A DNA stretch of 64,000 nt, from positions 32,302,001-32,366,000 of the forward strand of contig OZ365110.1 in NCBI GenBank assembly GCA_977030845.1, read 5' to 3'. Source of the stretch: Fimbriosthenelais zetlandica. Lineage: Eukaryota. A program made the translations under genes and the position numbers. How positions within the stretch are numbered: position 1 is the first letter of the stretch; each line of letters starts with the position of its first letter. The notes beneath the pieces were generated by a model, which was given only the letters and a program-made list of their open reading frames with translations, searched no databases and was not told the origin of the DNA. Shown here piece by piece: positions 1 through 64,000 of the stretch.

Positions 1-629
1 GCGAACCTTCACAAGTTCCCTTCGCTTTACATATTCCTATATAGATTCACTCAAATACCAGAGAGAAATGATTAGGATGTGCGACCCAATGCCAAGATCT
101 ATAATCAATAATTTGTCTTTTTTTCCATGTTTACTGCAATGCTTCATCTGCGGCAAATGATGTGTGTGGGATGGAGGTTGTTGGGGTGGGGGGCGGGGGG
201 GGGGCATGGAGAGGGGATCAACCGAAGACCATTGTATAAGATCTACAAATGAATATTGTAACTGGGTTTGTTTCATAAAAAAGACTGGGCATAATAAACG
301 ATCAATTGAAGGCTTAAAGTACGGACCTTATCTGAAACAGAGTAATAATTTCCAACACAAAATAGATATATAAAGGAAAAGAAATAGATAAAAAGGTACA
401 TTTACTTACATTAATTTTACATCCAATAGGAATGGGCACCTTGCTTTCCTTTCCTTAAAGTTCCAAGAGTATACGAGGTAAACGTAATCCAACTTCTCAG
501 TTTACATGTATAGGATGTTTCATGCTAGTGATATTACATGTTTTTCCGCCATGTCACGCATGGACCACCAGTAATAGTCCTATGTGGTAGGTATACATCC
601 ATGCAAAGTAGTTTTTTGGTGGGTTATTT

Positions 630-850
630 GATCCGTTTTTCTTGTATTTTTTCCTTTCTTTATCTCTCTTCTCTCCTGTGTCTCAGAGTGTGTCTCTGTC
701 TCTGTCTTTCTCTGTGTCCTCTGTGTCTAGAGTTCTTTTCTCTGTCCCTCTTTCGTCTGTCTCTTTTTCGTCTGTCTCTATGTGTGTGTCTGTCTTCCTC
801 TCTCTCTGTCTTGTACTCTCTCTCTTCTCTCTCTACTCTTTCCTCTCACA
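630..850. repeat. TC/TG-rich low-complexity microsatellite tract
   Basis: Runs of tctc/tgtc; these explain the spurious Leu/Ser-rich ORFs 538-858 and 642-893. Confidence 0.85.
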
Positions 851-3800
851 CGGAATAAATGATGAATGGAAAGAAAAGACTGAAAGACAGTGAATGAGGC
901 ACAGAGATCCCACTTGGAGATATGATTATGTCAAAGGTCCCTCTATATTTATGGCGCCCACCTCTCTATCACGCATCGCCTCTGTATACTGGCTACTTTT
1001 TTTCCTAGATTCATAAAGGCCTCGTCAGTACTGCTTGCTCTGGCAGTATTTCACCAAGGCACCTCCTCATTACATCTCCGGTCATGGTGATTCGTTCCAC
1101 ACGAAATCTCGCTCTAGCTCCTCCTTCTTCTCTCTTTCCCTCTCTCCAACATACACTCTCACTATCCCCTATTCCCGATGCTGCGGTTGCAGGGACTGGT
1201 AAAGTTCCTTTGGAAAGCTTCAAGGTAGTTGGGAGTAAGCCTAGTGGCTCACCTATAGCGTCCTCTCTTGGTAGGAAGGGGAACCGTAACAACCATCGCC
1301 CAGCATCCAATGCATGGTGGACTTGGGGATTCGCTGGTAGAGCTGCCAGTCTTGCAAGGGCCTGTTTCATAAAAAAAAAAAGTAGCGTTAGCGATAGTGG
1401 TCAATCAATGGACAATGCATCTTGTTGTCTTAAACATGCCCTTGATACCAGCAGAGTTTAGAGTTAAAAAACTCATTTAAATCGTTCAGAAAGTGCTTAT
1501 GATGAAATAAAAATACAAGATTTAAAGTTCCATTTACGATTCCACGCACTAATGTAAATTGGGTTTTCATTTAAATGAACCTAAAAAAACAAAGAGAATT
1601 TGGGGTTTGGAAGAGCTGCCTTCATGGAAATCGGGTGCATTTTTTTAAATTGCGCAATCTCGCATATCATTCCCATGAAAACATCAATAGACTGCATTGC
1701 ATAACTTTAACTTTAACTACAAAACGTTAGATTCCATACATTATCAATATGCCTAAACCCATTTTTCTCAACTCGGATATATCAAGAAAATGTCATTGGA
1801 TAACAAAAAAGGCGTCAAAGATCTAATAAGTGAATTCAAAGTATTAGTATTAGTTGGTTAGTATTTTACTAAACATTTTATCTATTCCTGTTTCATAAGC
1901 CCGACCATCATGCTATACTTGCTAGGTCCTGTTTCACAATAATCAGCTCATGAGCCGTCACATCAGCCCATGCGCCGCTTATGCAACCCATTTTATTATG
2001 AAACAAACCCTTGTTCTGGCTTCGGCCATGGCTTCCTGAGTGGCTTCCAATTGAATGGCTGTATAAAACAGGAGTGGGCAGGAGTGGCATCCAGCCCTGT
2101 GTTGATCGCATCAGCGTGCCGCAGTTGATGACAGTTTTAATGTCAATTTACACAATTACTTTACATTAATATGTGGAGAATGGCCGCAGAGGGAGCGCAG
2201 GCGGCTACTCTAACAGGTGCGCTTAAAACATCCTCTATTGGGAAAGCAGTTTCTTTCCCCATCTCTGGTCTGGACTAAACACAGTGGCGTACATTATATG
2301 CTCCATAATTTCTCCTTCTCATGGGGAATTGTTGAATTACTGTATATTTCTGGACAGAGCTTATTCAATTTATTGTATATGGAATATTATAATGGACAAA
2401 TGGGCCTATAGATTGTGTTGATTTCAACATAGGAAATTAGGTTTATTTCGAGGTTTTATTTTGATTCGAAATCCAGTGGTTTATACACAATGACGCTACT
2501 GTTGATATTCTTGGTTTCTGGAATCTCGGGTTGTAGTTAAATTGAGTTTCTTGAATTTAACTTGAACTTGCTTGAAATTGGACTTGGAATTGGAATTGGT
2601 TAAACTAAAATAAAAATCTAAGGTACATGGGTTTACGGTAAGAGCATAGTAGTTGAGAGTTTATGGTAAGCAGCACATACTGGTATGCTATCTCTACGAG
2701 ATTTATATGAAGTTAACCGAATATGGTATCTAACACAGTATAACATATCAATGAGTGAATGGTTTAAACGGAATATAACGATATTTACCACACTGGAAAG
2801 GTATAAACTTGAAGGTATTCTGGTAAAGGTGTGTTGGTTTGGTGTGCTGGTTTGGTGTGAGTGTGCGTATGAAGTATGTCATGTGACTGGACTATTTTTA
2901 TAACATAGGTATTGGTATTTAGAAATGAACAACTTATTCTAGAACTTCAAAGAAATATAGGAATTCGTATCAAACATCAAAGGAAACAATGGAATTAAAT
3001 TATTAGCGGGAATTAAAATTATTATAATGAAATAAATGTAATAAATTGTATGAATTGTTAGTTTCAAGTCAGAGGCATGAGTCTGGGGGCCGTTTGATAA
3101 GATGTACTGGGATGCAATGCCAAAGGGCAAAGAACAAAAAACACTCAAAAAAGCTAAAATATCCCGAAAACAGAATGGAAACTGTTGCCATGGGAGAGTT
3201 TTCATGTTTCAAGATGTGCATCTTTCTAAAATGAAAAGTATAACTCCCTGCTATGCTGATAGTGATAAAAAATCCAAGCATTGGAAAATTCAACACCCGT
3301 CCATCTGGAACCCTAAATTCCAACACCTGGGTTACGTCCCTTTGCATTTTCTAACCCAACACTTGGGGTGGGGCTTTTATTTGATTATAGCATTCGCTGG
3401 CCCACTGTTCAGCTGTCCCAGGCGCTGTTTAAGTGAGTTACTCTAAATGGATGTATTCTGCCAAGGCGTTCTGACTCCCTTAAAAGAGGCAATCACCTGA
3501 CTCAGGAAGGGGATTACAATCAACCCCTAGGGACATTATTTTGGTGGGAATGGGGTGAGGATGTGGTCGCAAGAGTCCGTCTACAAGCACTAAGAGCTGA
3601 GCAGTATGGGGGGGGGGGGGTCGAAAACCTAGAACATTTAACTTTTGTTTGAGTGAACGTTTTAATACTGTTAAATCATTCGTTAAATCATTCGTGATTT
3701 ACCTTTTTCTATTATGTTTCACCTTCTTGGCCCTGAATGTTTTTTTACTTAGGAAAAAAGTTGGCTTCGAATGGGTAGATTGATGCCAAATTTTCTGACA

Positions 3801-5607
3801 AAAAGAGGGTCCAACCGAACCCATTGAACTCTAGCTAGCTGAGGTCCTGGCAGTTTCTAAGGTCCGGGACCTGGAACTTACTTGTGGGCTGGAATACTGA
3901 TGTTTTTTCAGTAGGTTACCAAATTTGGGAATTTGTTATTTTGACACAGAAAAGGGGGTTCGACCCACCCCTGAACCTTCCTTAGCAATGCCCCTGCCAT
4001 GCGAGCTAAAATAGCTTGAACTAGTCGCACGTTTTAAATAATAGATTTTAAGTTGGAGTATGTGATTAATAAAACAAAATGCAACTTGACCATAACTCCT
4101 AGAGACTGTGTGGTAACATCTTTTTAACCTAATCAAGTTACTCAATAGAAAGTACTGCTTTAAGATTCAGTTGCCCTGAAGTGCTTCCTAAATAGCCCAC
4201 GCTTGTGAGTATTTCTTCAACTATGAATGTCACTGATCGGTGGTGGGCATTATATTTTAGGAAACACGTACCCTTGGCCCTATTTCATAATAAAAGTCAT
4301 TTGTTGCAGTGGGAGGCAGAACATTATCTTGGATTTTCGAGAAAGGCATACAGAGATTTTATATTTTCATTATCGATTCTTTAATATTTAGGGAAAAAAA
4401 ATAAATAAAAATTATCACAAGGTATATGGTATTATTGCAGTTTTATTTATGAAATTGACCCTCGGGCCAATTTTAAGGCCAACCTGTGGCAAGGCAAGGA
4501 AAACCCGACCTTATACCGACTTATCTACAGGTTAAATAAAAGAAGAAACAAAATCGTTTTGAAAGGAACTCATGAACATGCATGGCTCACATAACTGGGT
4601 GAGTTTCAGATTAAATGCGCTCCATGAGCCCATAGACTGCCCAATAGTTTATGCAAATCATTTTATGAAACAGGCCCCTGGTTGGAGGGCGGAGGGCCTG
4701 CTGTTAACAGCTGTGGGTGGTCTTACAACATCTAAGGAGTGAGATATTGGAGTATGACAGTTTACAGAATGTAGGTATGAGATGTTGTGGCTAACTTACA
4801 CACAAGTGAGGGACATCAGGGAAGCGCCTCTCAGTCAAGAGTGCCCTCTAAGGGGCCATCTCAAAAGTTCGCAAGTTTCTTATCCTAATAGGGTTCATCC
4901 ACTAGGGGGAGCGACCACTGGCGATCAGCAATCACTAGCGATCCAATCGCTCAATATTTAGAATATTTAATATTTAGTTCGATCAGCGGCGATTTGATCG
5001 CCAGGTACAAGCGATCAGAGGCGATCAGATCGGCCCAGATCCCCAGGTACAAGCGATCAAATCGCTGGCATCTTATCCACACCCATATATATCGCTTCTG
5101 ATCGCTAATAATACCCGAGAAAGAGAGTTTTGGAAATAAAATGAAAAACTTAAGATTGAATAATATTAGCCAGTACCGTATGTCTACAGAAATTAAAGTT
5201 CAAATGTTGTATGGAACAAATATCATAGCCCAACGATGGCTTTCTTTGGTATACGTGTATACCCATTTCAAAAAAAAACAATGAAAGAAAAACAATCATG
5301 CCTTCTCATGTCTCTGTCAAATTTAAGTATTGTGACACCTGTAGAACATGTACTTATACAAGATGGTCAACTTCCCTGAAGTTTCGGTTGATACCAGTAA
5401 TCTATTGGCCACAGGTGATTTACAAATAGCTTACTTTAAAGCTAAGTTGAAACTTGTACGTTAATTCACGGTGAAAGACACTTTCTGTCAGCACAACACG
5501 CGACTTAAAAGCATTATCGCGTCTCAGTCGTGACGTTAATGGGTCTCCAATGACGGTTAGTCAGCCAGGTGTCGAATGAACTGATGCACTTGGCAGGCTG
5601 GAGATGT

Positions 5608-6051
5608 GGGGTTTGTTTCATAATAAATGAGCAAATGTCATTATGAAACAAGTCAGAGAAGCTTCACTGCGCACATGATCCGTTCAGCCTTGCTTATATT
5701 TACAGAGAATACAAATCTGAGACGCAAGTTGGTCTCAATTTTGAAAGGAAATATTTTATTTAATCTAAAATGATTATGGAAATCTTTGCAATTTGCCATG
5801 AAAATACCATTTGGGTGGATAAAGCTACACTGCTGAGACATTTGAATCGACAGCCCATTTCACAACCTGTCGTACCAATGCATAATAAATGGATGAACGT
5901 TGTTTGTGTAATAAATTACCCACTTGCAAATTTGCCGATGGACATACATGTACTGTAATTCAGAAAACGGCTCAGTATGTGGGAAATGGCTGAAATTTGT
6001 CTTCGAGTATCTCTGTCGAAATGCCAACTTTTTCATTATGAGACAGACCCC
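5608..6051. mobile_element. Non-autonomous MITE, GGG(G)YCTGTTTCAT-terminal family (PIF/Harbinger-PHIS-like)
   Basis: Left end ggggtttgtttcataataaa; the right end reverse-complements to ggggtctgtctcataatgaaa. No clean TSD. Confidence 0.5.
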
Positions 6052-8809
6052 ATGTTTCTGTTCGGTAACCTCAGAAAGTGGCAGGGTCAGGGAAGATGAA
6101 GGGAAAAGACGGGGTTGTTATTGCGTAACGAACCCCTGTAAATATGTTTGGGTTAAGGGGCAATGGTTCACCACCCGCAGTGGCACATAGTTAGTCCCAG
6201 TCATAGATCACTCCCTGTCTGAAGTGAGCAAGTCCCTAACTGCTCACAGAATAACAAGGATGAGGGACTGGGCCATGGGGTAGGCGTGTATAATGTAGTG
6301 GAGTTTCACTTATATATGGGGTAACCTAATCAGATGTTATCCCTTGCGAGTGCTTTGTTATAGTGTTGCGATTTTCGTTGCGTCCATGCCTTTGTGCATG
6401 GCTGACTTTCCTGTCACAGATGCATCAAGAGGAAGATGCATGCTTGCATTTGAGAATCCTGCTTGAGGGGTAGTTCCATTGAATTTTCTGCCGCAACTGC
6501 TACAAGTGTAACTGCACTAGCAGGGGGCTTGATATTGATGAAAGCTGCCTCTATTTGTCAGTGGTGTGGCAGATGCGGCAGTTGAAGCCAAAGGAAAGAC
6601 AGCCGCAAGGGCTATAGCCGCAACAATAATCGCATTGCAACACTTGCAAAGCAAAAGAACCACAATGTCGCATACTAAACTATAGCCATGGATTCATATT
6701 ATGTAGCTCCATCTATGGCTATAGCCTATATACCTCACTAATTTTGCTGTATACCCACTAAAGCAACTATCCAACGAAAATTAGCAAAAATGAAAAGTAG
6801 CTATGCTATATGATGCTAAGTCTATGGCTAATACTTGTTTTGAACTGTGGCTCCTGAGTCATTGCATACAGGGGTGGTATTAGTGAAGGGTTTACTATAG
6901 ATCTATCCTAGCACCCACTGGTAATTGTGAGATGTCTGACGTCTAAAAGTCTGGTTTTGTTTCAACAGGGAACTGAGTTCCGCTTACAGTGCATTTCTTT
7001 CCCTTTCATCTTTCATATTTTGATGTTGAAAAGTGTAAACAGGGGGAATAACCATAAAAAATATATCATAATTATACCCAATATATATGTCATATTTTTA
7101 AATTAAATAAGAGCATGGGAGCAAAAAAGTAAAACAATCCTAAGTATTCTTCAATTCTACATTTAATATTATGATTATGTACTGCCCCTCCAGGGCTGCT
7201 GACTGTGATATCAAAAATCCAGCCTGTGGTGCAAGCCGTCTAAAAGGACCAATGCTGTAGTTCAAAAAGAGAGACCATTGTGTGCCAACAGCAAATTTCC
7301 TACTTATTGAGTTAAAATAGCAAGTTGCTGACTGTCCCAGACTATACAACATTATGGTATTCATCAAAAAATAAAATTGTGGCTTACTTTAGGTCCTAAA
7401 GCAACAATTTTCATTTTTTTATGAATACCATAATGTAGTATTGCTGACTGGACCTAAACTACTACCATTACTCATTCAAACTTTGAACAATAAATGTTGA
7501 AAGAGTGCTACACAAAAAGCACCAGAATTAATAACAAGTGAGAAAAAGGCTTTTTCCTCCAGGCCTATCTCCAAGAGTGGACATAAATGTTTCAGTCTTT
7601 AACTACACAAGTCTAGGGTTAAAACCAACACATTCCCTGTCTCAGGGGATACCTGGATGAGGATCATCCTATCAAGCCCTTCCCTCCAGAGGTCAATTAT
7701 TTAAAGCGGTGGTAAAATCGCCCCAGAAAATTAGCTTTTTTTTCTTCAGCATAAATAAAATCGCTCTTTGGTCAGTCCGTGAGATAAGGCAAAAGTATAA
7801 CATTCTTATGGGCTGTACACACCAAAGTGATCGACAGTCAGACACCATTCTATCTGTCAGATTGGGAAAAGACCAAAAATGACCAATGTAATATATGGTA
7901 AAAATATAGCCATCAGGTCCAAATCCGACAGTTTTAAGAGCCCGATAAATCATAGGGTGATCGGGTCGTTTTATTCAAGAAATCTCTGAAGGGTTGGTCA
8001 GAGGCCTATACTTTAAGACATATAGGTCAATCTTGTAGCTTAAGCGAATCATCTTCCGCCTTAAAGTGGTCCAAATCCCATGTGTAGATGGGGAACATTT
8101 TGATCATAGCACGCGGCCGAGATGGTCAAATGATGGACCTCGTGAAAAGGCACTAACCTAAGCAACCTTGGACTGGCTGCATGGAGAAAAAAAGAAGATA
8201 TCAATAAATTGGCACTTAAGGCCAAAAGCACTCACCCCAGGGTGGTCGTTTGGACCAATGGAGAGATTAGGGGCTAATCTTGACAGATTCCTTCTCTGGG
8301 CTCATCGGAGCTGTGAGGTGCAAATTAGCTCCTATTATCGCTCAATCCACCAGGGGGCGTGGTGAGTGGCCTCAAGGTAGGTGGGGGCTGGAGGATGGTG
8401 GAGGATGGTCCGTGCTGGGTTAGGATCAATGCTCTTTTGCTCCCTCCTGTGTTCCCCCCGCTCAACACCCCAAGGGTCAACTCGGACCAGTCAGCCTATT
8501 GGAGAGCAGCTTCTCCGGGAATGAGGGACTCATAGGGAAGGTTTCTGGGAATGTCTGGTTTGAATTTTGTACTTCCAGGCTTATTTCCAGGGAGCATTGA
8601 TGGGCATTTTGTTCGAGGCCCATAATCAATGTTCTGGTCAAATATTTAGGTACAAGATTTGCAGATGAAAAAAATTTAAGTGTAAGATGAAACCATGGCC
8701 AATAAGAATAAAGCACTTTACAGAAACGCAGTGACAATAATAAATAATTTTAATATAAATTATAATAAAACCCTTTATACTAATAAATGAAATCCTGTAA
8801 GGAAACAGC

Positions 8810-8970
8810 GAAAGCGAGAGAAGGAGAGAGAGGGAGAGAGAGAGAGAGAGAGACAGTGGGAGACGGGGAGAAAGAGGAAGTGAGGGAGTGGGAGGGAGGG
8901 AGAGATAATTAAGGGAGAAATAGGGAAGGGGAGGGAGGGCGAGAAAGGGAGAGGGAGAGAGAGAAAGTAT
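8810..8970. repeat. GA-rich microsatellite
   Basis: (GA)n and GGGA runs; source of the spurious ORF 8638-9015. Confidence 0.85.
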
Positions 8971-9794
8971 CTTACACGTATGAGCTAGAGAGACTGTCTG
9001 GTCTGCATTTTGCATGAATTCATCCTGAATGTAACCAATCTCTATCTATCTTTTATGTTCTATGTTTTATGTCACGGGGAAAATCCCTCCAACTACTTAG
9101 CATCTGAATGACTTGTATGAGCACGGATCAATCTGACGTTTTATGTTCTGTGCATGTAATAATCTCCAGTATATAGCCTCAACTGTACAATTTGTTTCAC
9201 GAGCATTCAAAGCCCCCATTGCACATTTTCGCGAGGCCTCGATCGCACTCTCGTCGTAACGAATCACGGACGGTTTTGTAGAATCTCCAAAATGGTGAGA
9301 GTGTAGGTATAGGCAAGGGCAGAATGACAGAGACACAGACAGAAAGATCAATAATATAAAAAAAATATCAATTTGTAATGTTAATTTTAGCACTGGCATT
9401 TGGCGAGAGTGCCGACAGTGTCTTGAGAGTGTCTGTCAGGTGGTGAGGGTTATTGTACACACTCTCACTCTACCTCTCTCTAGGTTTACAGCAGTGATCT
9501 GCCTCGTCACGTCATGGGTCTTTGGGGTGCTGACCTTTATACATTGTTGCTCAGGAGCTTATTGCCTTGAGCAACTCACCAGCTCACAAATACATGCTTC
9601 GTCCACTCAATCACCCCCAAATGCCACACTGCTTGAAAAATGTGCTGCCATAATATAGTGTTATAGATCCACTGAGTTTACTAGTATGAATTGGGGCTCT
9701 TGCAATTAGCCTACCATTTGGAACTTTGTCTATAGGACCAGTTTGACTGAATCCCATGGCAAAAATAACATAGTGAAGCGAGGAAAAAAATGCT

Positions 9795-9836
9795 TGCATC
9801 GGCCGGGAATCATGCTGACCGTTAGACCACCGACGC
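9795..9836 (-). pseudogene. tRNA-Gly pseudogene with a 30-nt internal deletion
   Basis: Both ends match the neighbouring tRNA, but gaacccggatcgactgcttggaaggcaacc (anticodon arm and part of the T arm) is missing, leaving 42 nt. Confidence 0.85.
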
Positions 9837-9926
9837 TTTTTATATGACAATCATTATTTTGGGTCAATTTCCCTAAACAAAAATTACAAAATGTAGATTT
9901 TGAAAAGCTGGGGGAAAAGAAGCCTT

Positions 9927-9998
9927 TGCGTCGGCCGGGAATCGAACCCGGATCGACTGCTTGGAAGGCAACCATGCTGACCGTTACACCACCGACGC
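9927..9998 (-). tRNA. tRNA-Gly (TCC)
   Basis: 72 nt: GCGTCGGTGGTGTAACGGTCAGCATGGTTGCCTTCCAAGCAGTCGATCCGGGTTCGATTCCCGGCCGACGCA. Paired acceptor stem, TCC anticodon, GTTCGATTC T-loop, downstream T4 run. Confidence 0.96.
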
Positions 9999-10095
9999 TT
10001 CTTGTAACAACTAGCATTAGGGCCTATTTTGGGGCAATTTGCCTAATCAAAAATTCCAAATGTAGACTTCTGAAAACCAGAATGAAAAAAAACCT

Positions 10096-10167
10096 TGCGT
10101 CGGCCGGGAATCGAACCCGGATCGACTGCTTGGAAGGCAACCATGCTGACCGTTACACCACCGACGC
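10096..10167 (-). tRNA. tRNA-Gly (TCC), identical second copy
   Basis: Same 72-nt sequence 169 bp away, followed on the minus strand by a long T run (Pol III terminator). Confidence 0.96.
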
Positions 10168-10221
10168 TTCTTGCAACAACTAGCATTACTTTGGGGCCAT
10201 TTCCCTAATCGAAATCCCCTT

Positions 10222-10299
10222 TCGTCGGCCGGGAATGGAACCAGGATCGACTGCGTGGAAGGCAACCTTGCAGACGTTTCTTGTATCCCGTCGGCCGGG
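10222..10299 (-). pseudogene. Degenerate tRNA-Gly copy plus a further 3'-end fragment
   Basis: cgtcggccgggaatggaaccaggatcgactgcgtggaaggcaacc has several substitutions and lacks the D arm; a second cgtcggccggg lies at 10289-10299. Confidence 0.75.
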
Positions 10300-11619
10300 G
10301 GAAAAAGACAAATGTAGGTCAGTTTTGACGATGGATTGGCAGTCATTTTAGGAGTGTACAGCGGAGATATATAGATGGGACTGTCGCCTAATACCCCTAT
10401 GTGAACACGGGTTGGTACCTCCATTTTCTTTTTTAAATGGCAGACACAGAGGAGTAGGAGGAATTGGAGATGGATTATCGAGGGATTAGTAGGCCTAGAA
10501 GGGGGTAGGGTTACACATCTTTCATTTATAATCATAATACGTTTAGAGGCATGGTCTTCAACATTGCAAATGTGCTCGAATTATATCAATCTCCGATAGA
10601 AGTTAAAATATAGGAGGAAATGTGCATGAATTTAATCATGGGATTCCTATCATTGCCCTTTATACCATTGAACATGTATGACTTCTATGCTGATGTTTAG
10701 GCTTACATATGTAAAATATAGGTTAGACAAGCATTAATTGTATATCAAATGCAATTAAGGAAAATTAAAGTTACAGCATTATACCCAATGCAGAATGAAT
10801 GCCAAATTTCGCTGGTGACATATGTACACATTTTAGCACAAAGGAGGATTAATTATTCAGGAGACACATGCAAGAGGTGAGTGACGGATTCGAGAGTTGA
10901 CCGAATTGAGAACCATGCCCCTCTCCAAAGTATGAAAGAGCCAAAAGAATAATTGATGTTGATCGTCATTCCGCTTTTCTGTTCAGATTGTCATTCGCTA
11001 ATGGACGGAGAGTGTAAAGGGATGAACCTCGCCGAGAGAGGTCAGGTGAAGGGTGGGGATCTCGATGGTCCATTTGTAGATCAGATTACCATTCAACAAT
11101 GGTATACAAAGACATGCATTCAAACAGGGATGTAAAGCTTCCTGGATGGGCATGCGATCACATGATTTGTATATGACACCATGGTATACTGAATGCAAAT
11201 GGCGGTCTTCTATATATGGTTAGCATGGGGGATTCCGTATTGATAATAATAAGTAGATAAAATTGGGTTATGTGCTCAAAATAAATATTCGTACCATTAG
11301 GATGGTCGTATGTGGTTCATATTTATTATGAAACACGCCCTGGCCCTTCATTATAGGTTATGTACTTAATGAATAATTTTGAAATGTCAGTAGGCCTCTA
11401 TGGACTAAATTAAATGTTATAATATTTTTATGTGGCCCCAATACTAATACTATCGGAAACGAATTAAGCGCATAATTAAGTCCAAGGGCAAATCTATGGC
11501 GTTTCATAAATGCCATAAAAAAAGTCTGGGGCCCATTGCAGAACAATAACATCATGAAATGGTCCCCTGAATTGGAGGTGGGTGAGAGAGAGTATATAGG
11601 GGAATGGTGGAGAGAGAGG

Positions 11620-11793
11620 NNNNNNNNNNNNNNNNNNNNNNNNNNNNNNNNNNNNNNNNNNNNNNNNNNNNNNNNNNNNNNNNNNNNNNNNNNNNNNNNN
11701 NNNNNNNNNNNNNNNNNNNNNNNNNNNNNNNNNNNNNNNNNNNNNNNNNNNNNNNNNNNNNNNNNNNNNNNNNNNNNNNNNNNNNNNNNNNNN
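11620..11793. other. Assembly gap (174 N) inside a GA-rich tract
   Basis: N run with (GA)-rich sequence on both sides. Confidence 0.99.
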
Positions 11794-13315
11794 AAAGAGA
11801 CTCAATCTGAATTACGAGAGGAGAAAGTAGAGAGGAGACAGGGAGACAGACAGAGGAGAGAGACAGTCAGACAGAATGAGGAGAGAGAATTCCGAGATAC
11901 AATTCAACGAAGGACAATAGAACTCATCCTTCCTTTTCACTTAAAAAAGAGAAGGGAGGAGCACAATAAGAGTATATAGATGACCTGTCGGATCCAGCAT
12001 CCTGACCTTTCCCATCTCTGGGAATCTATCCCCGGTGTGTTTCTCCACCGATCGCTCTGCCCGGAGTCCATGATTTCCCTGGCTAGCTCTCACCGCCTCC
12101 CCAATAATGAAGTGCTCCACTGAGACCTAACATTCACCGGTTCCCATAAGAAACTCGTTCACTCGACATTTCCCGATGCTAATAGAGGCCTACCTTGGTG
12201 TCAGATAATTGCCCATCGGAGTATTGCTTAATGACTTCAGGGATTAGGTATCAGGGCTCTTACATCCCGGCATTTTATACTTCTCAAATGTCTTTTTCTT
12301 GTAAAGTAAACATGTACTGCGACAATTGATGACATTTTTGAAACATTGGGTGATGTTCGAGTAAATTTGAGTCAAAATTGAAGGAGCTAGGGGGGGGGGG
12401 CCCTTATTTAAGTAACACCAATTAGCAGCTTAATTACAGAATTAATTCCCATTAAAATATATAGATTTTGGTCTTAAGAATAGGCATGACCGGTATAATT
12501 ATATTCTTTGGAACAGTCGGAAATAAACTAATCCAAGACGCGTAAGGGCCTAGCTGATTCAGAACAACCATTATAGCAATGCTAAGTCGATGCGAAATGT
12601 TTACGCTGAAACAGGCCCCTGTGCGAATCTAAATTACAATTTATGATATGTCTTTAGCATAGTAAAAAGCTAAAATTTATTTTCTATTTACTGGATGACC
12701 CTGTGTAATATATATATACTGGTATCGTTTAGCAAAGAAAACACCTATCAATTCTTTTTTTAAAGCCTAACACCTAAAATGAAGGCCTTTTTTGAATATT
12801 CGATTTCGATTTCTAAAGAAAAACTGCCACAAGCGATCTAAGAGGGATAGTCTATATATATTCACTGCCGGTTTCAGTGCTTTGAATGCATTGAAAGCAA
12901 ATGAAAATTATGCATGTATAAATTTCATCGGCGACAAAGAAAACACTCTTGAGCCATCCTCCTCGCATTGTTGTTTATCACGGAATAAAAATAAGATCAC
13001 AGCAGTGACATTATGAAGATGAAAGAGTAAGGAAGGGGTCCACACCTAACCATCAAGAGATAATAGTTTCCCTTCTGAAAGAAAATATCTTCAGCCTATA
13101 TAAACTTCACTGCACCTGCTGAAATATTTTGCCTGAAATTGAGCATTCACTCTCATATATATAAGGTAAATGAGGGATATCCTAATTGTTACCTAATTGT
13201 TCCCTTTGAGTAAATGATCGAATTTGATGTATGGCATGTGTAATACGACGATTTTATTATGCTTAAATTGTCCCGTTCTACCTTGCTTAATGGCTACCCC
13301 AGTGAAAGTTATTTT

Positions 13316-13403
13316 GGGGTCTGTTTCATCAAAAAAGAAGCATTGGGTGCATGAGTGTGTGAGATATGACTGAGCAGCGCGTGTCTTTTATGAAACAGAC
13401 CCC
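13316..13403. mobile_element. 88-bp MITE with a perfect 14-bp TIR
   Basis: ggggtctgtttcat ... atgaaacagacccc; same terminal word as the other family members. Confidence 0.65.
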
Positions 13404-15840
13404 CAGTGTAGATTTAAGAACCACCTGTCGGTGGAATGATAGATTTTCCATCCATAAACTGCGGTGGTTAAAATTCAGGAGGGCACATATACTGTGCGGC
13501 TAATAATGGGTACAAACAATTTGAGGCAGTTTACCACTGTTTATCTCTATAACTACAGACATCATATATTGAGACTGAGATATGTGGCATCCAAATAAGA
13601 CATGCACCCCGCCACACTTACATGGAGATTACTAAGGAAATACATACATCACCCGGGGCATGTTTCAAAACAAATTTATGACTTTTGGCTATTGTTTACA
13701 TGCATCATGGGACAATACATGCATGGTAGGGCGAATTTAGCATATTTTCTTATGAAACATACACAATTTACTACGAAGGAAATAGAAACATCACATATTG
13801 TCAGTTTCATAACAAATTTAGGAATTCGGCTATTGGATGCTTAATTGGTAAGTATCACTTGGTATACGTTATAGCCTAATTATTGTTGTTGTGAACAATT
13901 TAGGTTACCAAGGAAAGGTCTCATAATAAAATTTATGAAACTTGGCTAAGAGATATGCTTGCATTGCCTCTCCTATATATATGCTACAATAGTGCCTGAG
14001 GTAACATGCAGTCTATTTTTCTTTTGTAGCATTCCCCTGATCCGAGGTATAGCCTATTTTTCCCCTATGAACAATAGCCATTTTTCACCCATCCCTGATA
14101 GTGATACAAAATCCCTTTGTAGTATATCCCTACTGTCCATTACCAGGAGTCTGGCAGTTAGTAATCTCCAAGGATAGGGAACTCTTTATTGAGAAGCAGT
14201 TGAAAGATGTTCATATCTTTAAGTATAGTTGAGAAGGGGTACTTTAAACCTGGTCCACCGTGGAGTGATGGGTGTATGGTTTACGCCTGGAACACACTAA
14301 TCCGATTCTCCAATCCGTTGCCATCCGAACCCCCATCTATAATGGGATCCAATGATGGAAATGTTGCCATAGCCTTTACTATAGGTGTAAAGGTCTGTTC
14401 AAATTACAATTGAATAGAAATATAGGTTCGGACAGCCTGTTTCAGAAATTTCCCATATACATAGCATTGCTAATGGTTGTTCTGAAACAGGCCCCAGATG
14501 GAACCGGATAGAGAATCAGATTAGTGTGTGGGCACCTTTTAGACTCGTTAATCATGAAAAACAAGTTTCTTTTGAAACAACCTATAGGTGTAGTTCATCT
14601 GAAGGGCTTGGATCTCTCACAGCTGGTTTCACGCCTACTTCCCCACACTTACATTCCTCTAAAGGCCAACACCCACTGACACCTTAAGCCCATAAACAAG
14701 TTACTTTAAAATAAATATTTTTGAGGAATTGTATTCCCGATAATAAATTGTATGGGGTTGCTTAATTGTCACGCAAGTCGAAATGTTGTAAGTCCATGGA
14801 TAAACGACTTGTACATAATATGCCTATTCGACATGACAAAATATGCATGCTCATTTGAACCCTATATAGTTCGTAATTCCTACTGAGAATCCCCAAACCA
14901 TGAATTTTCAAAAAAAAGAATTGATCGCTAATTTTAAAATGGGCTTACCGAAAATAAGGCAATTGCCTAAACATATAAACCGTGAATTGTAGTAGAAGTA
15001 TATGTTGCGACTTACCCCTGCAGGTATTTTAACCTCACATTGGTCTTCCCTGCACCTCAGTCCTTCACCCTACACGTGGGGGCCGTGACCTTTTTCCATA
15101 CAATACATGCGGAGAAGGTGTCTTCAGTCCTGTCAGAAATCCAAACACACGAGCCTTATTAACTGCTGGGTAAAACCACTGCCAACTTACATAAGGGCAC
15201 ACTTGAATATTGACGAGAAATCACTTGGTAGATATTATAATATGCTATATTATAAGAAATCAAGGAAATTCACTTGATGTCCTTCTATGGTGCCCATGGA
15301 ACAACAAAGATTGGGTTGCTTAAAGATCGGTGGTCGTATGCATATTACGCTCTGAGAGAAGCACAAGGTGCTCTTGGTGGTAGGATTCCTATCCACAGTT
15401 ATTCGGTCTATTGGGTTTGCTTCCCCCTCTCTTCACCCCGAGGGTTATAGACACGATTGTGGCCCTCCTCAATCACCCCCACACCATCCCTCACCCTGTG
15501 ATGTTTGCGGAACCCTTTAAGGGTTGTTTCCCTTTCACAGCCAGCTTAAATTCGAAGGATTAAAACTTTCTTCTTCCTTCGTCACATACTGACCCGTGAA
15601 AAGCAACACCCAGGGGCCAGTTTGATAATGAAATTCAAGAAGGGATTGCGGGAAACCGTGGGTTCTCAATATTGAAAGCGTTGAGGGTTTAATTCAGATT
15701 TTGATGAGAAAAAGGAATGAACATTTTGACACCAGTGACTTCTGATTAGCTATTTAAAAAAAATTAAAATAGACCCACAGAAAAATTGAAAGTGAAGTGA
15801 GAATCAATTTATAATATAATATAATATTATAATATAATTT

Positions 15841-17782
15841 ATAATCACACCACTCCCCAAGATTAATGCTCCCACCTCCCCCTCAGATCTACGCCCTATA
15901 TCCCTCCTTCCCACCCCCGGAAAAATTCTTGAACGCTTTATCCACAAACAAACCTATGCCCACCTTGAGTCCATTAACTTCCTTCACCCTAAACAACATG
16001 GATTCAGGAGGAACAGATCCACCCATCAAGCCCTCTGTGATTTCCTTGATGACCTCGCAAAATCCTTAGACAATACCCTTCTCCCCACTGCCATTTTTAT
16101 CGATTTCAAAAAAGCATTTGACACCCTTGACCATGATATCCTCCTAACAAAACTATCAAACTTAGGCCTAGATCCTACATCTCAAAAATGGTTCACCAGT
16201 TACCTCCAGAATAGGTCAGTCCAAGTCAAGTGTTCCAATAACATCTCTTCCCCGCTCCCCCTCAAAACAGGTGTCCCACAAGGATCAATCCTCGGCCCGC
16301 TCCTCTTCCTCATTTATATAAATGACCTCCCTAATTATATGCCAGAAATCCCCATACAACTTTATGCAGACGACACGGTAATTTATTTAGCAGACAACAA
16401 TCATATCTGCACACAGACCAGGCTTCAAAAAGCCCTAGATAACCTCTCTGTCTACTGTGACATTAATAAATTAACAATAAATACTGATAAAACCAAATAC
16501 ATGTCACTCTCCCGGCCCAGATCCAAACCTGCCCCCCCAATCTCCCTAGTACTGAAAGGTCAGGAACTTGAGTCTGTCCTCTCCTACAAGTACCTAGGCA
16601 CGAGCATAGACTCTAAGCTTACATGCTCATCCCAAATAGAAACGACTATAAAATCTGTCAATATAAAACTGTCAGCTCTAGCCCGTATCCGCCCCCTCAT
16701 TAACCAGCGCACAGCAGTCACAATCTATAAATCCACCATACTTCCTATCCTTGACTATAATTGTGCCTTCTTCCCCTTTGCCACCAACTCCAACCTCCTC
16801 AAACTTGATAGACTCCAAAATAGAGCCATTAGAATTGCTACTCTCACCAACAAATACCAAAGTGTCTCAGAAGTCCTGAACAGCCTGAACATTCACCCCC
16901 TCGCCACTCGACGGAGATACCTAACTCTGAACATTATGCACAAGAGAATTAGTGAAACCCCCGTCACAAATCAGCCCACCCGAACCACTCGCATGTCATC
17001 AAATTTCAACTTCCCACTCCCCTATCCTAAATCTGAAATTCTCAAAAGAGCCCCATGCTACTTCGCAGCATCTTGCTGGAACTCCCTCCCCGAGCATCTT
17101 AAAGCAATAAAAGACCCAACCACCTTCAAGCGGACCCTCAAATCGCACCTAGGCCTAACAATGCGCCCCAATCCCACTACTGACTCAGAGCAAGCCCAAG
17201 AGTCCACGTGTCCTCTCCCAGAATGCCTACCAAATCACACCCCCGCCCCCAATGTCATACCTTCATAAGAAAGCTCAGCGGGCCTGTGTGCACGCAAACA
17301 CACACACACACACACACCCACACACACCCGGGACGTCGATAACTTTCGATATCTCACCTACACACACTTCACACATACTGCATACCAATATACACTCACA
17401 CAACATACATCCACTCATCTTTATACTGCTTCATGTCATTATGTTTTATTTTTTGTTGTTTTACGTTTTATATAATCATAACAACCATGTTCTACAACCT
17501 GCACTTTTCCTTCTATCTGTCTTGTTACCTTGTGTTGTACACTCTTTATGTCTATACTTGTTACTGTTATTTGTCTCCATGTCTCCATGTTAAATGTGTC
17601 TCCTGCCCAAACTGACTTTCTCCCGCACTACTCTCTTTATCTTTAGCCATGCACTAGAAACAGCCTTAGGCAGAATATCATGAACGGTAGGAATCTGTAA
17701 CTGCCCCGTGAGCCTAAAACTCGTTTTTGTTTTGTGCTGTATAAACATCTTTAATAAAAAAAAATAAAAAAAAAAAAAAAAA
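15841..17782 (+). mobile_element. 5'-truncated non-LTR retrotransposon (CR1/L2 group) with uninterrupted RT frame and poly(A) tail
   Basis: Frame open 15841-17268 (475 codons plus stop; the ORF track starts only at the ATG at 16339). Motifs: RPISLLP..GKILE, QHGFR, FIDFKKAFD, GVPQGSILGPLLFLIYINDL, LYADD, YKYLG, RLQNRAIR. 3' UTR with (CA)n; A-tail ~17752-17782. Confidence 0.92.
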
Positions 17783-20700
17783 ATTTGGATGAAAGGACAC
17801 TTTCTGACGTCATAAAGACAGAATACTCTCCCTCTGATTGGTCGGATCTCCATGAACCAACTTCCGGTTCGATGTAGCTGTTTTGGACCGTTTTAGCACC
17901 TTGACTCGTGAGAAATATTGCATGCCCAACATATTTTATGATGTTTTCTCCCAATTTCTCTAGAAAAAGTGATTTTTAATTTAAAAAAAAACATTCGTGA
18001 TCACCTCAATTATGACGTATAGGCCTACTGAATATTAGACTCCAGTAGTTCCATTAGGCCCATTCCTTGACAAACTGACATGGTAAATATTAAGCTGTAG
18101 CAATTTGTGAAATAACAGCCGACACTCAAACGCTTAAATTGACAAGACAAATATATTATTTCCAACACTGTATATTTCTTATTACCAGATTGCTAGGCGG
18201 GGAATGAACAGAATGTTGTTCCTCGACTCAGTCTGGACGAAAGCCTGCAAGTGTCTGGTTTGACTCTTGCCAGGTCCCCTATCTAATACTTTAAATACCA
18301 AAATGCCAAGGATTTCTTGAACCAATGTTTCAGACTGTCAGAGAGTAGAACCATTTCTACTCGAGTGCTGAAGTCAACGGATTGTAGATTTCACTTGCAA
18401 GGATTCCCTCAAGTGAAGTGAACTTTTTCAGAGATAAAACTTTTTAACAAAAAGATAAATCCAAGGGTTGGTTTCCTAACGAAGATGCCCTACGTGTATT
18501 ATGGTGTCTAGACACTTTGGCTTATAAATATGTATGGGTTATACCCAATGGGTTTTTGTGCCCAACAACATGCGAAGTTCTTTCACGTCGAATGTTCAAA
18601 TTCCCTCTTTATGGATTGGGACCGATTTCCAATATATTACATACCATTGACTAATATGGCAAAATTTTATGAATTTATGGAGCATGATCATTGTCATAAT
18701 TAAAATAACTTATCCAATATTTCCCCTAATATTTCCAGTTTACATTTTAAACATATTTTTGTGTTGTTTTTTTAAAACAGATTCCTTTCTTGATCACTGA
18801 AGTGGTGTTGAATATCTTTAATTGCAAAGATAATTTCTGGGATACTCTTACATACAAAATATCTCTTACTCATTAATCAATAGATTTTCCTCGTACCATC
18901 TCCAATGTTTGAAGGTCGGACAAAAGAAAACGACTGGCGATAGTCATCGCTCGACACATAGCCAATCTGCCTCTGACGGAAATTACCAAATTAGCCGCGT
19001 GACATTGGATCCCTGACTGTCAATGTACTGACAGTAGAAACCCGATATATCTGCAAAGGTATATAGTTTGGATATGTTAAAAGATAGCCCCTTGTGATGT
19101 CAGTATGTTTTCTGGTGACAAAACATATGTCCCAATCTGATAAACGTTTCTAATTTTTTTTTCTTCAAAAAATGAAGATGTTTTATTACAAGGTGGATGC
19201 TCTACGGGTATCAAGTATCATATTTACTTTCAGAAGACTGACTTTGAAAATTAGTCTGCCATCTGTTTGTTTGCTTTGGTTTCTTACCTTGGCTCAAACT
19301 GGTAGATCACTGTTATATCTCATCTTCGTCAGGATCGCCATATATTATGTGTCAGTGACTAAGATAAGGGCCTAAATAACCCAAAAGTATCCTCATATAG
19401 GGGACTATTAAAAGAAGATGTGCCTAAATCATCACACGTCTAAAGAAGGGAGCTCAGGTATATCTGAGATCCTAAGGGTTGCTATTGTACAAAGCACCGA
19501 ATAGTGAGGTCCATAATTTTGAGATATCCTTGATCAGTGTGATATAGCCTACTAGACCACACCAGGGGCCTGGTTCAAAGAAGAATTGCGAAACTAGGAA
19601 CTGAGCCCCAAATATAGGTAAACGGTATTAAAACTTCAAATGTCAGGTGCAGCTACATTTGTATTAATTTCCTTTTCCGAAACAATATTATGACATTCAT
19701 TATCCAATATATTCGATATTGGCTAACATTTAATTTAATTATGAGACAACGTGAACCCCAACGACTGGCTCCAACAGTGGCACAAACATGCAATGGCTAT
19801 TCCTTTTACATGATCAGTTCTCAGACGGATAAACAGACAATCAAACCGGATTATTTACAGGGGAAAAGGATGGGTATGGGTCGAGAGGGACAAGGTGAAA
19901 TTAAGTTGGTGACCGTGCATTGGACTTATCATTGGCCTGTGGTGATGTTGGGGTGAGCAGAGCGTGAGATAGGACTATACACACATCTGTGTGGTATAGG
20001 GGATGGCTTCACCTGTGATTGGCCTGTGTTGAACACACACCTGGATTAAAGTGCAGCAGGGCCCCTGGAGACAGGTATAATCAAGTGGTGCGTTCACCTG
20101 TAACAAGGTGACAACATCCCACACACCTTGTACTTTATGAATGCATGGTTTTTTACCTTCCAGCTAAAATCAGCCTACGACCACAACGAAATTTGGGTTT
20201 TAAAAACAAGATATTTGAGAGACCATAAAGAAGTTCATTATGATGCTATATGAAGAGGAAAATAGGAATCGGTCCATTAATTTAGAGTGTGAGAATACGT
20301 TGGACATAATGCAACTGTACATGTTCCACAGTATCTCTCCTGCAACAGTCTTGCGCAATTGTTCTTACATGCACTTTAGAGACAATAATATCAACTAAAA
20401 ATTTTACATTCAGCCCTGTGACTCCACAATTGCCTAGCTGTATAAAATACCTAATAACCAAATAAGAAAACCCCCTGAGATTCGCAGAAATGTTTCTTTA
20501 GAATTGTAGTTTAAAAATCCCAAAATCTACCCCAAAATCGGAGGCAAATGAGGGTCTAGAGCAAGTTTACATTCGACGCCGTGTAAAAAAAAATTCTTTT
20601 AAAAACCACAATTTTCAAGGTATAGTCATAACTATAGGCTGCTGATAAATATGGATCACTTTCACTAAAGAAAATGTCAAATACATGTATTCCATTTCTA

Positions 20701-21119
20701 GCATTGATAGATATGATAATTATAGACACGGTTCATATAGACTAGTAATCTAGTTGTTCTCATCCATCTTTCTTGCAATTAGAATTGTCTCTGGGATGCA
20801 AGGGGCATATGTAACAAGGTGAACAAGTTAGGAAGAAAAAGATTTTTTTTGTTTCAGCGAGAAGAAAGATGATACTCTGTTGAGAAATGCAGGAGTCGGC
20901 TCGGGGATAAAAGCGTAACCAACAAGTAAATGGATGTGTAGAATTTCCTAATTGTTTTTACCAATAAACACATTCCTATAGTTTTCTGTGGGATGTGATT
21001 CACAATTTGTGTTTCACAATTTGAAGGTGAACTCGGATCTCAATGTTGCCATAGCAAAATTAATTTGGAACTTTCACGAAAGAGAGAATACAGTAACCCT
21101 TAACTAAATCTGATAACAG

Positions 21120-21320
21120 GGGTTTGTTTCAAAAAGAAAAATTAACAGTCCATGGCTGAATCCAAGATTTTTTAAAACTCGCGTTTCCCCTTTTTTGGTG
21201 GAGGAGGAATAGCATCCCCACCGACAGTTGCAAGCCCATAGACATGTATACACAATTTATTAGTCTATACTTAATGTATAACACTTGTTATTGGACCAAT
21301 TTAACCATGAAACAGACCCC
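21120..21320. mobile_element. MITE of the same terminal-word family
   Basis: cag|gggtttgtttca ... atgaaacagacccc|caa. Confidence 0.5.
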
Positions 21321-22289
21321 CAAACAATACCTTGTTCCATTTTGGAGTGACCACCAAAGCAAGGTATAGAAGATAACCTTTACCTGGCCCTCAGTGAAGA
21401 TAAGATTCAGTGTTGACATGCTGGTATAATCAATGGTATTCCTTATATAGAGATAACATCACTGTTTCAAGTTGATCTTTTTGAGTTGATCAAGACTACA
21501 TATCAGTATACATGTATACATTCCTTTCATCTCCATCCCCTACTAGGTATCTCACAGGAATTCCATGAAACAAGATACTGGTATATTTTTAGAAAGAAAG
21601 ATTTTTGCTTGAAGAACATCAATAAAGATATAATATAGAGGTACATTTAGCAGGGAAGACAGTTTGGGTATAGATTGTTTCTTACTTTTGATATTGCTGA
21701 AAAAACATATACCCAGCAAAAGATTTTTTCATCAAATCATTTTTAACGCTTAAATGATCGGGACAGTAACTCCTCTACTCGGGGGTATCAACCCGAGTAC
21801 CGTCGATGTGCGGTGTCTACAATTCCATTTCCATTTTCTTTTCCTTTCTTTTTCCCTTATTTTTCTCCCTCATAGGTCTGAACCACATCAGTGACACGCC
21901 GCACAATTAAATCAAGACCTGAGAAGGGATTGATCTCTGCTCCAAACAACACCTTGTACATATAACCCCATCCCTGCCGAGGACAAAAACAGTCCGCCGG
22001 CGCGAAACCTTTATATCATTTGACTAAAAGCAACACCCCAAGAGCGCGACTCCTCGAGTGGAAAAATCTGGACGCTCTGGATTTGTCTGTTTACCGAGAA
22101 AACAACAGCCAAGTGGAAACTCAGCCTCCGGTCAGGTGTAAAACATACTGTCAATCCCTAGGGGGTTGTTTCTTAAAAAATAGACATAACTTACATATAA
22201 ATAGTGCCTTTACTTAATAGCGTTACATGTGCTTTTTATGAATCGGACCCCGGCTGAAGAGAAGGATGATGGAAAGTGTGGGGACAGGT

Positions 22290-22640
22290 CTGGTTTGAAG
22301 GGTGAACAACAAGATGTGGTCTGTAATGAGAGGATCGTGTAGTCAGATAACAATATATGTTACCAATAGGAGATCAGAGGATGTAGGGGGAACACCGCGG
22401 GTGATGGGAAAGATTCGGAGATGGGGCAAAAACACCTGGGTAGGTCATAATGGGCAAACAGCCGCGTCCTATTCAGGTGGTGGTTTCCATGGCTCGATTG
22501 AATCCACTTAATGGAATCAAATAGAATCAGGGTGTACCAACAAAAAGCTAGGATCCTCCTCTCTCGGTTACTGTTTGTTTGATGCTAAAATACATATACG
22601 CCAAGATCTACCGCAAGGTATTGCCCGGTGGGTTTATGTT
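22290..22640 (-). pseudogene. Possible highly decayed LINE RT remnant
   Basis: Broken minus-strand frames give PITRGVP...LLLVTYI and IKWIQS, faintly resembling RT GVPQG...LLFLIYI; many stops. Confidence 0.25.
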
Positions 22641-25600
22641 TGAAGGCGATCCAAGACTTGGGTGGTACACAACGGGGGCGATGTTTAGGATGATTTAAAC
22701 AGAGGGACGAGTTGAGAACTGGGAAAGACACAGGGGGGCTTTTATTTACTTGTCTTTCTTCTGTAGCATGTGATATTTCATCCGTATTTTCCGTTCAGTC
22801 TTTTTTTATTATTAAGTTATTTATTTATTTGTCATACAGGAAAATAATGATTTGTTTAAAGAAGGAGAGGATTGACCTGTTTGACTTACAATTCATTCAT
22901 CTTCCGTATGCAAGGGAGCGGATTTGCCAAATTATTTACTTTTCTGTCAAATTACTTTCAAATTATTTTCCACTGATATAAATTTAAACTCGACGACCAA
23001 TTCTGAGGAAATTACTAGGCAAAAGTAAAAAAAGGAAAAAAGGAAAAAATAGATATTTCAAGTAAGGTCTTTCAAAAATAAAACGTAGGAAAAAGTCTTC
23101 TTTTGATGATGAAATGTAACCATTAATGTTCAAAAGAGCTTCTTCCAGATAGGGGATTGAAAAACACAACACCCACCACCCCCGCCCACACACACACCTA
23201 ACTATAACCCCCATTTTTTTCTTTCTCCCCACCATTAAAAGAAGCATGCACCAGTATAATCACTGGGCCAAAACGGCACAAGTAGCCCCCATCCCACCAC
23301 CCCGACCCTTCCTCCCAGTGGCGATTCCGGTGAGGGGGAGGCTTTGAGGGCTATAGCACCCCACCTTCCACAACTGACTTCAGATTTGCAGACAGATTAA
23401 GCCTAAACAATTAATAATCTTGTATTCATTCTATATTGTATAGGCATTTACATACCATCCCATAAAAGCTGACTAAGATACCTCTATGAAATAATGCCTA
23501 TAATAATGCTTATACATATACATATTCGTTTTGTTCCTGAAGGGAGTTCTTGGGGGAAATTTTGATCCAACATACATCTATCCCCCCAACCATAATTTTG
23601 CCCACCCCCCTCCCCAATCACACCCCATGCTCCACCCCAGCAAGGCTCCCAAGGGCAGGAGAGAGAAGGAAGCAGGACGGGTGAGCAACTCTTATCGGAC
23701 GGAAGCAGTAAGGGCGGAAAGTGAGCATCAAAGGTTCGCATCCTCCATTTGGGCCGTGGGGGAGGGGCAGCCATGTGGCACTAATGGTTCACTGCCATCA
23801 GGCTCCCTCCGTGCATGCCTTCTCTACCAGACGGTTTGCCTTTCACTCACTGATGCTAAATCACTTAATATGAACATGTTTATAGGTACCGAGAACAATA
23901 TGATATGTGGCTTCATATTTTATTGTCTCGGAGTCTATAGAGATGCTATGTACACGTGTGTTTGTTTCGGAGAAATCTGCGCTTTACATTGGCTCATCTT
24001 GGCTTGTCAATTTGTTATTAAAAGTCCCCATCAAATGGTTGTACTGAAGAAAACAGTGTGCCAAATTTGGATTTAACTAAATACTACCTGTTGTACAGGA
24101 GTTAAAGGCTTATGCAATCAAATAATTAATTTACAGTAAAAAGTTGTGAAACAGGCCCCACGAAAGGCTGTGAAGAAGAACACAACGTGCAGGCTTTGAT
24201 TTTAACTATATAGTACTGCATGGGAGGGGAGGCTTGTATACAATGAAATAATTATGTATAGGTCCCATACATTGTATCTTATTTTTTCACCAAAATATAG
24301 CCCTTCAGGATTGAAACCTACGAATTTCATAATATAGGTTCCACAACCAATTCGGTAGAGCCAGCTACAATTACCATTCATCCCCAGAGGGATAGTTATA
24401 TGCCACGTCACAGTTGAAACGGAAAAACTTTTTTTTTTAATAGCATTTTTCTGATGTTATTTTTCCATAAATTATTATTACGTTGTTGTCAATGCTGCTA
24501 GGCCAGGCCAACATTACATAGGCTATATTCAGTTACATTTGTTTTATTCATTGCATGTATGTTTGTTTTTCTGTTGTTTGTTTTTTAATATTGCACTAAA
24601 TGTTTGATTTTAGTGTTTTGTATTTTCGAGGCCGCTGAATTATTGATTACACTTTATTAATCTGGAAGCTGCGGGAAGACCAGACTCTTTTGTCTGAAGC
24701 AGTTTAAAACAAAAATCTGCTTTATCTTAGGTCCTTGACATACTACATCAATTTTTCTTTGTGGCCGTCATGTAACCATAATCTGTAATTTCGTCAGTCA
24801 TAAATCATCATTACTTAAAGCACTCATAGGTTCGATCAACAACGGGACTATAGTCCAAATTAAAGTGGCAGTATAATAGTCATCATTGCAACGGCTACCA
24901 AATTAGAACCGACATTTAATAACTTGAAAGAAGTTAACTGTTGGTTCAGAAAACCACAGTATAAATGCAAATAAAAAAATTTCCGTTTGCTTTCCGTTTA
25001 AATAGCTTGCAAATATTTATTTTTCCCCAATGAATTTCAAGATAAATATTTCAAGTGTTTTGTTTTTAAACTTTTACATTATAGGCCTACTATAATAGTG
25101 TTTTCTATAGGACTAAAAGAGCATATGGCGCTTTAATAGGTAGGCCATAATGGAGGTTCTTTTCTTACAATAAATTACCAATAAATGACAAGCAAACCAT
25201 CCCTAAAACTCAGACCCTCAAACGCAAGATGTCCATAGGAAACGATCGGACATACCACCTGTTTTATCACCCATTAAGAAATAGGACCTCCAGCACAGCT
25301 TTAATTTGAAGTGATCTATTATAATATTAAACTCGCAGCGATTGATTGATGTTAATGAAAGGGACGCATGCACAAGTCTCCCATCAATAGTGGGATCTTA
25401 TACCTTGTGAATGACACAAAGAGACCTGATCGTTTTGATCGATTGAGCTTTTCCAGCTGACCAGGCGATGACCACTTGAGAAGAAGAGAATTAAGGTGGA
25501 AGGGGACGCCATGTAAGGTAGCAGCCCGGGGCCATGACAGGGCCAATTGATCCTTTTATTAGGGACTTGTCAGTGTTGGCACAAGGCGTGTCGGGTTGGG

Positions 25601-26013
25601 AAAGTGGAGATGTGTGGGCCTTTATAGCCTACCGGTAGGCCCTACCCGGACTTTCCCCATAGGTGTGGGAATGTGGGATGAAAAGGGGGTGCTCATGCAA
25701 GCATAGACCTATAATATATAGGCCTACTATTACTAAAATTAGGCCTAGGCCTATTTTCTTATTCTTTGACTGGCATAGTCATAGAATAAATAAGAATTAT
25801 TAAAAATATGCATAGGCAGGTAATAGGCTACCGTATAGGCCTAGGCCCTAAGAATATTTCTTGTTTGTCTATTTTTGTTTCACTAACACAAGCCAAATAG
25901 GCCTAACGTCACATCCTACACTCTTGCTCAAGTCAAAAACCAAATTTCGCAGTTGACCCATTGAGCAAAAATTAATATTAAAATATTTATCCTAATTAGG
26001 CTAACTTGATTTT

Positions 26014-26500
26014 CAGTTCAGCTTTTCGCCGCCTGCAGGGAGGGCGATAGCGTCGCTACATTCTCATCCAATTGAAGGCCTCCTGCGCAAAAATATAACA
26101 AGATAGATAGGAAAACTAACCGTATCTCCGGTTCAGATCGATCCCTGTAGCGCCCTCTCACACTTGTTCATCGACGGAAGATTCGGGAACTAAAGATTTT
26201 CAAGATGGCCGCCGTATTTAGGCTATACAGCACAAACCTCAGTTCAGCTTTTCGCCGCCTGCAGGGAGGGCGGTAGCGTCGCTACATTCTCATCCACTTG
26301 AAGGCCTCCTACGCAAAAATATAACAATAAATTAAGGCTATTCCAATCCTGACTTAGGCCTACTCCTATCTCTATAATACTACTGTGATAGGCTATCGGC
26401 AAAATATACTTGTTTTTCACGAGATAGGGCCTAGATCTATAGGAAAACTAACCGTAGCCTATCTCCGGTTCAGATCGATCCCTGTAGCGCCCTCTCTCAC
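26014..26500. promoter_or_regulatory. Tandemly duplicated ~226-bp CpG-rich promoter-like module (left of the transposon)
   Basis: cagttcagcttttcgccgcctgcagggagggcg(a/g)tagcgtcgctacatt at 26014 and 26240, and again at ~41498. The unit contains a YY1-like caagatggccgcc. Confidence 0.6.
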
Positions 26501-29339
26501 TTAAAGCGGCACTGTCATGGCCGAACGGTCGTAGTTCGCGTTCTCTCCGCTTGAGGGCCGCCGCGCGGTGATGCCATCTATCGCCACTTTTTCGATCTTG
26601 GATTTACTTCCGGTATTCCCTAGCAACGCTTTGATGGACCCGCCGGGAAACTTGCAAGTTTTTTTAAGCTCACGGTAAGTGTTTTGCCAGTGTTTTATAT
26701 AATAAGGCAATACAATAATAATAATGTGTAACTGTAAGAATGGAGTTTTGGCTGACAAATGCGGGGGTTTGGGCTTCCACTTCATACTTGGTGGAGTTTG
26801 AGAGATGCTCAATGCAGTCCAGTCGTCTCGGAATGGGGGTTCTGATTTTCTGATTATCAATCACCGATGGTGAATTTTACCACAGACTTTCTAGTTTGTA
26901 ATTTTACTGAGGCCATATTTTTATATTATTGAAATGTTATGAATTTGGGAAATATAACGTTAGTACTCTTTACTAGTATTAATTTTCTGGGAGAGAATAA
27001 TAGTGAACTAGTCTTACTAGACTATTAGTATTCTACTTAGACAGGTTTATATTCGAAGTCTTATCGAAGTCTAATCAAGGATAGACTACTACTCTTACTC
27101 TATTTACAACAGTAACTCTACTATCCTTGGTCTAATTACTAAGACTAAGGCCGACCTTGTGAGCCTTGTGGCTATTCACTGCTCAGCTTTTGTCAAGCAG
27201 TTTATGCACAGACAGGTTTTGACGTTTCCAGACTAACGATCACAGACAGTCTAGATTTTATTTATTTAAAAAAACAACCCTACACACACGACTACTGGCC
27301 ACAACATGACACAACTTCAGTCTTCACGACACAAGGCTCAACTAGACTCGGAAAACATTGTTATTGCCTAGTATTTGTAGGCCTATCATTATTCTAGATC
27401 TAGATCTAAAGCCACTCATTATTTTCTGGCCGTTTTCCCACCCAGTCAGGCTAGTGCTAAGTATCAGCTCTCGAAGAACAACTTCTCGTTGTTTTCATAA
27501 AATTTGATCTCATTCGAAACTTCGATAGATATTTATGATATTGATATGGTGCATTTTTGTTCTTCAGCTATGGGACGCTTAATCGCTTATGTGTGACCCC
27601 GAGGTCAAACGGTAGTTTAGCCTAGTACACATCGTCACCAGGTAAGTGTTCTTTCATATAAAAAAAATCACAGTCACAGATCTAATATTTGAGAATAATT
27701 GGTAATATTTCCTAGATGGATATGTCTAGACTATTTACTCTTGTCTGACACTGGGGAAAGTGCCAAACTTTGATAAGATCTAGATATAGACTCTATATAG
27801 ACTTTTAGTGTTCTCAGATGTCACGGCCATAATGGGAGGGATTATTAAAAAATGATTAGATCTATTCTGAAACAAAGTAAATGCTTGTCGCGTTTTACTG
27901 CTTTTGAAAGACAGGTTTCCAGGCTCCAACACCCGACTACTGGCGTCATCTCTAGGTATATACTGTATATCACTAATAAAATGAAATAATAAGTTATTTT
28001 CTCTGACTGCTGTGTACTGTACATCAAAACCATTAGATCCTACTGAAAGTACTATTTCCTAAACTGTCATACTCAGTACGAGCAGTACTGGTCATACTCC
28101 AAATGCACATTGCCAATCTAGCTCAGAAGTTTGTCTATCCCAATTTCAAAAAAAATTTTTATTTTTTTTTATATCCATTGGACAATAAATTTTATTGGTT
28201 AGATCTAGATCTAATTATAATATATTTCCATCTAGATCTAGGACCATTTTAAAAACATATAAGCTTGACCAGCATAGGTACATATGAGATTGAGATATAT
28301 TATTGTCATTAGAAGATCATAAAAAAAAAATATAAGTTAATCCACATTATCATTTTGACACATGGTGTATTTTTGTTCCCCAGATTTGGACTTGATTTGG
28401 TTCGACCGCCAACGCACACGGCGCACCTAGACACATGGTAAGTGTTAGTTCTCATAGAAAAAAGCTATGTCAGAATAGAAGGGATAAGCTTTTTATTTGT
28501 TGCTGTCACTAGGGTAAGGCGACAAATATTGGTAAAATCCCAAGTTTCTCAGATAACATAGGAGGGAGTGAATTGTTTCCTCTGGCCCTCACCTAATCTT
28601 TACCTTTTGAATGACAAATGTGAACATTTATATACATATATTATTATAATTACATTGTATGTATCCAGGTCCCAGCTGCAGACTACTGGCATCATCCCGA
28701 AATTTATCTACCGACTACTAATGTACCGTAACCATTTTTTTTATTTTTTAGGAATTAATCCACTAATACCTCATCTGCTATCATTATGGCATTTGCTATG
28801 TATATGATTTGGTTTCTAGTAGAATAAGTTTAATTCTTTTTTCCATTCATAATGACACCTTTTTTGACAGTCAAGGCCGTAAAGAAATCGTCAAATGAAC
28901 TTTGGCTATAACAATTTGGCCAATATCTATCACCGATTTATGTTACAATCCTTACCTCTTTTCTAATTCTACAATATTATACATGGAGTCAATACCAATG
29001 AAATATTTTCACGTTGATTTGCAAGCTGTCATTTGAAAGATTTTTTTTTTCGACCAAAGGAACCCATTAGGTCATGTGTTTATGAATATTGTAGTTCTAA
29101 ATTTTTGGAGATTTTTTGGGTGATTAACGAGGAACTTTTTCCTTTGCCTTATTCTGAAACTTCACAGTAAGTGTATGGTACTATTTGTGAAAATCTAAAT
29201 CCAGATTACGTAGACGTGGCTCTTTCAATGGAATTGGTTGCTAATTAATTGTATGCTTTCATTGATTTAATTGATTTTTCGCTCTTTTGAGTGGAGTGAG
29301 AGTGGAGTGATGCATTTGGGGGCGGGAGGGAAGGGAAGG

Positions 29340-29990
29340 GAAGGGAAGGGAGTTTGATTGGAAAGTGGGTTAGGATTATGGTAGGGAAAGGGGAAGGGGG
29401 TTGGATTGGAAAGTGGGTTTGGATTATGGTAGGGAAAGGGGAAGGGGGTTGGATTGGAAAGTGGGTTTGGATTATGGTAGGGAAGGGGGAAAGGGGTTGG
29501 ATTGGAAAGTGGGTTTGGATTATGGTAGGGAAAGGGGAAGGGGGTTGGATTGGGAGGGGGAGGCGAAGTGGTTTGGATTATCATGCAGCGTTTGACATAC
29601 ATGTAAGTTTGTGTCGTAGTGCCCGGAAAATGGAGGGTTCCCTATTGCCTCGTGAACAAGTGTTATGATATGTGGAGGGGAAGGGTTTTGGAATATGGGA
29701 GGGGGGAAAGGGTTTGGATTGTGGAAGGAGGATGGGAAGAGGTTTGGATTGGTTGCAGGAAGCGGGTGGGAATGGAAAGAGTAGGGAGGGGGTGGACTTG
29801 GGGAGTTGGGATGGAATGGGTGAAGGGCGGGAGGAGAATGGTGTAGATTGAATCATATAAGTAGAAAGTAGTCTTTCATTACCAGATTTTGTGTACCTAA
29901 CATTAGACATAGGGCCACATAATAGTCTTTTCTACTTCTATGGATTGAATGGAGGAGTGGGGATGGAATGGGTGAAGGATTCGATTGATT
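29340..29990. repeat. G-rich 48-bp minisatellite (~4.5 copies) and degenerate continuation
   Basis: Unit ggtttggattatggtagggaaaggggaagggggttggattggaaagtg repeated 29354-29560; explains the periodic ORFs at 29267-29668. Confidence 0.9.
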
Positions 29991-29995
29991 GGGGG

Positions 29996-30590
29996 AATCC
30001 CAATACATGTAATAACTCACTGTTCCTTCCAGTTGTTCTAATCACAATAATGACTTACTGTTTCTTCCATTAGTTCTAATCCCAATACATGTATAATAAC
30101 TCACTGTTCCTTCCAGTTGTTCTAATCACAATAATGACTTACTGTTTCTTCCATTAGTTCTAATCCCAATACATGTAATAACTCACTGTTCCTTCCAGTT
30201 GTTCTAATCACAATAATGACTTACTGTTTCTTCCATTAGTTCTAATCCCAATACATGTAATAACTCACTGTTCCTTCCAGTTGTTCTAATCCCAATAATG
30301 ACTCACTGGTCCTTCCAGTTGTTCTAATCCCAATAATGACTCACTGTTTCTTCCAGTTGTTCTAATCCCAATACATATAATGACTCAATGTTTCTTCCAG
30401 TTGTTCTAATCCCAATAATGACTCAATGTTTCTTCCAGTTGTTCTAATCCCAATAATGACTCGCTGTTTCTTCCAGTTGTTCTAATCCCAATACATATAA
30501 TGACTCAATGTTTCTTCCAGTTGTTCTAATCCCAATAATGACTCAATGTTTCTTCCAGTTGTTCTAATCCCAATAATGACTCACTGTGTC
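29996..30590. repeat. 38/44-bp minisatellite with higher-order structure
   Basis: Monomers ttctaatcccaata(catgta)at(g/a)actcactgtt(t/c)cttccagttg, arranged as 3 dimers then 3 trimers. Confidence 0.9.
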
Positions 30591-31630
30591 CCACTGTTAT
30601 TTTTGTTATTTTACAATCCGGAGTTTCTAACCCTAATATCATTTTCCTCGTCAATTAACTCAATGTTTCCTACATTCTAATACAAGAAACACAATGTTAC
30701 ATTTTCAATACATTCATGTATCGTGCCATTTTGGTATGACAGTTGACTCAATGTTTCCTACATTATCATTACAACTGACTCAATGTTTCCTGCATTATCA
30801 TTACAATTGACTCAATTACTCAATTTTCTTCAGCTACACATAATGACTCATTTGCTGTTGTTCTGAAATAGATAATTAAGTAGGTGTACATAGTGTTTCA
30901 GAGATAAAGAGTGCAGTAAAGATACCCATTAGCCCAACCTAAGCTGATACTAACCTAAGCCTCACTGATCTTTGCATGCCACTGTACCAGATGATGTATA
31001 TTGTCTTATGGTAATGATGTAATGTAATGATGATAGGAGATCCTTTTATATGAATCTATGTCTAATCTGGCTGAAATATATCTAGGTTACAAAGTAACGC
31101 TTGTCAGACCAGAATGAGGAAGCGAGAGAGGGAGAGAGAAGGGTACAAAGAGAAGGGCGAGGGCAAAGAGACTGAGCTTGGATATTACATGGGCTTATAA
31201 AGTTAAGGTCAGAGGTCAACAGCCAATGAGGGGAAAGAGGCGGGTCCAGGCCCACAGATGCATGGTAACTGGACCCAAGACATATGACAGAATGATTAAT
31301 GACAGGTAGGGGTGTGTTAGGTATAGGAGAGGGGCGATAGGGACTATTACGTAATAGACATAGGGCCTAGTGTAGGAGCCCTCCAGGTAAAGAGGTCCGC
31401 CTGGTGGCTCTCTGATAGGGGAAGCATAGATATAGAAGGTAGAGAACAAAGGAATATGAAGGATAAAGGATTAATAATCATTATAAAACATTATAAAACA
31501 TCATAAAACATTATAGAATATAATTAAATATTATATTAGAGAGTGTTACGGCTAGGCGTAACACCACCTTAATGTGAAATTACTAGTTACATGTATGGTA
31601 TTCAAATGCAGAAATCGGCCCAACCTGCAG

Positions 31631-34600
31631 CACCCCTAAAGATCAAGAGTCAGCCGCATGTAAAAGGAGATGTAAGTAAATACATAAGGGCAATAAGAAT
31701 GATTCCTTTGTCATTTCGAGTGAAGGTTACTTTCAAATGTTTTAGAAATAAAATGTAATGCATTTTAATGCACGCCTTAATAGACATTTGTGCTATATAC
31801 ACATGGTTTATCTTAATAGTTGAAGGCATTGATATGAGTATGACACCGATCAAACCAGCCAGAGCAGCCGCAAAACGGCTTAGCATGGAGGAGATAAGAG
31901 ACCATCGAGACAGTGTACCGGTATCCCCGATTATACCCTTCATGACACCCAGTGCCAACGAAGGTAAAATTCTTATATACGTAATAAAAATAATTACCAT
32001 ATTTGCCGGAGTATAAACTACACCTGACTATAAACCGCACCCCCTGGCCGCTCAGGTTAAAATCCATATATAACCCGTTGTTTCTATATATAGTAATCCA
32101 TATAAAAAGCGACAATGCATGATATTTTTGAACATGGTCATCTGACTTAATTCCAGAAGTTGTATACTTAACACCAGCCAAAGGGGGCATACCTGACAAG
32201 GACAAGGACTCACCGTTGTCATATTCTCCTCAGTTATATGAGTCAGATGACGAATTGTAAGTAAAAGAAACATTTGTAACTCTCTTCCCCCACCTCCACC
32301 ACCTAACATGTCTGCCTATCTCTCTCACAATTTCCCTCCCTCAACTCCGATCAGGTTTTCAAATTGGACATTTATTGGTTTGTTCCAGTTTACCTGACAT
32401 AACGGATATTGTTTTCAACAATGAAGATGAGGAAGTAGGCCTACACGAACACGAAGAGGGGGATGCAAAACATTTTTGCAAAGTTCAAATGTCAAAGGAG
32501 GAGGCGATCAATGCCAAGAAATCTTTAGTTTTTAATGATTGTCTATTGATTTTATTGAAATGCGCTGTCGGCGAGACGTGCTACAAGTGTCAAACCCCCA
32601 TTAAGTTTAAACCGACGAAGATAGGCACATGCCTCCTTGTGAAGTGGTCGTGCCCTAAGTCGGCGAAGGGCGAGAGCCACAGCAATGGTTGCTGGGCGTC
32701 CCAGCCGTACATCGCAGGGATGTACGCTGGGAACATCCTGACCTCCACTTCACTCATCCTGTCGGGGAATAATTATGCAAAGGTGGCGTTGATGGCAGAC
32801 TTCCTAAATCTGAACTTCCTATCTGAATCAACCCATTACAGGTATGGATCTCAATTGATAACATAATTTATATGGATCTAGATTAGTTCATTAAACTTGC
32901 CTCACGTTTTCATTTCTCAGAATTTTTAAGCATTTATATCATTTGATTTTAGGATACAGTCCAGGTACGCCCAGCCAGCTGTAAATGAGTACTGGGAGAC
33001 TACCCAAGCCCATCTCCTCCAGGACCTCCAAGGTCCCGTTGTACTGGCGGGAGATGGGCGAAATGATTCCCCAGGACATAAGGCCAAATACCTGACGTAT
33101 AGCTTGATGGATGTCGAAACGTCTAAAATATTATCCATGGCCGTGGTGGACTGCAGGGAGACCGGGCTAAACAGTGTTGTTATGGAAAAAGTTGGATTTA
33201 CCCGCGCTATAGCCCATATACAAAGCAAGGTGCAAGTGACTGAAGTCGTCACGGACGCCCACCCACAAATAATGGCTCTGATGAGTAAGTAAGACCTAAA
33301 ATCACTTGATTTGTAGCGCCATGATTCTTGATACCTGAGTGAGTTATCGAGATCATCTCAATCACTTTGGCTGATATAAATTTGACTTATTATTTAGAGA
33401 AAGATGTCAAATACCAGAATATGGTTCACCAGTGTGACGTCTGGCACGCTAGCAAGAACATCACCAAGAAGCTAGTTGCTGTGAGTACAAAGCTCGATGG
33501 AATCAGGACATTTTTGCCCCCCCACCGCCGTTACCACGTTTTGTTTAAATTTTCTTCCTATCTCCTATTATATACTGTTGTTGAAGACACCAGTGTTCCA
33601 GCTTGCTTCTCTTTAACCGTTAGAGGGTTATGTAGCAATCATTAAAATACAGGGGAGGGCATGGAGTTATAAATATTACAATATATAAATCATACATTTT
33701 TATTAGTCATATTCTAAAATTATGTCTTATGAACTTAAGTAAAATCATGTGTGACTCTTATGGAAAGCTAGGTTCATTGATTTCCAGTCAACCCCACTAC
33801 ATATCTGTATTCTTCTCGTAACCTATTTTCAATATGCTGTCAACATTTCACCCCAAAGCAGAATCATTTACTACCCATAAATTTCTCCTATTAAAGGCTG
33901 GAAAGGAACGTGGAATGGGAGACCTGACGGCGTGGATCCCATCCATAAAAAACCATCTCTGGTACTGCGCACGGACATGTGGCGGGGATTCAGACAAACT
34001 CAGGGTGAGCCAATACAAAATATAATAATGGTATAACAATATCAACAGAAAATATAACAGCATATTCCAGCTCTAGTGAATTTCTTCTATTATTCGGTTC
34101 CCAAGGTTTGTGATTGATTATATGGCCCCTTTCTATTCCTGTACATGGATTGAAATTTCAGAGAAATTGGGCAACTTGTCTGTCTCACGTCTGCAACAAA
34201 CACACGTGGCTGGACTTTACTGGGCGCACCAATGGGAGGTGCAACCATCCCATTCCCCTTCCCCCCGATGAACAGCAGAAGCCGTGGTTGGAGCCGGGTT
34301 CCAAAGTACATAAAAGGTTGACAGAGATTCTGCTCGACAAGCAACTATTAAAGAAAATGGAATATCTGAGGAACTTCAGGTAAATTGAGAAACTGAAGCC
34401 ATTAACACAGTACAAAGTAATAAACAAAGGAATCTATCAGGGGAGGGTTTCATAACAATGTCTTAGTGTATGAGAAAGGCCCCAGGTCGTACATATTAAT
34501 TAACAATGACTTTGAATGTTCAGTAAAGGCATCAACATTCCTTGCTCTTGTTCTTCAGACACACTGGACAACTAGAGCTTTTTCACAGCCATCTCCTGAT

Positions 34601-35490
34601 GTATTGCCCAAAGAGGCTCGCCTTCAAGTAAGTTAAACAGAAAAATGAAATACATGCATTGACATTCAGTAGACTGATAATAAATCAGAGTCTTTGCGGA
34701 ACACATACTTAATTTGCTGAATTCCAAATGTTTCAGATATCCGAATTATCTGATGCGGAACCAATTAGCAGCCCTTGATTTCAACCACCATGTTGATAGG
34801 CAGAATGCCACCGACAAAGAGGGAGAATTAAGGTGAGGATTACTATAGTTACTAATGGACATTATATTCAATGGCAAGTTACATCTTGTAGATTCGCTTA
34901 TTCTTGAAGTTTAATATCAAAGACATACACATAAAGCACATGTAAAAACTTTTAAGAACAGATTTATTTACATCAAAATTTAATTCGCCATTTTATCCAT
35001 AATGATAATGCAAATGTGGTTCAATGTACATTTCTAATTATATAGTACAGTAAGTTACATCGTTTTTCCTGAGTTATATAAATTCGTTTCACAGTTACTC
35101 TTTACATAAGGTACATGATCTGTATTCATCTCTACATGTACTTATTTATTGGTACACTTCTCTTACAATACATAATTGTACTGTTTGAAACCATGTTAAT
35201 CAGGTATTACTGTCCTGTTTCCCATTAGGTACAGATGCTACTACAGTAAGGCGACAAAGAACTGGAGCGCGGTGCCTGCCAAGGAGGCTAAGTCATACAC
35301 GTACATCAAGGAGCTCATACAATGTGTCTATAGCAAGAGGGAGGAGGAGCATGGAGAAGTCCCCATTGCCACGCCACATGGACTACATGACAACGACCCA
35401 TCCCGACTGCAACCCACCATTGCAGCAGTCCCCAAACCCCCCAAAGCTGTACTGGTTGAACGCCACCAATCCCGATTCCTTAACAATTAA
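31631..35490 (+). CDS. Kolobok DDE transposase (at least 634 aa; 5' exons unresolved)
   Basis: Exons 31631-31671, 31820-31963, 32157-32256, 32389-32841, 32953-33284, 33398-33480, 33897-34004, 34162-34379, 34559-34627, 34737-34832, 35229-35490. All are GT-AG, phase-consistent and stop-free. Motifs: GDGRNDSPGH (D at 33053), VVTDAH (D at 33254), HQCDVWH, NHLWYC, HTGQLELFH (E at 34575), LAALDFNHH, C-terminal HQSRF. Confidence 0.9.
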
Positions 35491-35642
35491 AGTACCCTCC
35501 CTACCTCCGAAGCTGGTTGATAGGCCCAGCACCAATCCCGATTCCTTAACAATTAAAGTACCCTCCCTACCTCCCAAGCTGGTTGATAGGCCCAGCACCA
35601 ATCCCGATTCCTTAACAATTAAAGTACCCTCCCTCCCTCCCA
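35464..35642 (+). repeat. 66-bp tandem triplication spanning the transposase stop codon
   Basis: caccaatcccgattccttaacaattaaagtaccctccc... starts at 35464, 35530 and 35596. Confidence 0.9.
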
Positions 35643-36344
35643 CCGAGATAAATGTAAATAATTAATGTAAATAATATGTAAATAATATCCCCATGCCTCA
35701 CTCGACTCGTGATGAACCAGTTTTAACACGGACAATTTCACGCATATCTCCAGTCAAGTGGGGAGGGGGGTGGTGAAGTTAACAAATTGTCTTTAATTTT
35801 ATAGTAGATCTAGTTCAGTTCAGAAATAGTTTCCTCATAAAAATCATTACAATTAAAATTTTATATTGGTACATTTTTCTTTGGTATCAAAGAAAGAGTT
35901 TTACTTGTTTACATGTGTATAGTTTAAATTATAAGAAATAATTGTCAGAAGCTGTATTCTGGACTTGGGAAAGGGGGACGGGTAGAATAAGTCATCACAT
36001 ATGTGTGAGTGAGTGAGCGCATGTCAGAGAGATTGATTGAATGCCTGCATGACTGAGATTAAACTAGTATAAATTTAAAAAAAAGATATCAAAACTTCTC
36101 TTGTTTTGACTTGATCATACTACATTGTATGTGTACTGAACTGGGTTGACATGCGAGTTGGAAAGGGAACTGGAATTATAATACTCAGTTTTCCTCAGCG
36201 AATGTATATTCGGAATAGTGACAAAAGTATGACCAGGCAGGATCAGCCAGGGCTAAATGTATAATACCCAACCCTTGCTCATGGTATACATGGTATACAT
36301 AACAATTTGCCCCCTGTTGTACATGAATGCCTTTTAGATATACA

Positions 36345-36500
36345 GGCTAACTGACATATGCCATGTGCATGAAGCATGATACCTCAGTGAGGCAGCACTA
36401 TAAAAGAGCATAGGGCTCACTGTCACAAGTAGGCACGACCATGATTATGATATAACTAAAACATTGTTGAAAGTGACCGTAAACCCCATACAATACAATC
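36345..36500 (+). mobile_element. 3' half of a MESC-like SINE inside the transposon
   Basis: tgatacctcagtgaggcagcacta...ctcactgtcacaagtaggcac...ttgttgaaagtgaccgtaaacccca(tacaa)n matches the reverse complement of the 60674-60990 copy. Confidence 0.7.
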
Positions 36501-37179
36501 ACTTGTAGCGCTCAATAGTCCTATGCGACTTTAGACTCATTTACTGAAAATACATCACATATGTTTGGGCAGACACAACAGGGTAGTGAATAGGCTTATA
36601 GACATAGCAGCTGGCATGGCGTTAAATCACCATTCATTCAACATGGTAGTTATGTAAGTTAGTAGCTGTGAAGCTTGCACAATTGGTCTTATATTCCATA
36701 AAGTAACTCATCTAAATGACCCAGTCTCCTGAGAATATTAGTTAACTATTATTTTCATACATTAATTATTTTAGAATCAGGATATAACAGTATAGCATTG
36801 TGTTAGGGCCGTCATAATTTTTTCTTCACTCAAAACCTTTTAGCTAATCGTTTTTCATCTCGAAAGGAAAAAACATATTTAAAACATTACTTGCCATATT
36901 TAAGATGCTATCCGGGAATACAATTATATTACTAGTTCTAACATACATAACCTATACTGTACATATAAGTAATGCATAAAGGAATGACGGTCGTAATATT
37001 ACACAATTATCTGTATCACTATCAACTTGCTAAATTGTTTTTAATAAATCTTACAATGTTTCTAATCACAACGTACTGTTTCATGGAAATGATTCCCCTA
37101 AGGCTCAATATAAATGTGTGTTATGTTTCCAGGAGACTGTCTCATGTGGTCTCTTACTTTGTGAGCGAAATTATTCCGC

Positions 37180-38948
37180 TCACAAAGTAAGACGATCAGG
37201 ACGTTTAAAACCTGTATATACACCATCAACAGATGGATAGTGCTGTCTGACAAGACAGACAACACAGCTTGGAATGACTACCCTGTTGTGTCTCCCCAAA
37301 TGACCAAACCGCCATAAAACAAACTGGCGGTAGGCCATGTGACGGAGAGTGTCATTACTATCTGGACTGTCATTAGTAACGAAAACTTCGTTGTGGTTAA
37401 TGACAGCCAGATGTAGGCACTCTCGGGATAGAACCAGGTGATTGATAGGGCCAGCACTGGTGACAGAGATGCAGGGACCTGGTCGCATCCTGTGGCGGCA
37501 GCATAGTTCTTCGTCTGGGGTGGGCATGGGGCGGCACCTGCCACAATTACACCATACTGGTGCCTCCTCCTCCTGGGGTGGGCGGGGGGTCAGGACATGT
37601 GCCATGAGGTCGGGGTACATGGCGACGGTTCTCTCGATGATGCTAATAAGGGAGTCACGTGACATGAGCCTTAGCTGGAAAAGAGGGAAATCAAATGTCT
37701 GCTTAAGTAATAGCAGACTTTCTCCACATTTGGTACAAAAGCTTCTGAAACGAAAATATGTAAAACACTAGCGTATCAAAGATGCAAGTTGTCCATTCAA
37801 TCAGAATGCCCTTAATTAATAATAGGCCTATATTCATGAATGAAAATCTTTAGATCTGTTTATAATTCTTACTTCGATATTTGGTGGACAGTTGCCCGAC
37901 TCCACACGCCTTTCTCTTGGCCCATCTTCTGCCATAGGGATATCTTGACTATCCTGAGGAGGAAAAACCAGTTAAATATCTGGGTTACGCCTACCACTAT
38001 GAAATAGTTAGCCAGAGTACTAGGGCGATTTAAAAAACAAATTTTTCACATACACATAGAAGCCACAATATTTGTCAGAGCACATGTGATATTACATACC
38101 TGTACAATAAAGGACGCCTCGCTCTGGTCTTCAGCAGCATGCTGCAGACTGGTGTTTGCCTCACTATCGACGGTGAACGGCGGGTCGTCCCCAAAGGCCA
38201 CTATGAGTCCCTGCCGTGAAATAATTAGACTTAAGAGTTACTGCTGTTCATAATTTATGATATGTAGGCTTTTGGAATTGAGAAAAGAGATAAGGCCACA
38301 TTTTTTAATTGGTTGGTTCTCGAACAAAATAGGTCTAAATATTTTTGGGGCGGGCGGGAAAAAAAACAATTTTTTTTTATTCACAGTAGTCAGCTTTCAA
38401 AAAGAAAAAAGTCGGCGGGGGGAAATAATTATTGTTTAATATAAATGTATGACTTTTTTTTTAAATCTTCATTAAAAGTATATATAAACTGCTAAAAACC
38501 ATTGATCTGTAGGTCTATGATATAAACATTTTTAAACTTCTGAGGTAGGAAGGTAAAAAAAAAAAAATTTTCGTTTTGCCTGGATCTTACGTCGGCGGAT
38601 CTGCTAATGCAAAAAAAAATATTTTGTCTATTTTTTAAAAATTTGTGTAGGCGGGTCCGCGAACCAAACAATAAAAAAAATGTGGCCTAATGAAGGATTT
38701 TGGAAAGAAATACATGTGGAAAAGTGGCACACCTCTTCCTCGCTCTCTTCCCCTGAGCAGTCCTCTTCTTCCCAATCCCTGTTCCTCCCTCTTCCGAGTC
38801 TATTGGAGCATTTCATTTTCCCCGTCCCACACTGACACATCGACGAGCAAAAAGTTCCATTTGCCAGGCAAGGGCAACCCCCTCTCTTATTTGCGCCACG
38901 GTTACACAGATTTTTGCAGTGACATATCGTTGGGTCACTTGACGCCAT
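37180..38948 (-). CDS. Kolobok accessory protein (300 aa): N-terminal 9-Cys CXC domain, acidic linker, C-terminal P2X7-ballast-like (ZCD/'CCHH') domain
   Basis: Exons 38948-38733, 38210-38100, 37953-37873, 37674-37180, all phase 0, total 903 nt. N-terminus CHCKNLC..CPC......C...CQC......CSN. C-terminus WCNCGRC..EELCCR..PGPCI..LVLSR..RHMAYRQFVLWRFG..IPSC..YTGFK. Confidence 0.88.
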
Positions 38949-41423
38949 CACTAGTTTTTCTGAAAGCAAGAAAAAACACTGGTCATCACCAAACATGATA
39001 CTTATCATATTTAACTTCATAAGTTGAGCAGAGCATGCACATTATAGGATGAATCCCCTAGTTATTTCTAACACTAGGCCTAAATGATTACCTCTATTAT
39101 ACAATAGGCCTACTTATCGAGTTTTACTCTGAGATAATAATACATGTAAATACTATATATATTTATAACATAGGTGAGAACACAATTATATTGGATATCT
39201 CACTATACCTACATATTCCTCTGAATTTTACACTCGCATGGGAAGCTAGGGCCCTGAGTGGCATAGGCCTCTATATAGCCCTCATCCTTACCACAGGACC
39301 CAGTAATTTTTATGTTTTTAAAACCAACGGGAGCTTAAACTCAGAATTGAGTTTTCTATCCTGTGTCCTTTATCAATTCTATCAATAACAGAATATTATT
39401 TTGGCCACTTTCCGATCAGAATATCAAATGTGAGCGAGTTTTTGTTTGTCAGATATTATTTGTCAGAAATGGAATATTTTATTTATTTGCACCCTAATAT
39501 GAGGATAAAATATTTATTTTTATCATCCCTTGTGTATTTTTTTTTTTTCACCTATACTCCCAAGGAAATGATTTATTAAAAAAAAAACACTACTTAGCTA
39601 ACAATCATGGAAAACCTAACCAAGGCTAAAACTTGGTTAGAAAACACATCATAATCAAAGATTGTGAGAATTAACCACAACATTGCCATATATAGAGGGT
39701 ACCACCCGATTTTTCTCTTCGTTTTCTTCTTGAAACCCCATACATGTTTATGACTATTCACTACCAGTAGGCTTAATTGTGGGAGTCATAAGCATAGATA
39801 TATTGACAAGGAAATGCTATGGGCCTATATACCTACAGGCCTTCGACTTAGCCTCTAGGTCGAGGCCAACATATTATTTTAATGGGCACAGGCCTAGGCC
39901 TACCGGTAGGCCTATCGTAAATCATATTAGGCCTATAGGCTAAAATCTACTTATCAAGCTTATCAAGACTATAGAACCTACCAATAAAATGTATAGCTAG
40001 CCTCTGATTTTGGGATAAGCTCGATTATTAACTTAGGCCTATAGGCTAGGCCTACCTATATTTTTTTTAATTTTATTAATAGGCCAGCATTGTGCATATT
40101 TATTTTTAAGATCTTTTTGAAATATTTTACACCGGCCTACTATTTAGGGGCTAAGATCTAGACCCTATTATTTCTGGAAAATATATTTTTTTTAAATTGG
40201 CTGACACATTTTCTCTCATACGAGGTGTTTAAAAATTGAAATAATTATAGGCCTGGATAAAAATAAATAGTGGAAATTCTTATGATAAAAAGGTTCAAAA
40301 CGTGAATAGTTCGTCACTACCAAATAATAGTTGTCCCAGAACGTGGCTGCGGGGCTACAACGGGTTACAAGAGGCGGGGGCTTGTTTCAAAGTAAATCAG
40401 GTCTGGCTCAGTCCCTGTCCTCGCCCAAATTATCTGACAGTGATATCATTTATTTAATTTCTTTTGGGAGTCAAGACTGACATTTTATTAGACGAGGAAA
40501 ATATTGGAGAGATTGGGGAACTTTTTATCCGTCATTAGATATTGTATTTTTTAGTTAATTTCAAATTTATTGACCACCGTAAATTATTACATCGCCAGAA
40601 ACCCCCCACGTCGTGTGCGTCAGCACCAAAGTCATAGAACTAGTTGATCAAGTGGAATCGGTTTACAAGGGAAACAAGTGGATTTATATACGTTTCCGTA
40701 TATAGATATAAAGAAAAAACTGCAATCAGTGCAGGTAGGCATATATTACGTATGAATATTCAAATATAAATCGTTGAATATGTCTATAGATCTAACTATT
40801 CCTAGACCTATGTTTAGGTTCTGTCTCTGCCTGACAAAAGCAACGGACATGACACATGACCTAGATAGGGCAGGCTAGATCATCATCATAGATGAAGTCA
40901 TCTCATGTTTAGAATAATAGGCCTACATGCCTAGCCCAAGCCCTAATCCAAGATAAGATAGGAAAAATAAATTGACAATATTTTCTGGAAACAACGGGCA
41001 TGTTTTGGCCTTTGTCTCTCACTCTGACTGCGCCTTGCAGGTGCTCGTGCATAGGTCTTTTTGGGTGGAAAACTGAATGGTGTTCAGTACAATAAATATT
41101 TTCTCCCAAGAAAAATAATCACAAAATTGAATTCAGTCTGACATCGGCATTGAGATCTAACGTTAGTTTTCTAAAGGAATTTACTTACCACTGTACTTGT
41201 TGGGTTGAACGGGTCCTACGGGGTAGCGCTAGTAGTGGTCAGTGACACTGTCCATCGGAAAACGTCAAACGCGGGAGCTGGCACCGGGTGACGTCCGGCG
41301 GTAACCTAGGTCACGACGGAAGTCACGTGACCGTCGGCTCGCTTAAGTGGGAACATAGACCGTCAAGCGGTCTATGGTGGGAAGCTTAACGCGCTGCGGC
41401 GATCGGTGACAGTGCCGCTTTAA

Positions 41424-41750
41424 GTACTTAAGCCTTGTTCATCGACGGAAGATTCGGAAACTAAAGATTTTCAAGATGGCCGCCGTGCACAAACCTCAGT
41501 TCAGCTTTTCGCCGCCTACAGGGAGGGCGGTAGCGTCGCTACATTCGCACGACAGCACAAGTAGGCCTACGCCACCACCGGGGGAACTAGTCAAAAACGG
41601 TGAGAGTTGTAACCTGCCAGTGGTTACAACGAGCCAAGATGGCCGACAAAAACATAGTTTCTTCACCGAAACAAAAATAAAGACGTTTAGAGGCCCTACC
41701 GTACTGTTCATCTGGGTAAAAATCACAAGTTTTCATTTCAAGATCAAGTA
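41424..41750 (+). promoter_or_regulatory. FAM204A promoter / non-coding first exon (continuation of the interrupted module)
   Basis: CpG-rich; YY1-like caagatggccgcc (~41472) and caagatggccgac (~41636). Candidate donors at 41600 (acg|gtgaga) and 41751 (gta|gtaagt); acceptor at 42143 before the ATG exon. Confidence 0.55.
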
Positions 41751-42161
41751 GTAAGTCACTAAGTCGCGGGGTTGCTTTTGATTTCAATGAAACCCTTTAA
41801 ATATGGCAATTTATTGAGTGGGCGAAGCACTTGAGCGATAAAGGAGTGATTTTCCATAGGCGGTGCCCTCACAAAATGAAATAGTAACTGACAGAGTAAC
41901 TGGGTTCCGTTTCAAAACAAAGTCTGGATAGCCTGCCATAAGAAAGATGACGATTTTACTATCGATATCAGATTGCCGAAATTATGTCAGTAGATATCTA
42001 GGCCTTCTGCCAAGTTCTGGTTTCCTATTTCCTGCTATTTCTGGCTACCACTGCCTGGCACAAGCTAGCTAGTAACAGCACAGTTTTCTGATGATATTTT
42101 TTTGCAAGTACCCGGTAATATTTCCGTATAATTTTCTCTCCAGATACATAATTGAACAACA

Positions 42162-44511
42162 ATGGATTATCGAGTACCCAAGCTCCATCCAGACCCTGAT
42201 ACAGAACAAAGTCTTATGGAATCATTGGATAATGAGAGTAAAAATGGCCAAGCTAGTCACAAAAAGCTGAACACTGGGGTTGAGAAACACAAGGATCCCC
42301 CTTCTGAGCAACCCAAAGGTGTTCCAAAAGCCATGTGGCAGGTGAGTTGATTTTTGATTGATTTAGGCCTATTATTTTTTTTTAGTTTATCTGGATTCAA
42401 GATGCAAGTCAGATATGAGAAAAGATTACCCTACCAGTAGGCCTAGGCTTACCGCCAACTTCCATAAACTTGGAGTTTACTCCATAATACAAATCCATTG
42501 CCTAAGTAGGCCTATCTGTATCAAGTCAATCTCATAACTCTTAAATTGGAAGAATATCTACCGTGTCTAATCTCTCCAAAATATTCTTTAAGCCTTGAAA
42601 CTAAAAATAGGTTTGTTTTAATTATCATACTTTTTTGGGTTTGATTGGTAGAGATTTCAGACACTCCAGAATAAACGGATGGCGATGACAAAGACTTCAA
42701 GAGAAGCACGCGCCAAGGAGGTCAGGAATGAAGTTCTCCAAAAAGGTTTGCTTTAACTAAATAATTATTAAAAATTATTATTATGACTAATTAAAATTAT
42801 TATTGGTTGGAATTGCATCCATAATTTTCAATTAAAAAAGATCTAACTAGATCGCACTATGAAAAACGGTTAAACCGTCTTGCGTCTTAGATGTAAAGTA
42901 CAGTAGAATTAGTTCCCTCTAGGCCTACTTTTCCATTCTCTAAACTATATTTTCCCCTTGTCTTTTCATTTCAGTAAAGAATCAATTCAATGAAGCAGAT
43001 TTAGAAATTTTGAAGGAATACAATGTTTCAACCGTTGAGGAACCAGGGCCTAGTAGTAGGAAACGCCCCAAAGAAAGTGAAAAATCGAGTGCAGAAGAAT
43101 GCAATGATAAACGATCAAAAAGGTATGGTAAATTTTCATTTTCTTTCATATCTTCAAAATTTAATCAAAATATTCTATTTTATTTTGGTCTTGGCCTCAT
43201 ATATTTCCCGTTTCAATTTTGGAGTTAGTAAATTCCAAAATTAGTCCTCGACTCAATATTGCCAGGAAATGAATATTCCTTTTATATAAGGTACCGTATA
43301 TAAAATGTTCATTTATTTTTTAGCAGTGAGGAGGGGGAGGAAGATTGGAGTTCAGTAAGGAAATACATTGATGTGAATAAACATTTGGATGGAGTTGACC
43401 GTGGCAGACACGCACCTAAAGTGAGATTAATTATAATAATAAATTATTTATAATATAAATCAATTCTTTCCATTAGTTAATTTTTTATCTATATATATTT
43501 TTAAATAGTCGCGGCTTATACACCGGCAAGTACGGTATTAAAATACCGTACTTGCCGGTGTATAAGCCGCGACTTTTTTTTCCCAAAAATTCGCGTTCAA
43601 CGACGCGATTTTTATCTAGATTTCTATACAAAGCAGCGGCCAGGGGGTGCGGCTTATACACCAGTAAATACGGTAATCTGTATCACCCTGATGGTGATTT
43701 TTAATCCAATCGTTTTCTATAGCTTATATACAGCTGAGACCAACAAGGTCCCGGGGCGTCTGATTATATTTGTAATTTTTCATGTCAGCTAATTAGTTTA
43801 TTTTTGTCAATTATTTTGATCCAGACTAAGTTAGAAGAGAATATCGATGCCGCCATTGCACGTGGTGACTACGATAGAGCCGAGTCTTTAAGTAACGATC
43901 TGGCAACCAGAGATGTAGGTAGACTATATAATAATCAAATGGAATATAAACTGAAATTTGATAAGAAACATATGGGAAAACCTTCAATTGGAATATACTG
44001 AGAACACCTCCGATATATTTTTTTTCTAGTTTGGAAAAAAGATAGCTGACGCATTTGATGCCAAGAGATACAGTGACCAAAAACAGGTATGTGGAAATTT
44101 GAAGAGTAATTATGGTTTGCATTACTATATTATGTAGGAGGTCTATGTTACCTTTGAATGAATGAATGGATAGATGGATTGGCAGGCAGAGCAATGGATG
44201 AATTAATCATTAAATCGATGGGAAAATGGATTAATGATTGGAGACATTGCATTTTAGGACCGATGCAAGAAAGTCAAATGCAAAACAAATAAATTGCAAT
44301 TTCCTTTTCAGAAAGATGAGGCCTTGACAAATGAGAGAAAGAAGAGGAAAGTGGCCTGGAGGTAAATACTACTTACCGGTATATTTTATAGGAGTAGTAA
44401 CTGAATTGTTCTCTGAATTTAAATTGTTTTCTATTCCATACTGGGATTTGTATGTTATTTCTTTTTAGGTTTGACCATAAGGAAAGGTGGGAAACGAAAG
44501 GCAACATGTAG
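42162..44511 (+). CDS. FAM204A: FAM204A ortholog (252 aa, 8 coding exons)
   Basis: Exons 42162-42341, 42652-42745, 42975-43122, 43324-43420, 43825-43914, 44030-44086, 44312-44361, 44469-44511 (759 nt). KLEENIDAAIARGDYDRAESLSNDLATRDFGKKIA...RKKRKVAWRFDHKERWETKGNM matches the FAM204A C-terminus as I recall it (..[35 protein letters not shown]). Confidence 0.9.
43546..43673. mobile_element. 128-bp Tc2/pogo-like (CCGT-ended) MITE with TA flanks, in FAM204A intron 4
   Basis: ta|ccgtacttgccggtgtataagccgc ... gcggcttatacaccagtaaatacgg|ta; imperfect 25-bp TIR. Confidence 0.8.
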
Positions 44512-46654
44512 CTTAAATTACGAAGGACATTATGAAAAATTTGAAAGCTGCAGCCCAACCCCAAGAAAAATCAATTATCTGATAATACCTTTGCTATTTA
44601 ATTCCATGGACGGATGTTCTAGAACGAGAAGTCAACGGTATTGTTTTGTCTTAGTGATTTTATTTTGCAAAATAAATCATTTCTATCGAAAAATTCTGCC
44701 TTGAGAAGTGAATAAAGATATCACAGAAGATCAGCTGCTATGGTGCATATCACATGCAGTGGAATGTGTGGTTAGGTGTGCTAATAGTGAAACATAGTGT
44801 ATGATTGAGACCGTTTCATTAAAGAAAAGTACATTAGTCAATTCTAAGACAACGGATAATGACGTTCGGTCATCATTTTCAGAAACGGTGCAATGGGTCT
44901 GGGGCATGTTTCTAAAAAGATGTGGCACAACATCCCCAAAACATTGTAGTGAATGTTGTGCAATATCTTTGGGGGAAAAAAGGCCCCAGATGCCAGACTT
45001 GGACCCTGTTATAGATGCAACTAGGAAAGGTATATATTAGAACAACTTTACAGATATATTTTCTGCACTTGAATATTTTCTGAAAAAATATCAACTTTGC
45101 TTAATAGACAGTAGGGCCGTTTCATCTATGGTAAAAATTGCTATATTAAGGAGTATAGATATTTTATCCCATTTTATTTTATGGCGTAAAATTAAGTTGA
45201 TATAGTGACAATGTATCAATTTGAGCAAAAGTGACAACCTCCTATAGGAAATTTCCTAAAATACGATTTCTCAATGGCTCATGAAACTAACACAAACATA
45301 CAAGCATACATTTGCACTTTCCAAGCGCAAAAGAAGGCATTCAAACAATCAAGAAAACGTATCAAAACTCAAAACAAAACTCAACTGGTCATAAGCAATA
45401 GACCGAATTTGGAATAAATTTAAATATGCCATAAAAAACACATGTAAGAGACAAAATAAAAACTGGAAAAAGCCCAGACGCGACACAAATAACCCAGAAA
45501 CTTCCTCAGCAGAAACAAACAGTACATATCAGTCTTTCTTCCTGATTAGACTGCAACATTTTTCAACACCATTTTGAAAATATTGGTATATGGCCAATTG
45601 CTAGGTATAAGAAGGACGGATTCCCTTGAGATTATGGACTAGAAGCTATCATAAGTGCAAATATTATTAGTGATATGATTAGTGAAATCAGGATGTTTTT
45701 GATGAAGGTTCTGCAAAAGCAGACAAATGACATCACACTAAAAGCATACATGTATGTATACCCAAACATAGTAAAACGGTGAATAATATATTTTATGTAT
45801 AAGCAGTCGGCTATTTATGAATACTGTTATATTACAAGTGCAGGTCCCACATGCCAAGAGTCCACTGTGATTTTTCAGAACAGAAGGATTCCTTCATGTA
45901 ATGCCATCTGGAATGATCTCCAAGGTATATAAGTGACGAATGGCAGAAGCAACAGATCAAGTGAATATTGAGTCACTAACACACGCGCAGTTTTTATATT
46001 AATTTCAGGCAGTGATTAGGCTCCCTGCTTCTAATATATATCCCCTGTATCCATATTATATCCGTATAATTAAGTTGAGCAGGACTTGCGATAGTTAGTA
46101 CAGCAGTTAGTGTGAACATACTTTGTTGTTGAGGTGAGTGGACATGCTTGTAAATGTAAGTAGGGCAGAATCTGGAAACTGAAACTTGTCTGAACACCAG
46201 TTCGGAAGTGATGTATAATTATTATTCACCATTGATCTCTAGCACCTATTTGGTGAACTAATTTGTACATTCCCTAACTTTGACAGTTTAGCCTACAATG
46301 AGATTCACTTATGACACTTCTGATATAATGGGGAAGATAGTAAAAGTTCAGGAAATCTCAAATTTACCTTGAATAATCCACCAAGGACTTTAAGGTCCCT
46401 ATCAAAGGGCTGGTTGGTTGATTTCATAAGAATTCAGTGAAAACAGACCTTTAGTGGTCTTAAATGTCTCAAGTTCTTAAAGATAACCTACAAGACCATT
46501 CCCCTTTATTTTCATTTTTTACAGTTTAGCCATCCCTTCCCCCCTCCTCAAAGGGACAATTGAAGAAACCACAAATATACCATCTCCAGAGAAATATCTG
46601 GATTTCCCAGGAAATCTTTGGTAGCGAGTAAAGTGCTTCATTTTTGGGGGTACT

Positions 46655-49600
46655 TTAGTCATCCAGAACCAGAATTTCCATGTCTTCTTGCTTCTTGTTA
46701 GAGTAGGACCGGCGGATGATGTCCACAGCTTCAATGTGAGACACATTGATAAAGCTTTCTCCGTCGATGGACAATACTTTCATTCCAGGCTGAAATGGTA
46801 AAGAAATATAGTTACATGTATATTCATACATTACTTCAGATATATTGGCTGAAATCTCTAAATTTGGCAACCAAATTATGCCTGAACATCCACCTTTCTA
46901 ACCTCAAATCATTTTTTATTAGAAAGTATTTTAAACATATTCAAGATATTTCCAAAAGGAAAAGGCTTAATTCAAAAGGTTCAAACGACTTATCCGAGTT
47001 TGCTGGACATTTTTCCCTGCACCCTACCAAATTCCAACTATCTGGTTCATGTAAATTACTTATCTAAACAAAAATGAGCAAAATCTAAAATTTGAATTAA
47101 AAATTTGTATTAAACAACCTTGAGTGTGCCCTCGTCAGCAGCAGCGCCTCCTGGAAACACTTGTTTAATTCTCACGTCAGGCTGTGAACGGCTGTCACAG
47201 CCACCAGAAATACTGATCCCTACAAAACATGGGGGTTTGTGTGTCAGATTAAAATTTGACAAATGAAAAAAAACACACCAGAAAACAGTCCATGAATTTC
47301 AAAAAGCCAATGAGCCGACGCTGAGATGGATTTTTTTTAATTCAGTGTCAGATCCACTGGGTCGATCTTGTCATCCTGTCAGAAGCCAATGGGTATATGC
47401 CAGGCTGAGTTATGCAAAACCAACCAGCCTGTCGGATGCCCAGTGCCATATGCCAGGCAAAGCTATGCAAGACCAACCAGTCTGGCAGATGCAAATGGGC
47501 AAAGACAGGCTGAGTTATGCAAATCAACGAGCCCGTCAGATGCCAATGGGCAAATGCCAGGTAAAGTTATGCAAGACCAACCAGCCTGCAGATGCCAATG
47601 GGCAAATGACAGGCTGAGTTATGCAAATCAACCAGCCTGTCAGATACAAATTGGCAATTCACAGGCTGAATTATGCAAGACCCACCAGTTTGTCAGATAC
47701 AAATTGGCAATTCACAGGCTGAATTATGCAAGACCAACCAGCCTGTCAAAAGGCAGAATTATGAAGAAGACTGACCCATCTGTCAGATGTCAATAGGCAA
47801 TTGACAGTTTGACCTATGGCTTAGATGAAATCAAATAAGTTAACCTAACAAAATAATATATTAAATGCTTACCTAAAGAAGCCCTTGTTTTCCCCAGCAC
47901 GACCAATGTGGGCTCCTGGACAAATACATCATCTGAATGTTCAACAGCCAGCAGATTCTCCATAGACCGTCGCTGCCTGTACAAAACATCCCCTTTACAT
48001 TCTGCTTCAGTCATAAACGCAGCAACCTCCCGACTCGATACACTGGTGGGGCTATTATTGGACATATTGGCATTCAACCTACCCCCATATCCCGAATCTG
48101 AATTCTGAGTTTGATTGGTAGGTTGGGGACTATTAGAAGAGCTGCTCCCTTCCTGCTCTTTACTGCTCAGGGACCTGCTCCCCCAACCAGGAGGGAAAAG
48201 CTCATTGGGTGACATATAAGTATCCAAGCTCAATTTAGGTCGTTCCACCGACTTTCTTCGACTACGAAGGGTATCTCGCAGTGAGTTCACTTGCGGAAGA
48301 CTTTCTGAAACTTTCTTGGTGAAAGTCCCACCAGAGCTTGCAGGTGATGGTGACTCTACAATATTATTCTCATAAAGTTCATTGCGTTGGTTTTCAACTG
48401 TTCTTGACTCTGTTTCATTCATTGAACCACTGAAGTAATCCAAGGATGGACAGGGCGACTGGGAACCCTTCGACATTGTCTCTACCTTTGGGCTTATTCT
48501 CAACAAACCCACACTGGAGTTGTTAATCACTTCTTGAGTCACATCTTCAGTGACCCATTCACTCCAGGCCCCCTCCTCCCCCTCCTCTTCCCCGGGGGGA
48601 GGTGGGTCCAGGGGAGGAGGGGGAGGGATAAAGACAGGAGGGTTCCTAGTCGGGCTGTTTAAATCCTCACTGCAGTTAGAGTGGACATCGTAGGAGCCAT
48701 ACCTGGTACTGGCTATAGTTGACATTGAAGCCACTGATCGGGGTGAATGCTGCGACTCTGGGTAATCATCATTATAATCATCGAGTTCATCTAATAGCTC
48801 CAGAGCAGCCACTAGTGAATCACTCTGAATCCCAACTACTAAATTATCATCAGAATGAATATGAACGATTTCCTCCTCCGATTTGGGAGTTTTACTCAGT
48901 AAAACAACCTCCTCGTGAACAGAGCTCCTGGGGTCTTCATCAGCCACGTCATAGACAGGTTCCGTATCATAGATCTGCCCAGTTCCATCATTACCTGGAG
49001 TTCCATCATTCGCTTGGATGGTTCCATCATTCGTGGAACCATATAAGCTACCGTTTGAATGGTGGGATGCATAGTTTTTCATGTGAGTCTTCGACTCCAT
49101 TCTTTGAGATTCAGACTCAAGTATCGGAGTCCTAGACTCAAGTATTGCAGTACTTGCATACTCCTGTACTGGACTGGAGGTCCTTATAACATGATGATTC
49201 TGAGGGGCCACCATCATCATCCCGCCTCCCACCTCCCTACTGGGACTACTGAGGGTGGATGAACTACTAATCGACCTAGGTGATCTCAGATCACCATTCC
49301 TCAATGCCTTGTACACTTTAGAATTGCTTTTTGGTCGGTGGATTTCCAGCACATGTTGGGCCGTGGGAGAACTACTAGTGACTATCTCTTTCATTCTTCG
49401 TTGGTCGGCGGAGAAGGACAGTTCATCGGTAATGGACTGGCGTTTCTCTCTAGCCAGACGGGCTAATTTTTCTCGGTTGTCTCTCTCGTCTCTCTCTACA
49501 GGAGACTTTCCTGTGTTATGGACTGGAGGATTTCTACCACCTGGAAGCGAAACAATTATATCATTCCCAAATTTGTGTCCTTCAATTTCTGAAATAGTTT

Positions 49601-52600
49601 TCATTTTAACTACCGGTATTGTGGATCCTTGAGAACAACCTCTTGAGCAAGGTGATCATCTCACTATGCGACCAGGAAATGGTCAGATATATTTGTTTCA
49701 ATAAAACATAATTCTGTACGCGGGTTTCGCGCTAACCGCTCACTAATTTGCCATTGCCGAATGATAAATTAATTTAGCGATTGTAAACAATATTTCGCGA
49801 AAAATTTGGCGAATAAGGGTTCATTTTTAGTGATGACAAAATTCCAATTCAAAGCCGAGATACTGGCGCCCAAAGTTGGTAGCCTAATATGGTTTCGAAG
49901 CGATGAATGCCATTCCATTTCCATGAATAGTAATTCATACAGTGTTTGGCGAGTCAAACATATTTTGGTCGAAAATTTGGCGAAAGAAATTACCGAATTG
50001 ACATTATCAAATTAACTATATCCTAATGTACTTATATGGCTTGCATATATGTGGAGGGCCACCTAATGTACATGTTGTCTATGAGCCAAGTGTTATTAAA
50101 TCCTCACCACTCAACACTTTCACAAATCCCATCTCATGCTCCTATTGCACCAATACGCTGTTCATCCAACTTGTTAAATTATAATGCATTATTTTGTTTC
50201 ATTTGTCACTAAAGATTTTAACCTTTAAAACACTGACAAAACACTGTTTTGTACAGTACATGTGGAAGACTGGCCACCAGCCAGGTGGAAAAAACCCTTA
50301 ATCTTAAATTTCATGCAAATTTCTTAGAAGCTAACCAACAATTAAATAAAATGTCACAAACCTCTTTTAGAGTTGAGAATATTTGCTCCCGAGTCTCGTG
50401 ATTGAGCTTGGAGGAGGTCCTCTACGCTCTTTGTGAAGTGATCGTTCAGTTCCTCGTACGTGTTTCCTTCATGTTTGTTCACCATGGAATCGAACATTGC
50501 TACATCACCAGGCCTAATGAGCCGCCTAAAAGGTCATTAAAAGAGAATTAACTCATTTTTTCTTTTTCAGTTACTCCAGTTTCCAATTTAAATCGTATAA
50601 TAATTTATAAACAAATAATCAAATAACATCTTTTGGAGTCTAAAAATACAGGACAGATTTGTAAAGCTGCAGACAGGAAAAAGAAGACAATATATAACAA
50701 TATTACAGAATAGAAATACCCAAAAGGTAGGAAGTGTAGAATGACAGAAAATAGCCATTAATTGCAGGTTTGTTTTAATCATACTATGAATATTACGTAG
50801 AATCAGCACAAATGACTCTGCCATTACGAATAGAAAGCACAGAATAATTAGGACAAAAGTGTGGAAAGTGATATTATAAAATTAATTATCTTACCGTATT
50901 TCAGTGAATAAAGCCCTCTTCTCTGTTGTATCTATTATGGCTTGCAGAGGTTTCATGAAGCCATCTAGGCTGCCTCCATTCTCATACTGAAATTAACATA
51001 CATTCAATCAATCAATCAATCAATCAAACAAGAGGGGGTAGTTTGAAAAAAATGATATTACACAGAATTGGCTCAAAAGATCCGTAATTTCAACCGTTGT
51101 TTCCGAATTCTCCGATTTACCCACATAGTGGAACCACGCATAAAGATCTATTTTTTAAAAGTGTTGTTGTTAATTTTGAGTTAATTAATAGAGATCATTT
51201 ACCCGTTTGATATGTCTTGTGACGGCAGTCACCTCGTCCTCCAGTAGCAGCCTCCGGGCATGTTCCTCCAGCATGTCAGCTGATCCGGTCTGGTGACTAG
51301 CTCCGTNNNNNNNNNNNNNNNNNNNNNNNNNNNNNNNNNNNNNNNNNNNNNNNNNNNNNNNNNNNNNNNNNNNNNNNNNNNNNNNNNNNNNNNNNNNNNN
51401 NNNNNNNNNNNNNNNNNNNNNNNNNNNNNNNNNNNNNNNNNNNNNNNNNNNNNNNNNNTGTCAGCTGCTACGGCTAAATTCATATAATTAATCGAACAAT
51501 TGATATTGAAACATTAAGATTACCTGAGATCCAACGCCGCGTACAAACTTGGCCGATTTAGGCATATCCTCTACATTTAACTCTATGGAATCTGTAACAT
51601 TTAATGAAATGAAAGCTATAGGATTAAATAACAAGAATGCAACTCATAGAAGCTATGATTTCCAATGAGTATTTTTCAGGCGCTAAAATAAAAGTTTTCA
51701 AAAACATAATTAACTTTTGGTCCTGATTCTCAATTGACCCTACGTTAATTCCATGAAGAATCAGATCCAAAGACAAAGTAAATTAGGTAGCTGCGCAATT
51801 GCAAATAGCCCTAATGTTAGGGGTGCCTACAGAGAATATCATTGCATTGCAGGTATATGGGAGGTATAGAAGGTCAAGATATCTGTAGGATGGGATATTT
51901 TAAAAGTAAAGAATACAGGATATTGTATGGACAACTGATTTTGTGATTAAAGAATAGGGAAATGTTGAGTTGCTAAAAGCTTCCTACCTGAAGCAGAGGC
52001 TGTGTTCCCAACCTGAGTGAAACCAAGATTGCTGAGAGGCTTGCGTGTCTTGTTCTTGGATGCTAAAGGCACTGCATTTGATAGGGGGAAAATTGGTAGG
52101 GATTTCAAAAAGGGTTTAAAAATATACTAAATGAAATCAGTACTGATCAAACATGTTCTGAAGTATTTAGCGAGAATATATATCAAAATCTGAAATTATA
52201 TTTTACTGGTATTCCTCGGGTAATAAGAAAACCTTGTATTTTAAAAAATCTATTTGTAAAAAAAAAATCTATTTAACTATACTATACTGAATGAAATAAT
52301 ATTTAAAACATGCAAACACATTGATAAATAATAAAACACATAATGGACAAACGGAATTATTTCGAAAGCCATAATAATATGAACATAAACATGTGCATTG
52401 AAATACATGTACATCTCTGGACGGACTAAATATCTCAAAAAGTACATGTGTAGATATAATGTGTTGCAAAAATCTACATACAAAAAAAATAAATAAACGT
52501 TTCCGTAAAAAAAATCTGGAATCCTACTCTAAATTCCTACGGTAAAGGACAAACCTGGCCTAAGATCCAAGGGCAAAGTGAATCGAACTAAATAAGAATA

Positions 52601-55600
52601 TAGCTTGATTGTTAGTAGGGCTAAAAGTGCTTTCTTTGCAAGGGAATAATAGTACTAATATAGTGAAAGCCTTCTTTATAATTGGATGATTAGTGCATAA
52701 TGCATGTACAAAACCAAGTTGAAATCTAAAAATTGAAATCTATAGGATAAAATAGTATTCATCAATTTAATGTTCAAAAACCACCTCCGGAGGCCTATCA
52801 AATATGTATTACTAAAAGTAGGTATTCTTATTGAATACATCATTGGTTGATTAAAATCGAAGGAAGGGTTGCGTTTTGGGTTAAGGTCATAGAGGATAAA
52901 TCAGTTGGCAATGCAGACAAAAACCCCATGGTATCACAAGCTACAACCATACTATCTGGCTAATATTTGGGAGACTTTAGGTCCTATGACCAGTCTCAGA
53001 AGAAGGCACACTAGCCAATTAATAGACTCATAAAATCATCAGCACTTTTCACAGTTTTCGGGGAACTCACCTTGATGTTTTGATTTAGCTCTTGACTTGG
53101 TCCCAAATAACATTTCACGGAAGGTTCGGTTCTTCTTCACGTTCAACTCTATGTCTTCAAACTGTCTCGGGTTAATATCTGGATAAAAAAGATTTAAATT
53201 TTATTATATTTATTATTGCCATTTCAGTATAGGTCCCAGATATTCCACCAGTTTGCCACATTCAATGGTCCCATACTGTTACTGGCATTCCGGACGAGTG
53301 TTCTAACATCTAGACTAGACTATCTCAACTCCACAATTGACATATAGATTTTAGGACAATATGCAGTAGCATCGACGAAATTTTCCATGACAAATTCTTA
53401 AAATCTTACAAGGAAAATCGGAGCCTTAAATCAGCACTTACCTCCGGGATTCCTCAAGCTCTGCACCCTCTCTCGCTCTGCTTTGTGAATCTTCTTCATC
53501 TCCTCTGGCATATTCTCTAGCTGCAGAGCCAGCACACCTATCTGTGATTTTGGAGCTGCGTTCTTCTTCTTGGAGAAAGGCTTTAGCGCTATCCTCTCCT
53601 CTTTACCGTTATGATTCTCGCCAGTGACGACACCCTCGTCGTTTTTCTCCTGCAGTATGACATCGCGACTGTGCGGTAGAAGCATAGACTCAAAGTGCTC
53701 AAGTACAGCATCGGGGTTGTCGAGTGCAGTCTCCCTTGTACTGGGGTCGGATGCTGTTGGGGAATTCGGGATAGTTAAACGTGCATTGTCAGGGAATGAC
53801 ATGACCTGTTCTTGTTCTTCCATGTCAGATTCAAGATCATCCACGTCTTGAAGGAGACTGGGGATACCAGCGCTCGTTCGACTGTCGTCATGGACGGTGT
53901 TGTTGTCAAGGTTGTCTTCATCTGGGTCATCTTGGTGGATGTTGTTACCATGATGGAAGCGGTTACCGTGGTGGTTGGGGAGGGGTCCCGCACGGCTGTC
54001 GACGACAGTGTCCTCGGGGACTTCCATGAAGCTGCCGTCAGCCGCACCAAAACCCTCATGTATCATGGCTGGGGTGACGGGCACTGAGTTGATGAGACCA
54101 GATCCTGGTTGGGTGGAAAAGAGGAAAAATTATTCTAAAATCAATGTTTGTTTAATGGGTTTAACATGGCTTACAATTATTTTTCAGTTATCTCATGACA
54201 GTGCCTAGTTGCTACAGTTGATCATTGAGGTATCACGTCGCAGGCACATGACATGATACCTCACAGTCACATTATCCCGACCCCAGGCCGACCAGTCCTA
54301 GTACTGTCCTCTTAGAGCTGATTGCCAAGCGAGGGAGTTAACAATTTTTAATTCTATGGTTTTACCCGGCTGCGGTTCGAACTGGCGACCTTCCACACAC
54401 GGGGCAGACACACTAACAACTACTGTCTACACCACCGTGGTGGCCCTGTAGAAAATGTGGGTAGCAATATGTGTACATTAGCATAACGGTCACCTTACCC
54501 TAGCGGTCATCTCACATAGCAGCTGTTTAAAATTATATTCATAATAGTAGTCACATCACATAATGTCTAGTAAAACGTGGGAACCAAGGGTGGACGTAAT
54601 AGTGAGGTTCCACTGTATCCATATATCACAGTAAACTGTAGGTGTATCGATTTCAACAAGAAATTAACGTGAAATAAAATATTGGAATGGTAAGATTTCA
54701 AAGAATGTATTATATTAAACCAGATGATGATAGTGAAGAATTCAGAATTCACAGAAAATGCCTAGCCAAATCCAGGGGCCTATTGCGTAAGAAAAATGTG
54801 CCGCGTTTCTCATGAAACGACCCCCCATCACCATCTTGTGTGTACCACTTTATTAAAAATAGGTAATGTTTAAAAAGCTAATGTTTTATAGTTTTTTGTT
54901 TTTGTTTTTTTAATGTTTTTTTGTTGTAATTTCAAACCTTAATAAAAATATGTGTTTGGGAAGGGAGGCAAATGCCTTTGGTGAAATGAAGCTCAAGCAT
55001 TATGAACAAGGCAACCTTTTGCATATATTTATAAGCAATCAAAAAGGTGAATTTTATAAATTCCCAATGCTGTGAATTATTTAATGGTTTATGTACACAT
55101 CTATATCTAGGTGAAGTCAATCCAAATCATAGCAAGATGCCGACAATAAAATATCCATGATTTTTTTGAGATGTAACATTCAAATCAATGCAGCCAAATG
55201 AACTGAAGCATCAATTATTACTTATTATTTCTTTTGGGAGTGGGAAAGGAGAAGTGAACGGAAATGCAGCTTTCTCGGCGGATGGAGTAAAGTGGGGTAG
55301 AAAACAAAGGGACAAGGGTTGAACTGGGAACAAAAAGATAAAATTTCAAGGACCAGGGTGGAGTGAGCAGGGGCCTGTTTCATAAACAAGATGCGCTATA
55401 GACTTACCATTGACGTATTTTTTTTATGGAACATGCCTCAAGTGAACAAAGAACAAGGAGACTGAAGGACAGACAGACAATGAGGCAGACAGGGACAGAC
55501 AAACAGTTTGACTAATCTCGATGCCTATACTTGAGTCCAGGGAGGGCATACGGCCGGGTACCGACTATCATGATAGACCACTAGGATAGCAGTTAAGCGA

Positions 55601-58600
55601 CACCGAAAACACCAAATATTCTTTTTTACAGAATTTTTTGAGAATATGAATTTCATACATTTGATTAAATATAATTGGGTCAGGTGGTTAGAGCGCCAGA
55701 TCAATCAGGGGGTTGACCAAAGATCGAAGGGTCGGCGGTTCAATCTCCCGAGCTGCCCAAGGCATTTAAATGCCTCCCTGCTTCGGGTGTGTTTTACATA
55801 TATGTTCTAGAGCACATTGCACCTAGAAATATCCATTGCACACAAGGCAATGTAGTAATTTAATGCACATAGAAATGAGCTCCGAATACAAAACTTGAGT
55901 AATCAAGAGTAGGAGCTGGTATTCACCCATAACATGGCTCAATAAAAATTCCTTTAGAAATTCAAGGACCGCAATCCGCCTGATTTCTTGCGGTCTGATC
56001 CAAATTTGTGGACGGCCCTTGAGGTATCTGATGGAAAGTATAACCGCAGGGCCGCAAGTGAAAAAAAACTTCAGTGGAGTAGACCCTATAGCCTTTCTAA
56101 AATTATTTGAAATCTTAGTGGACTATCGTAATAGTAGTTCCACCCCTTTAGAACCGTAGGTCCCAACCGAACTCAAGCCGTCCCAGAGTATAGTCATGAA
56201 TCCATGAAAATGGGGAATATACATTGATGACTGAGGAATGCATTCATGTGGTGGAGAAGTGATCGGAGGCATGGCCATCTTGAAGTACAAAAATGAGAGA
56301 AAGCGAGAAAAATCTGACCAGAAAACAAGGAGTTAGAGTGAGATGCTGATTTGTTGGGAAACATACGTTTCGGCCTTCCTTCTGGATCTATGATTGTGAA
56401 GGCTATAGTATCGAAGGAAAAGTGAAATGGAAATGATTATTTTTTCACTTTTCTTCACATTTTCGGGTACATAATAAATGTCATTCCGATTTTTAGAGGT
56501 GAAATCCATTCGTGTGACTTTAATTTATGCTTAAATTTGATGGGATTTCTTAGATGTTATTTATAATTCTGAGAATAATCAGAGACCATATATACTTCTT
56601 ATATGGTCTCTGGAATGATTAAGGGTCCAGCTGCCATCAAATTACAGGCAAATTTACAAATTCCATGCTCAAAAATTCTTAAAGGTCCAAGGGGTTCATA
56701 TACATGACTCGGAAGGGTGAGGGTAATATTATAATATATTACGTAATTATGGTGGGTCACACAACTCATTGGAAACAGTTGGAAGCAAAATTATTCATTC
56801 CCATTACAAGTTATACTCAATGGAGAAATGGCAATTCTTTTAGGTTGTTTTAACCAAAGTAAAATTTAATTTGATATTTTGCTGATAAGCATAAATTGTA
56901 ATGGTGCTCTAATAATTTTGGGCCGCAAATGATTCATTGGTGCATTAAGAGAGAGGATAGAACTGTACCAAATTGCTGCTTCCGGTATATTCCTGGAAAA
57001 AACAATGGAAATAGATCTCTTACTAAATAATAGGAGCAGGTTTTCGCTAAAAATACATCAAAAATACCCCAAACAGCACAAGTTTTAACCTGTAAACTAA
57101 CTAGAATTCAAAACGGACTAACAATCATCCTTCAAAAACGATAGAAAATAACAGCGGTTAAATTTCGCATAGGGTTAAAATGCATAGGCTACATTATAAG
57201 AAATCTACAAACATCGGGCAATCAATGATTAGGGAACTTCCGAAGCAGCCACTAAATTTAAAGTTCTGTTCAAAAGTTTAAATATCCCTAAATTTCCCAC
57301 GAAAAGAAAAATTTATTGATAAGAAATGTTCAAGCAAACAAACACAGAATTAGACACAATAGGGATTCCGTCTAAAGGGATCTAGTAATGATTAGTACAA
57401 CGAAAACTTTAAAATCTCAGGAAATTTCTACATTAATAGAGAACTCATTTGAGTCAATAAATATGTATTTCAATTACACTCAGTTAGCTCATGATTAGTG
57501 GACACGGCAAAGACAAACTGTGAATTCACAGGCTCATTATGGCATATTACCTTTATATTTCTTATGGGTACCTGGACAATGGCATAAACCCAAAGTTACT
57601 GGGAATTTAACAATATGGCAACAAAGAGATGGAAACAAGAGATTGGACAGTTGCAATCTTTCTCCAAAACGCAAAAACAAAATCCACAATTATGGAACAA
57701 GTCGTGAAAAATCCGAGGTAATTAATCCCTCAATACAGATTTATTATCAACATTTCAATACTTTATTTTGAATCTTTTAAAATTATTTTTAGCTGTACTA
57801 GGTGCCTCGCGAATTACTTGGTTGGGAAATAAATATGCAGCCACAGGAAGAATGGCAGGATGAAAAATACAGTTGAATTTAACACATGAATTAAAATTAA
57901 AAGTTATAAATCATAAACTTACGGGAGCGCGTCACACCTCCAGTCAGTGTATCTATCCAGCTGTACTCGGCGTAGATCTCTTTAAATGCCGGGTATTTCG
58001 CAACATCCTGGAAAAAAAGAATAAATATGCATTACATTTCACTTGAAGGATATCACTAAAATATCAAAAAGGGCTCATAAAAACCGCTATCCGCGTTCAA
58101 TGAATGAATGAATGAATGAATGAATGAATGAATGAATGAATCAATCATCATGAATGAATCAATGCATGAATCAATCAATCAATCCACTGGATGAATGAGT
58201 GGACGAATAAGGTACAGAATTCTTACCCTGACAGTCATGATGAGTGTTTTATGAGCACGTAGCACGTCCACAGCGTCACTGTGACTGATGTGTTCAAAAC
58301 TCCGGTTATTTACAGCAATGATCTGATCCCCGATCTTCAGACCAAACTGTTCAGCCACACCTCCAGGATCAACCCTGTAGAAAAAGAGCAAGGGTTTAGC
58401 AAGGCAATATATCGCAAAATTGAATGCATATTATCTTGTCAAAGAGCAAAACGTCTGCTAAAGAATAAGAAAAGTTATCACTTAGAGAATATAGTCATAG
58501 GATTTTTTTTGCTCGCATTTTGTTACAGAGAACTAGCAGTAAGTACAATACATCTATTGCATTTTTGTCGAGTGTGAAATGTTTTGTGGACAGTCATGAT

Positions 58601-61493
58601 TCGACCATGCCGTCCCACCAATATTGTAACAATATTAGTTTTTGACAGGTATCTTGAAAGGTACGATTAAAACGGTTGACAGATATAATAAAAAAAACAC
58701 TAAACAGAAAAGAATTACAAAATTCTCTTAATAAGACATACACATAAAAATTATATTATTCATAAAATAATATGAATTAAATTTGAAACTAAACCAAAAT
58801 CTTCACATTACAGTGTATTTAGTGAACATCCAAACAAACAAATGTCAACTTATAAAATGCCAGATCATTTTACCCTTTATGAAAAGGGTCCCAATCTCAA
58901 AGATACAAGAAAACGAAAGATGCACACTACTCACTTGGACACATAGACCCCAAGACCGTACTCGCTCCCACCTCTTACATTGAAGCCGAGAAACTGATTT
59001 TCTTTGGTCAGAGAAAGATGAATCCTTCGCTCGATGACACCGTCCACAAAGGACATCCCGGCAGGGAAATGGAAGGTGCCATGATCTTCATAAGATCCCT
59101 CTACCAGTCTCCCTTCGTCAATATCGTACCAGGAAGTTTTCTCACGGGCGAACTTGAAGCCGGGTATTTTGCCCACTCGCTGGATGGTTATTTTTAAGCG
59201 TGCCGTGCCCGTAAGAACCTTCACTGCACTACTAGATGCAATGTTCTCAAACTTTATAGAGTTGACTTCGAGAATGTGGTCGCCTGGTTCGATGCCTGCC
59301 CGGTCTGTAAGAAAGAATGGAATACGTTCGTGATGCAAATTTAGTGATTAAAATGTATGGGCTTCAGGAAAGCTATTTTATTTTTACGTACATGTATACT
59401 GTAATTTATATTATTGTCAAAAAGCCAAATAATTGACCTCGCCCAAATTCTATATCAAGAAATAGGTACACTGTATCAGGGAACTGACTACATAATAAAA
59501 ATGGAGAAAACAACATGAAAAATTGCACTTTATCTTACTATTCTTATAATAATTATTATTAATCAAAGGTCGAGGTATTAAAACTTGAGTAAAATGGTAC
59601 AAAAATGGATAATATAAAATATTTCATATTCTTCGCAAACAGGTTCAATGAGGGATTTTATCCAAAATTAATAATAACAGTGCACTGATTATGTTAAAAA
59701 AAAGGGCAGACATTTTAACTATTTCCCCAAACAAGTGTAAAGGAAAAAGTATACAATTTCTTTTTCAGTTCATAGATTAAAAGTTCAGGAAGAACATTAA
59801 CTTTGACGGACCTGCGGGTGAATGCTCGATCAATTCACTAACGAAGATACCAAGTCCGTGTTCTGACCCTCCCCGTACACTAAAGCCTAGGTTGTCATCA
59901 GGCTCTCTCGTTAGTAAAACGGTCTTCACTGGACCAGTATTACCAGCATCTGAAATAGTAAACAACCAACAGAGTAAGGCTTGAAATAAGAAATATCGCA
60001 TCGCAGTAACAACCTAATGCAGAGTAACATCGGAAATCATCTATAAAAAATTCTTAAAGGATTCGTATCAGTTCCGACTAAATAAAAATCAGTTATAATT
60101 AAAATTTTGCAATTGGAAATTGCGCTTGAATTGGGTCAACATTTCTAAAACCAGGATTTTTCAAAAGAACAACAATCAAGGGACTGGTCCAAAGTTTTTA
60201 TCCATGAGACTGACATGTAAAACATTTCTCGGTTTTCTGAAACGATAAATGTGCTTCAGATAATGATAAATGCAATATCAATTAATGCAAATTAGAATTC
60301 CAATACATTGCATTAAACCAGCTTTTGATGGCTCAGTCAATATCCCATTGTTCCCTGTTTTCATTGGGGTCCTATAGCGATTAAGATTCAATAAATGCAT
60401 TATCGATTTCTATCTATAAAAGACACAATTCCAACCAAGGTCTTGTACCAATACTTCACAGCCTAAAAGCCAATATTGACATTCATTTTATGTAGCTACT
60501 AGTATATTACATTATTCAATGAAAACATTTACATGATATAAGTCAAGTTTGCAGCCTGGGATTTTTTTTTCTTTGACTCTAATTTCATACATACATGTAT
60601 AAAATGCACAGGGTATTATGTGATAAAATTGAGCTGTGGTACACCTGGAAACGCTATTCAATTAAAATTCTATGGGGCATAACGTCACTTTTAACAAATT
60701 TCCCTTAATATCATGAAGGTGCCTACTTGTCACAATGAGCCCAATGATCGTGCAGTGTTCTATGCACTGCTGGCTCACTGAGGTATCACGTCGCAGGCAC
60801 ATGACATGATACCTCACCCAGTCACATTATATTGACCCCAGGTCGTCCAGTCCTATCACTGTCAAGTGTACTGCTGAGTGCCAAGCGAGGGAGCAACAAG
60901 TAGGCTACTAATCTTAAATCTTTGGTTTGACCCGTACGCGGTTCGAACCGGCGACCTTCTACACACGGGGCAGACACACTGCCGTGGTGGTGATCATAAT
61001 AAATTAATAATGAATACTTACTGGGATCTTCTGGTAATCTGCGACTCGGTGTTTGCGGGGAAGACATCACAGACCTTGCCTTGCGCCCCAGACTCATCGT
61101 CCCACTAATATTGTTCATTACTCGTTTATCTTTCTGAGAATATAACCGACCCAGACTATTATAATTATGCACGGGACTAAAATCCTCAGGTGATCTCAAC
61201 TGTATTGGATTAGCCATCTTATGGTACGGAGCCAACTGATCAAACCTAGCCAGATGTACTGTAGGTATGAAATAACGTATATCCATCAGTAGATCCATTT
61301 TGGCCGGAGTGTCCAATGCGCGATGCAGATTACTAACCAAAAGCTCCACTTGTCTATGGGATTGGTAATCTTTCAGGACACCATAAAGGTATTTTCTATC
61401 TCTGTCATTTAGCATTAGTTTGGCTTTGCGCTGGAAATCTTTCAGATGGATCTTGCGCTGTTGGTAATGGTAGTATCTGGGATCCACTGCCAT
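46655..61493 (-). CDS. PDZD7: PDZD7-like Usher-complex scaffold (HHD-PDZ1-PDZ2-linker-HHD-Pro-rich-PDZ3), ~1500 aa
   Basis: Exons 61493-61022, 59949-59812, 59304-58935, 58374-58227, 58007-57923, 54104-53442, 53178-53071, 52071-51988, 51591-51524, (gap)-51203, 50986-50895, 50525-50362, ~49609-47873, 47219-47119, 46789-46655; phases are consistent. Motifs resembling recalled PDZD7: SAVKVLT, KIPGFKFAREKTSW, KYPAFKEIYAEYSW, AVTRH, FDSMV, LGISISGG, VFPGGAA, IRRSYSNK. Small linker exons and the 49609 acceptor are less certain. Confidence 0.85.
47365..47810. repeat. ~53-bp minisatellite (~8 diverged copies) in a PDZD7 intron
   Basis: Unit gccaatgggcaaatgccaggctgagttatgcaagaccaaccagcctgtcagat; explains ORFs 47345-47617 and 47368-47796. 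Confidence 0.88.
51307..51458. other. Assembly gap (152 N) hiding the 5' part of a PDZD7 exon
   Basis: The coding frame GASHQTGSADMLEEHARRLLLEDEVTAVTRHIKR emerges directly from the N run. Confidence 0.95.
54190..54446 (-). mobile_element. tRNA-headed MESC-like SINE
   Basis: Minus strand: ccaccacggtggtgtag (A-box-like), gttcgaacc (B-box), then ctccctcgcttggca...ggactggtcggcctggggtcgggataatgtgact body. Paralogous to 60674-60990. Confidence 0.75.
55677..55790 (+). mobile_element. Possible tRNA-derived SINE head (different family)
   Basis: tggttagagcg (A-box-like) and ggttcaatctc (B-box-like); no cloverleaf and no body recognised. Confidence 0.3.
58100..58185. repeat. (ATGA)n/(ATCA)n tetranucleotide microsatellite
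   Basis: Directly visible; a second (ATCA)n lies at ~51003-51027. Confidence 0.92.
60674..60990 (-). mobile_element. Near full-length MESC-like SINE in PDZD7 intron 1
   Basis: tRNA-like head with gttcgaacc, conserved body, 3' tail ttgttaaaagtgacgttatgcccca; shares tgaggtatcacgtcgcaggcacatgacatgatacctca with the 54.2 kb copy. Confidence 0.8.
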
Positions 61494-61784
61494 GGTTGTG
61501 TATGACGTAATGTGCCAAAATTAGATTGAAGGGTGAGGTTTGATTTTAGGGGTGGTAAGTACAAGGGTGCATGGTGGGTTAGTCAGACTATCGGTAGTGG
61601 ACTTTATGACCAGGTTGATCTGGGTTTGGATGATGGTGGCTGTCATCCTCCTCTACAAACTGCATTCTCATCCATGGGTGATCACATCGTTAGAAAATCT
61701 GAAAAATGGAGGAAAAATGTTGTTGACACTACTTGAACTGTTCAGAAGTTCTTGTTGATTGGCAACTATATATATGTCTATTTT

Positions 61785-62175
61785 ACACACCTCTCACAAT
61801 AGACATGCCTCTCACGAGAGTGGGAAACTTGTCTGGCCATTTACGTGCATCCCATAACAGAGAGTGGGTCGTATGGCTAGACTTTTACATGCCTCTCATA
61901 ACAGTGGGATATATGGCTGGCCTTTTACATGCCTCTCATAAAAGTGGGAGACATGTGGCTAGCCTTTTACATGCCTCTCGTGATAGTGAGAGATATGGCT
62001 GACCTTTTAAATGCCTCACATAATAGTGGGAGACACGGCTGGCCTTTTAAATGCCTCTCATAATACTAGTGGGAGATACTGGTGGCCTTTCACATGCCTC
62101 TCACAGTGGGTAACTAAAATGGCTGCCCTTTTACATGTCACTCATCATAGACAGTGGCAGACATTTCTGGCCTTA
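61785..62175. repeat. ~41-bp diverged minisatellite (~10 copies)
   Basis: Unit ccttttacatgcctctcataacagtgggagatatggctgg. Confidence 0.85.
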
Positions 62176-63505
62176 GATGACCCAGTTAGCAGCACAATGT
62201 GAACCATGCATGATTAGACAGCTGCTGCTGCAACGGCTATCTCCATATTCATAAATGGAACCTATGTAATTTACACACTGCAGTAACAAGTACCAGCCAC
62301 TATAGGCTGCATGAAATATCATAAACGTCATATCTGAATTTAAAGTTCAAACAAATCGTTGCTAGAAGTCAATGGAGACAGCTGTTGCAACGGTTATCCT
62401 AATTAATGCATTTGAGTATAATAAAAAATATAAGACTTAGTAGATTAGCCTATTTAATAACATCAAAATTTTTACCATCGAGCAAAAAATAATGTTATCG
62501 ATGGAGGCCTGCCATAGGCATAAATTAATCTTACCATAGATAGCTGCTCCAAATTATTAGCCAATAGGTAGGTCTACCATAGACTAAATAGAGGCAGTGA
62601 ATTTGTAGGCGTATAATTCATCCCAAAGAATTTCAAGTTTTTGCATTAAACAATTATGTCGGAGCGGTTGGTCTTCCACTAAAATTAATAAGAATTATTT
62701 CAATGTGTGTTAATCCTCGATAATGCCTACCCTACAGGTTTAGACGTGCAACACATTACAAGGCTGCTTTAAATTGCTGTTCAATGAAATTCCTGCTTGC
62801 AAAATAGAGTAAACATAGCCATTGGGAATCGTGTCAGAACTTGTGACAGTGCTCCCTAAATTCATTCACGAGATCCAGCTGAGGGATTTAAATAGTGATT
62901 TCGTTAGTGGTGGGCCTTACCTAACTATTTAGACTTATTTTAATGATCATTAGTTAATTTGCCCCCTCATTGAAGCACATCACTTAACCCTGGGAGATGA
63001 TAAATTACAGTACAATGCATACCTAGCAATGCAATCAATAGGCCTGCCCAGGCAAATAGATTATAGACTAGTCAGGTCAAATCCATATCCGTTCCTTGCA
63101 TGCATGTCATAATAAATCATTCATGATATGGACACGTAGTCGTACATGAACATTTTATGGAAGCCCAACCCTTTCTTACAGGTCAAAGGTAATCAATATG
63201 TACCTTAAGTTATGTATTCGGATATAAAAAGGGAAAAGGGGGGAAAATAGAACTAGGGAAGCAGTGAGCCCCTCCCTCTAGCCTACTAGTGTAGCTCTAC
63301 TCCTCCGAGCTGTCACTAGTGTCAGTGTCACGGCCACGGGCCGACACGCTTGACTGACGATGGGCAGAGCAGCAGGTGCGTGAACTCTAACAGTTAAAAC
63401 TCGATAAACAAACCGTATTTTAATTAATTTAACAGAAAACGCTACTTATCATGTCTATTTTGTCATGGTGGTATGCGTTATGCATGTAGAATATCGGACA
63501 CTCAC

Positions 63506-63600
63506 CTTGTAATGTTGGTTACTGTGGAACAAGCGCGGGGAGAGAGGCAGCACCGCCATCAATGTGGACATCATGGCGGCCGATATCAACAAACAATTCA
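63506..63600 (-). promoter_or_regulatory. Putative 5' leader exon of the PDZD7-like gene
   Basis: CpG-rich; strong donor AAG|GTGAGT at 63505; matching acceptor candidate at 61699 upstream of the main ATG. Confidence 0.45.
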
Positions 63601-64000
63601 GGTCTCACTACAGAGAATTGTACACTTTGAAAACGTTATGGATTTAAACGGATAAAACGCATGAAAGATAACATTAAAAATTGCTTTGTAGTAAATTTAA
63701 ATATATAAGATCATTTGTAAATATTAATCTTTCTTACAAGACACTTTAATATAATTGTAACACAATATGAATTTAATCCGTTTGCCAACGCCTGAAAAAC
63801 AGATTGCTCCGCGAAGCATGCTATGCGAGTTTACTTCAAAGATCTTACACCAGGTGGCAACACTGATCCCCCCTCTGACTTTGGAGGTGAGTGAGTTTTC
63901 AGTCTTTTGTTTTACAGATTTTTCATTGTTCCTAGCAGAAAGGATGGGAGCAAGTATCTTTGGGAAAAGGATAAAATTAACGATAAATCTTCAAGGCAAA

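Follow-up and report, generated by a model that had tools for sequence, protein, structure and literature searches.

The window, a 64,000-nt stretch of Fimbriosthenelais zetlandica contig OZ365110.1, contains a 14.9-kb element that carries two convergent genes, one for a transposase on the plus strand and one for the accessory protein KolX on the minus strand (Table 1). The two arms of its terminal inverted repeat (TIR) are 13 nt long and complementary at 13/13 positions, and the perfect inverted repeat extends to 19 nt because the target is ACTTAAGT; since the TIR comprises just 13 nt, its perfection tells little about age. The 17-mer formed by TIR and TTAA occurs at 2 places in the window, both of them element ends, against 0.08 expected by chance. 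The termini read AG...CT, which fits the 5'-RR...YY-3' criterion for Kolobok elements given in PMC9587614. An uninterrupted paralogous copy of the flanks, located ~340 bp upstream, identifies the element as an insertion: within this site, 26101-26165 aligns with the left flank (26433-26502) and 26163-26292 with the right flank (41434-41549). The paralogous site lacks TTAA and shows a 15-nt difference exactly at the junction, and the reconstruction of the empty site is not letter-perfect. One copy of the element is visible in the window, and Rfam and tRNA scans across the element returned no match.

Table 1. Features of the element and its insertion site (positions in the window), with a comparison element
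Feature	Position or accession	Strand	Remark
Uninterrupted paralogous copy of the insertion site	26101-26292	+	
Left target-site duplication, TTAA	26501-26504	.	
Left TIR, AGCGGCACTGTCA, 5'-AG terminus	26505-26517	+	
CpG-rich left end: putative promoter and non-coding transposase first exon	26505-26674	+	predicted transcription start and splicing
Putative first intron, 5.1 kb	26675-31819	+	predicted acceptor near 31820
Transposase coding exon 1, ATG at 31834	31834-31963	+	
Transposase coding exon 2	32157-32256	+	
Transposase coding exon 3: conserved Cys/His cluster (C..C...C...H)	32389-32841	+	
Transposase coding exon 4: first catalytic D (GDGRNDSPGH) and TDAH block	32953-33284	+	
Transposase coding exon 5: second catalytic D (HQCDVWH)	33398-33480	+	
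Transposase coding exon 6: NHLWYC block	33897-34004	+	
Transposase coding exon 7: H2CH finger (SHVCNKH ... CNH)	34162-34379	+	PMC6004289
Transposase coding exon 8: catalytic E (HTGQLELFHS)	34559-34627	+	
Transposase coding exon 9	34737-34832	+	
Transposase coding exon 10, stop TAA at 35488-35490	35229-35490	+	
66-bp tandem repeat, 2.7 copies, 98% matches	35464-35642	.	
KolX last coding exon: P2X7-type cytoplasmic ballast domain	37180-37674	-	PF20478
Possible extra KolX exon, 81 nt, phase 0, optional	37873-37953	-	predicted
KolX linker exon, 111 nt, phase 0	38100-38210	-	predicted
KolX first coding exon, ATG 38948, nine-cysteine module	38733-38959	-	CXC-like by pattern only
CpG-rich right end: putative promoter and non-coding KolX first exon	41189-41419	-	predicted transcription start and splicing
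Right TIR	41407-41419	-	
Right target-site duplication, TTAA	41420-41423	.	
Diadema antillarum element	XP_071484497 / XP_071480932		loci L003, L004

The ten coding exons of the transposase gene (31834-35490) have GT-AG borders throughout and join into a single open frame, 616 codons long (615 using an alternative acceptor), which contains the D, D, and E motifs GDGRNDSPGH, CDVWH, and HTGQLELFH. The junctions rest on these borders, on frame continuity, and on seven intron positions in common with a relative on an ENA contig (L001); spliced exons were translated jointly only to check frame continuity, and homology searches were run exon by exon. Coding exon 3 holds a W-SQP / GN / SG block upstream of the catalytic core, the stop position coincides with that of homologues, and the 66-bp tandem repeat begins within the final 27 nt of the coding sequence.

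The minus-strand gene extends from its ATG to a stop at 37182-37180 through three or four phase-0 coding exons (about 300 codons), which would be preceded by a non-coding first exon with its donor after 41189. Its last coding exon matches P2RX7_C (Pfam PF20478, E 2.6e-37) and solved P2X7 chains (residues 467-594, E 1e-23), and the ballast-aligned region keeps the cysteine run WCNCGRC..CC..C..C..C. KolX was described in 2022 as a second Kol0 protein with the P2X7 ballast fold and is the hallmark of that lineage (PMC9587614). The nine-cysteine module was compared with Pfam and PDB both alone and as a 3-sequence profile; Pfam TCR came up at no better than E 1.4 and PDB gave no match, so its assignment as a CXC domain is not established. 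The optional 81-nt exon is not conserved among relatives, and an exact look-up of the 161-aa KolX open reading frame in public assemblies found it not on record.

Both ends of the element are CpG-rich: the observed/expected ratio is 1.39 in one terminal 250-bp bin and 1.43 in the other, and mostly 0.2-0.9 across the interior. At the left end, CCGCTTGA lies 43 nt and ACTTCCG ~100 nt from the tip, and the donor reads CACG/GTAAGT (26674/26675); at the right end, the same motifs lie at 50 nt and ~92 nt, accompanied by CACGTG and a CRE-like TGACGTCC, with a putative donor after 41189 on the minus strand. Minisatellites occupy 29327-29553 (48-bp unit), 29996-30587 (38/82-bp unit), and 30744-30816 within the putative first intron of the transposase gene. 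Transcription from the ends and all splice junctions are predictions from the DNA sequence, according to which each end would provide an inward promoter and a short non-coding exon that is followed by a long first intron, with the transposase driven from the left end and KolX from the right. These results bear out the structure proposed in an earlier, sequence-only reading: the TIRs are perfect, TTAA is present on both sides, the CpG-rich ends face inward and carry putative donors at 26675 (plus) and 41189 (minus), and both genes are free of stops and frameshifts. The 11-exon D-D-E transposase gene of that reading corresponds to ten coding exons and a putative non-coding first exon. Its 4-exon accessory gene is present and open, with an exon count of 4 or 5 according to whether the 81-nt exon is included.

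In Pfam searches of ten stop-free pieces, P2RX7_C was the sole match and the transposase had none. HMMER with one transposase exon as the query recovered 540 relatives, among them the transposase of the TTAA/AG-ended Diadema element. Full-length relatives from Diadema, Lingula, Holothuria, Saccoglossus, and Xenopus are collinear with coding exons 3-10 (32389-35490). All strongly conserved columns of the family are kept, and the H, C, and H columns of the H2CH finger, conserved in at least 90% among 39 relatives, here read SHVCNKH...GRCNH. A by-eye comparison with the published alignment showed block-by-block agreement of the core with Kolobok_1_XT1p and Kolobok_1_BF1p, the blocks of the former being VVLAGDGxxDSPGHxAKY, DVWH, NHLWWC, H..NKH, C.H, and HTGxLExFHS (PMC9587614, supplementary file 3). 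Protein records contain no identical or near-identical sequence. The TTAA target would also suit a piggyBac-type element, some of which carry a KolX-like gene; however, the termini are AG...CT rather than CCC...GGG, the Pfam transposase family of piggyBac matches no exon, and the core motifs fit Kolobok-1_XT block by block. The KolX cysteine run is also kept here, whereas the piggyBac proteins described in PMC9587614 lack most of the seven conserved cysteines, and we regard a piggyBac origin as having a negligible chance of being correct. We are highly confident that the element is a Kolobok of the Kol0 (KolX-carrying) lineage, present as a complete copy inserted at TTAA in a CpG-rich, promoter-like stretch of tandem repeats, in agreement with the initial assignment to Kolobok from RR termini, TTAA, and a second gene, to which the AG...CT ends, the DDE core, and KolX can be put as specifics. 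It is an additional intact member of a described lineage.

Kolobok genes can pass into host service, and the locus could in principle be a pair of fossil or domesticated genes of Kolobok origin that the host maintains at one fixed position. Many domestications of Kolobok transposases are known in Xenopus (PMC6004289), the P2X7 tail and probably nanor derive from KolX (PMC9587614), and a single copy is visible in the window. Domesticated copies, however, usually lose their ends and often the DDE residues, whereas here the TIRs are perfect, the TTAA duplication is intact, the DDE triad is complete, and a paralogous empty site exists; no host sequence is common with the Diadema or ENA loci. We consider domestication very improbable.

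A closer question is whether the copy, a structurally intact Kol0 element, can still move. It might be immobile because it is silenced, because missense changes have disabled it, or because it has lost an N-terminal DNA-binding domain. THAP is a usual, non-universal feature of Kolobok transposases. Here, Pfam found no THAP on any exon piece, the THAP domains of three relatives gave only noise against the window, as did N-terminal 230-residue queries against 26.5-32.4 kb, and a regular expression for 'W...LLD', taken from the '...RW...LLD' N-terminal motif common to several relatives, found nothing. Neither Pfam nor the relatives' N-termini thus revealed a recognised N-terminal DNA-binding domain, THAP or other, and the first 120 residues show no conservation. 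An open reading frame in the left end (MPS...FP) has zero cysteines and would run into a stop if joined to the acceptor at 31820, and no second copy was seen in the window. On the other side, both genes are open over 616 and about 300 codons with all family-conserved residues kept, and the closest full-length relatives likewise lack THAP. One of these, in Diadema, has two copies that are 99% identical, which means that the absence of THAP is no bar to mobility in this sub-lineage. On balance, we regard an immobile copy as quite possible, without favoring it. The element may be read as a candidate autonomous transposon whose transposase would be catalytically competent and which could be mobile at present.

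If so, the 616-residue DDE transposase, with an RNase-H-like core and an inserted H2CH finger, would recognise the AG-ended 13-nt TIRs and perhaps also the subterminal CCGCTTGA copies, excise the element, and paste it into a new TTAA, duplicating that TTAA. KolX, composed of the nine-cysteine module and a presumptive zinc-binding ballast domain of the P2X7 type, would most likely have an accessory or regulatory role in transposition. A more ambitious reading joins these points: a THAP-less, intron-rich branch of Kol0 would be alive here, regulated by splicing, with KolX as a required partner. The seven core introns and two terminal promoters would then make transposition splicing-dependent, for example germline-restricted as in the P element, and KolX would bring a CXC-like Zn-cluster DNA-binding module and a zinc/guanine-nucleotide ballast to the transpososome. 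We consider this combination unlikely; were it true, the element would be the first Kolobok system open to experiment, and the domain ancestral to the P2X7 tail would be given a function. In the literature searched, we found no Kolobok element assayed for excision or transposition in cells, and no function assigned to KolX, from which the cytoplasmic tail of P2X7 descends. A copy such as this, in which the two genes are open and the two ends perfect, is a reasonable starting construct for an excision/integration assay with and without KolX; intact copies of a similar kind have already been reported from Xenopus and are seen here in Diadema.

The Diadema antillarum relative is a bona fide mobile element. 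Its two copies, 99.0% identical over 15.8 kb, occupy separate host genes; both are bounded by TTAA, both have the 9-nt TIR AGGGAGCGT, and in both the transposase and KolX genes converge. It resembles the window element in the TTAA target, AG-ended TIR, convergent genes, KolX with nine-cysteine module and ballast, similar size, and absence of THAP from its transposase (674 aa). The amino acid identity is ~38-40%, the TIRs differ (AGGGAGCGT versus AGCGGCACTGTCA), the Diadema catalytic core (residues 139-674) lies in one exon whereas the transposase here has ten coding exons, and the Diadema element is known to be multi-copy whereas the window element is known from one copy. The structure predicted for the Diadema homologue (mean pLDDT 76, >90 over most of the core) is closest to the ISCth4 and P-element transposases. 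An orthologous insertion, suggested by the PDZ host gene in Diadema and a PDZ gene at 53-61 kb here, was rejected, as no host segment matches L003 or the ENA locus. The ENA-contig relative (L001 and L002 merged) has the same two-gene layout; a search for its TIRs in the 29.6 kb examined found none, and its ends probably lie beyond that stretch.

Compared with Kol0 (type Kolobok-1_XT; Kapitonov & Jurka; Kojima & Bao 2022, PMC9587614), the element has the TTAA target, RR...YY termini, core blocks, H2CH finger, and KolX. It departs from that lineage in lacking THAP, in having its catalytic core split by seven introns, and in the conserved nine-cysteine N-terminal module of KolX, of which no mention was seen in the passages of PMC9587614 consulted. 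With the XKol elements of Xenopus tropicalis (Hikosaka et al. 2018, PMC6004289), it has in common the AG termini, TTAA, and DDE with H2CH, and the subfamily A1 TIR AGCGATTCTGACATGG resembles AGCGGCACTGTCATGG here; unlike it, XKol elements carry THAP (C2CH, PWF, AVPTIF), and their transposase coding sequences are reported as single long open reading frames of ~2.1-2.6 kb rather than ten coding exons. The piggyBac superfamily, of which it is not a member, has the TTAA duplication in common with it but differs in terminal nucleotides and transposase family. The element had initially been called very large and unusually intron- and repeat-rich, which overstates the case: full-length XKol elements measure 6.7-13.9 kb (PMC6004289), the Diadema element 15.8 kb, and the two ENA genes alone >17 kb, so that its size is normal for its lineage, not exceptional.

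The Kolobok element in the window is a well-preserved full-length member of Kol0, the Kolobok lineage that carries the accessory gene KolX, and belongs to a THAP-less, intron-rich sub-branch; it is probably young. Coordinates are collected in the table below. The left boundary reads ...CTCTCAC TTAA AGCGGCACTGTCA and the right TGACAGTGCCGCT TTAA GTAC.... A repeat finder returned 26499-26517 and 41407-41425 as one perfect inverted pair: 13 nt belong to the element, 4 to the TTAA, and 2 to the flank, the last of which pair as well because the target is the palindrome ACTTAAGT. The 17-mer of TTAA plus terminal inverted repeat (TIR), with up to 3 mismatches allowed, was found solely at the two element ends (0.08 expected). 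The perfect TIRs with TTAA at both sides, proposed in a sequence-only reading of this DNA, are therefore confirmed, as are the CpG-rich ends (the outermost 250-bp bins have observed/expected ratios of 1.39 and 1.43, against mostly 0.2-0.9 within the element; the flanks beyond it are also CpG-rich, at 0.9-1.1) and the strong donors, CACG/GTAAGT (plus strand, after 26674) and AGTG/GTAAGT (minus strand, after 41189).

The insertion site (26013-26502 and 41434-41549) is a tandem array of a CpG-rich ~226-bp unit, copies of which are 87-97% identical. An uninterrupted paralogue of the flanks lies at 26101-26292, its first part resembling the left flank as far as 26502 (88%) and its second part the right flank from 41434 (87%). 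Since the paralogue matches both flanks and homology is broken at the element, these alignments identify the element as an insertion into an array copy. The paralogue junction (CACTT/GTTCATCG) holds no TTAA; the interrupted copy, minus the element and one TTAA, reads CACTTAAGTACTTAAGCCTTGTTCATCG and has 15 extra bases relative to the paralogue, among them the palindrome TTAAGTACTTAA. Other small palindromic indels also separate the two paralogues, and the stretch right of the element (41420-41433, compared with 26160-26170) reads TTAAGTACTTAAGCC. The window has no other palindrome of the form TTAA-N4-TTAA than TTAAGTACTTAA, a perfect 12-nt one (TTAA + GTAC + TTAA). An older element that targeted TTAA and ended in GT...AC could have left it as a scar; the present element, with its AG...CT ends, does not fit. 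The array unit contains a YY1-like AAGATGGCCGCC, and small indels, TAGCC and ATTTAGGCTATACA among them, distinguish its copies.

Read inward, CCGCTTGA occurs at both ends, at distances from the tip of 43 nt (26547-26554) and 50 nt (41363-41370); this 8-mer contains, in reverse complement, AAGCGG, the hexamer across the TTAA-TIR junction. The ETS-type core ACTTCCG is likewise common to both ends, ~92-100 nt from the tip (26600-26612 and ~41320-41328), and the right end additionally carries CACGTG and TGACGTCC. Judged by sequence, these motifs are candidate transposase-binding or promoter elements.

Features in the window and in the related Diadema antillarum loci
Feature	Coordinates	Strand	Remarks
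LINE reverse transcriptase-like open stretch, 476 codons	15838-17265	+	By eye; outside element
Element proper	26505-41419		14,915 bp
Transposase, ten coding exons	31834-35490	+	Predicted
66-bp unit, 2.7 copies	35464-35642		98% matches
~140-bp repeat	36358-36494 / 60667-60807		71% identical, inverted
KolX coding exons	38959-38733, 38210-38100, 37674-37180	-	Predicted from open frame; ATG at 38948
KolX possible extra exon, 81 nt	37953-37873	-	Predicted from open frame
Serine-rich open exon, 613 codons	47817-49655	-	Outside element
Host gene, PDZ-like and harmonin/whirlin-like N-terminal stretches	53434-61520	-	By eye; closest relatives carry PF21219; outside element
Diadema antillarum Kolobok copies, 15.8 kb	L003 7685-23520; L004 7715-23490		99.0% identity

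For the plus-strand gene, AG/GT sites were enumerated around the ends of stop-free pieces, and just two combinations kept the frame open, differing solely in the acceptor (32157 or 32160). The predicted transposase has 616 (or 615) residues and canonical splice sites at all junctions, so that the stop-free gene of 11 exons described earlier holds as a predicted model of ten coding exons, preceded at the left end by a putative non-coding first exon. The latter is read as a putative 5'UTR, since its short ORF (MPS...) is without cysteines and reaches a stop if joined to acceptor 31820. The 66-bp unit starts inside the last nine transposase codons; the downstream repeats thus duplicate the stop codon and the beginning of the 3'UTR. 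The intergenic region of the element also holds one copy of the inverted ~140-bp repeat, probably a small dispersed repeat, the other lying in distant host DNA.

Database searches for both genes were run per exon rather than with joined proteins. Transposase pieces had no Pfam match. The full HMMER search from exon 32389-32841 (query: stop-free piece 32261-32863) gave 540 relatives. Those of full length, unnamed and 640-707 aa long, are from Diadema antillarum, D. setosum, Lingula, Holothuria, Saccoglossus, and Xenopus tropicalis; they are collinear with transposase coding exons three to ten (32389-35490), and their C-termini coincide with the predicted stop. With the exon peptides aligned to 40 relatives, each of the strongly conserved columns proved to be retained (C..C...C...H; W-SQP, GN, SG; GDG..DSPG; TD.H; HQ.D.WH..K; NH.W; H....H ... 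C.H; HTG.LE.FH). Some relatives gave weak Pfam matches to Mutator, MULE, or ISL3 transposases.

The accessory gene had been read as a stop-free gene of four exons; the open frame stands, but the predicted exon count is either four or five, with both forms open because all KolX coding exons are phase 0. The right-end exon is also taken as a putative 5'UTR, of KolX, since no ATG in it remains open through to the donor. The last exon matches P2RX7_C (PF20478; Pfam E 2.6e-37) and aligns with residues 467-594 of solved P2X7 structures (E 1e-23). The nine cysteines of the N-terminal module are invariant across the window, Diadema, and a relative from an ENA contig; this module resembles tesmin/TSO1 CXC domains in pattern only (Pfam TCR E 1.4), and a PDB search gave no match to it. 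A 24-nt stretch at 36564-36587 (+), ~600 nt past the KolX stop and in opposite orientation, matches, at 23/24 positions, the sense strand of the KolX exon for the P2X7-type cytoplasmic domain, or ballast (37277-37300, coding for LGRHNRVV); similarity is absent around it, and it may be a rearrangement relic or chance.

In Diadema (loci L003 and L004), the transposase homologue P0040 is accompanied ~6 kb downstream by KolX on the opposite strand, with nine-cysteine and ballast exons both recognisable. A second copy, on another contig, is 99.0% identical across 15.8 kb; in both, identity is bounded precisely by TTAA AGGGAGCGT... at the left end and ...ACGCTCCCT TTAA at the right end (TIR AGGGAGCGT). 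The host genes whose introns hold the copies differ, one being a PDZ gene and the other a laminin gene. The branch including Diadema therefore comprises real, recently mobile Koloboks of ~15 kb, and the family looks recently active in the sea urchin. Window host sequence had no match to the Diadema or ENA loci, and nothing thus points to an insertion fixed at an orthologous site.

The Diadema catalytic core (residues 139-674) is one exon, whereas that of the window is split by introns. The ENA relative (L001 and L002, pieces of one contig, merged to 29.6 kb) has the same exons as the window's transposase (37-95% identity per exon), with AG/GT at the same seven core positions and introns three to twenty times longer; its KolX is convergent with the transposase, the two genes alone spanning 17 kb. 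These common exons and splice positions indicate that the intron-rich structure was inherited within the sub-branch. The intron-richness is not peculiar to the window's copy. Its size, first read as very large, is ordinary for the branch, and sub-branch members are typically ~15 kb or more. Around exon 11861-12190 of the ENA relative lies a 505-bp inverted duplication (L001 10523-11027 and 12641-13144, 99.4% identity), which looks like a foldback-type insertion or a rearrangement across introns.

The AlphaFold model of the Diadema homologue, a 38%-identical relative of the window's protein, has a mean pLDDT of 76 (>90 across most of residues 170-630; N-terminal 170 residues disordered). Its closest Foldseek match is the IS256-family ISCth4 transposase (E 8e-6), followed by the Drosophila P-element transposase (E 7e-4) and Hermes (E ~5e-3). 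These neighbours of the modelled relative fit the published placement of Kolobok together with hAT, P, and MuDR via a C/DxxH signature (PMC9587614). Transposition would likeliest be DDE cut-and-paste at TTAA. In the literature searched, no cell-based assay of excision or transposition turned up for any Kolobok element, and just one paper names KolX. The element is of modest interest as a candidate for the first Kolobok activity assay.

Kojima & Bao 2022 (PMC9587614) takes TTAA duplications and 5'-RR...YY-3' termini as defining Kolobok, and describes the original Kol0 group (type Kolobok-1_XT) as coding for a transposase and KolX, the latter with a P2X7 ballast fold. In its supplementary alignment, Kolobok_1_XT1p has the core blocks AVVLAGDGQFDSPG/HSAKYCTYTMMD, TDRH, QFDVWH, ITNHL/WWCSQTC, YHIANK/H, C.H, and HTGDLENFHS, compared with PVVLAGDGRNDSPGHKAKYLTYSLMD, TDAH, QCDVWH, IKNHLWYCARTC, SHVCNKH, CNH, and HTGQLELFHS in the window; against the KolX blocks of its figure (WCxCxxC, PMP, xCCxx, AYRxFxxW), the window's KolX carries WCNCGRCRPMPTPDEELCC and AYRQFVLW. 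Among the usual Kolobok motifs, DDE, H2CH, and THAP (Hikosaka et al. 2018, PMC6004289), THAP is the sole one not found here, either by Pfam or in comparison with the relatives' sequences; more distant relatives carry it and the nearest ones lack it. The ten full-length X. tropicalis elements are 6.7-13.9 kb long with AG termini (PMC6004289), and one of their TIRs, AGCGATTCTGACATGG, is similar to that of the window element.

What the first reader, a model, noticed from the sequence alone, without database searches (positions are those of the whole stretch)
37180..38948. Transposon accessory protein fuses a CXC domain to a P2X7-ballast-like Zn/guanine-nucleotide module
Seen: the 300-aa spliced product has C-x-C-x3-C-x9-C-x-C-x6-C-x3-C-x-C-x6-C-x-N, an acidic linker, then WCNCGRC/EELCCR/LVLSR/RHMAYR/WRFG/PSC/YTGFK. 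Known: these C-terminal motifs match the P2X7 cytoplasmic ballast as I recall it (WCQCGSC, EELCCR, LVLSR, RHCAYR, WRFG, PSC, YSGFK), which binds two Zn and GDP/GTP. Nine-Cys CXC domains bind DNA in MSL2 and LIN54/tesmin, and P-element transposase needs GTP. The link between Kolobok second proteins and the ballast has been noted before; the CXC fusion and its function are what I cannot place. Inference: a two-component transposition system in which a separate DNA-binding, guanine-nucleotide-sensing subunit regulates or targets the transposase, and a living model for the ancestor of the P2X7 tail.
Basis: partly seen in the sequence, partly recalled or inferred. Interest (0 to 1): 0.8.

Follow-up and report, generated by a model that had tools for sequence, protein, structure and literature searches.

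The report
Kolobok transposon helper protein, CXC-plus-ballast type
This is the second gene (KolX) of an intact Kolobok DNA transposon, already known as the likely source of the P2X7 receptor's cytoplasmic tail; here it also carries an undescribed nine-cysteine CXC-like zinc module at its start, and the same pairing is found in sea cucumber and abalone.

Summary
A four-exon gene on the minus strand (38948..37180, GT-AG introns, all phase 0) encodes exactly 300 aa.

**Ballast.** Exon 4 is a strong P2X7 ballast: Pfam P2RX7_C at 1.9e-37, P2X7 PDB sequences at 1e-23, and P2X7 chains as the only significant fold matches.

**Transposon.** The gene lies inside a TTAA-flanked element (26505-41419) with 13-bp perfect terminal inverted repeats. 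It converges on a transposase that matches Kolobok-1_XT motif for motif. It is therefore a KolX protein. The KolX-ballast link was published by Kojima and Bao in 2022.

**CXC module.** Exon 1 matches no Pfam family and no PDB sequence. It does define a conserved family (47 hits), with nine near-invariant Cys plus Asn. Every structural neighbour of its model is a CXC, AWS or pre-SET zinc-cluster domain (EZH2, LIN54, MSL2, tesmin, KIF4), but the scores are weak.

**Conserved architecture.** CXC, then an acidic linker, then the ballast recurs in:
- a 47-56% identical paralogue in this genome;
- two unidentified assemblies;
- *Haliotis rubra*;
- an intact *Apostichopus japonicus* RefSeq protein.

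In three of these loci a convergent Kolobok transposase lies beside it.

**Limits.** DNA binding, nucleotide binding and any effect on transposition are untested. Only 3 of the 5 rat GDP-contact residues are kept. No RNA run was available to confirm splicing.

**Verdict.** This is a new variant of a known kind, of moderate interest. First-stage notes list other Kolobok elements in this genome.

The parts
38733..38948 (-). Exon 1 (72 aa). It holds the conserved start Met, a basic nine-Cys plus Asn CXC-like module (residues 9-49, net charge +9 over residues 1-57), and the beginning of an acidic tail.
   Evidence: Family alignment A3: the nine Cys are kept in at least 43 of 46 sequences and N49 in 45 of 46. 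The AF2 model has pLDDT 76.5, and its neighbours are only CXC, AWS or pre-SET domains.
38211..38732 (-). Intron 1 (GT..AG). It carries a nested ~400-bp MITE-like repeat at 38290-38691 with ~36-bp terminal inverted repeats.
   Evidence: dozens of genomic copies at 78-87% identity; inverted termini at 38290-38325 and 38655-38691.
38100..38210 (-). Exon 2 (37 aa). Acidic linker with a conserved hVAF...N-x-S-L-Q-x-AAE motif.
   Evidence: The same motif lies between the CXC and ballast exons in L024, L025, L039, L041, L028 and L032.
37873..37953 (-). Exon 3 (27 aa). Linker.
   Evidence: strong polypyrimidine acceptor, GTAAGA donor, phase 0.
37180..37674 (-). Exon 4 (164 aa plus stop). It holds the pre-ballast helices and the P2X7-type ballast or zinc-coordinating cysteine domain: WCNCGRC, ELCCR...GPC, IPSC, and RH...R.
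   Evidence: Pfam PF20478 at E 1.9e-37. P2X7 PDB sequences at E 1e-23, about 39% identity. The AF2 model has pLDDT 82.9, and its top 14 PDB matches are all P2X7 (E 1e-7 to 4e-6) followed by a gap to E>2.
37152..37192 (.). A 41-nt palindrome (19-20 bp stem) spanning the stop codon and the first 3'-UTR bases.
   Evidence: It is present in the two 98% copies but absent from paralogues and orthologues.
26501..26517 (+). Left end of the host element: TTAA target-site duplication followed by the 13-bp TIR AGCGGCACTGTCA.
   Evidence: The 5'-AG...CT-3' termini and TTAA duplication fit Kolobok as described in PMC9587614.
41407..41423 (+). Right end of the host element: TIR TGACAGTGCCGCT followed by TTAA.
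   Evidence: It is the perfect reverse complement of the left TIR.
32375..35490 (+). Exons of the Kolobok DDD/E transposase, convergent with KolX. Motifs: VVLAGDGRNDSPGH, VVTDAH, QCDVWHASKN, IKNHLWYC, HTGQLELFHS.
   Evidence: The motifs match Kolobok-1_XT 1p one for one in Data S5 of PMC9587614. Homologous, convergent transposases lie next to CXC-KolX in L039, L044 and L048.

Best explanation
**Identity (about 0.9).** This is the KolX gene of a full-length Kol0-type Kolobok DNA transposon (26505-41419). It belongs to a KolX subtype conserved across phyla. In that subtype a basic, nine-cysteine CXC-like module that probably holds three zinc ions is joined by a strongly acidic linker to a P2X7-type ballast domain with seven conserved zinc-ligand cysteines.

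**Shown here**
- The gene model and its two domains.
- Its place in the transposon.
- Retention of CXC, linker and ballast together through deep divergence.
- Physical linkage to a convergent Kolobok transposase in four independent lineages.

**Mechanism (inferred, about 0.35-0.4).** KolX is a trans-acting transposition cofactor, comparable to the Myb-like second protein of PIF/Harbinger elements.
- The basic zinc-cluster arm binds DNA or chromatin, either the element's ends or its target.
- The acidic linker may mask that arm.
- The ballast is a zinc-stabilised body that contacts the transposase. It may hold a guanine nucleotide through the invariant R111/H112/R143 (P2X7 R546/H547/R578) and the KolX-specific invariant R131.
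For: - **Gene model and motifs:**
- **Ballast:** Pfam 129.5 bits; P2X7 PDB sequences at 1e-23; P2X7 chains are the only significant fold matches.
- **Element:** perfect 13-bp TIRs plus TTAA. The transposase motifs match Kolobok-1_XT.
- **Published link:** the KolX-ballast link is in PMC9587614.
- **CXC family:** 47 hits, with nine Cys plus Asn near-invariant.
- **CXC fold neighbours:** only 11 of 48,161 chains reach Z>=2, and all 11 are CXC, AWS or pre-SET. The Foldseek top 30 in PDB and in Swiss-Prot models are all EZH1/2, CLF, LIN54, tesmin, KIF4 or TCX5.
- **Architecture conserved:** L024 and L025 in this genome; L039 and L041; Haliotis L043 and L044; Apostichopus L048 and the intact RefSeq protein P0092.
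- **Convergent transposase alongside:** L039, L044, L048.
- **Same module on a transposase-like protein:** in Holothuria it sits at the N-terminus of a hAT-type protein, where DNA-binding domains normally sit.
- **Charge:** +9 for the CXC module and -21 for the linker.
- **Invariant residues:** R111, Y115, R131, and R143 in 31 of 32 sequences.
Against: - No RNA evidence for the splice junctions. No sequencing run was listed.
- The CXC module matches no Pfam CXC family and no PDB sequence.
- The fold matches are individually weak: Z at most 3.5, E at least 0.1.
- EZH2 CXC, AWS and pre-SET clusters are mainly structural rather than DNA-reading. This rests on my own knowledge.
- The position of the LIN54 minor-groove Tyr before the central C-x-C is Gly or Ala here (the LIN54 detail is from memory).
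- Two of the five rat GDP ligands are never basic in this clade (V139 and S148).
- Many KolX or ZCD proteins lack the CXC module. Examples are Stylophora, Mytilus and tick models and nanor and Xenopus proteins (PMC7016195). It therefore cannot be essential to every Kolobok.
- The two other 98% copies are broken, and their changes in exon 4 run about 7-9 nonsynonymous to 2 synonymous. That looks like neutral decay, so selection is visible only across families.
Confidence: 0.55

Rival explanations
1. KolX is a regulator or host-interface factor rather than a DNA-binding subunit. On this view the CXC-like cluster is a structural or protein-binding zinc knot, as in EZH2 CXC or in AWS and pre-SET domains. 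It would recruit or deflect host chromatin or silencing machinery, or hold the transposase in check.
For: The best structural neighbours are EZH2 CXC and the AWS or pre-SET clusters of SET-domain enzymes. The LIN54-type Tyr is absent. The long acidic linker is typical of histone- or protein-binding tails. Not every KolX has the module.
Against: The module carries net charge +9, with conserved K/R at positions 12, 17, 21, 22, 44 and 50. That suits nucleic-acid binding. In Holothuria it occupies the usual DNA-binding position of a hAT-type protein. LIN54 and MSL2 CXC, which are DNA binders, are also among the neighbours.
Confidence: 0.25
2. One reading: the ballast is a guanine-nucleotide sensor that gates transposition, by analogy with the GTP requirement of P-element transposase.
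For: R546, H547, Y550 and R578 equivalents are conserved. R111 and Y115 are invariant, H112 is kept in 20 of 32 sequences and R143 in 31 of 32. The predicted fold superposes on GDP-binding P2X7 ballasts. An extra invariant Arg (R131) lies in the same region.
Against: The R574 and K583 equivalents are V and S throughout the clade. Rump et al. already state that GDP binding outside mammals is unproven (PMC7016195). The P-element parallel rests only on memory and analogy.
Confidence: 0.15
3. The CXC exon is not part of the ballast mRNA. It would be a separate small ORF or an unused upstream exon, and the functional product would start at a Met in exon 3 or 4.
For: There is no RNA evidence. In-frame Met codons exist in exon 3 and at residue 4 of exon 4. 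One Haliotis RefSeq model starts downstream of the CXC exon (P0089). CXC-only loci exist (L029, L046, L047).
Against: All junctions are canonical and phase 0. The exon order CXC, linker, ballast is kept at 31-56% identity across at least three phylum-level lineages. The RefSeq protein P0092 joins both domains in one intact 265-aa product. Haliotis XP_046546214 joins the CXC exon to the linker and last exons.
Confidence: 0.07
4. It is a host gene that happens to lie near a transposase, or a domesticated KolX such as zebrafish nanor, and not a transposon gene.
For: RefSeq calls its relatives 'P2X purinoceptor 7-like'. Domesticated KolX derivatives exist (nanor and P2X7; PMC9587614).
Against: It lies inside the TIR and TTAA boundaries. 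Two further copies at 96-98% identity sit on other chromosomes and share the same right-hand repeat boundary. The convergent Kolobok transposase neighbour recurs in three other lineages.
Confidence: 0.03

Closest known systems
KolX, the second protein of Kol0-lineage Kolobok transposons (Kojima and Bao 2022, Mob DNA, PMC9587614)
   Same: It is encoded inside a TTAA-inserting Kolobok element beside a DDD/E transposase. Its C-terminal domain is homologous to the P2X7 ballast, with the seven conserved Cys.
   Different: The paper aligns and discusses only the ballast part and never mentions a CXC or cysteine-rich N-terminus. This protein adds a conserved nine-Cys module and an acidic linker. Its ballast lacks the insertion after the CC motif seen in the XT, BF, CTe and Aqu KolX proteins. 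It keeps RH, like P2X7 and Kolobok-1_SKow.
P2X7 receptor cytoplasmic ballast (Pfam P2RX7_C; PDB 6u9v, 9e3m)
   Same: About 39% identity over 129 residues. The three Cys clusters are the same. The predicted fold is the same: TM by query about 0.59, and 2.8-3.6 A rmsd over about 128 columns in the best rows. R546, H547, Y550 and R578 are kept.
   Different: It is a soluble 300-aa protein with no P2X channel or C-cys anchor. R574 is V and K583 is S. It has an invariant G-x-G-N-R motif that P2X7 lacks.
CXC zinc-cluster domains: LIN54/tesmin (PDB 5fd3), MSL2 CXC (2lua), EZH2 CXC, and AWS or pre-SET clusters
   Same: It has nine Cys. Its second half, C-x-C-x6-C-x3-C-x-C...C-x-N, has the same spacing as the tesmin/TSO1 CXC consensus as I recall it. 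Every structural neighbour in three libraries is one of these domains.
   Different: There is no hit to Pfam TCR or MSL2-CXC, nor to any PDB sequence. The first half has different spacing (C-x-C-x3-C-x9). There is a single copy, not the LIN54 tandem pair. No Tyr precedes the central C-x-C. Signature residues of its own are N13, R17, K/R21-22, P26 and G41-T42.
Myb-like second protein of PIF/Harbinger transposons (functional analogy only; from my own knowledge)
   Same: A DDE transposon with two genes, in which a separate small protein with a DNA-binding-type domain accompanies the transposase.
   Different: The two are unrelated in sequence and fold. The cofactor role is demonstrated for Harbinger but is only inferred here.

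Membership tests
KolX (Kol0 Kolobok accessory protein) | Encoded inside an element with a TTAA target-site duplication and 5'-RR...YY-3' termini | tested here: met
   TTAA|AGCGGCACTGTCA ... TGACAGTGCCGCT|TTAA at 26501-26517 and 41407-41423. The criterion comes from PMC9587614.
KolX (Kol0 Kolobok accessory protein) | Co-encoded Kolobok DDD/E transposase | tested here: met
   Exon translations at 32375-35490 match Kolobok-1_XT 1p motif for motif: GDGxxDSPGH, TDxH, QxDVWH, NHLWxC, HTGxLExFHS. Homologous transposases lie next to CXC-KolX in L039, L044 and L048. This is a motif-level comparison; no Kolobok HMM was available.
KolX (Kol0 Kolobok accessory protein) | C-terminal similarity to P2X7 residues 476-595 | tested here: met
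   It aligns to P2X7 residues 467-594 at E 1e-23. Pfam PF20478 scores 129.5 bits.
P2X7 ballast / ZCD (Pfam PF20478) | Profile score above the gathering threshold | tested here: met
   129.5 bits against a cut-off of 23.5, covering profile positions 72-192.
P2X7 ballast / ZCD (Pfam PF20478) | Three zinc-ligand Cys clusters: PxWCxCxxC, LCCR..GxC and (L/I/V)PSC | tested here: met
   PVWCNCGRC, ELCCRHRMRPGPC and IPSC are all present. The Cys columns are kept in 28-32 of 32 relatives. The consensus is from PMC7016195.
P2X7 ballast / ZCD (Pfam PF20478) | Ballast fold | tested here: met
   The AF2 model has pLDDT 82.9. Its top 14 PDB matches are all P2X7, at probability 1.00 and E 1e-7 to 4e-6. The next match is at E 2.3.
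P2X7 ballast / ZCD (Pfam PF20478) | Guanine-nucleotide contact residues R546, H547, R574, R578 and K583 (rat) | tested here: inconclusive
   The window protein has R, H, V, R and S at these positions, so three of five are kept. Binding itself cannot be tested with these tools.
P2X7 receptor | Ballast fused to a P2X channel with a C-cys anchor | tested here: not met
   The protein is 300 aa and its other exons give no Pfam P2X hit. It is a relative of the tail, not a receptor.
CXC domain (Pfam TCR PF03638, MSL2-CXC PF16682) | Match to the family profile | tested here: not met
   There is no Pfam hit at E<=1 for exon 1. None of 46 relatives hits at E<=0.01. P0092 has no hit in its CXC part. No PDB sequence hits at E<=10. 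The Atlas feature search shows only weak leads to TCR and MSL2-CXC clusters (0.76-0.80).
CXC domain (Pfam TCR PF03638, MSL2-CXC PF16682) | Nine Cys in CXC spacing ending in C-x-N | tested here: met
   C9, C11, C15, C25, C27, C34, C38, C40 and C47 are each kept in at least 43 of 46 sequences, and N49 in 45 of 46. The second-half spacing equals the tesmin consensus, which I recalled from memory. The first half differs.
CXC domain (Pfam TCR PF03638, MSL2-CXC PF16682) | Zn3Cys9 cluster fold | tested here: inconclusive
   All 11 chains with Z>=2 out of 48,161 are CXC, AWS or pre-SET: EZH2 3.5, LIN54 3.4, MSL2 2.2. The Foldseek top 30 in PDB and in Swiss-Prot models are all CXC-type. The exclusivity is striking, but every score is below the usual significance level. 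The model has pLDDT 76.5 and contains no metal.
CXC domain (Pfam TCR PF03638, MSL2-CXC PF16682) | Binds three zinc ions and binds DNA | not testable with these tools
   This needs metal analysis and EMSA or SELEX on the recombinant module.

The most novel reading that the evidence does not exclude
The CXC-like module is the DNA- or chromatin-targeting arm of a two-subunit Kolobok transpososome, and the ballast is a nucleotide-gated adaptor to the transposase. In addition, this P2X7-like, RH-containing, insertion-free CXC-KolX clade of deuterostome and lophotrochozoan Koloboks would be the direct source of the vertebrate P2X7 tail, which was captured without its CXC exon. That would give the ballast, whose role in P2X7 is still unclear, an ancestral biochemical function that can be assayed.
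Probability: 0.15. Interest if true: 0.75.

Novelty: new variant of a known kind. Interest (0 to 1): 0.5.

Why it matters
The function of the P2X7 ballast is an open question, and its transposon origin (KolX) was proposed only in 2022.

This element offers an apparently intact two-gene Kolobok whose KolX is unusually P2X7-like. It also shows that in one widespread KolX lineage the ballast has travelled for a long time with a specific, still unnamed CXC-like zinc module. That module is also found on a hAT-type protein.

This gives a concrete and testable hypothesis for what the ballast did before P2X7 captured it: it acted as a partner of a DNA- or chromatin-binding arm in transposition.

It also defines a new domain family for annotation. 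Relatives are at present labelled 'P2X purinoceptor 7-like', 'MEGF10' or 'salivary glue protein', and these names are misleading.

Tried and rejected
- **RNA support for the splice junctions.** Two searches for sequencing runs listed nothing.
- **First protein word search with the ballast exon.** It returned only single-exon ORF fragments and short models, which say nothing about architecture.
- **Metagenome locus scan.** The scan with A1 returned one partial, uninformative locus (L045).
- **Sequence tests of the CXC module.** Pfam, PDB sequences and the 46 relatives all gave no hit.
- **CXC-only loci.** L046 and L047 have no ballast within 7 kb. L029, L036 and L037 are stop-containing CXC fragments. 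The module is therefore not always linked to a ballast.
- **THAP exon.** No convincing THAP-type exon turned up among the ORFs read at the left end of the element. This was not pursued.
- **McCarthy et al. 2019 (PMC7053488).** The paper is not held. The GDP-contact residues were taken from Rump et al. instead.
- **Stop-codon palindrome.** It is specific to this family and not conserved in orthologues, so it is not treated as part of the mechanism.
- **Complex prediction.** Not used. No binding claim is made, and the spliced transposase has no reference.
- **Full-length fold.** The 300-aa spliced protein could not be folded whole because it has no reference. The two domains were folded separately.
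Full report
**1.

On the minus strand a four-exon gene runs from the ATG at 38948 to the TGA at 37180-37182.
- Exon 1: 38733-38948 (72 aa).
- Exon 2: 38100-38210 (37 aa).
- Exon 3: 37873-37953 (27 aa).
- Exon 4: 37183-37674 (164 aa).

All three introns are GT..AG and phase 0. Two acceptors have good polypyrimidine tracts, and two donors are close to consensus.

Residues 9-49 read C-x-C-x3-C-x9-C-x-C-x6-C-x3-C-x-C-x6-C-x-N. Residues 1-57 carry net charge +9 and residues 58-136 carry -21. All the quoted C-terminal motifs are in exon 4. The N runs in the window lie elsewhere.

**2. The C-terminal domain is a true P2X7-type ballast.**

- Exon 4 hits Pfam P2RX7_C at E 1.9e-37, 129.5 bits against a cut-off of 23.5.
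- It aligns to residues 467-594 of human, rat and mouse P2X7 at E about 1e-23. I counted about 39% identity from that alignment.
- An AlphaFold model built on 32 relatives has pLDDT 82.9. Its 14 best PDB matches are all P2X7 chains (probability 1.00, E 1e-7 to 4e-6). The next match is at E 2.3.
- The three zinc-ligand cysteine clusters defined by Rump et al. (PMC7016195) are all present and near-invariant among relatives.
- Of the five rat GDP-contact residues, R546, H547 and R578 are kept (R111, H112, R143). R574 and K583 are V and S, here and throughout the clade.
- KolX-type ballasts also have an invariant G-x-G-N-R arginine (R131) that P2X7 lacks.

**3. It is a transposon gene, and the transposon is a Kolobok.**

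- The gene lies inside an element bounded by TTAA|AGCGGCACTGTCA (26501-26517) and TGACAGTGCCGCT|TTAA (41407-41423). These are a perfect 13-bp TIR with 5'-AG...CT-3' termini and a TTAA duplication. That is the Kolobok signature given by Kojima and Bao (PMC9587614). The boundaries match an earlier first-stage note, and I verified them.
- On the plus strand, converging on KolX, open exon segments between 32375 and 35490 read VVLAGDGRNDSPGH, VVTDAH, QCDVWHASKN, IKNHLWYC and HTGQLELFHS..PKR. These match Kolobok-1_XT 1p motif for motif in that paper's Data S5.
- Two more copies of the KolX region, at 96-99% identity, lie on other chromosomes. Both are damaged: one has a frameshift or stop in exon 1 and indels in exon 2, and the other has lost exons 2-3 to a 14-kb interruption. 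Their exon 4 changes run 7-9 nonsynonymous to 2 synonymous, which looks like neutral decay.
- The window copy is the only intact one seen.

**4. What was already known.**

[quoted passage not shown] They argued that P2X7 arose by capture of a KolX, with zebrafish nanor as another domesticate.

That paper aligns only the ballast and never mentions a CXC or cysteine-rich N-terminus. [quoted passage not shown] In the searchable library, no other paper uses 'KolX' for a transposon protein, and none combines Kolobok with 'CXC domain'.

**5. The N-terminal module.**

By sequence it belongs to no described family.
- No Pfam hit at E<=1.
- No PDB sequence hit at E<=10.
- None of 46 relatives hits any Pfam family at E<=0.01.

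It is nevertheless a real, conserved domain.
- A four-sequence profile found 47 proteins at E<=1e-3 among 1.84 billion.
- In the 46-sequence alignment all nine Cys are kept in at least 43 sequences. N13, R/K17, K/R21-22, P26, G41, T42, K44, N49 and R/K50 are also conserved.
- Named members come from sea cucumbers, a sea star, abalones and a coral.

Its AlphaFold model (pLDDT 76.5) has weak but strikingly uniform neighbours.
- A search of 48,161 representative chains that does not use Foldseek gave only 11 chains at Z>=2. All 11 are zinc-cluster domains of the CXC, AWS or pre-SET class: EZH2 CXC 3.5, LIN54 tesmin 3.4, NSD2/3, SETD2/Set2, SUVH6 and MSL2 CXC 2.2.
- The Foldseek top 30 in PDB are all EZH1/2 or LIN54.
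- The top 30 Swiss-Prot models are all EZH/CLF/MEDEA, KIF4 cysteine-rich domain, tesmin or TCX5.

I therefore accept 'CXC-like' as a fold class and reject sequence-family membership. The Tyr that LIN54 uses in the minor groove, as I recall it, has no counterpart. The residue before the central C-P-C is Gly or Ala.

**6. Is the CXC exon really part of the ballast gene?**

Direct RNA evidence could not be obtained, because no run was listed. The comparative evidence is strong.
- **(a) Paralogue in this genome.** A family on C11 and C19 keeps the CXC exon (56% identity), an exon-2-like hVAF...NxSLQxAAE segment and the ballast exon (47% identity), in the same order and strand within about 1.7 kb.
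- **(b) Foreign assemblies.** Two unidentified assemblies do the same (L039 and L041).
- **(c) *Haliotis rubra*.** A RefSeq model joins the CXC exon to two linker exons and to the last exon, giving four exons as here. That copy has a frameshift inside the ballast exon. A sister copy has the ballast in frame but lacks the CXC exon.
- **(d) *Apostichopus japonicus*.** The RefSeq protein XP-type 'P2X purinoceptor 7-like' (P0092, 265 aa) carries the CXC module, the acidic linker, the pre-ballast helix and the ballast intact in one product. It is 44% identical to the window protein in the CXC part and 31% in the ballast.
- **(e) Transposase neighbour.** In L039, L044 and L048 a homologous Kolobok transposase lies immediately downstream on the opposite strand. 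This is the same convergent layout as in the window.

The fusion is therefore an old, conserved KolX subtype and not a peculiarity of this locus. It is not universal. Coral, mussel and tick ballast proteins, vertebrate nanor and the Xenopus proteins lack the module.

**7. A hint about function.**

In *Holothuria leucospilota* the same module sits at the N-terminus of a 903-aa protein. Residues 330-903 of that protein are a ZMYM1/FAM200-type hAT transposase-like body: Atlas features 0.95, and structure TM 0.82 over 561 residues. That is the position where hAT proteins usually carry their DNA-binding zinc finger.

Taken together with the +9 charge, and with LIN54 and MSL2 among the neighbours, this favours a DNA- or chromatin-binding role. 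It is inference only.

**8. Most likely mechanism.**

- **Shown:** identity, architecture, conservation, and linkage to the transposase.
- **Inferred (about 0.35-0.4):** KolX is a trans-acting cofactor of Kolobok transposition. The basic zinc-cluster arm binds the element's ends or target chromatin. The acidic linker may mask it. The ballast is the body that contacts the transposase and may hold a guanine nucleotide.
- **Closest functional analogue:** the Myb-like second protein of PIF/Harbinger (from my own knowledge).

**9. Verdict.**

The ballast-Kolobok link is already known.

The new element is a conserved CXC-like module on one KolX lineage, which defines a domain family missing from Pfam. 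This intact element also carries a very P2X7-like ballast. It is a new variant of a known kind, with interest about 0.5.

First-stage notes list other Kolobok elements elsewhere in this genome. I did not examine them.

Noticed in passing
window 38290-38691: A ~400-bp MITE-like repeat with ~36-bp terminal inverted repeats is nested in intron 1 of KolX. Dozens of copies at 78-87% identity lie across the genome.
   Followed up: partly
window 37152-37192: A near-perfect 41-nt palindrome (19-20 bp stem) spans the KolX stop codon. It is present in the two 98% copies but absent after the stop codon in paralogues and orthologues. Its role is unknown.
   Followed up: partly
window 40196-41049: An ~850-bp dispersed repeat (many copies at about 87%) is nested between the KolX 5' region and the right TIR.
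   Followed up: no
window 41268-41419: Both 98% copies (on C14 and C13) stop matching at 41268, which is 151 bp inside the right TIR of the window element. The reason is unexplained. It could be truncation, an insertion, or a different end.
   Followed up: no
window 29267-30850: The left part of the element contains tandem repeats, seen as Pro-rich and Gly/Trp-rich repeated ORFs on both strands. BLAST against a partial copy on C14 gives multi-register matches.
   Followed up: no
window 35380-35640: About three tandem copies of a ~22-aa unit (STNPDSLTIKVPSLPPKLVDRP) lie just beyond the last homologous transposase segment.
   Followed up: no
window 36564-36587 vs 37277-37300: A 24-nt stretch of the ballast-coding sequence is repeated in inverted orientation (96% complementary) about 700 bp downstream of the gene.
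   Followed up: no
P0046 (Holothuria leucospilota KAJ8031512.1; locus L042): The same CXC-like module is fused to the N-terminus of a 903-aa ZMYM1/FAM200-type hAT transposase-like protein that also has BED-like fingers.
   Followed up: partly
P0027 and P0080 (Acropora muricata XP_067017289 and XP_067017288): These proteins are made of at least ten tandem ~85-aa repeats, each holding one CXC-like module. They are annotated as 'multiple EGF-like domains protein 10/6', which looks like a misannotation.
   Followed up: no
alignment A4, exon-4 residue 131: An invariant Arg within a G-x-G-N-R-V-V-I-P-S-C motif is kept in all 32 KolX-type ballasts, but it corresponds to Phe566 in P2X7. It is a candidate KolX-specific functional residue.
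   Followed up: partly
L043 (Haliotis rubra) about 10757-10766; L048 (Apostichopus japonicus) about 8848: Individual CXC-KolX copies in other genomes carry a frameshift inside the ballast exon. Their annotated proteins (XP_046546214, PIK58274) therefore end in out-of-frame sequence.
   Followed up: partly
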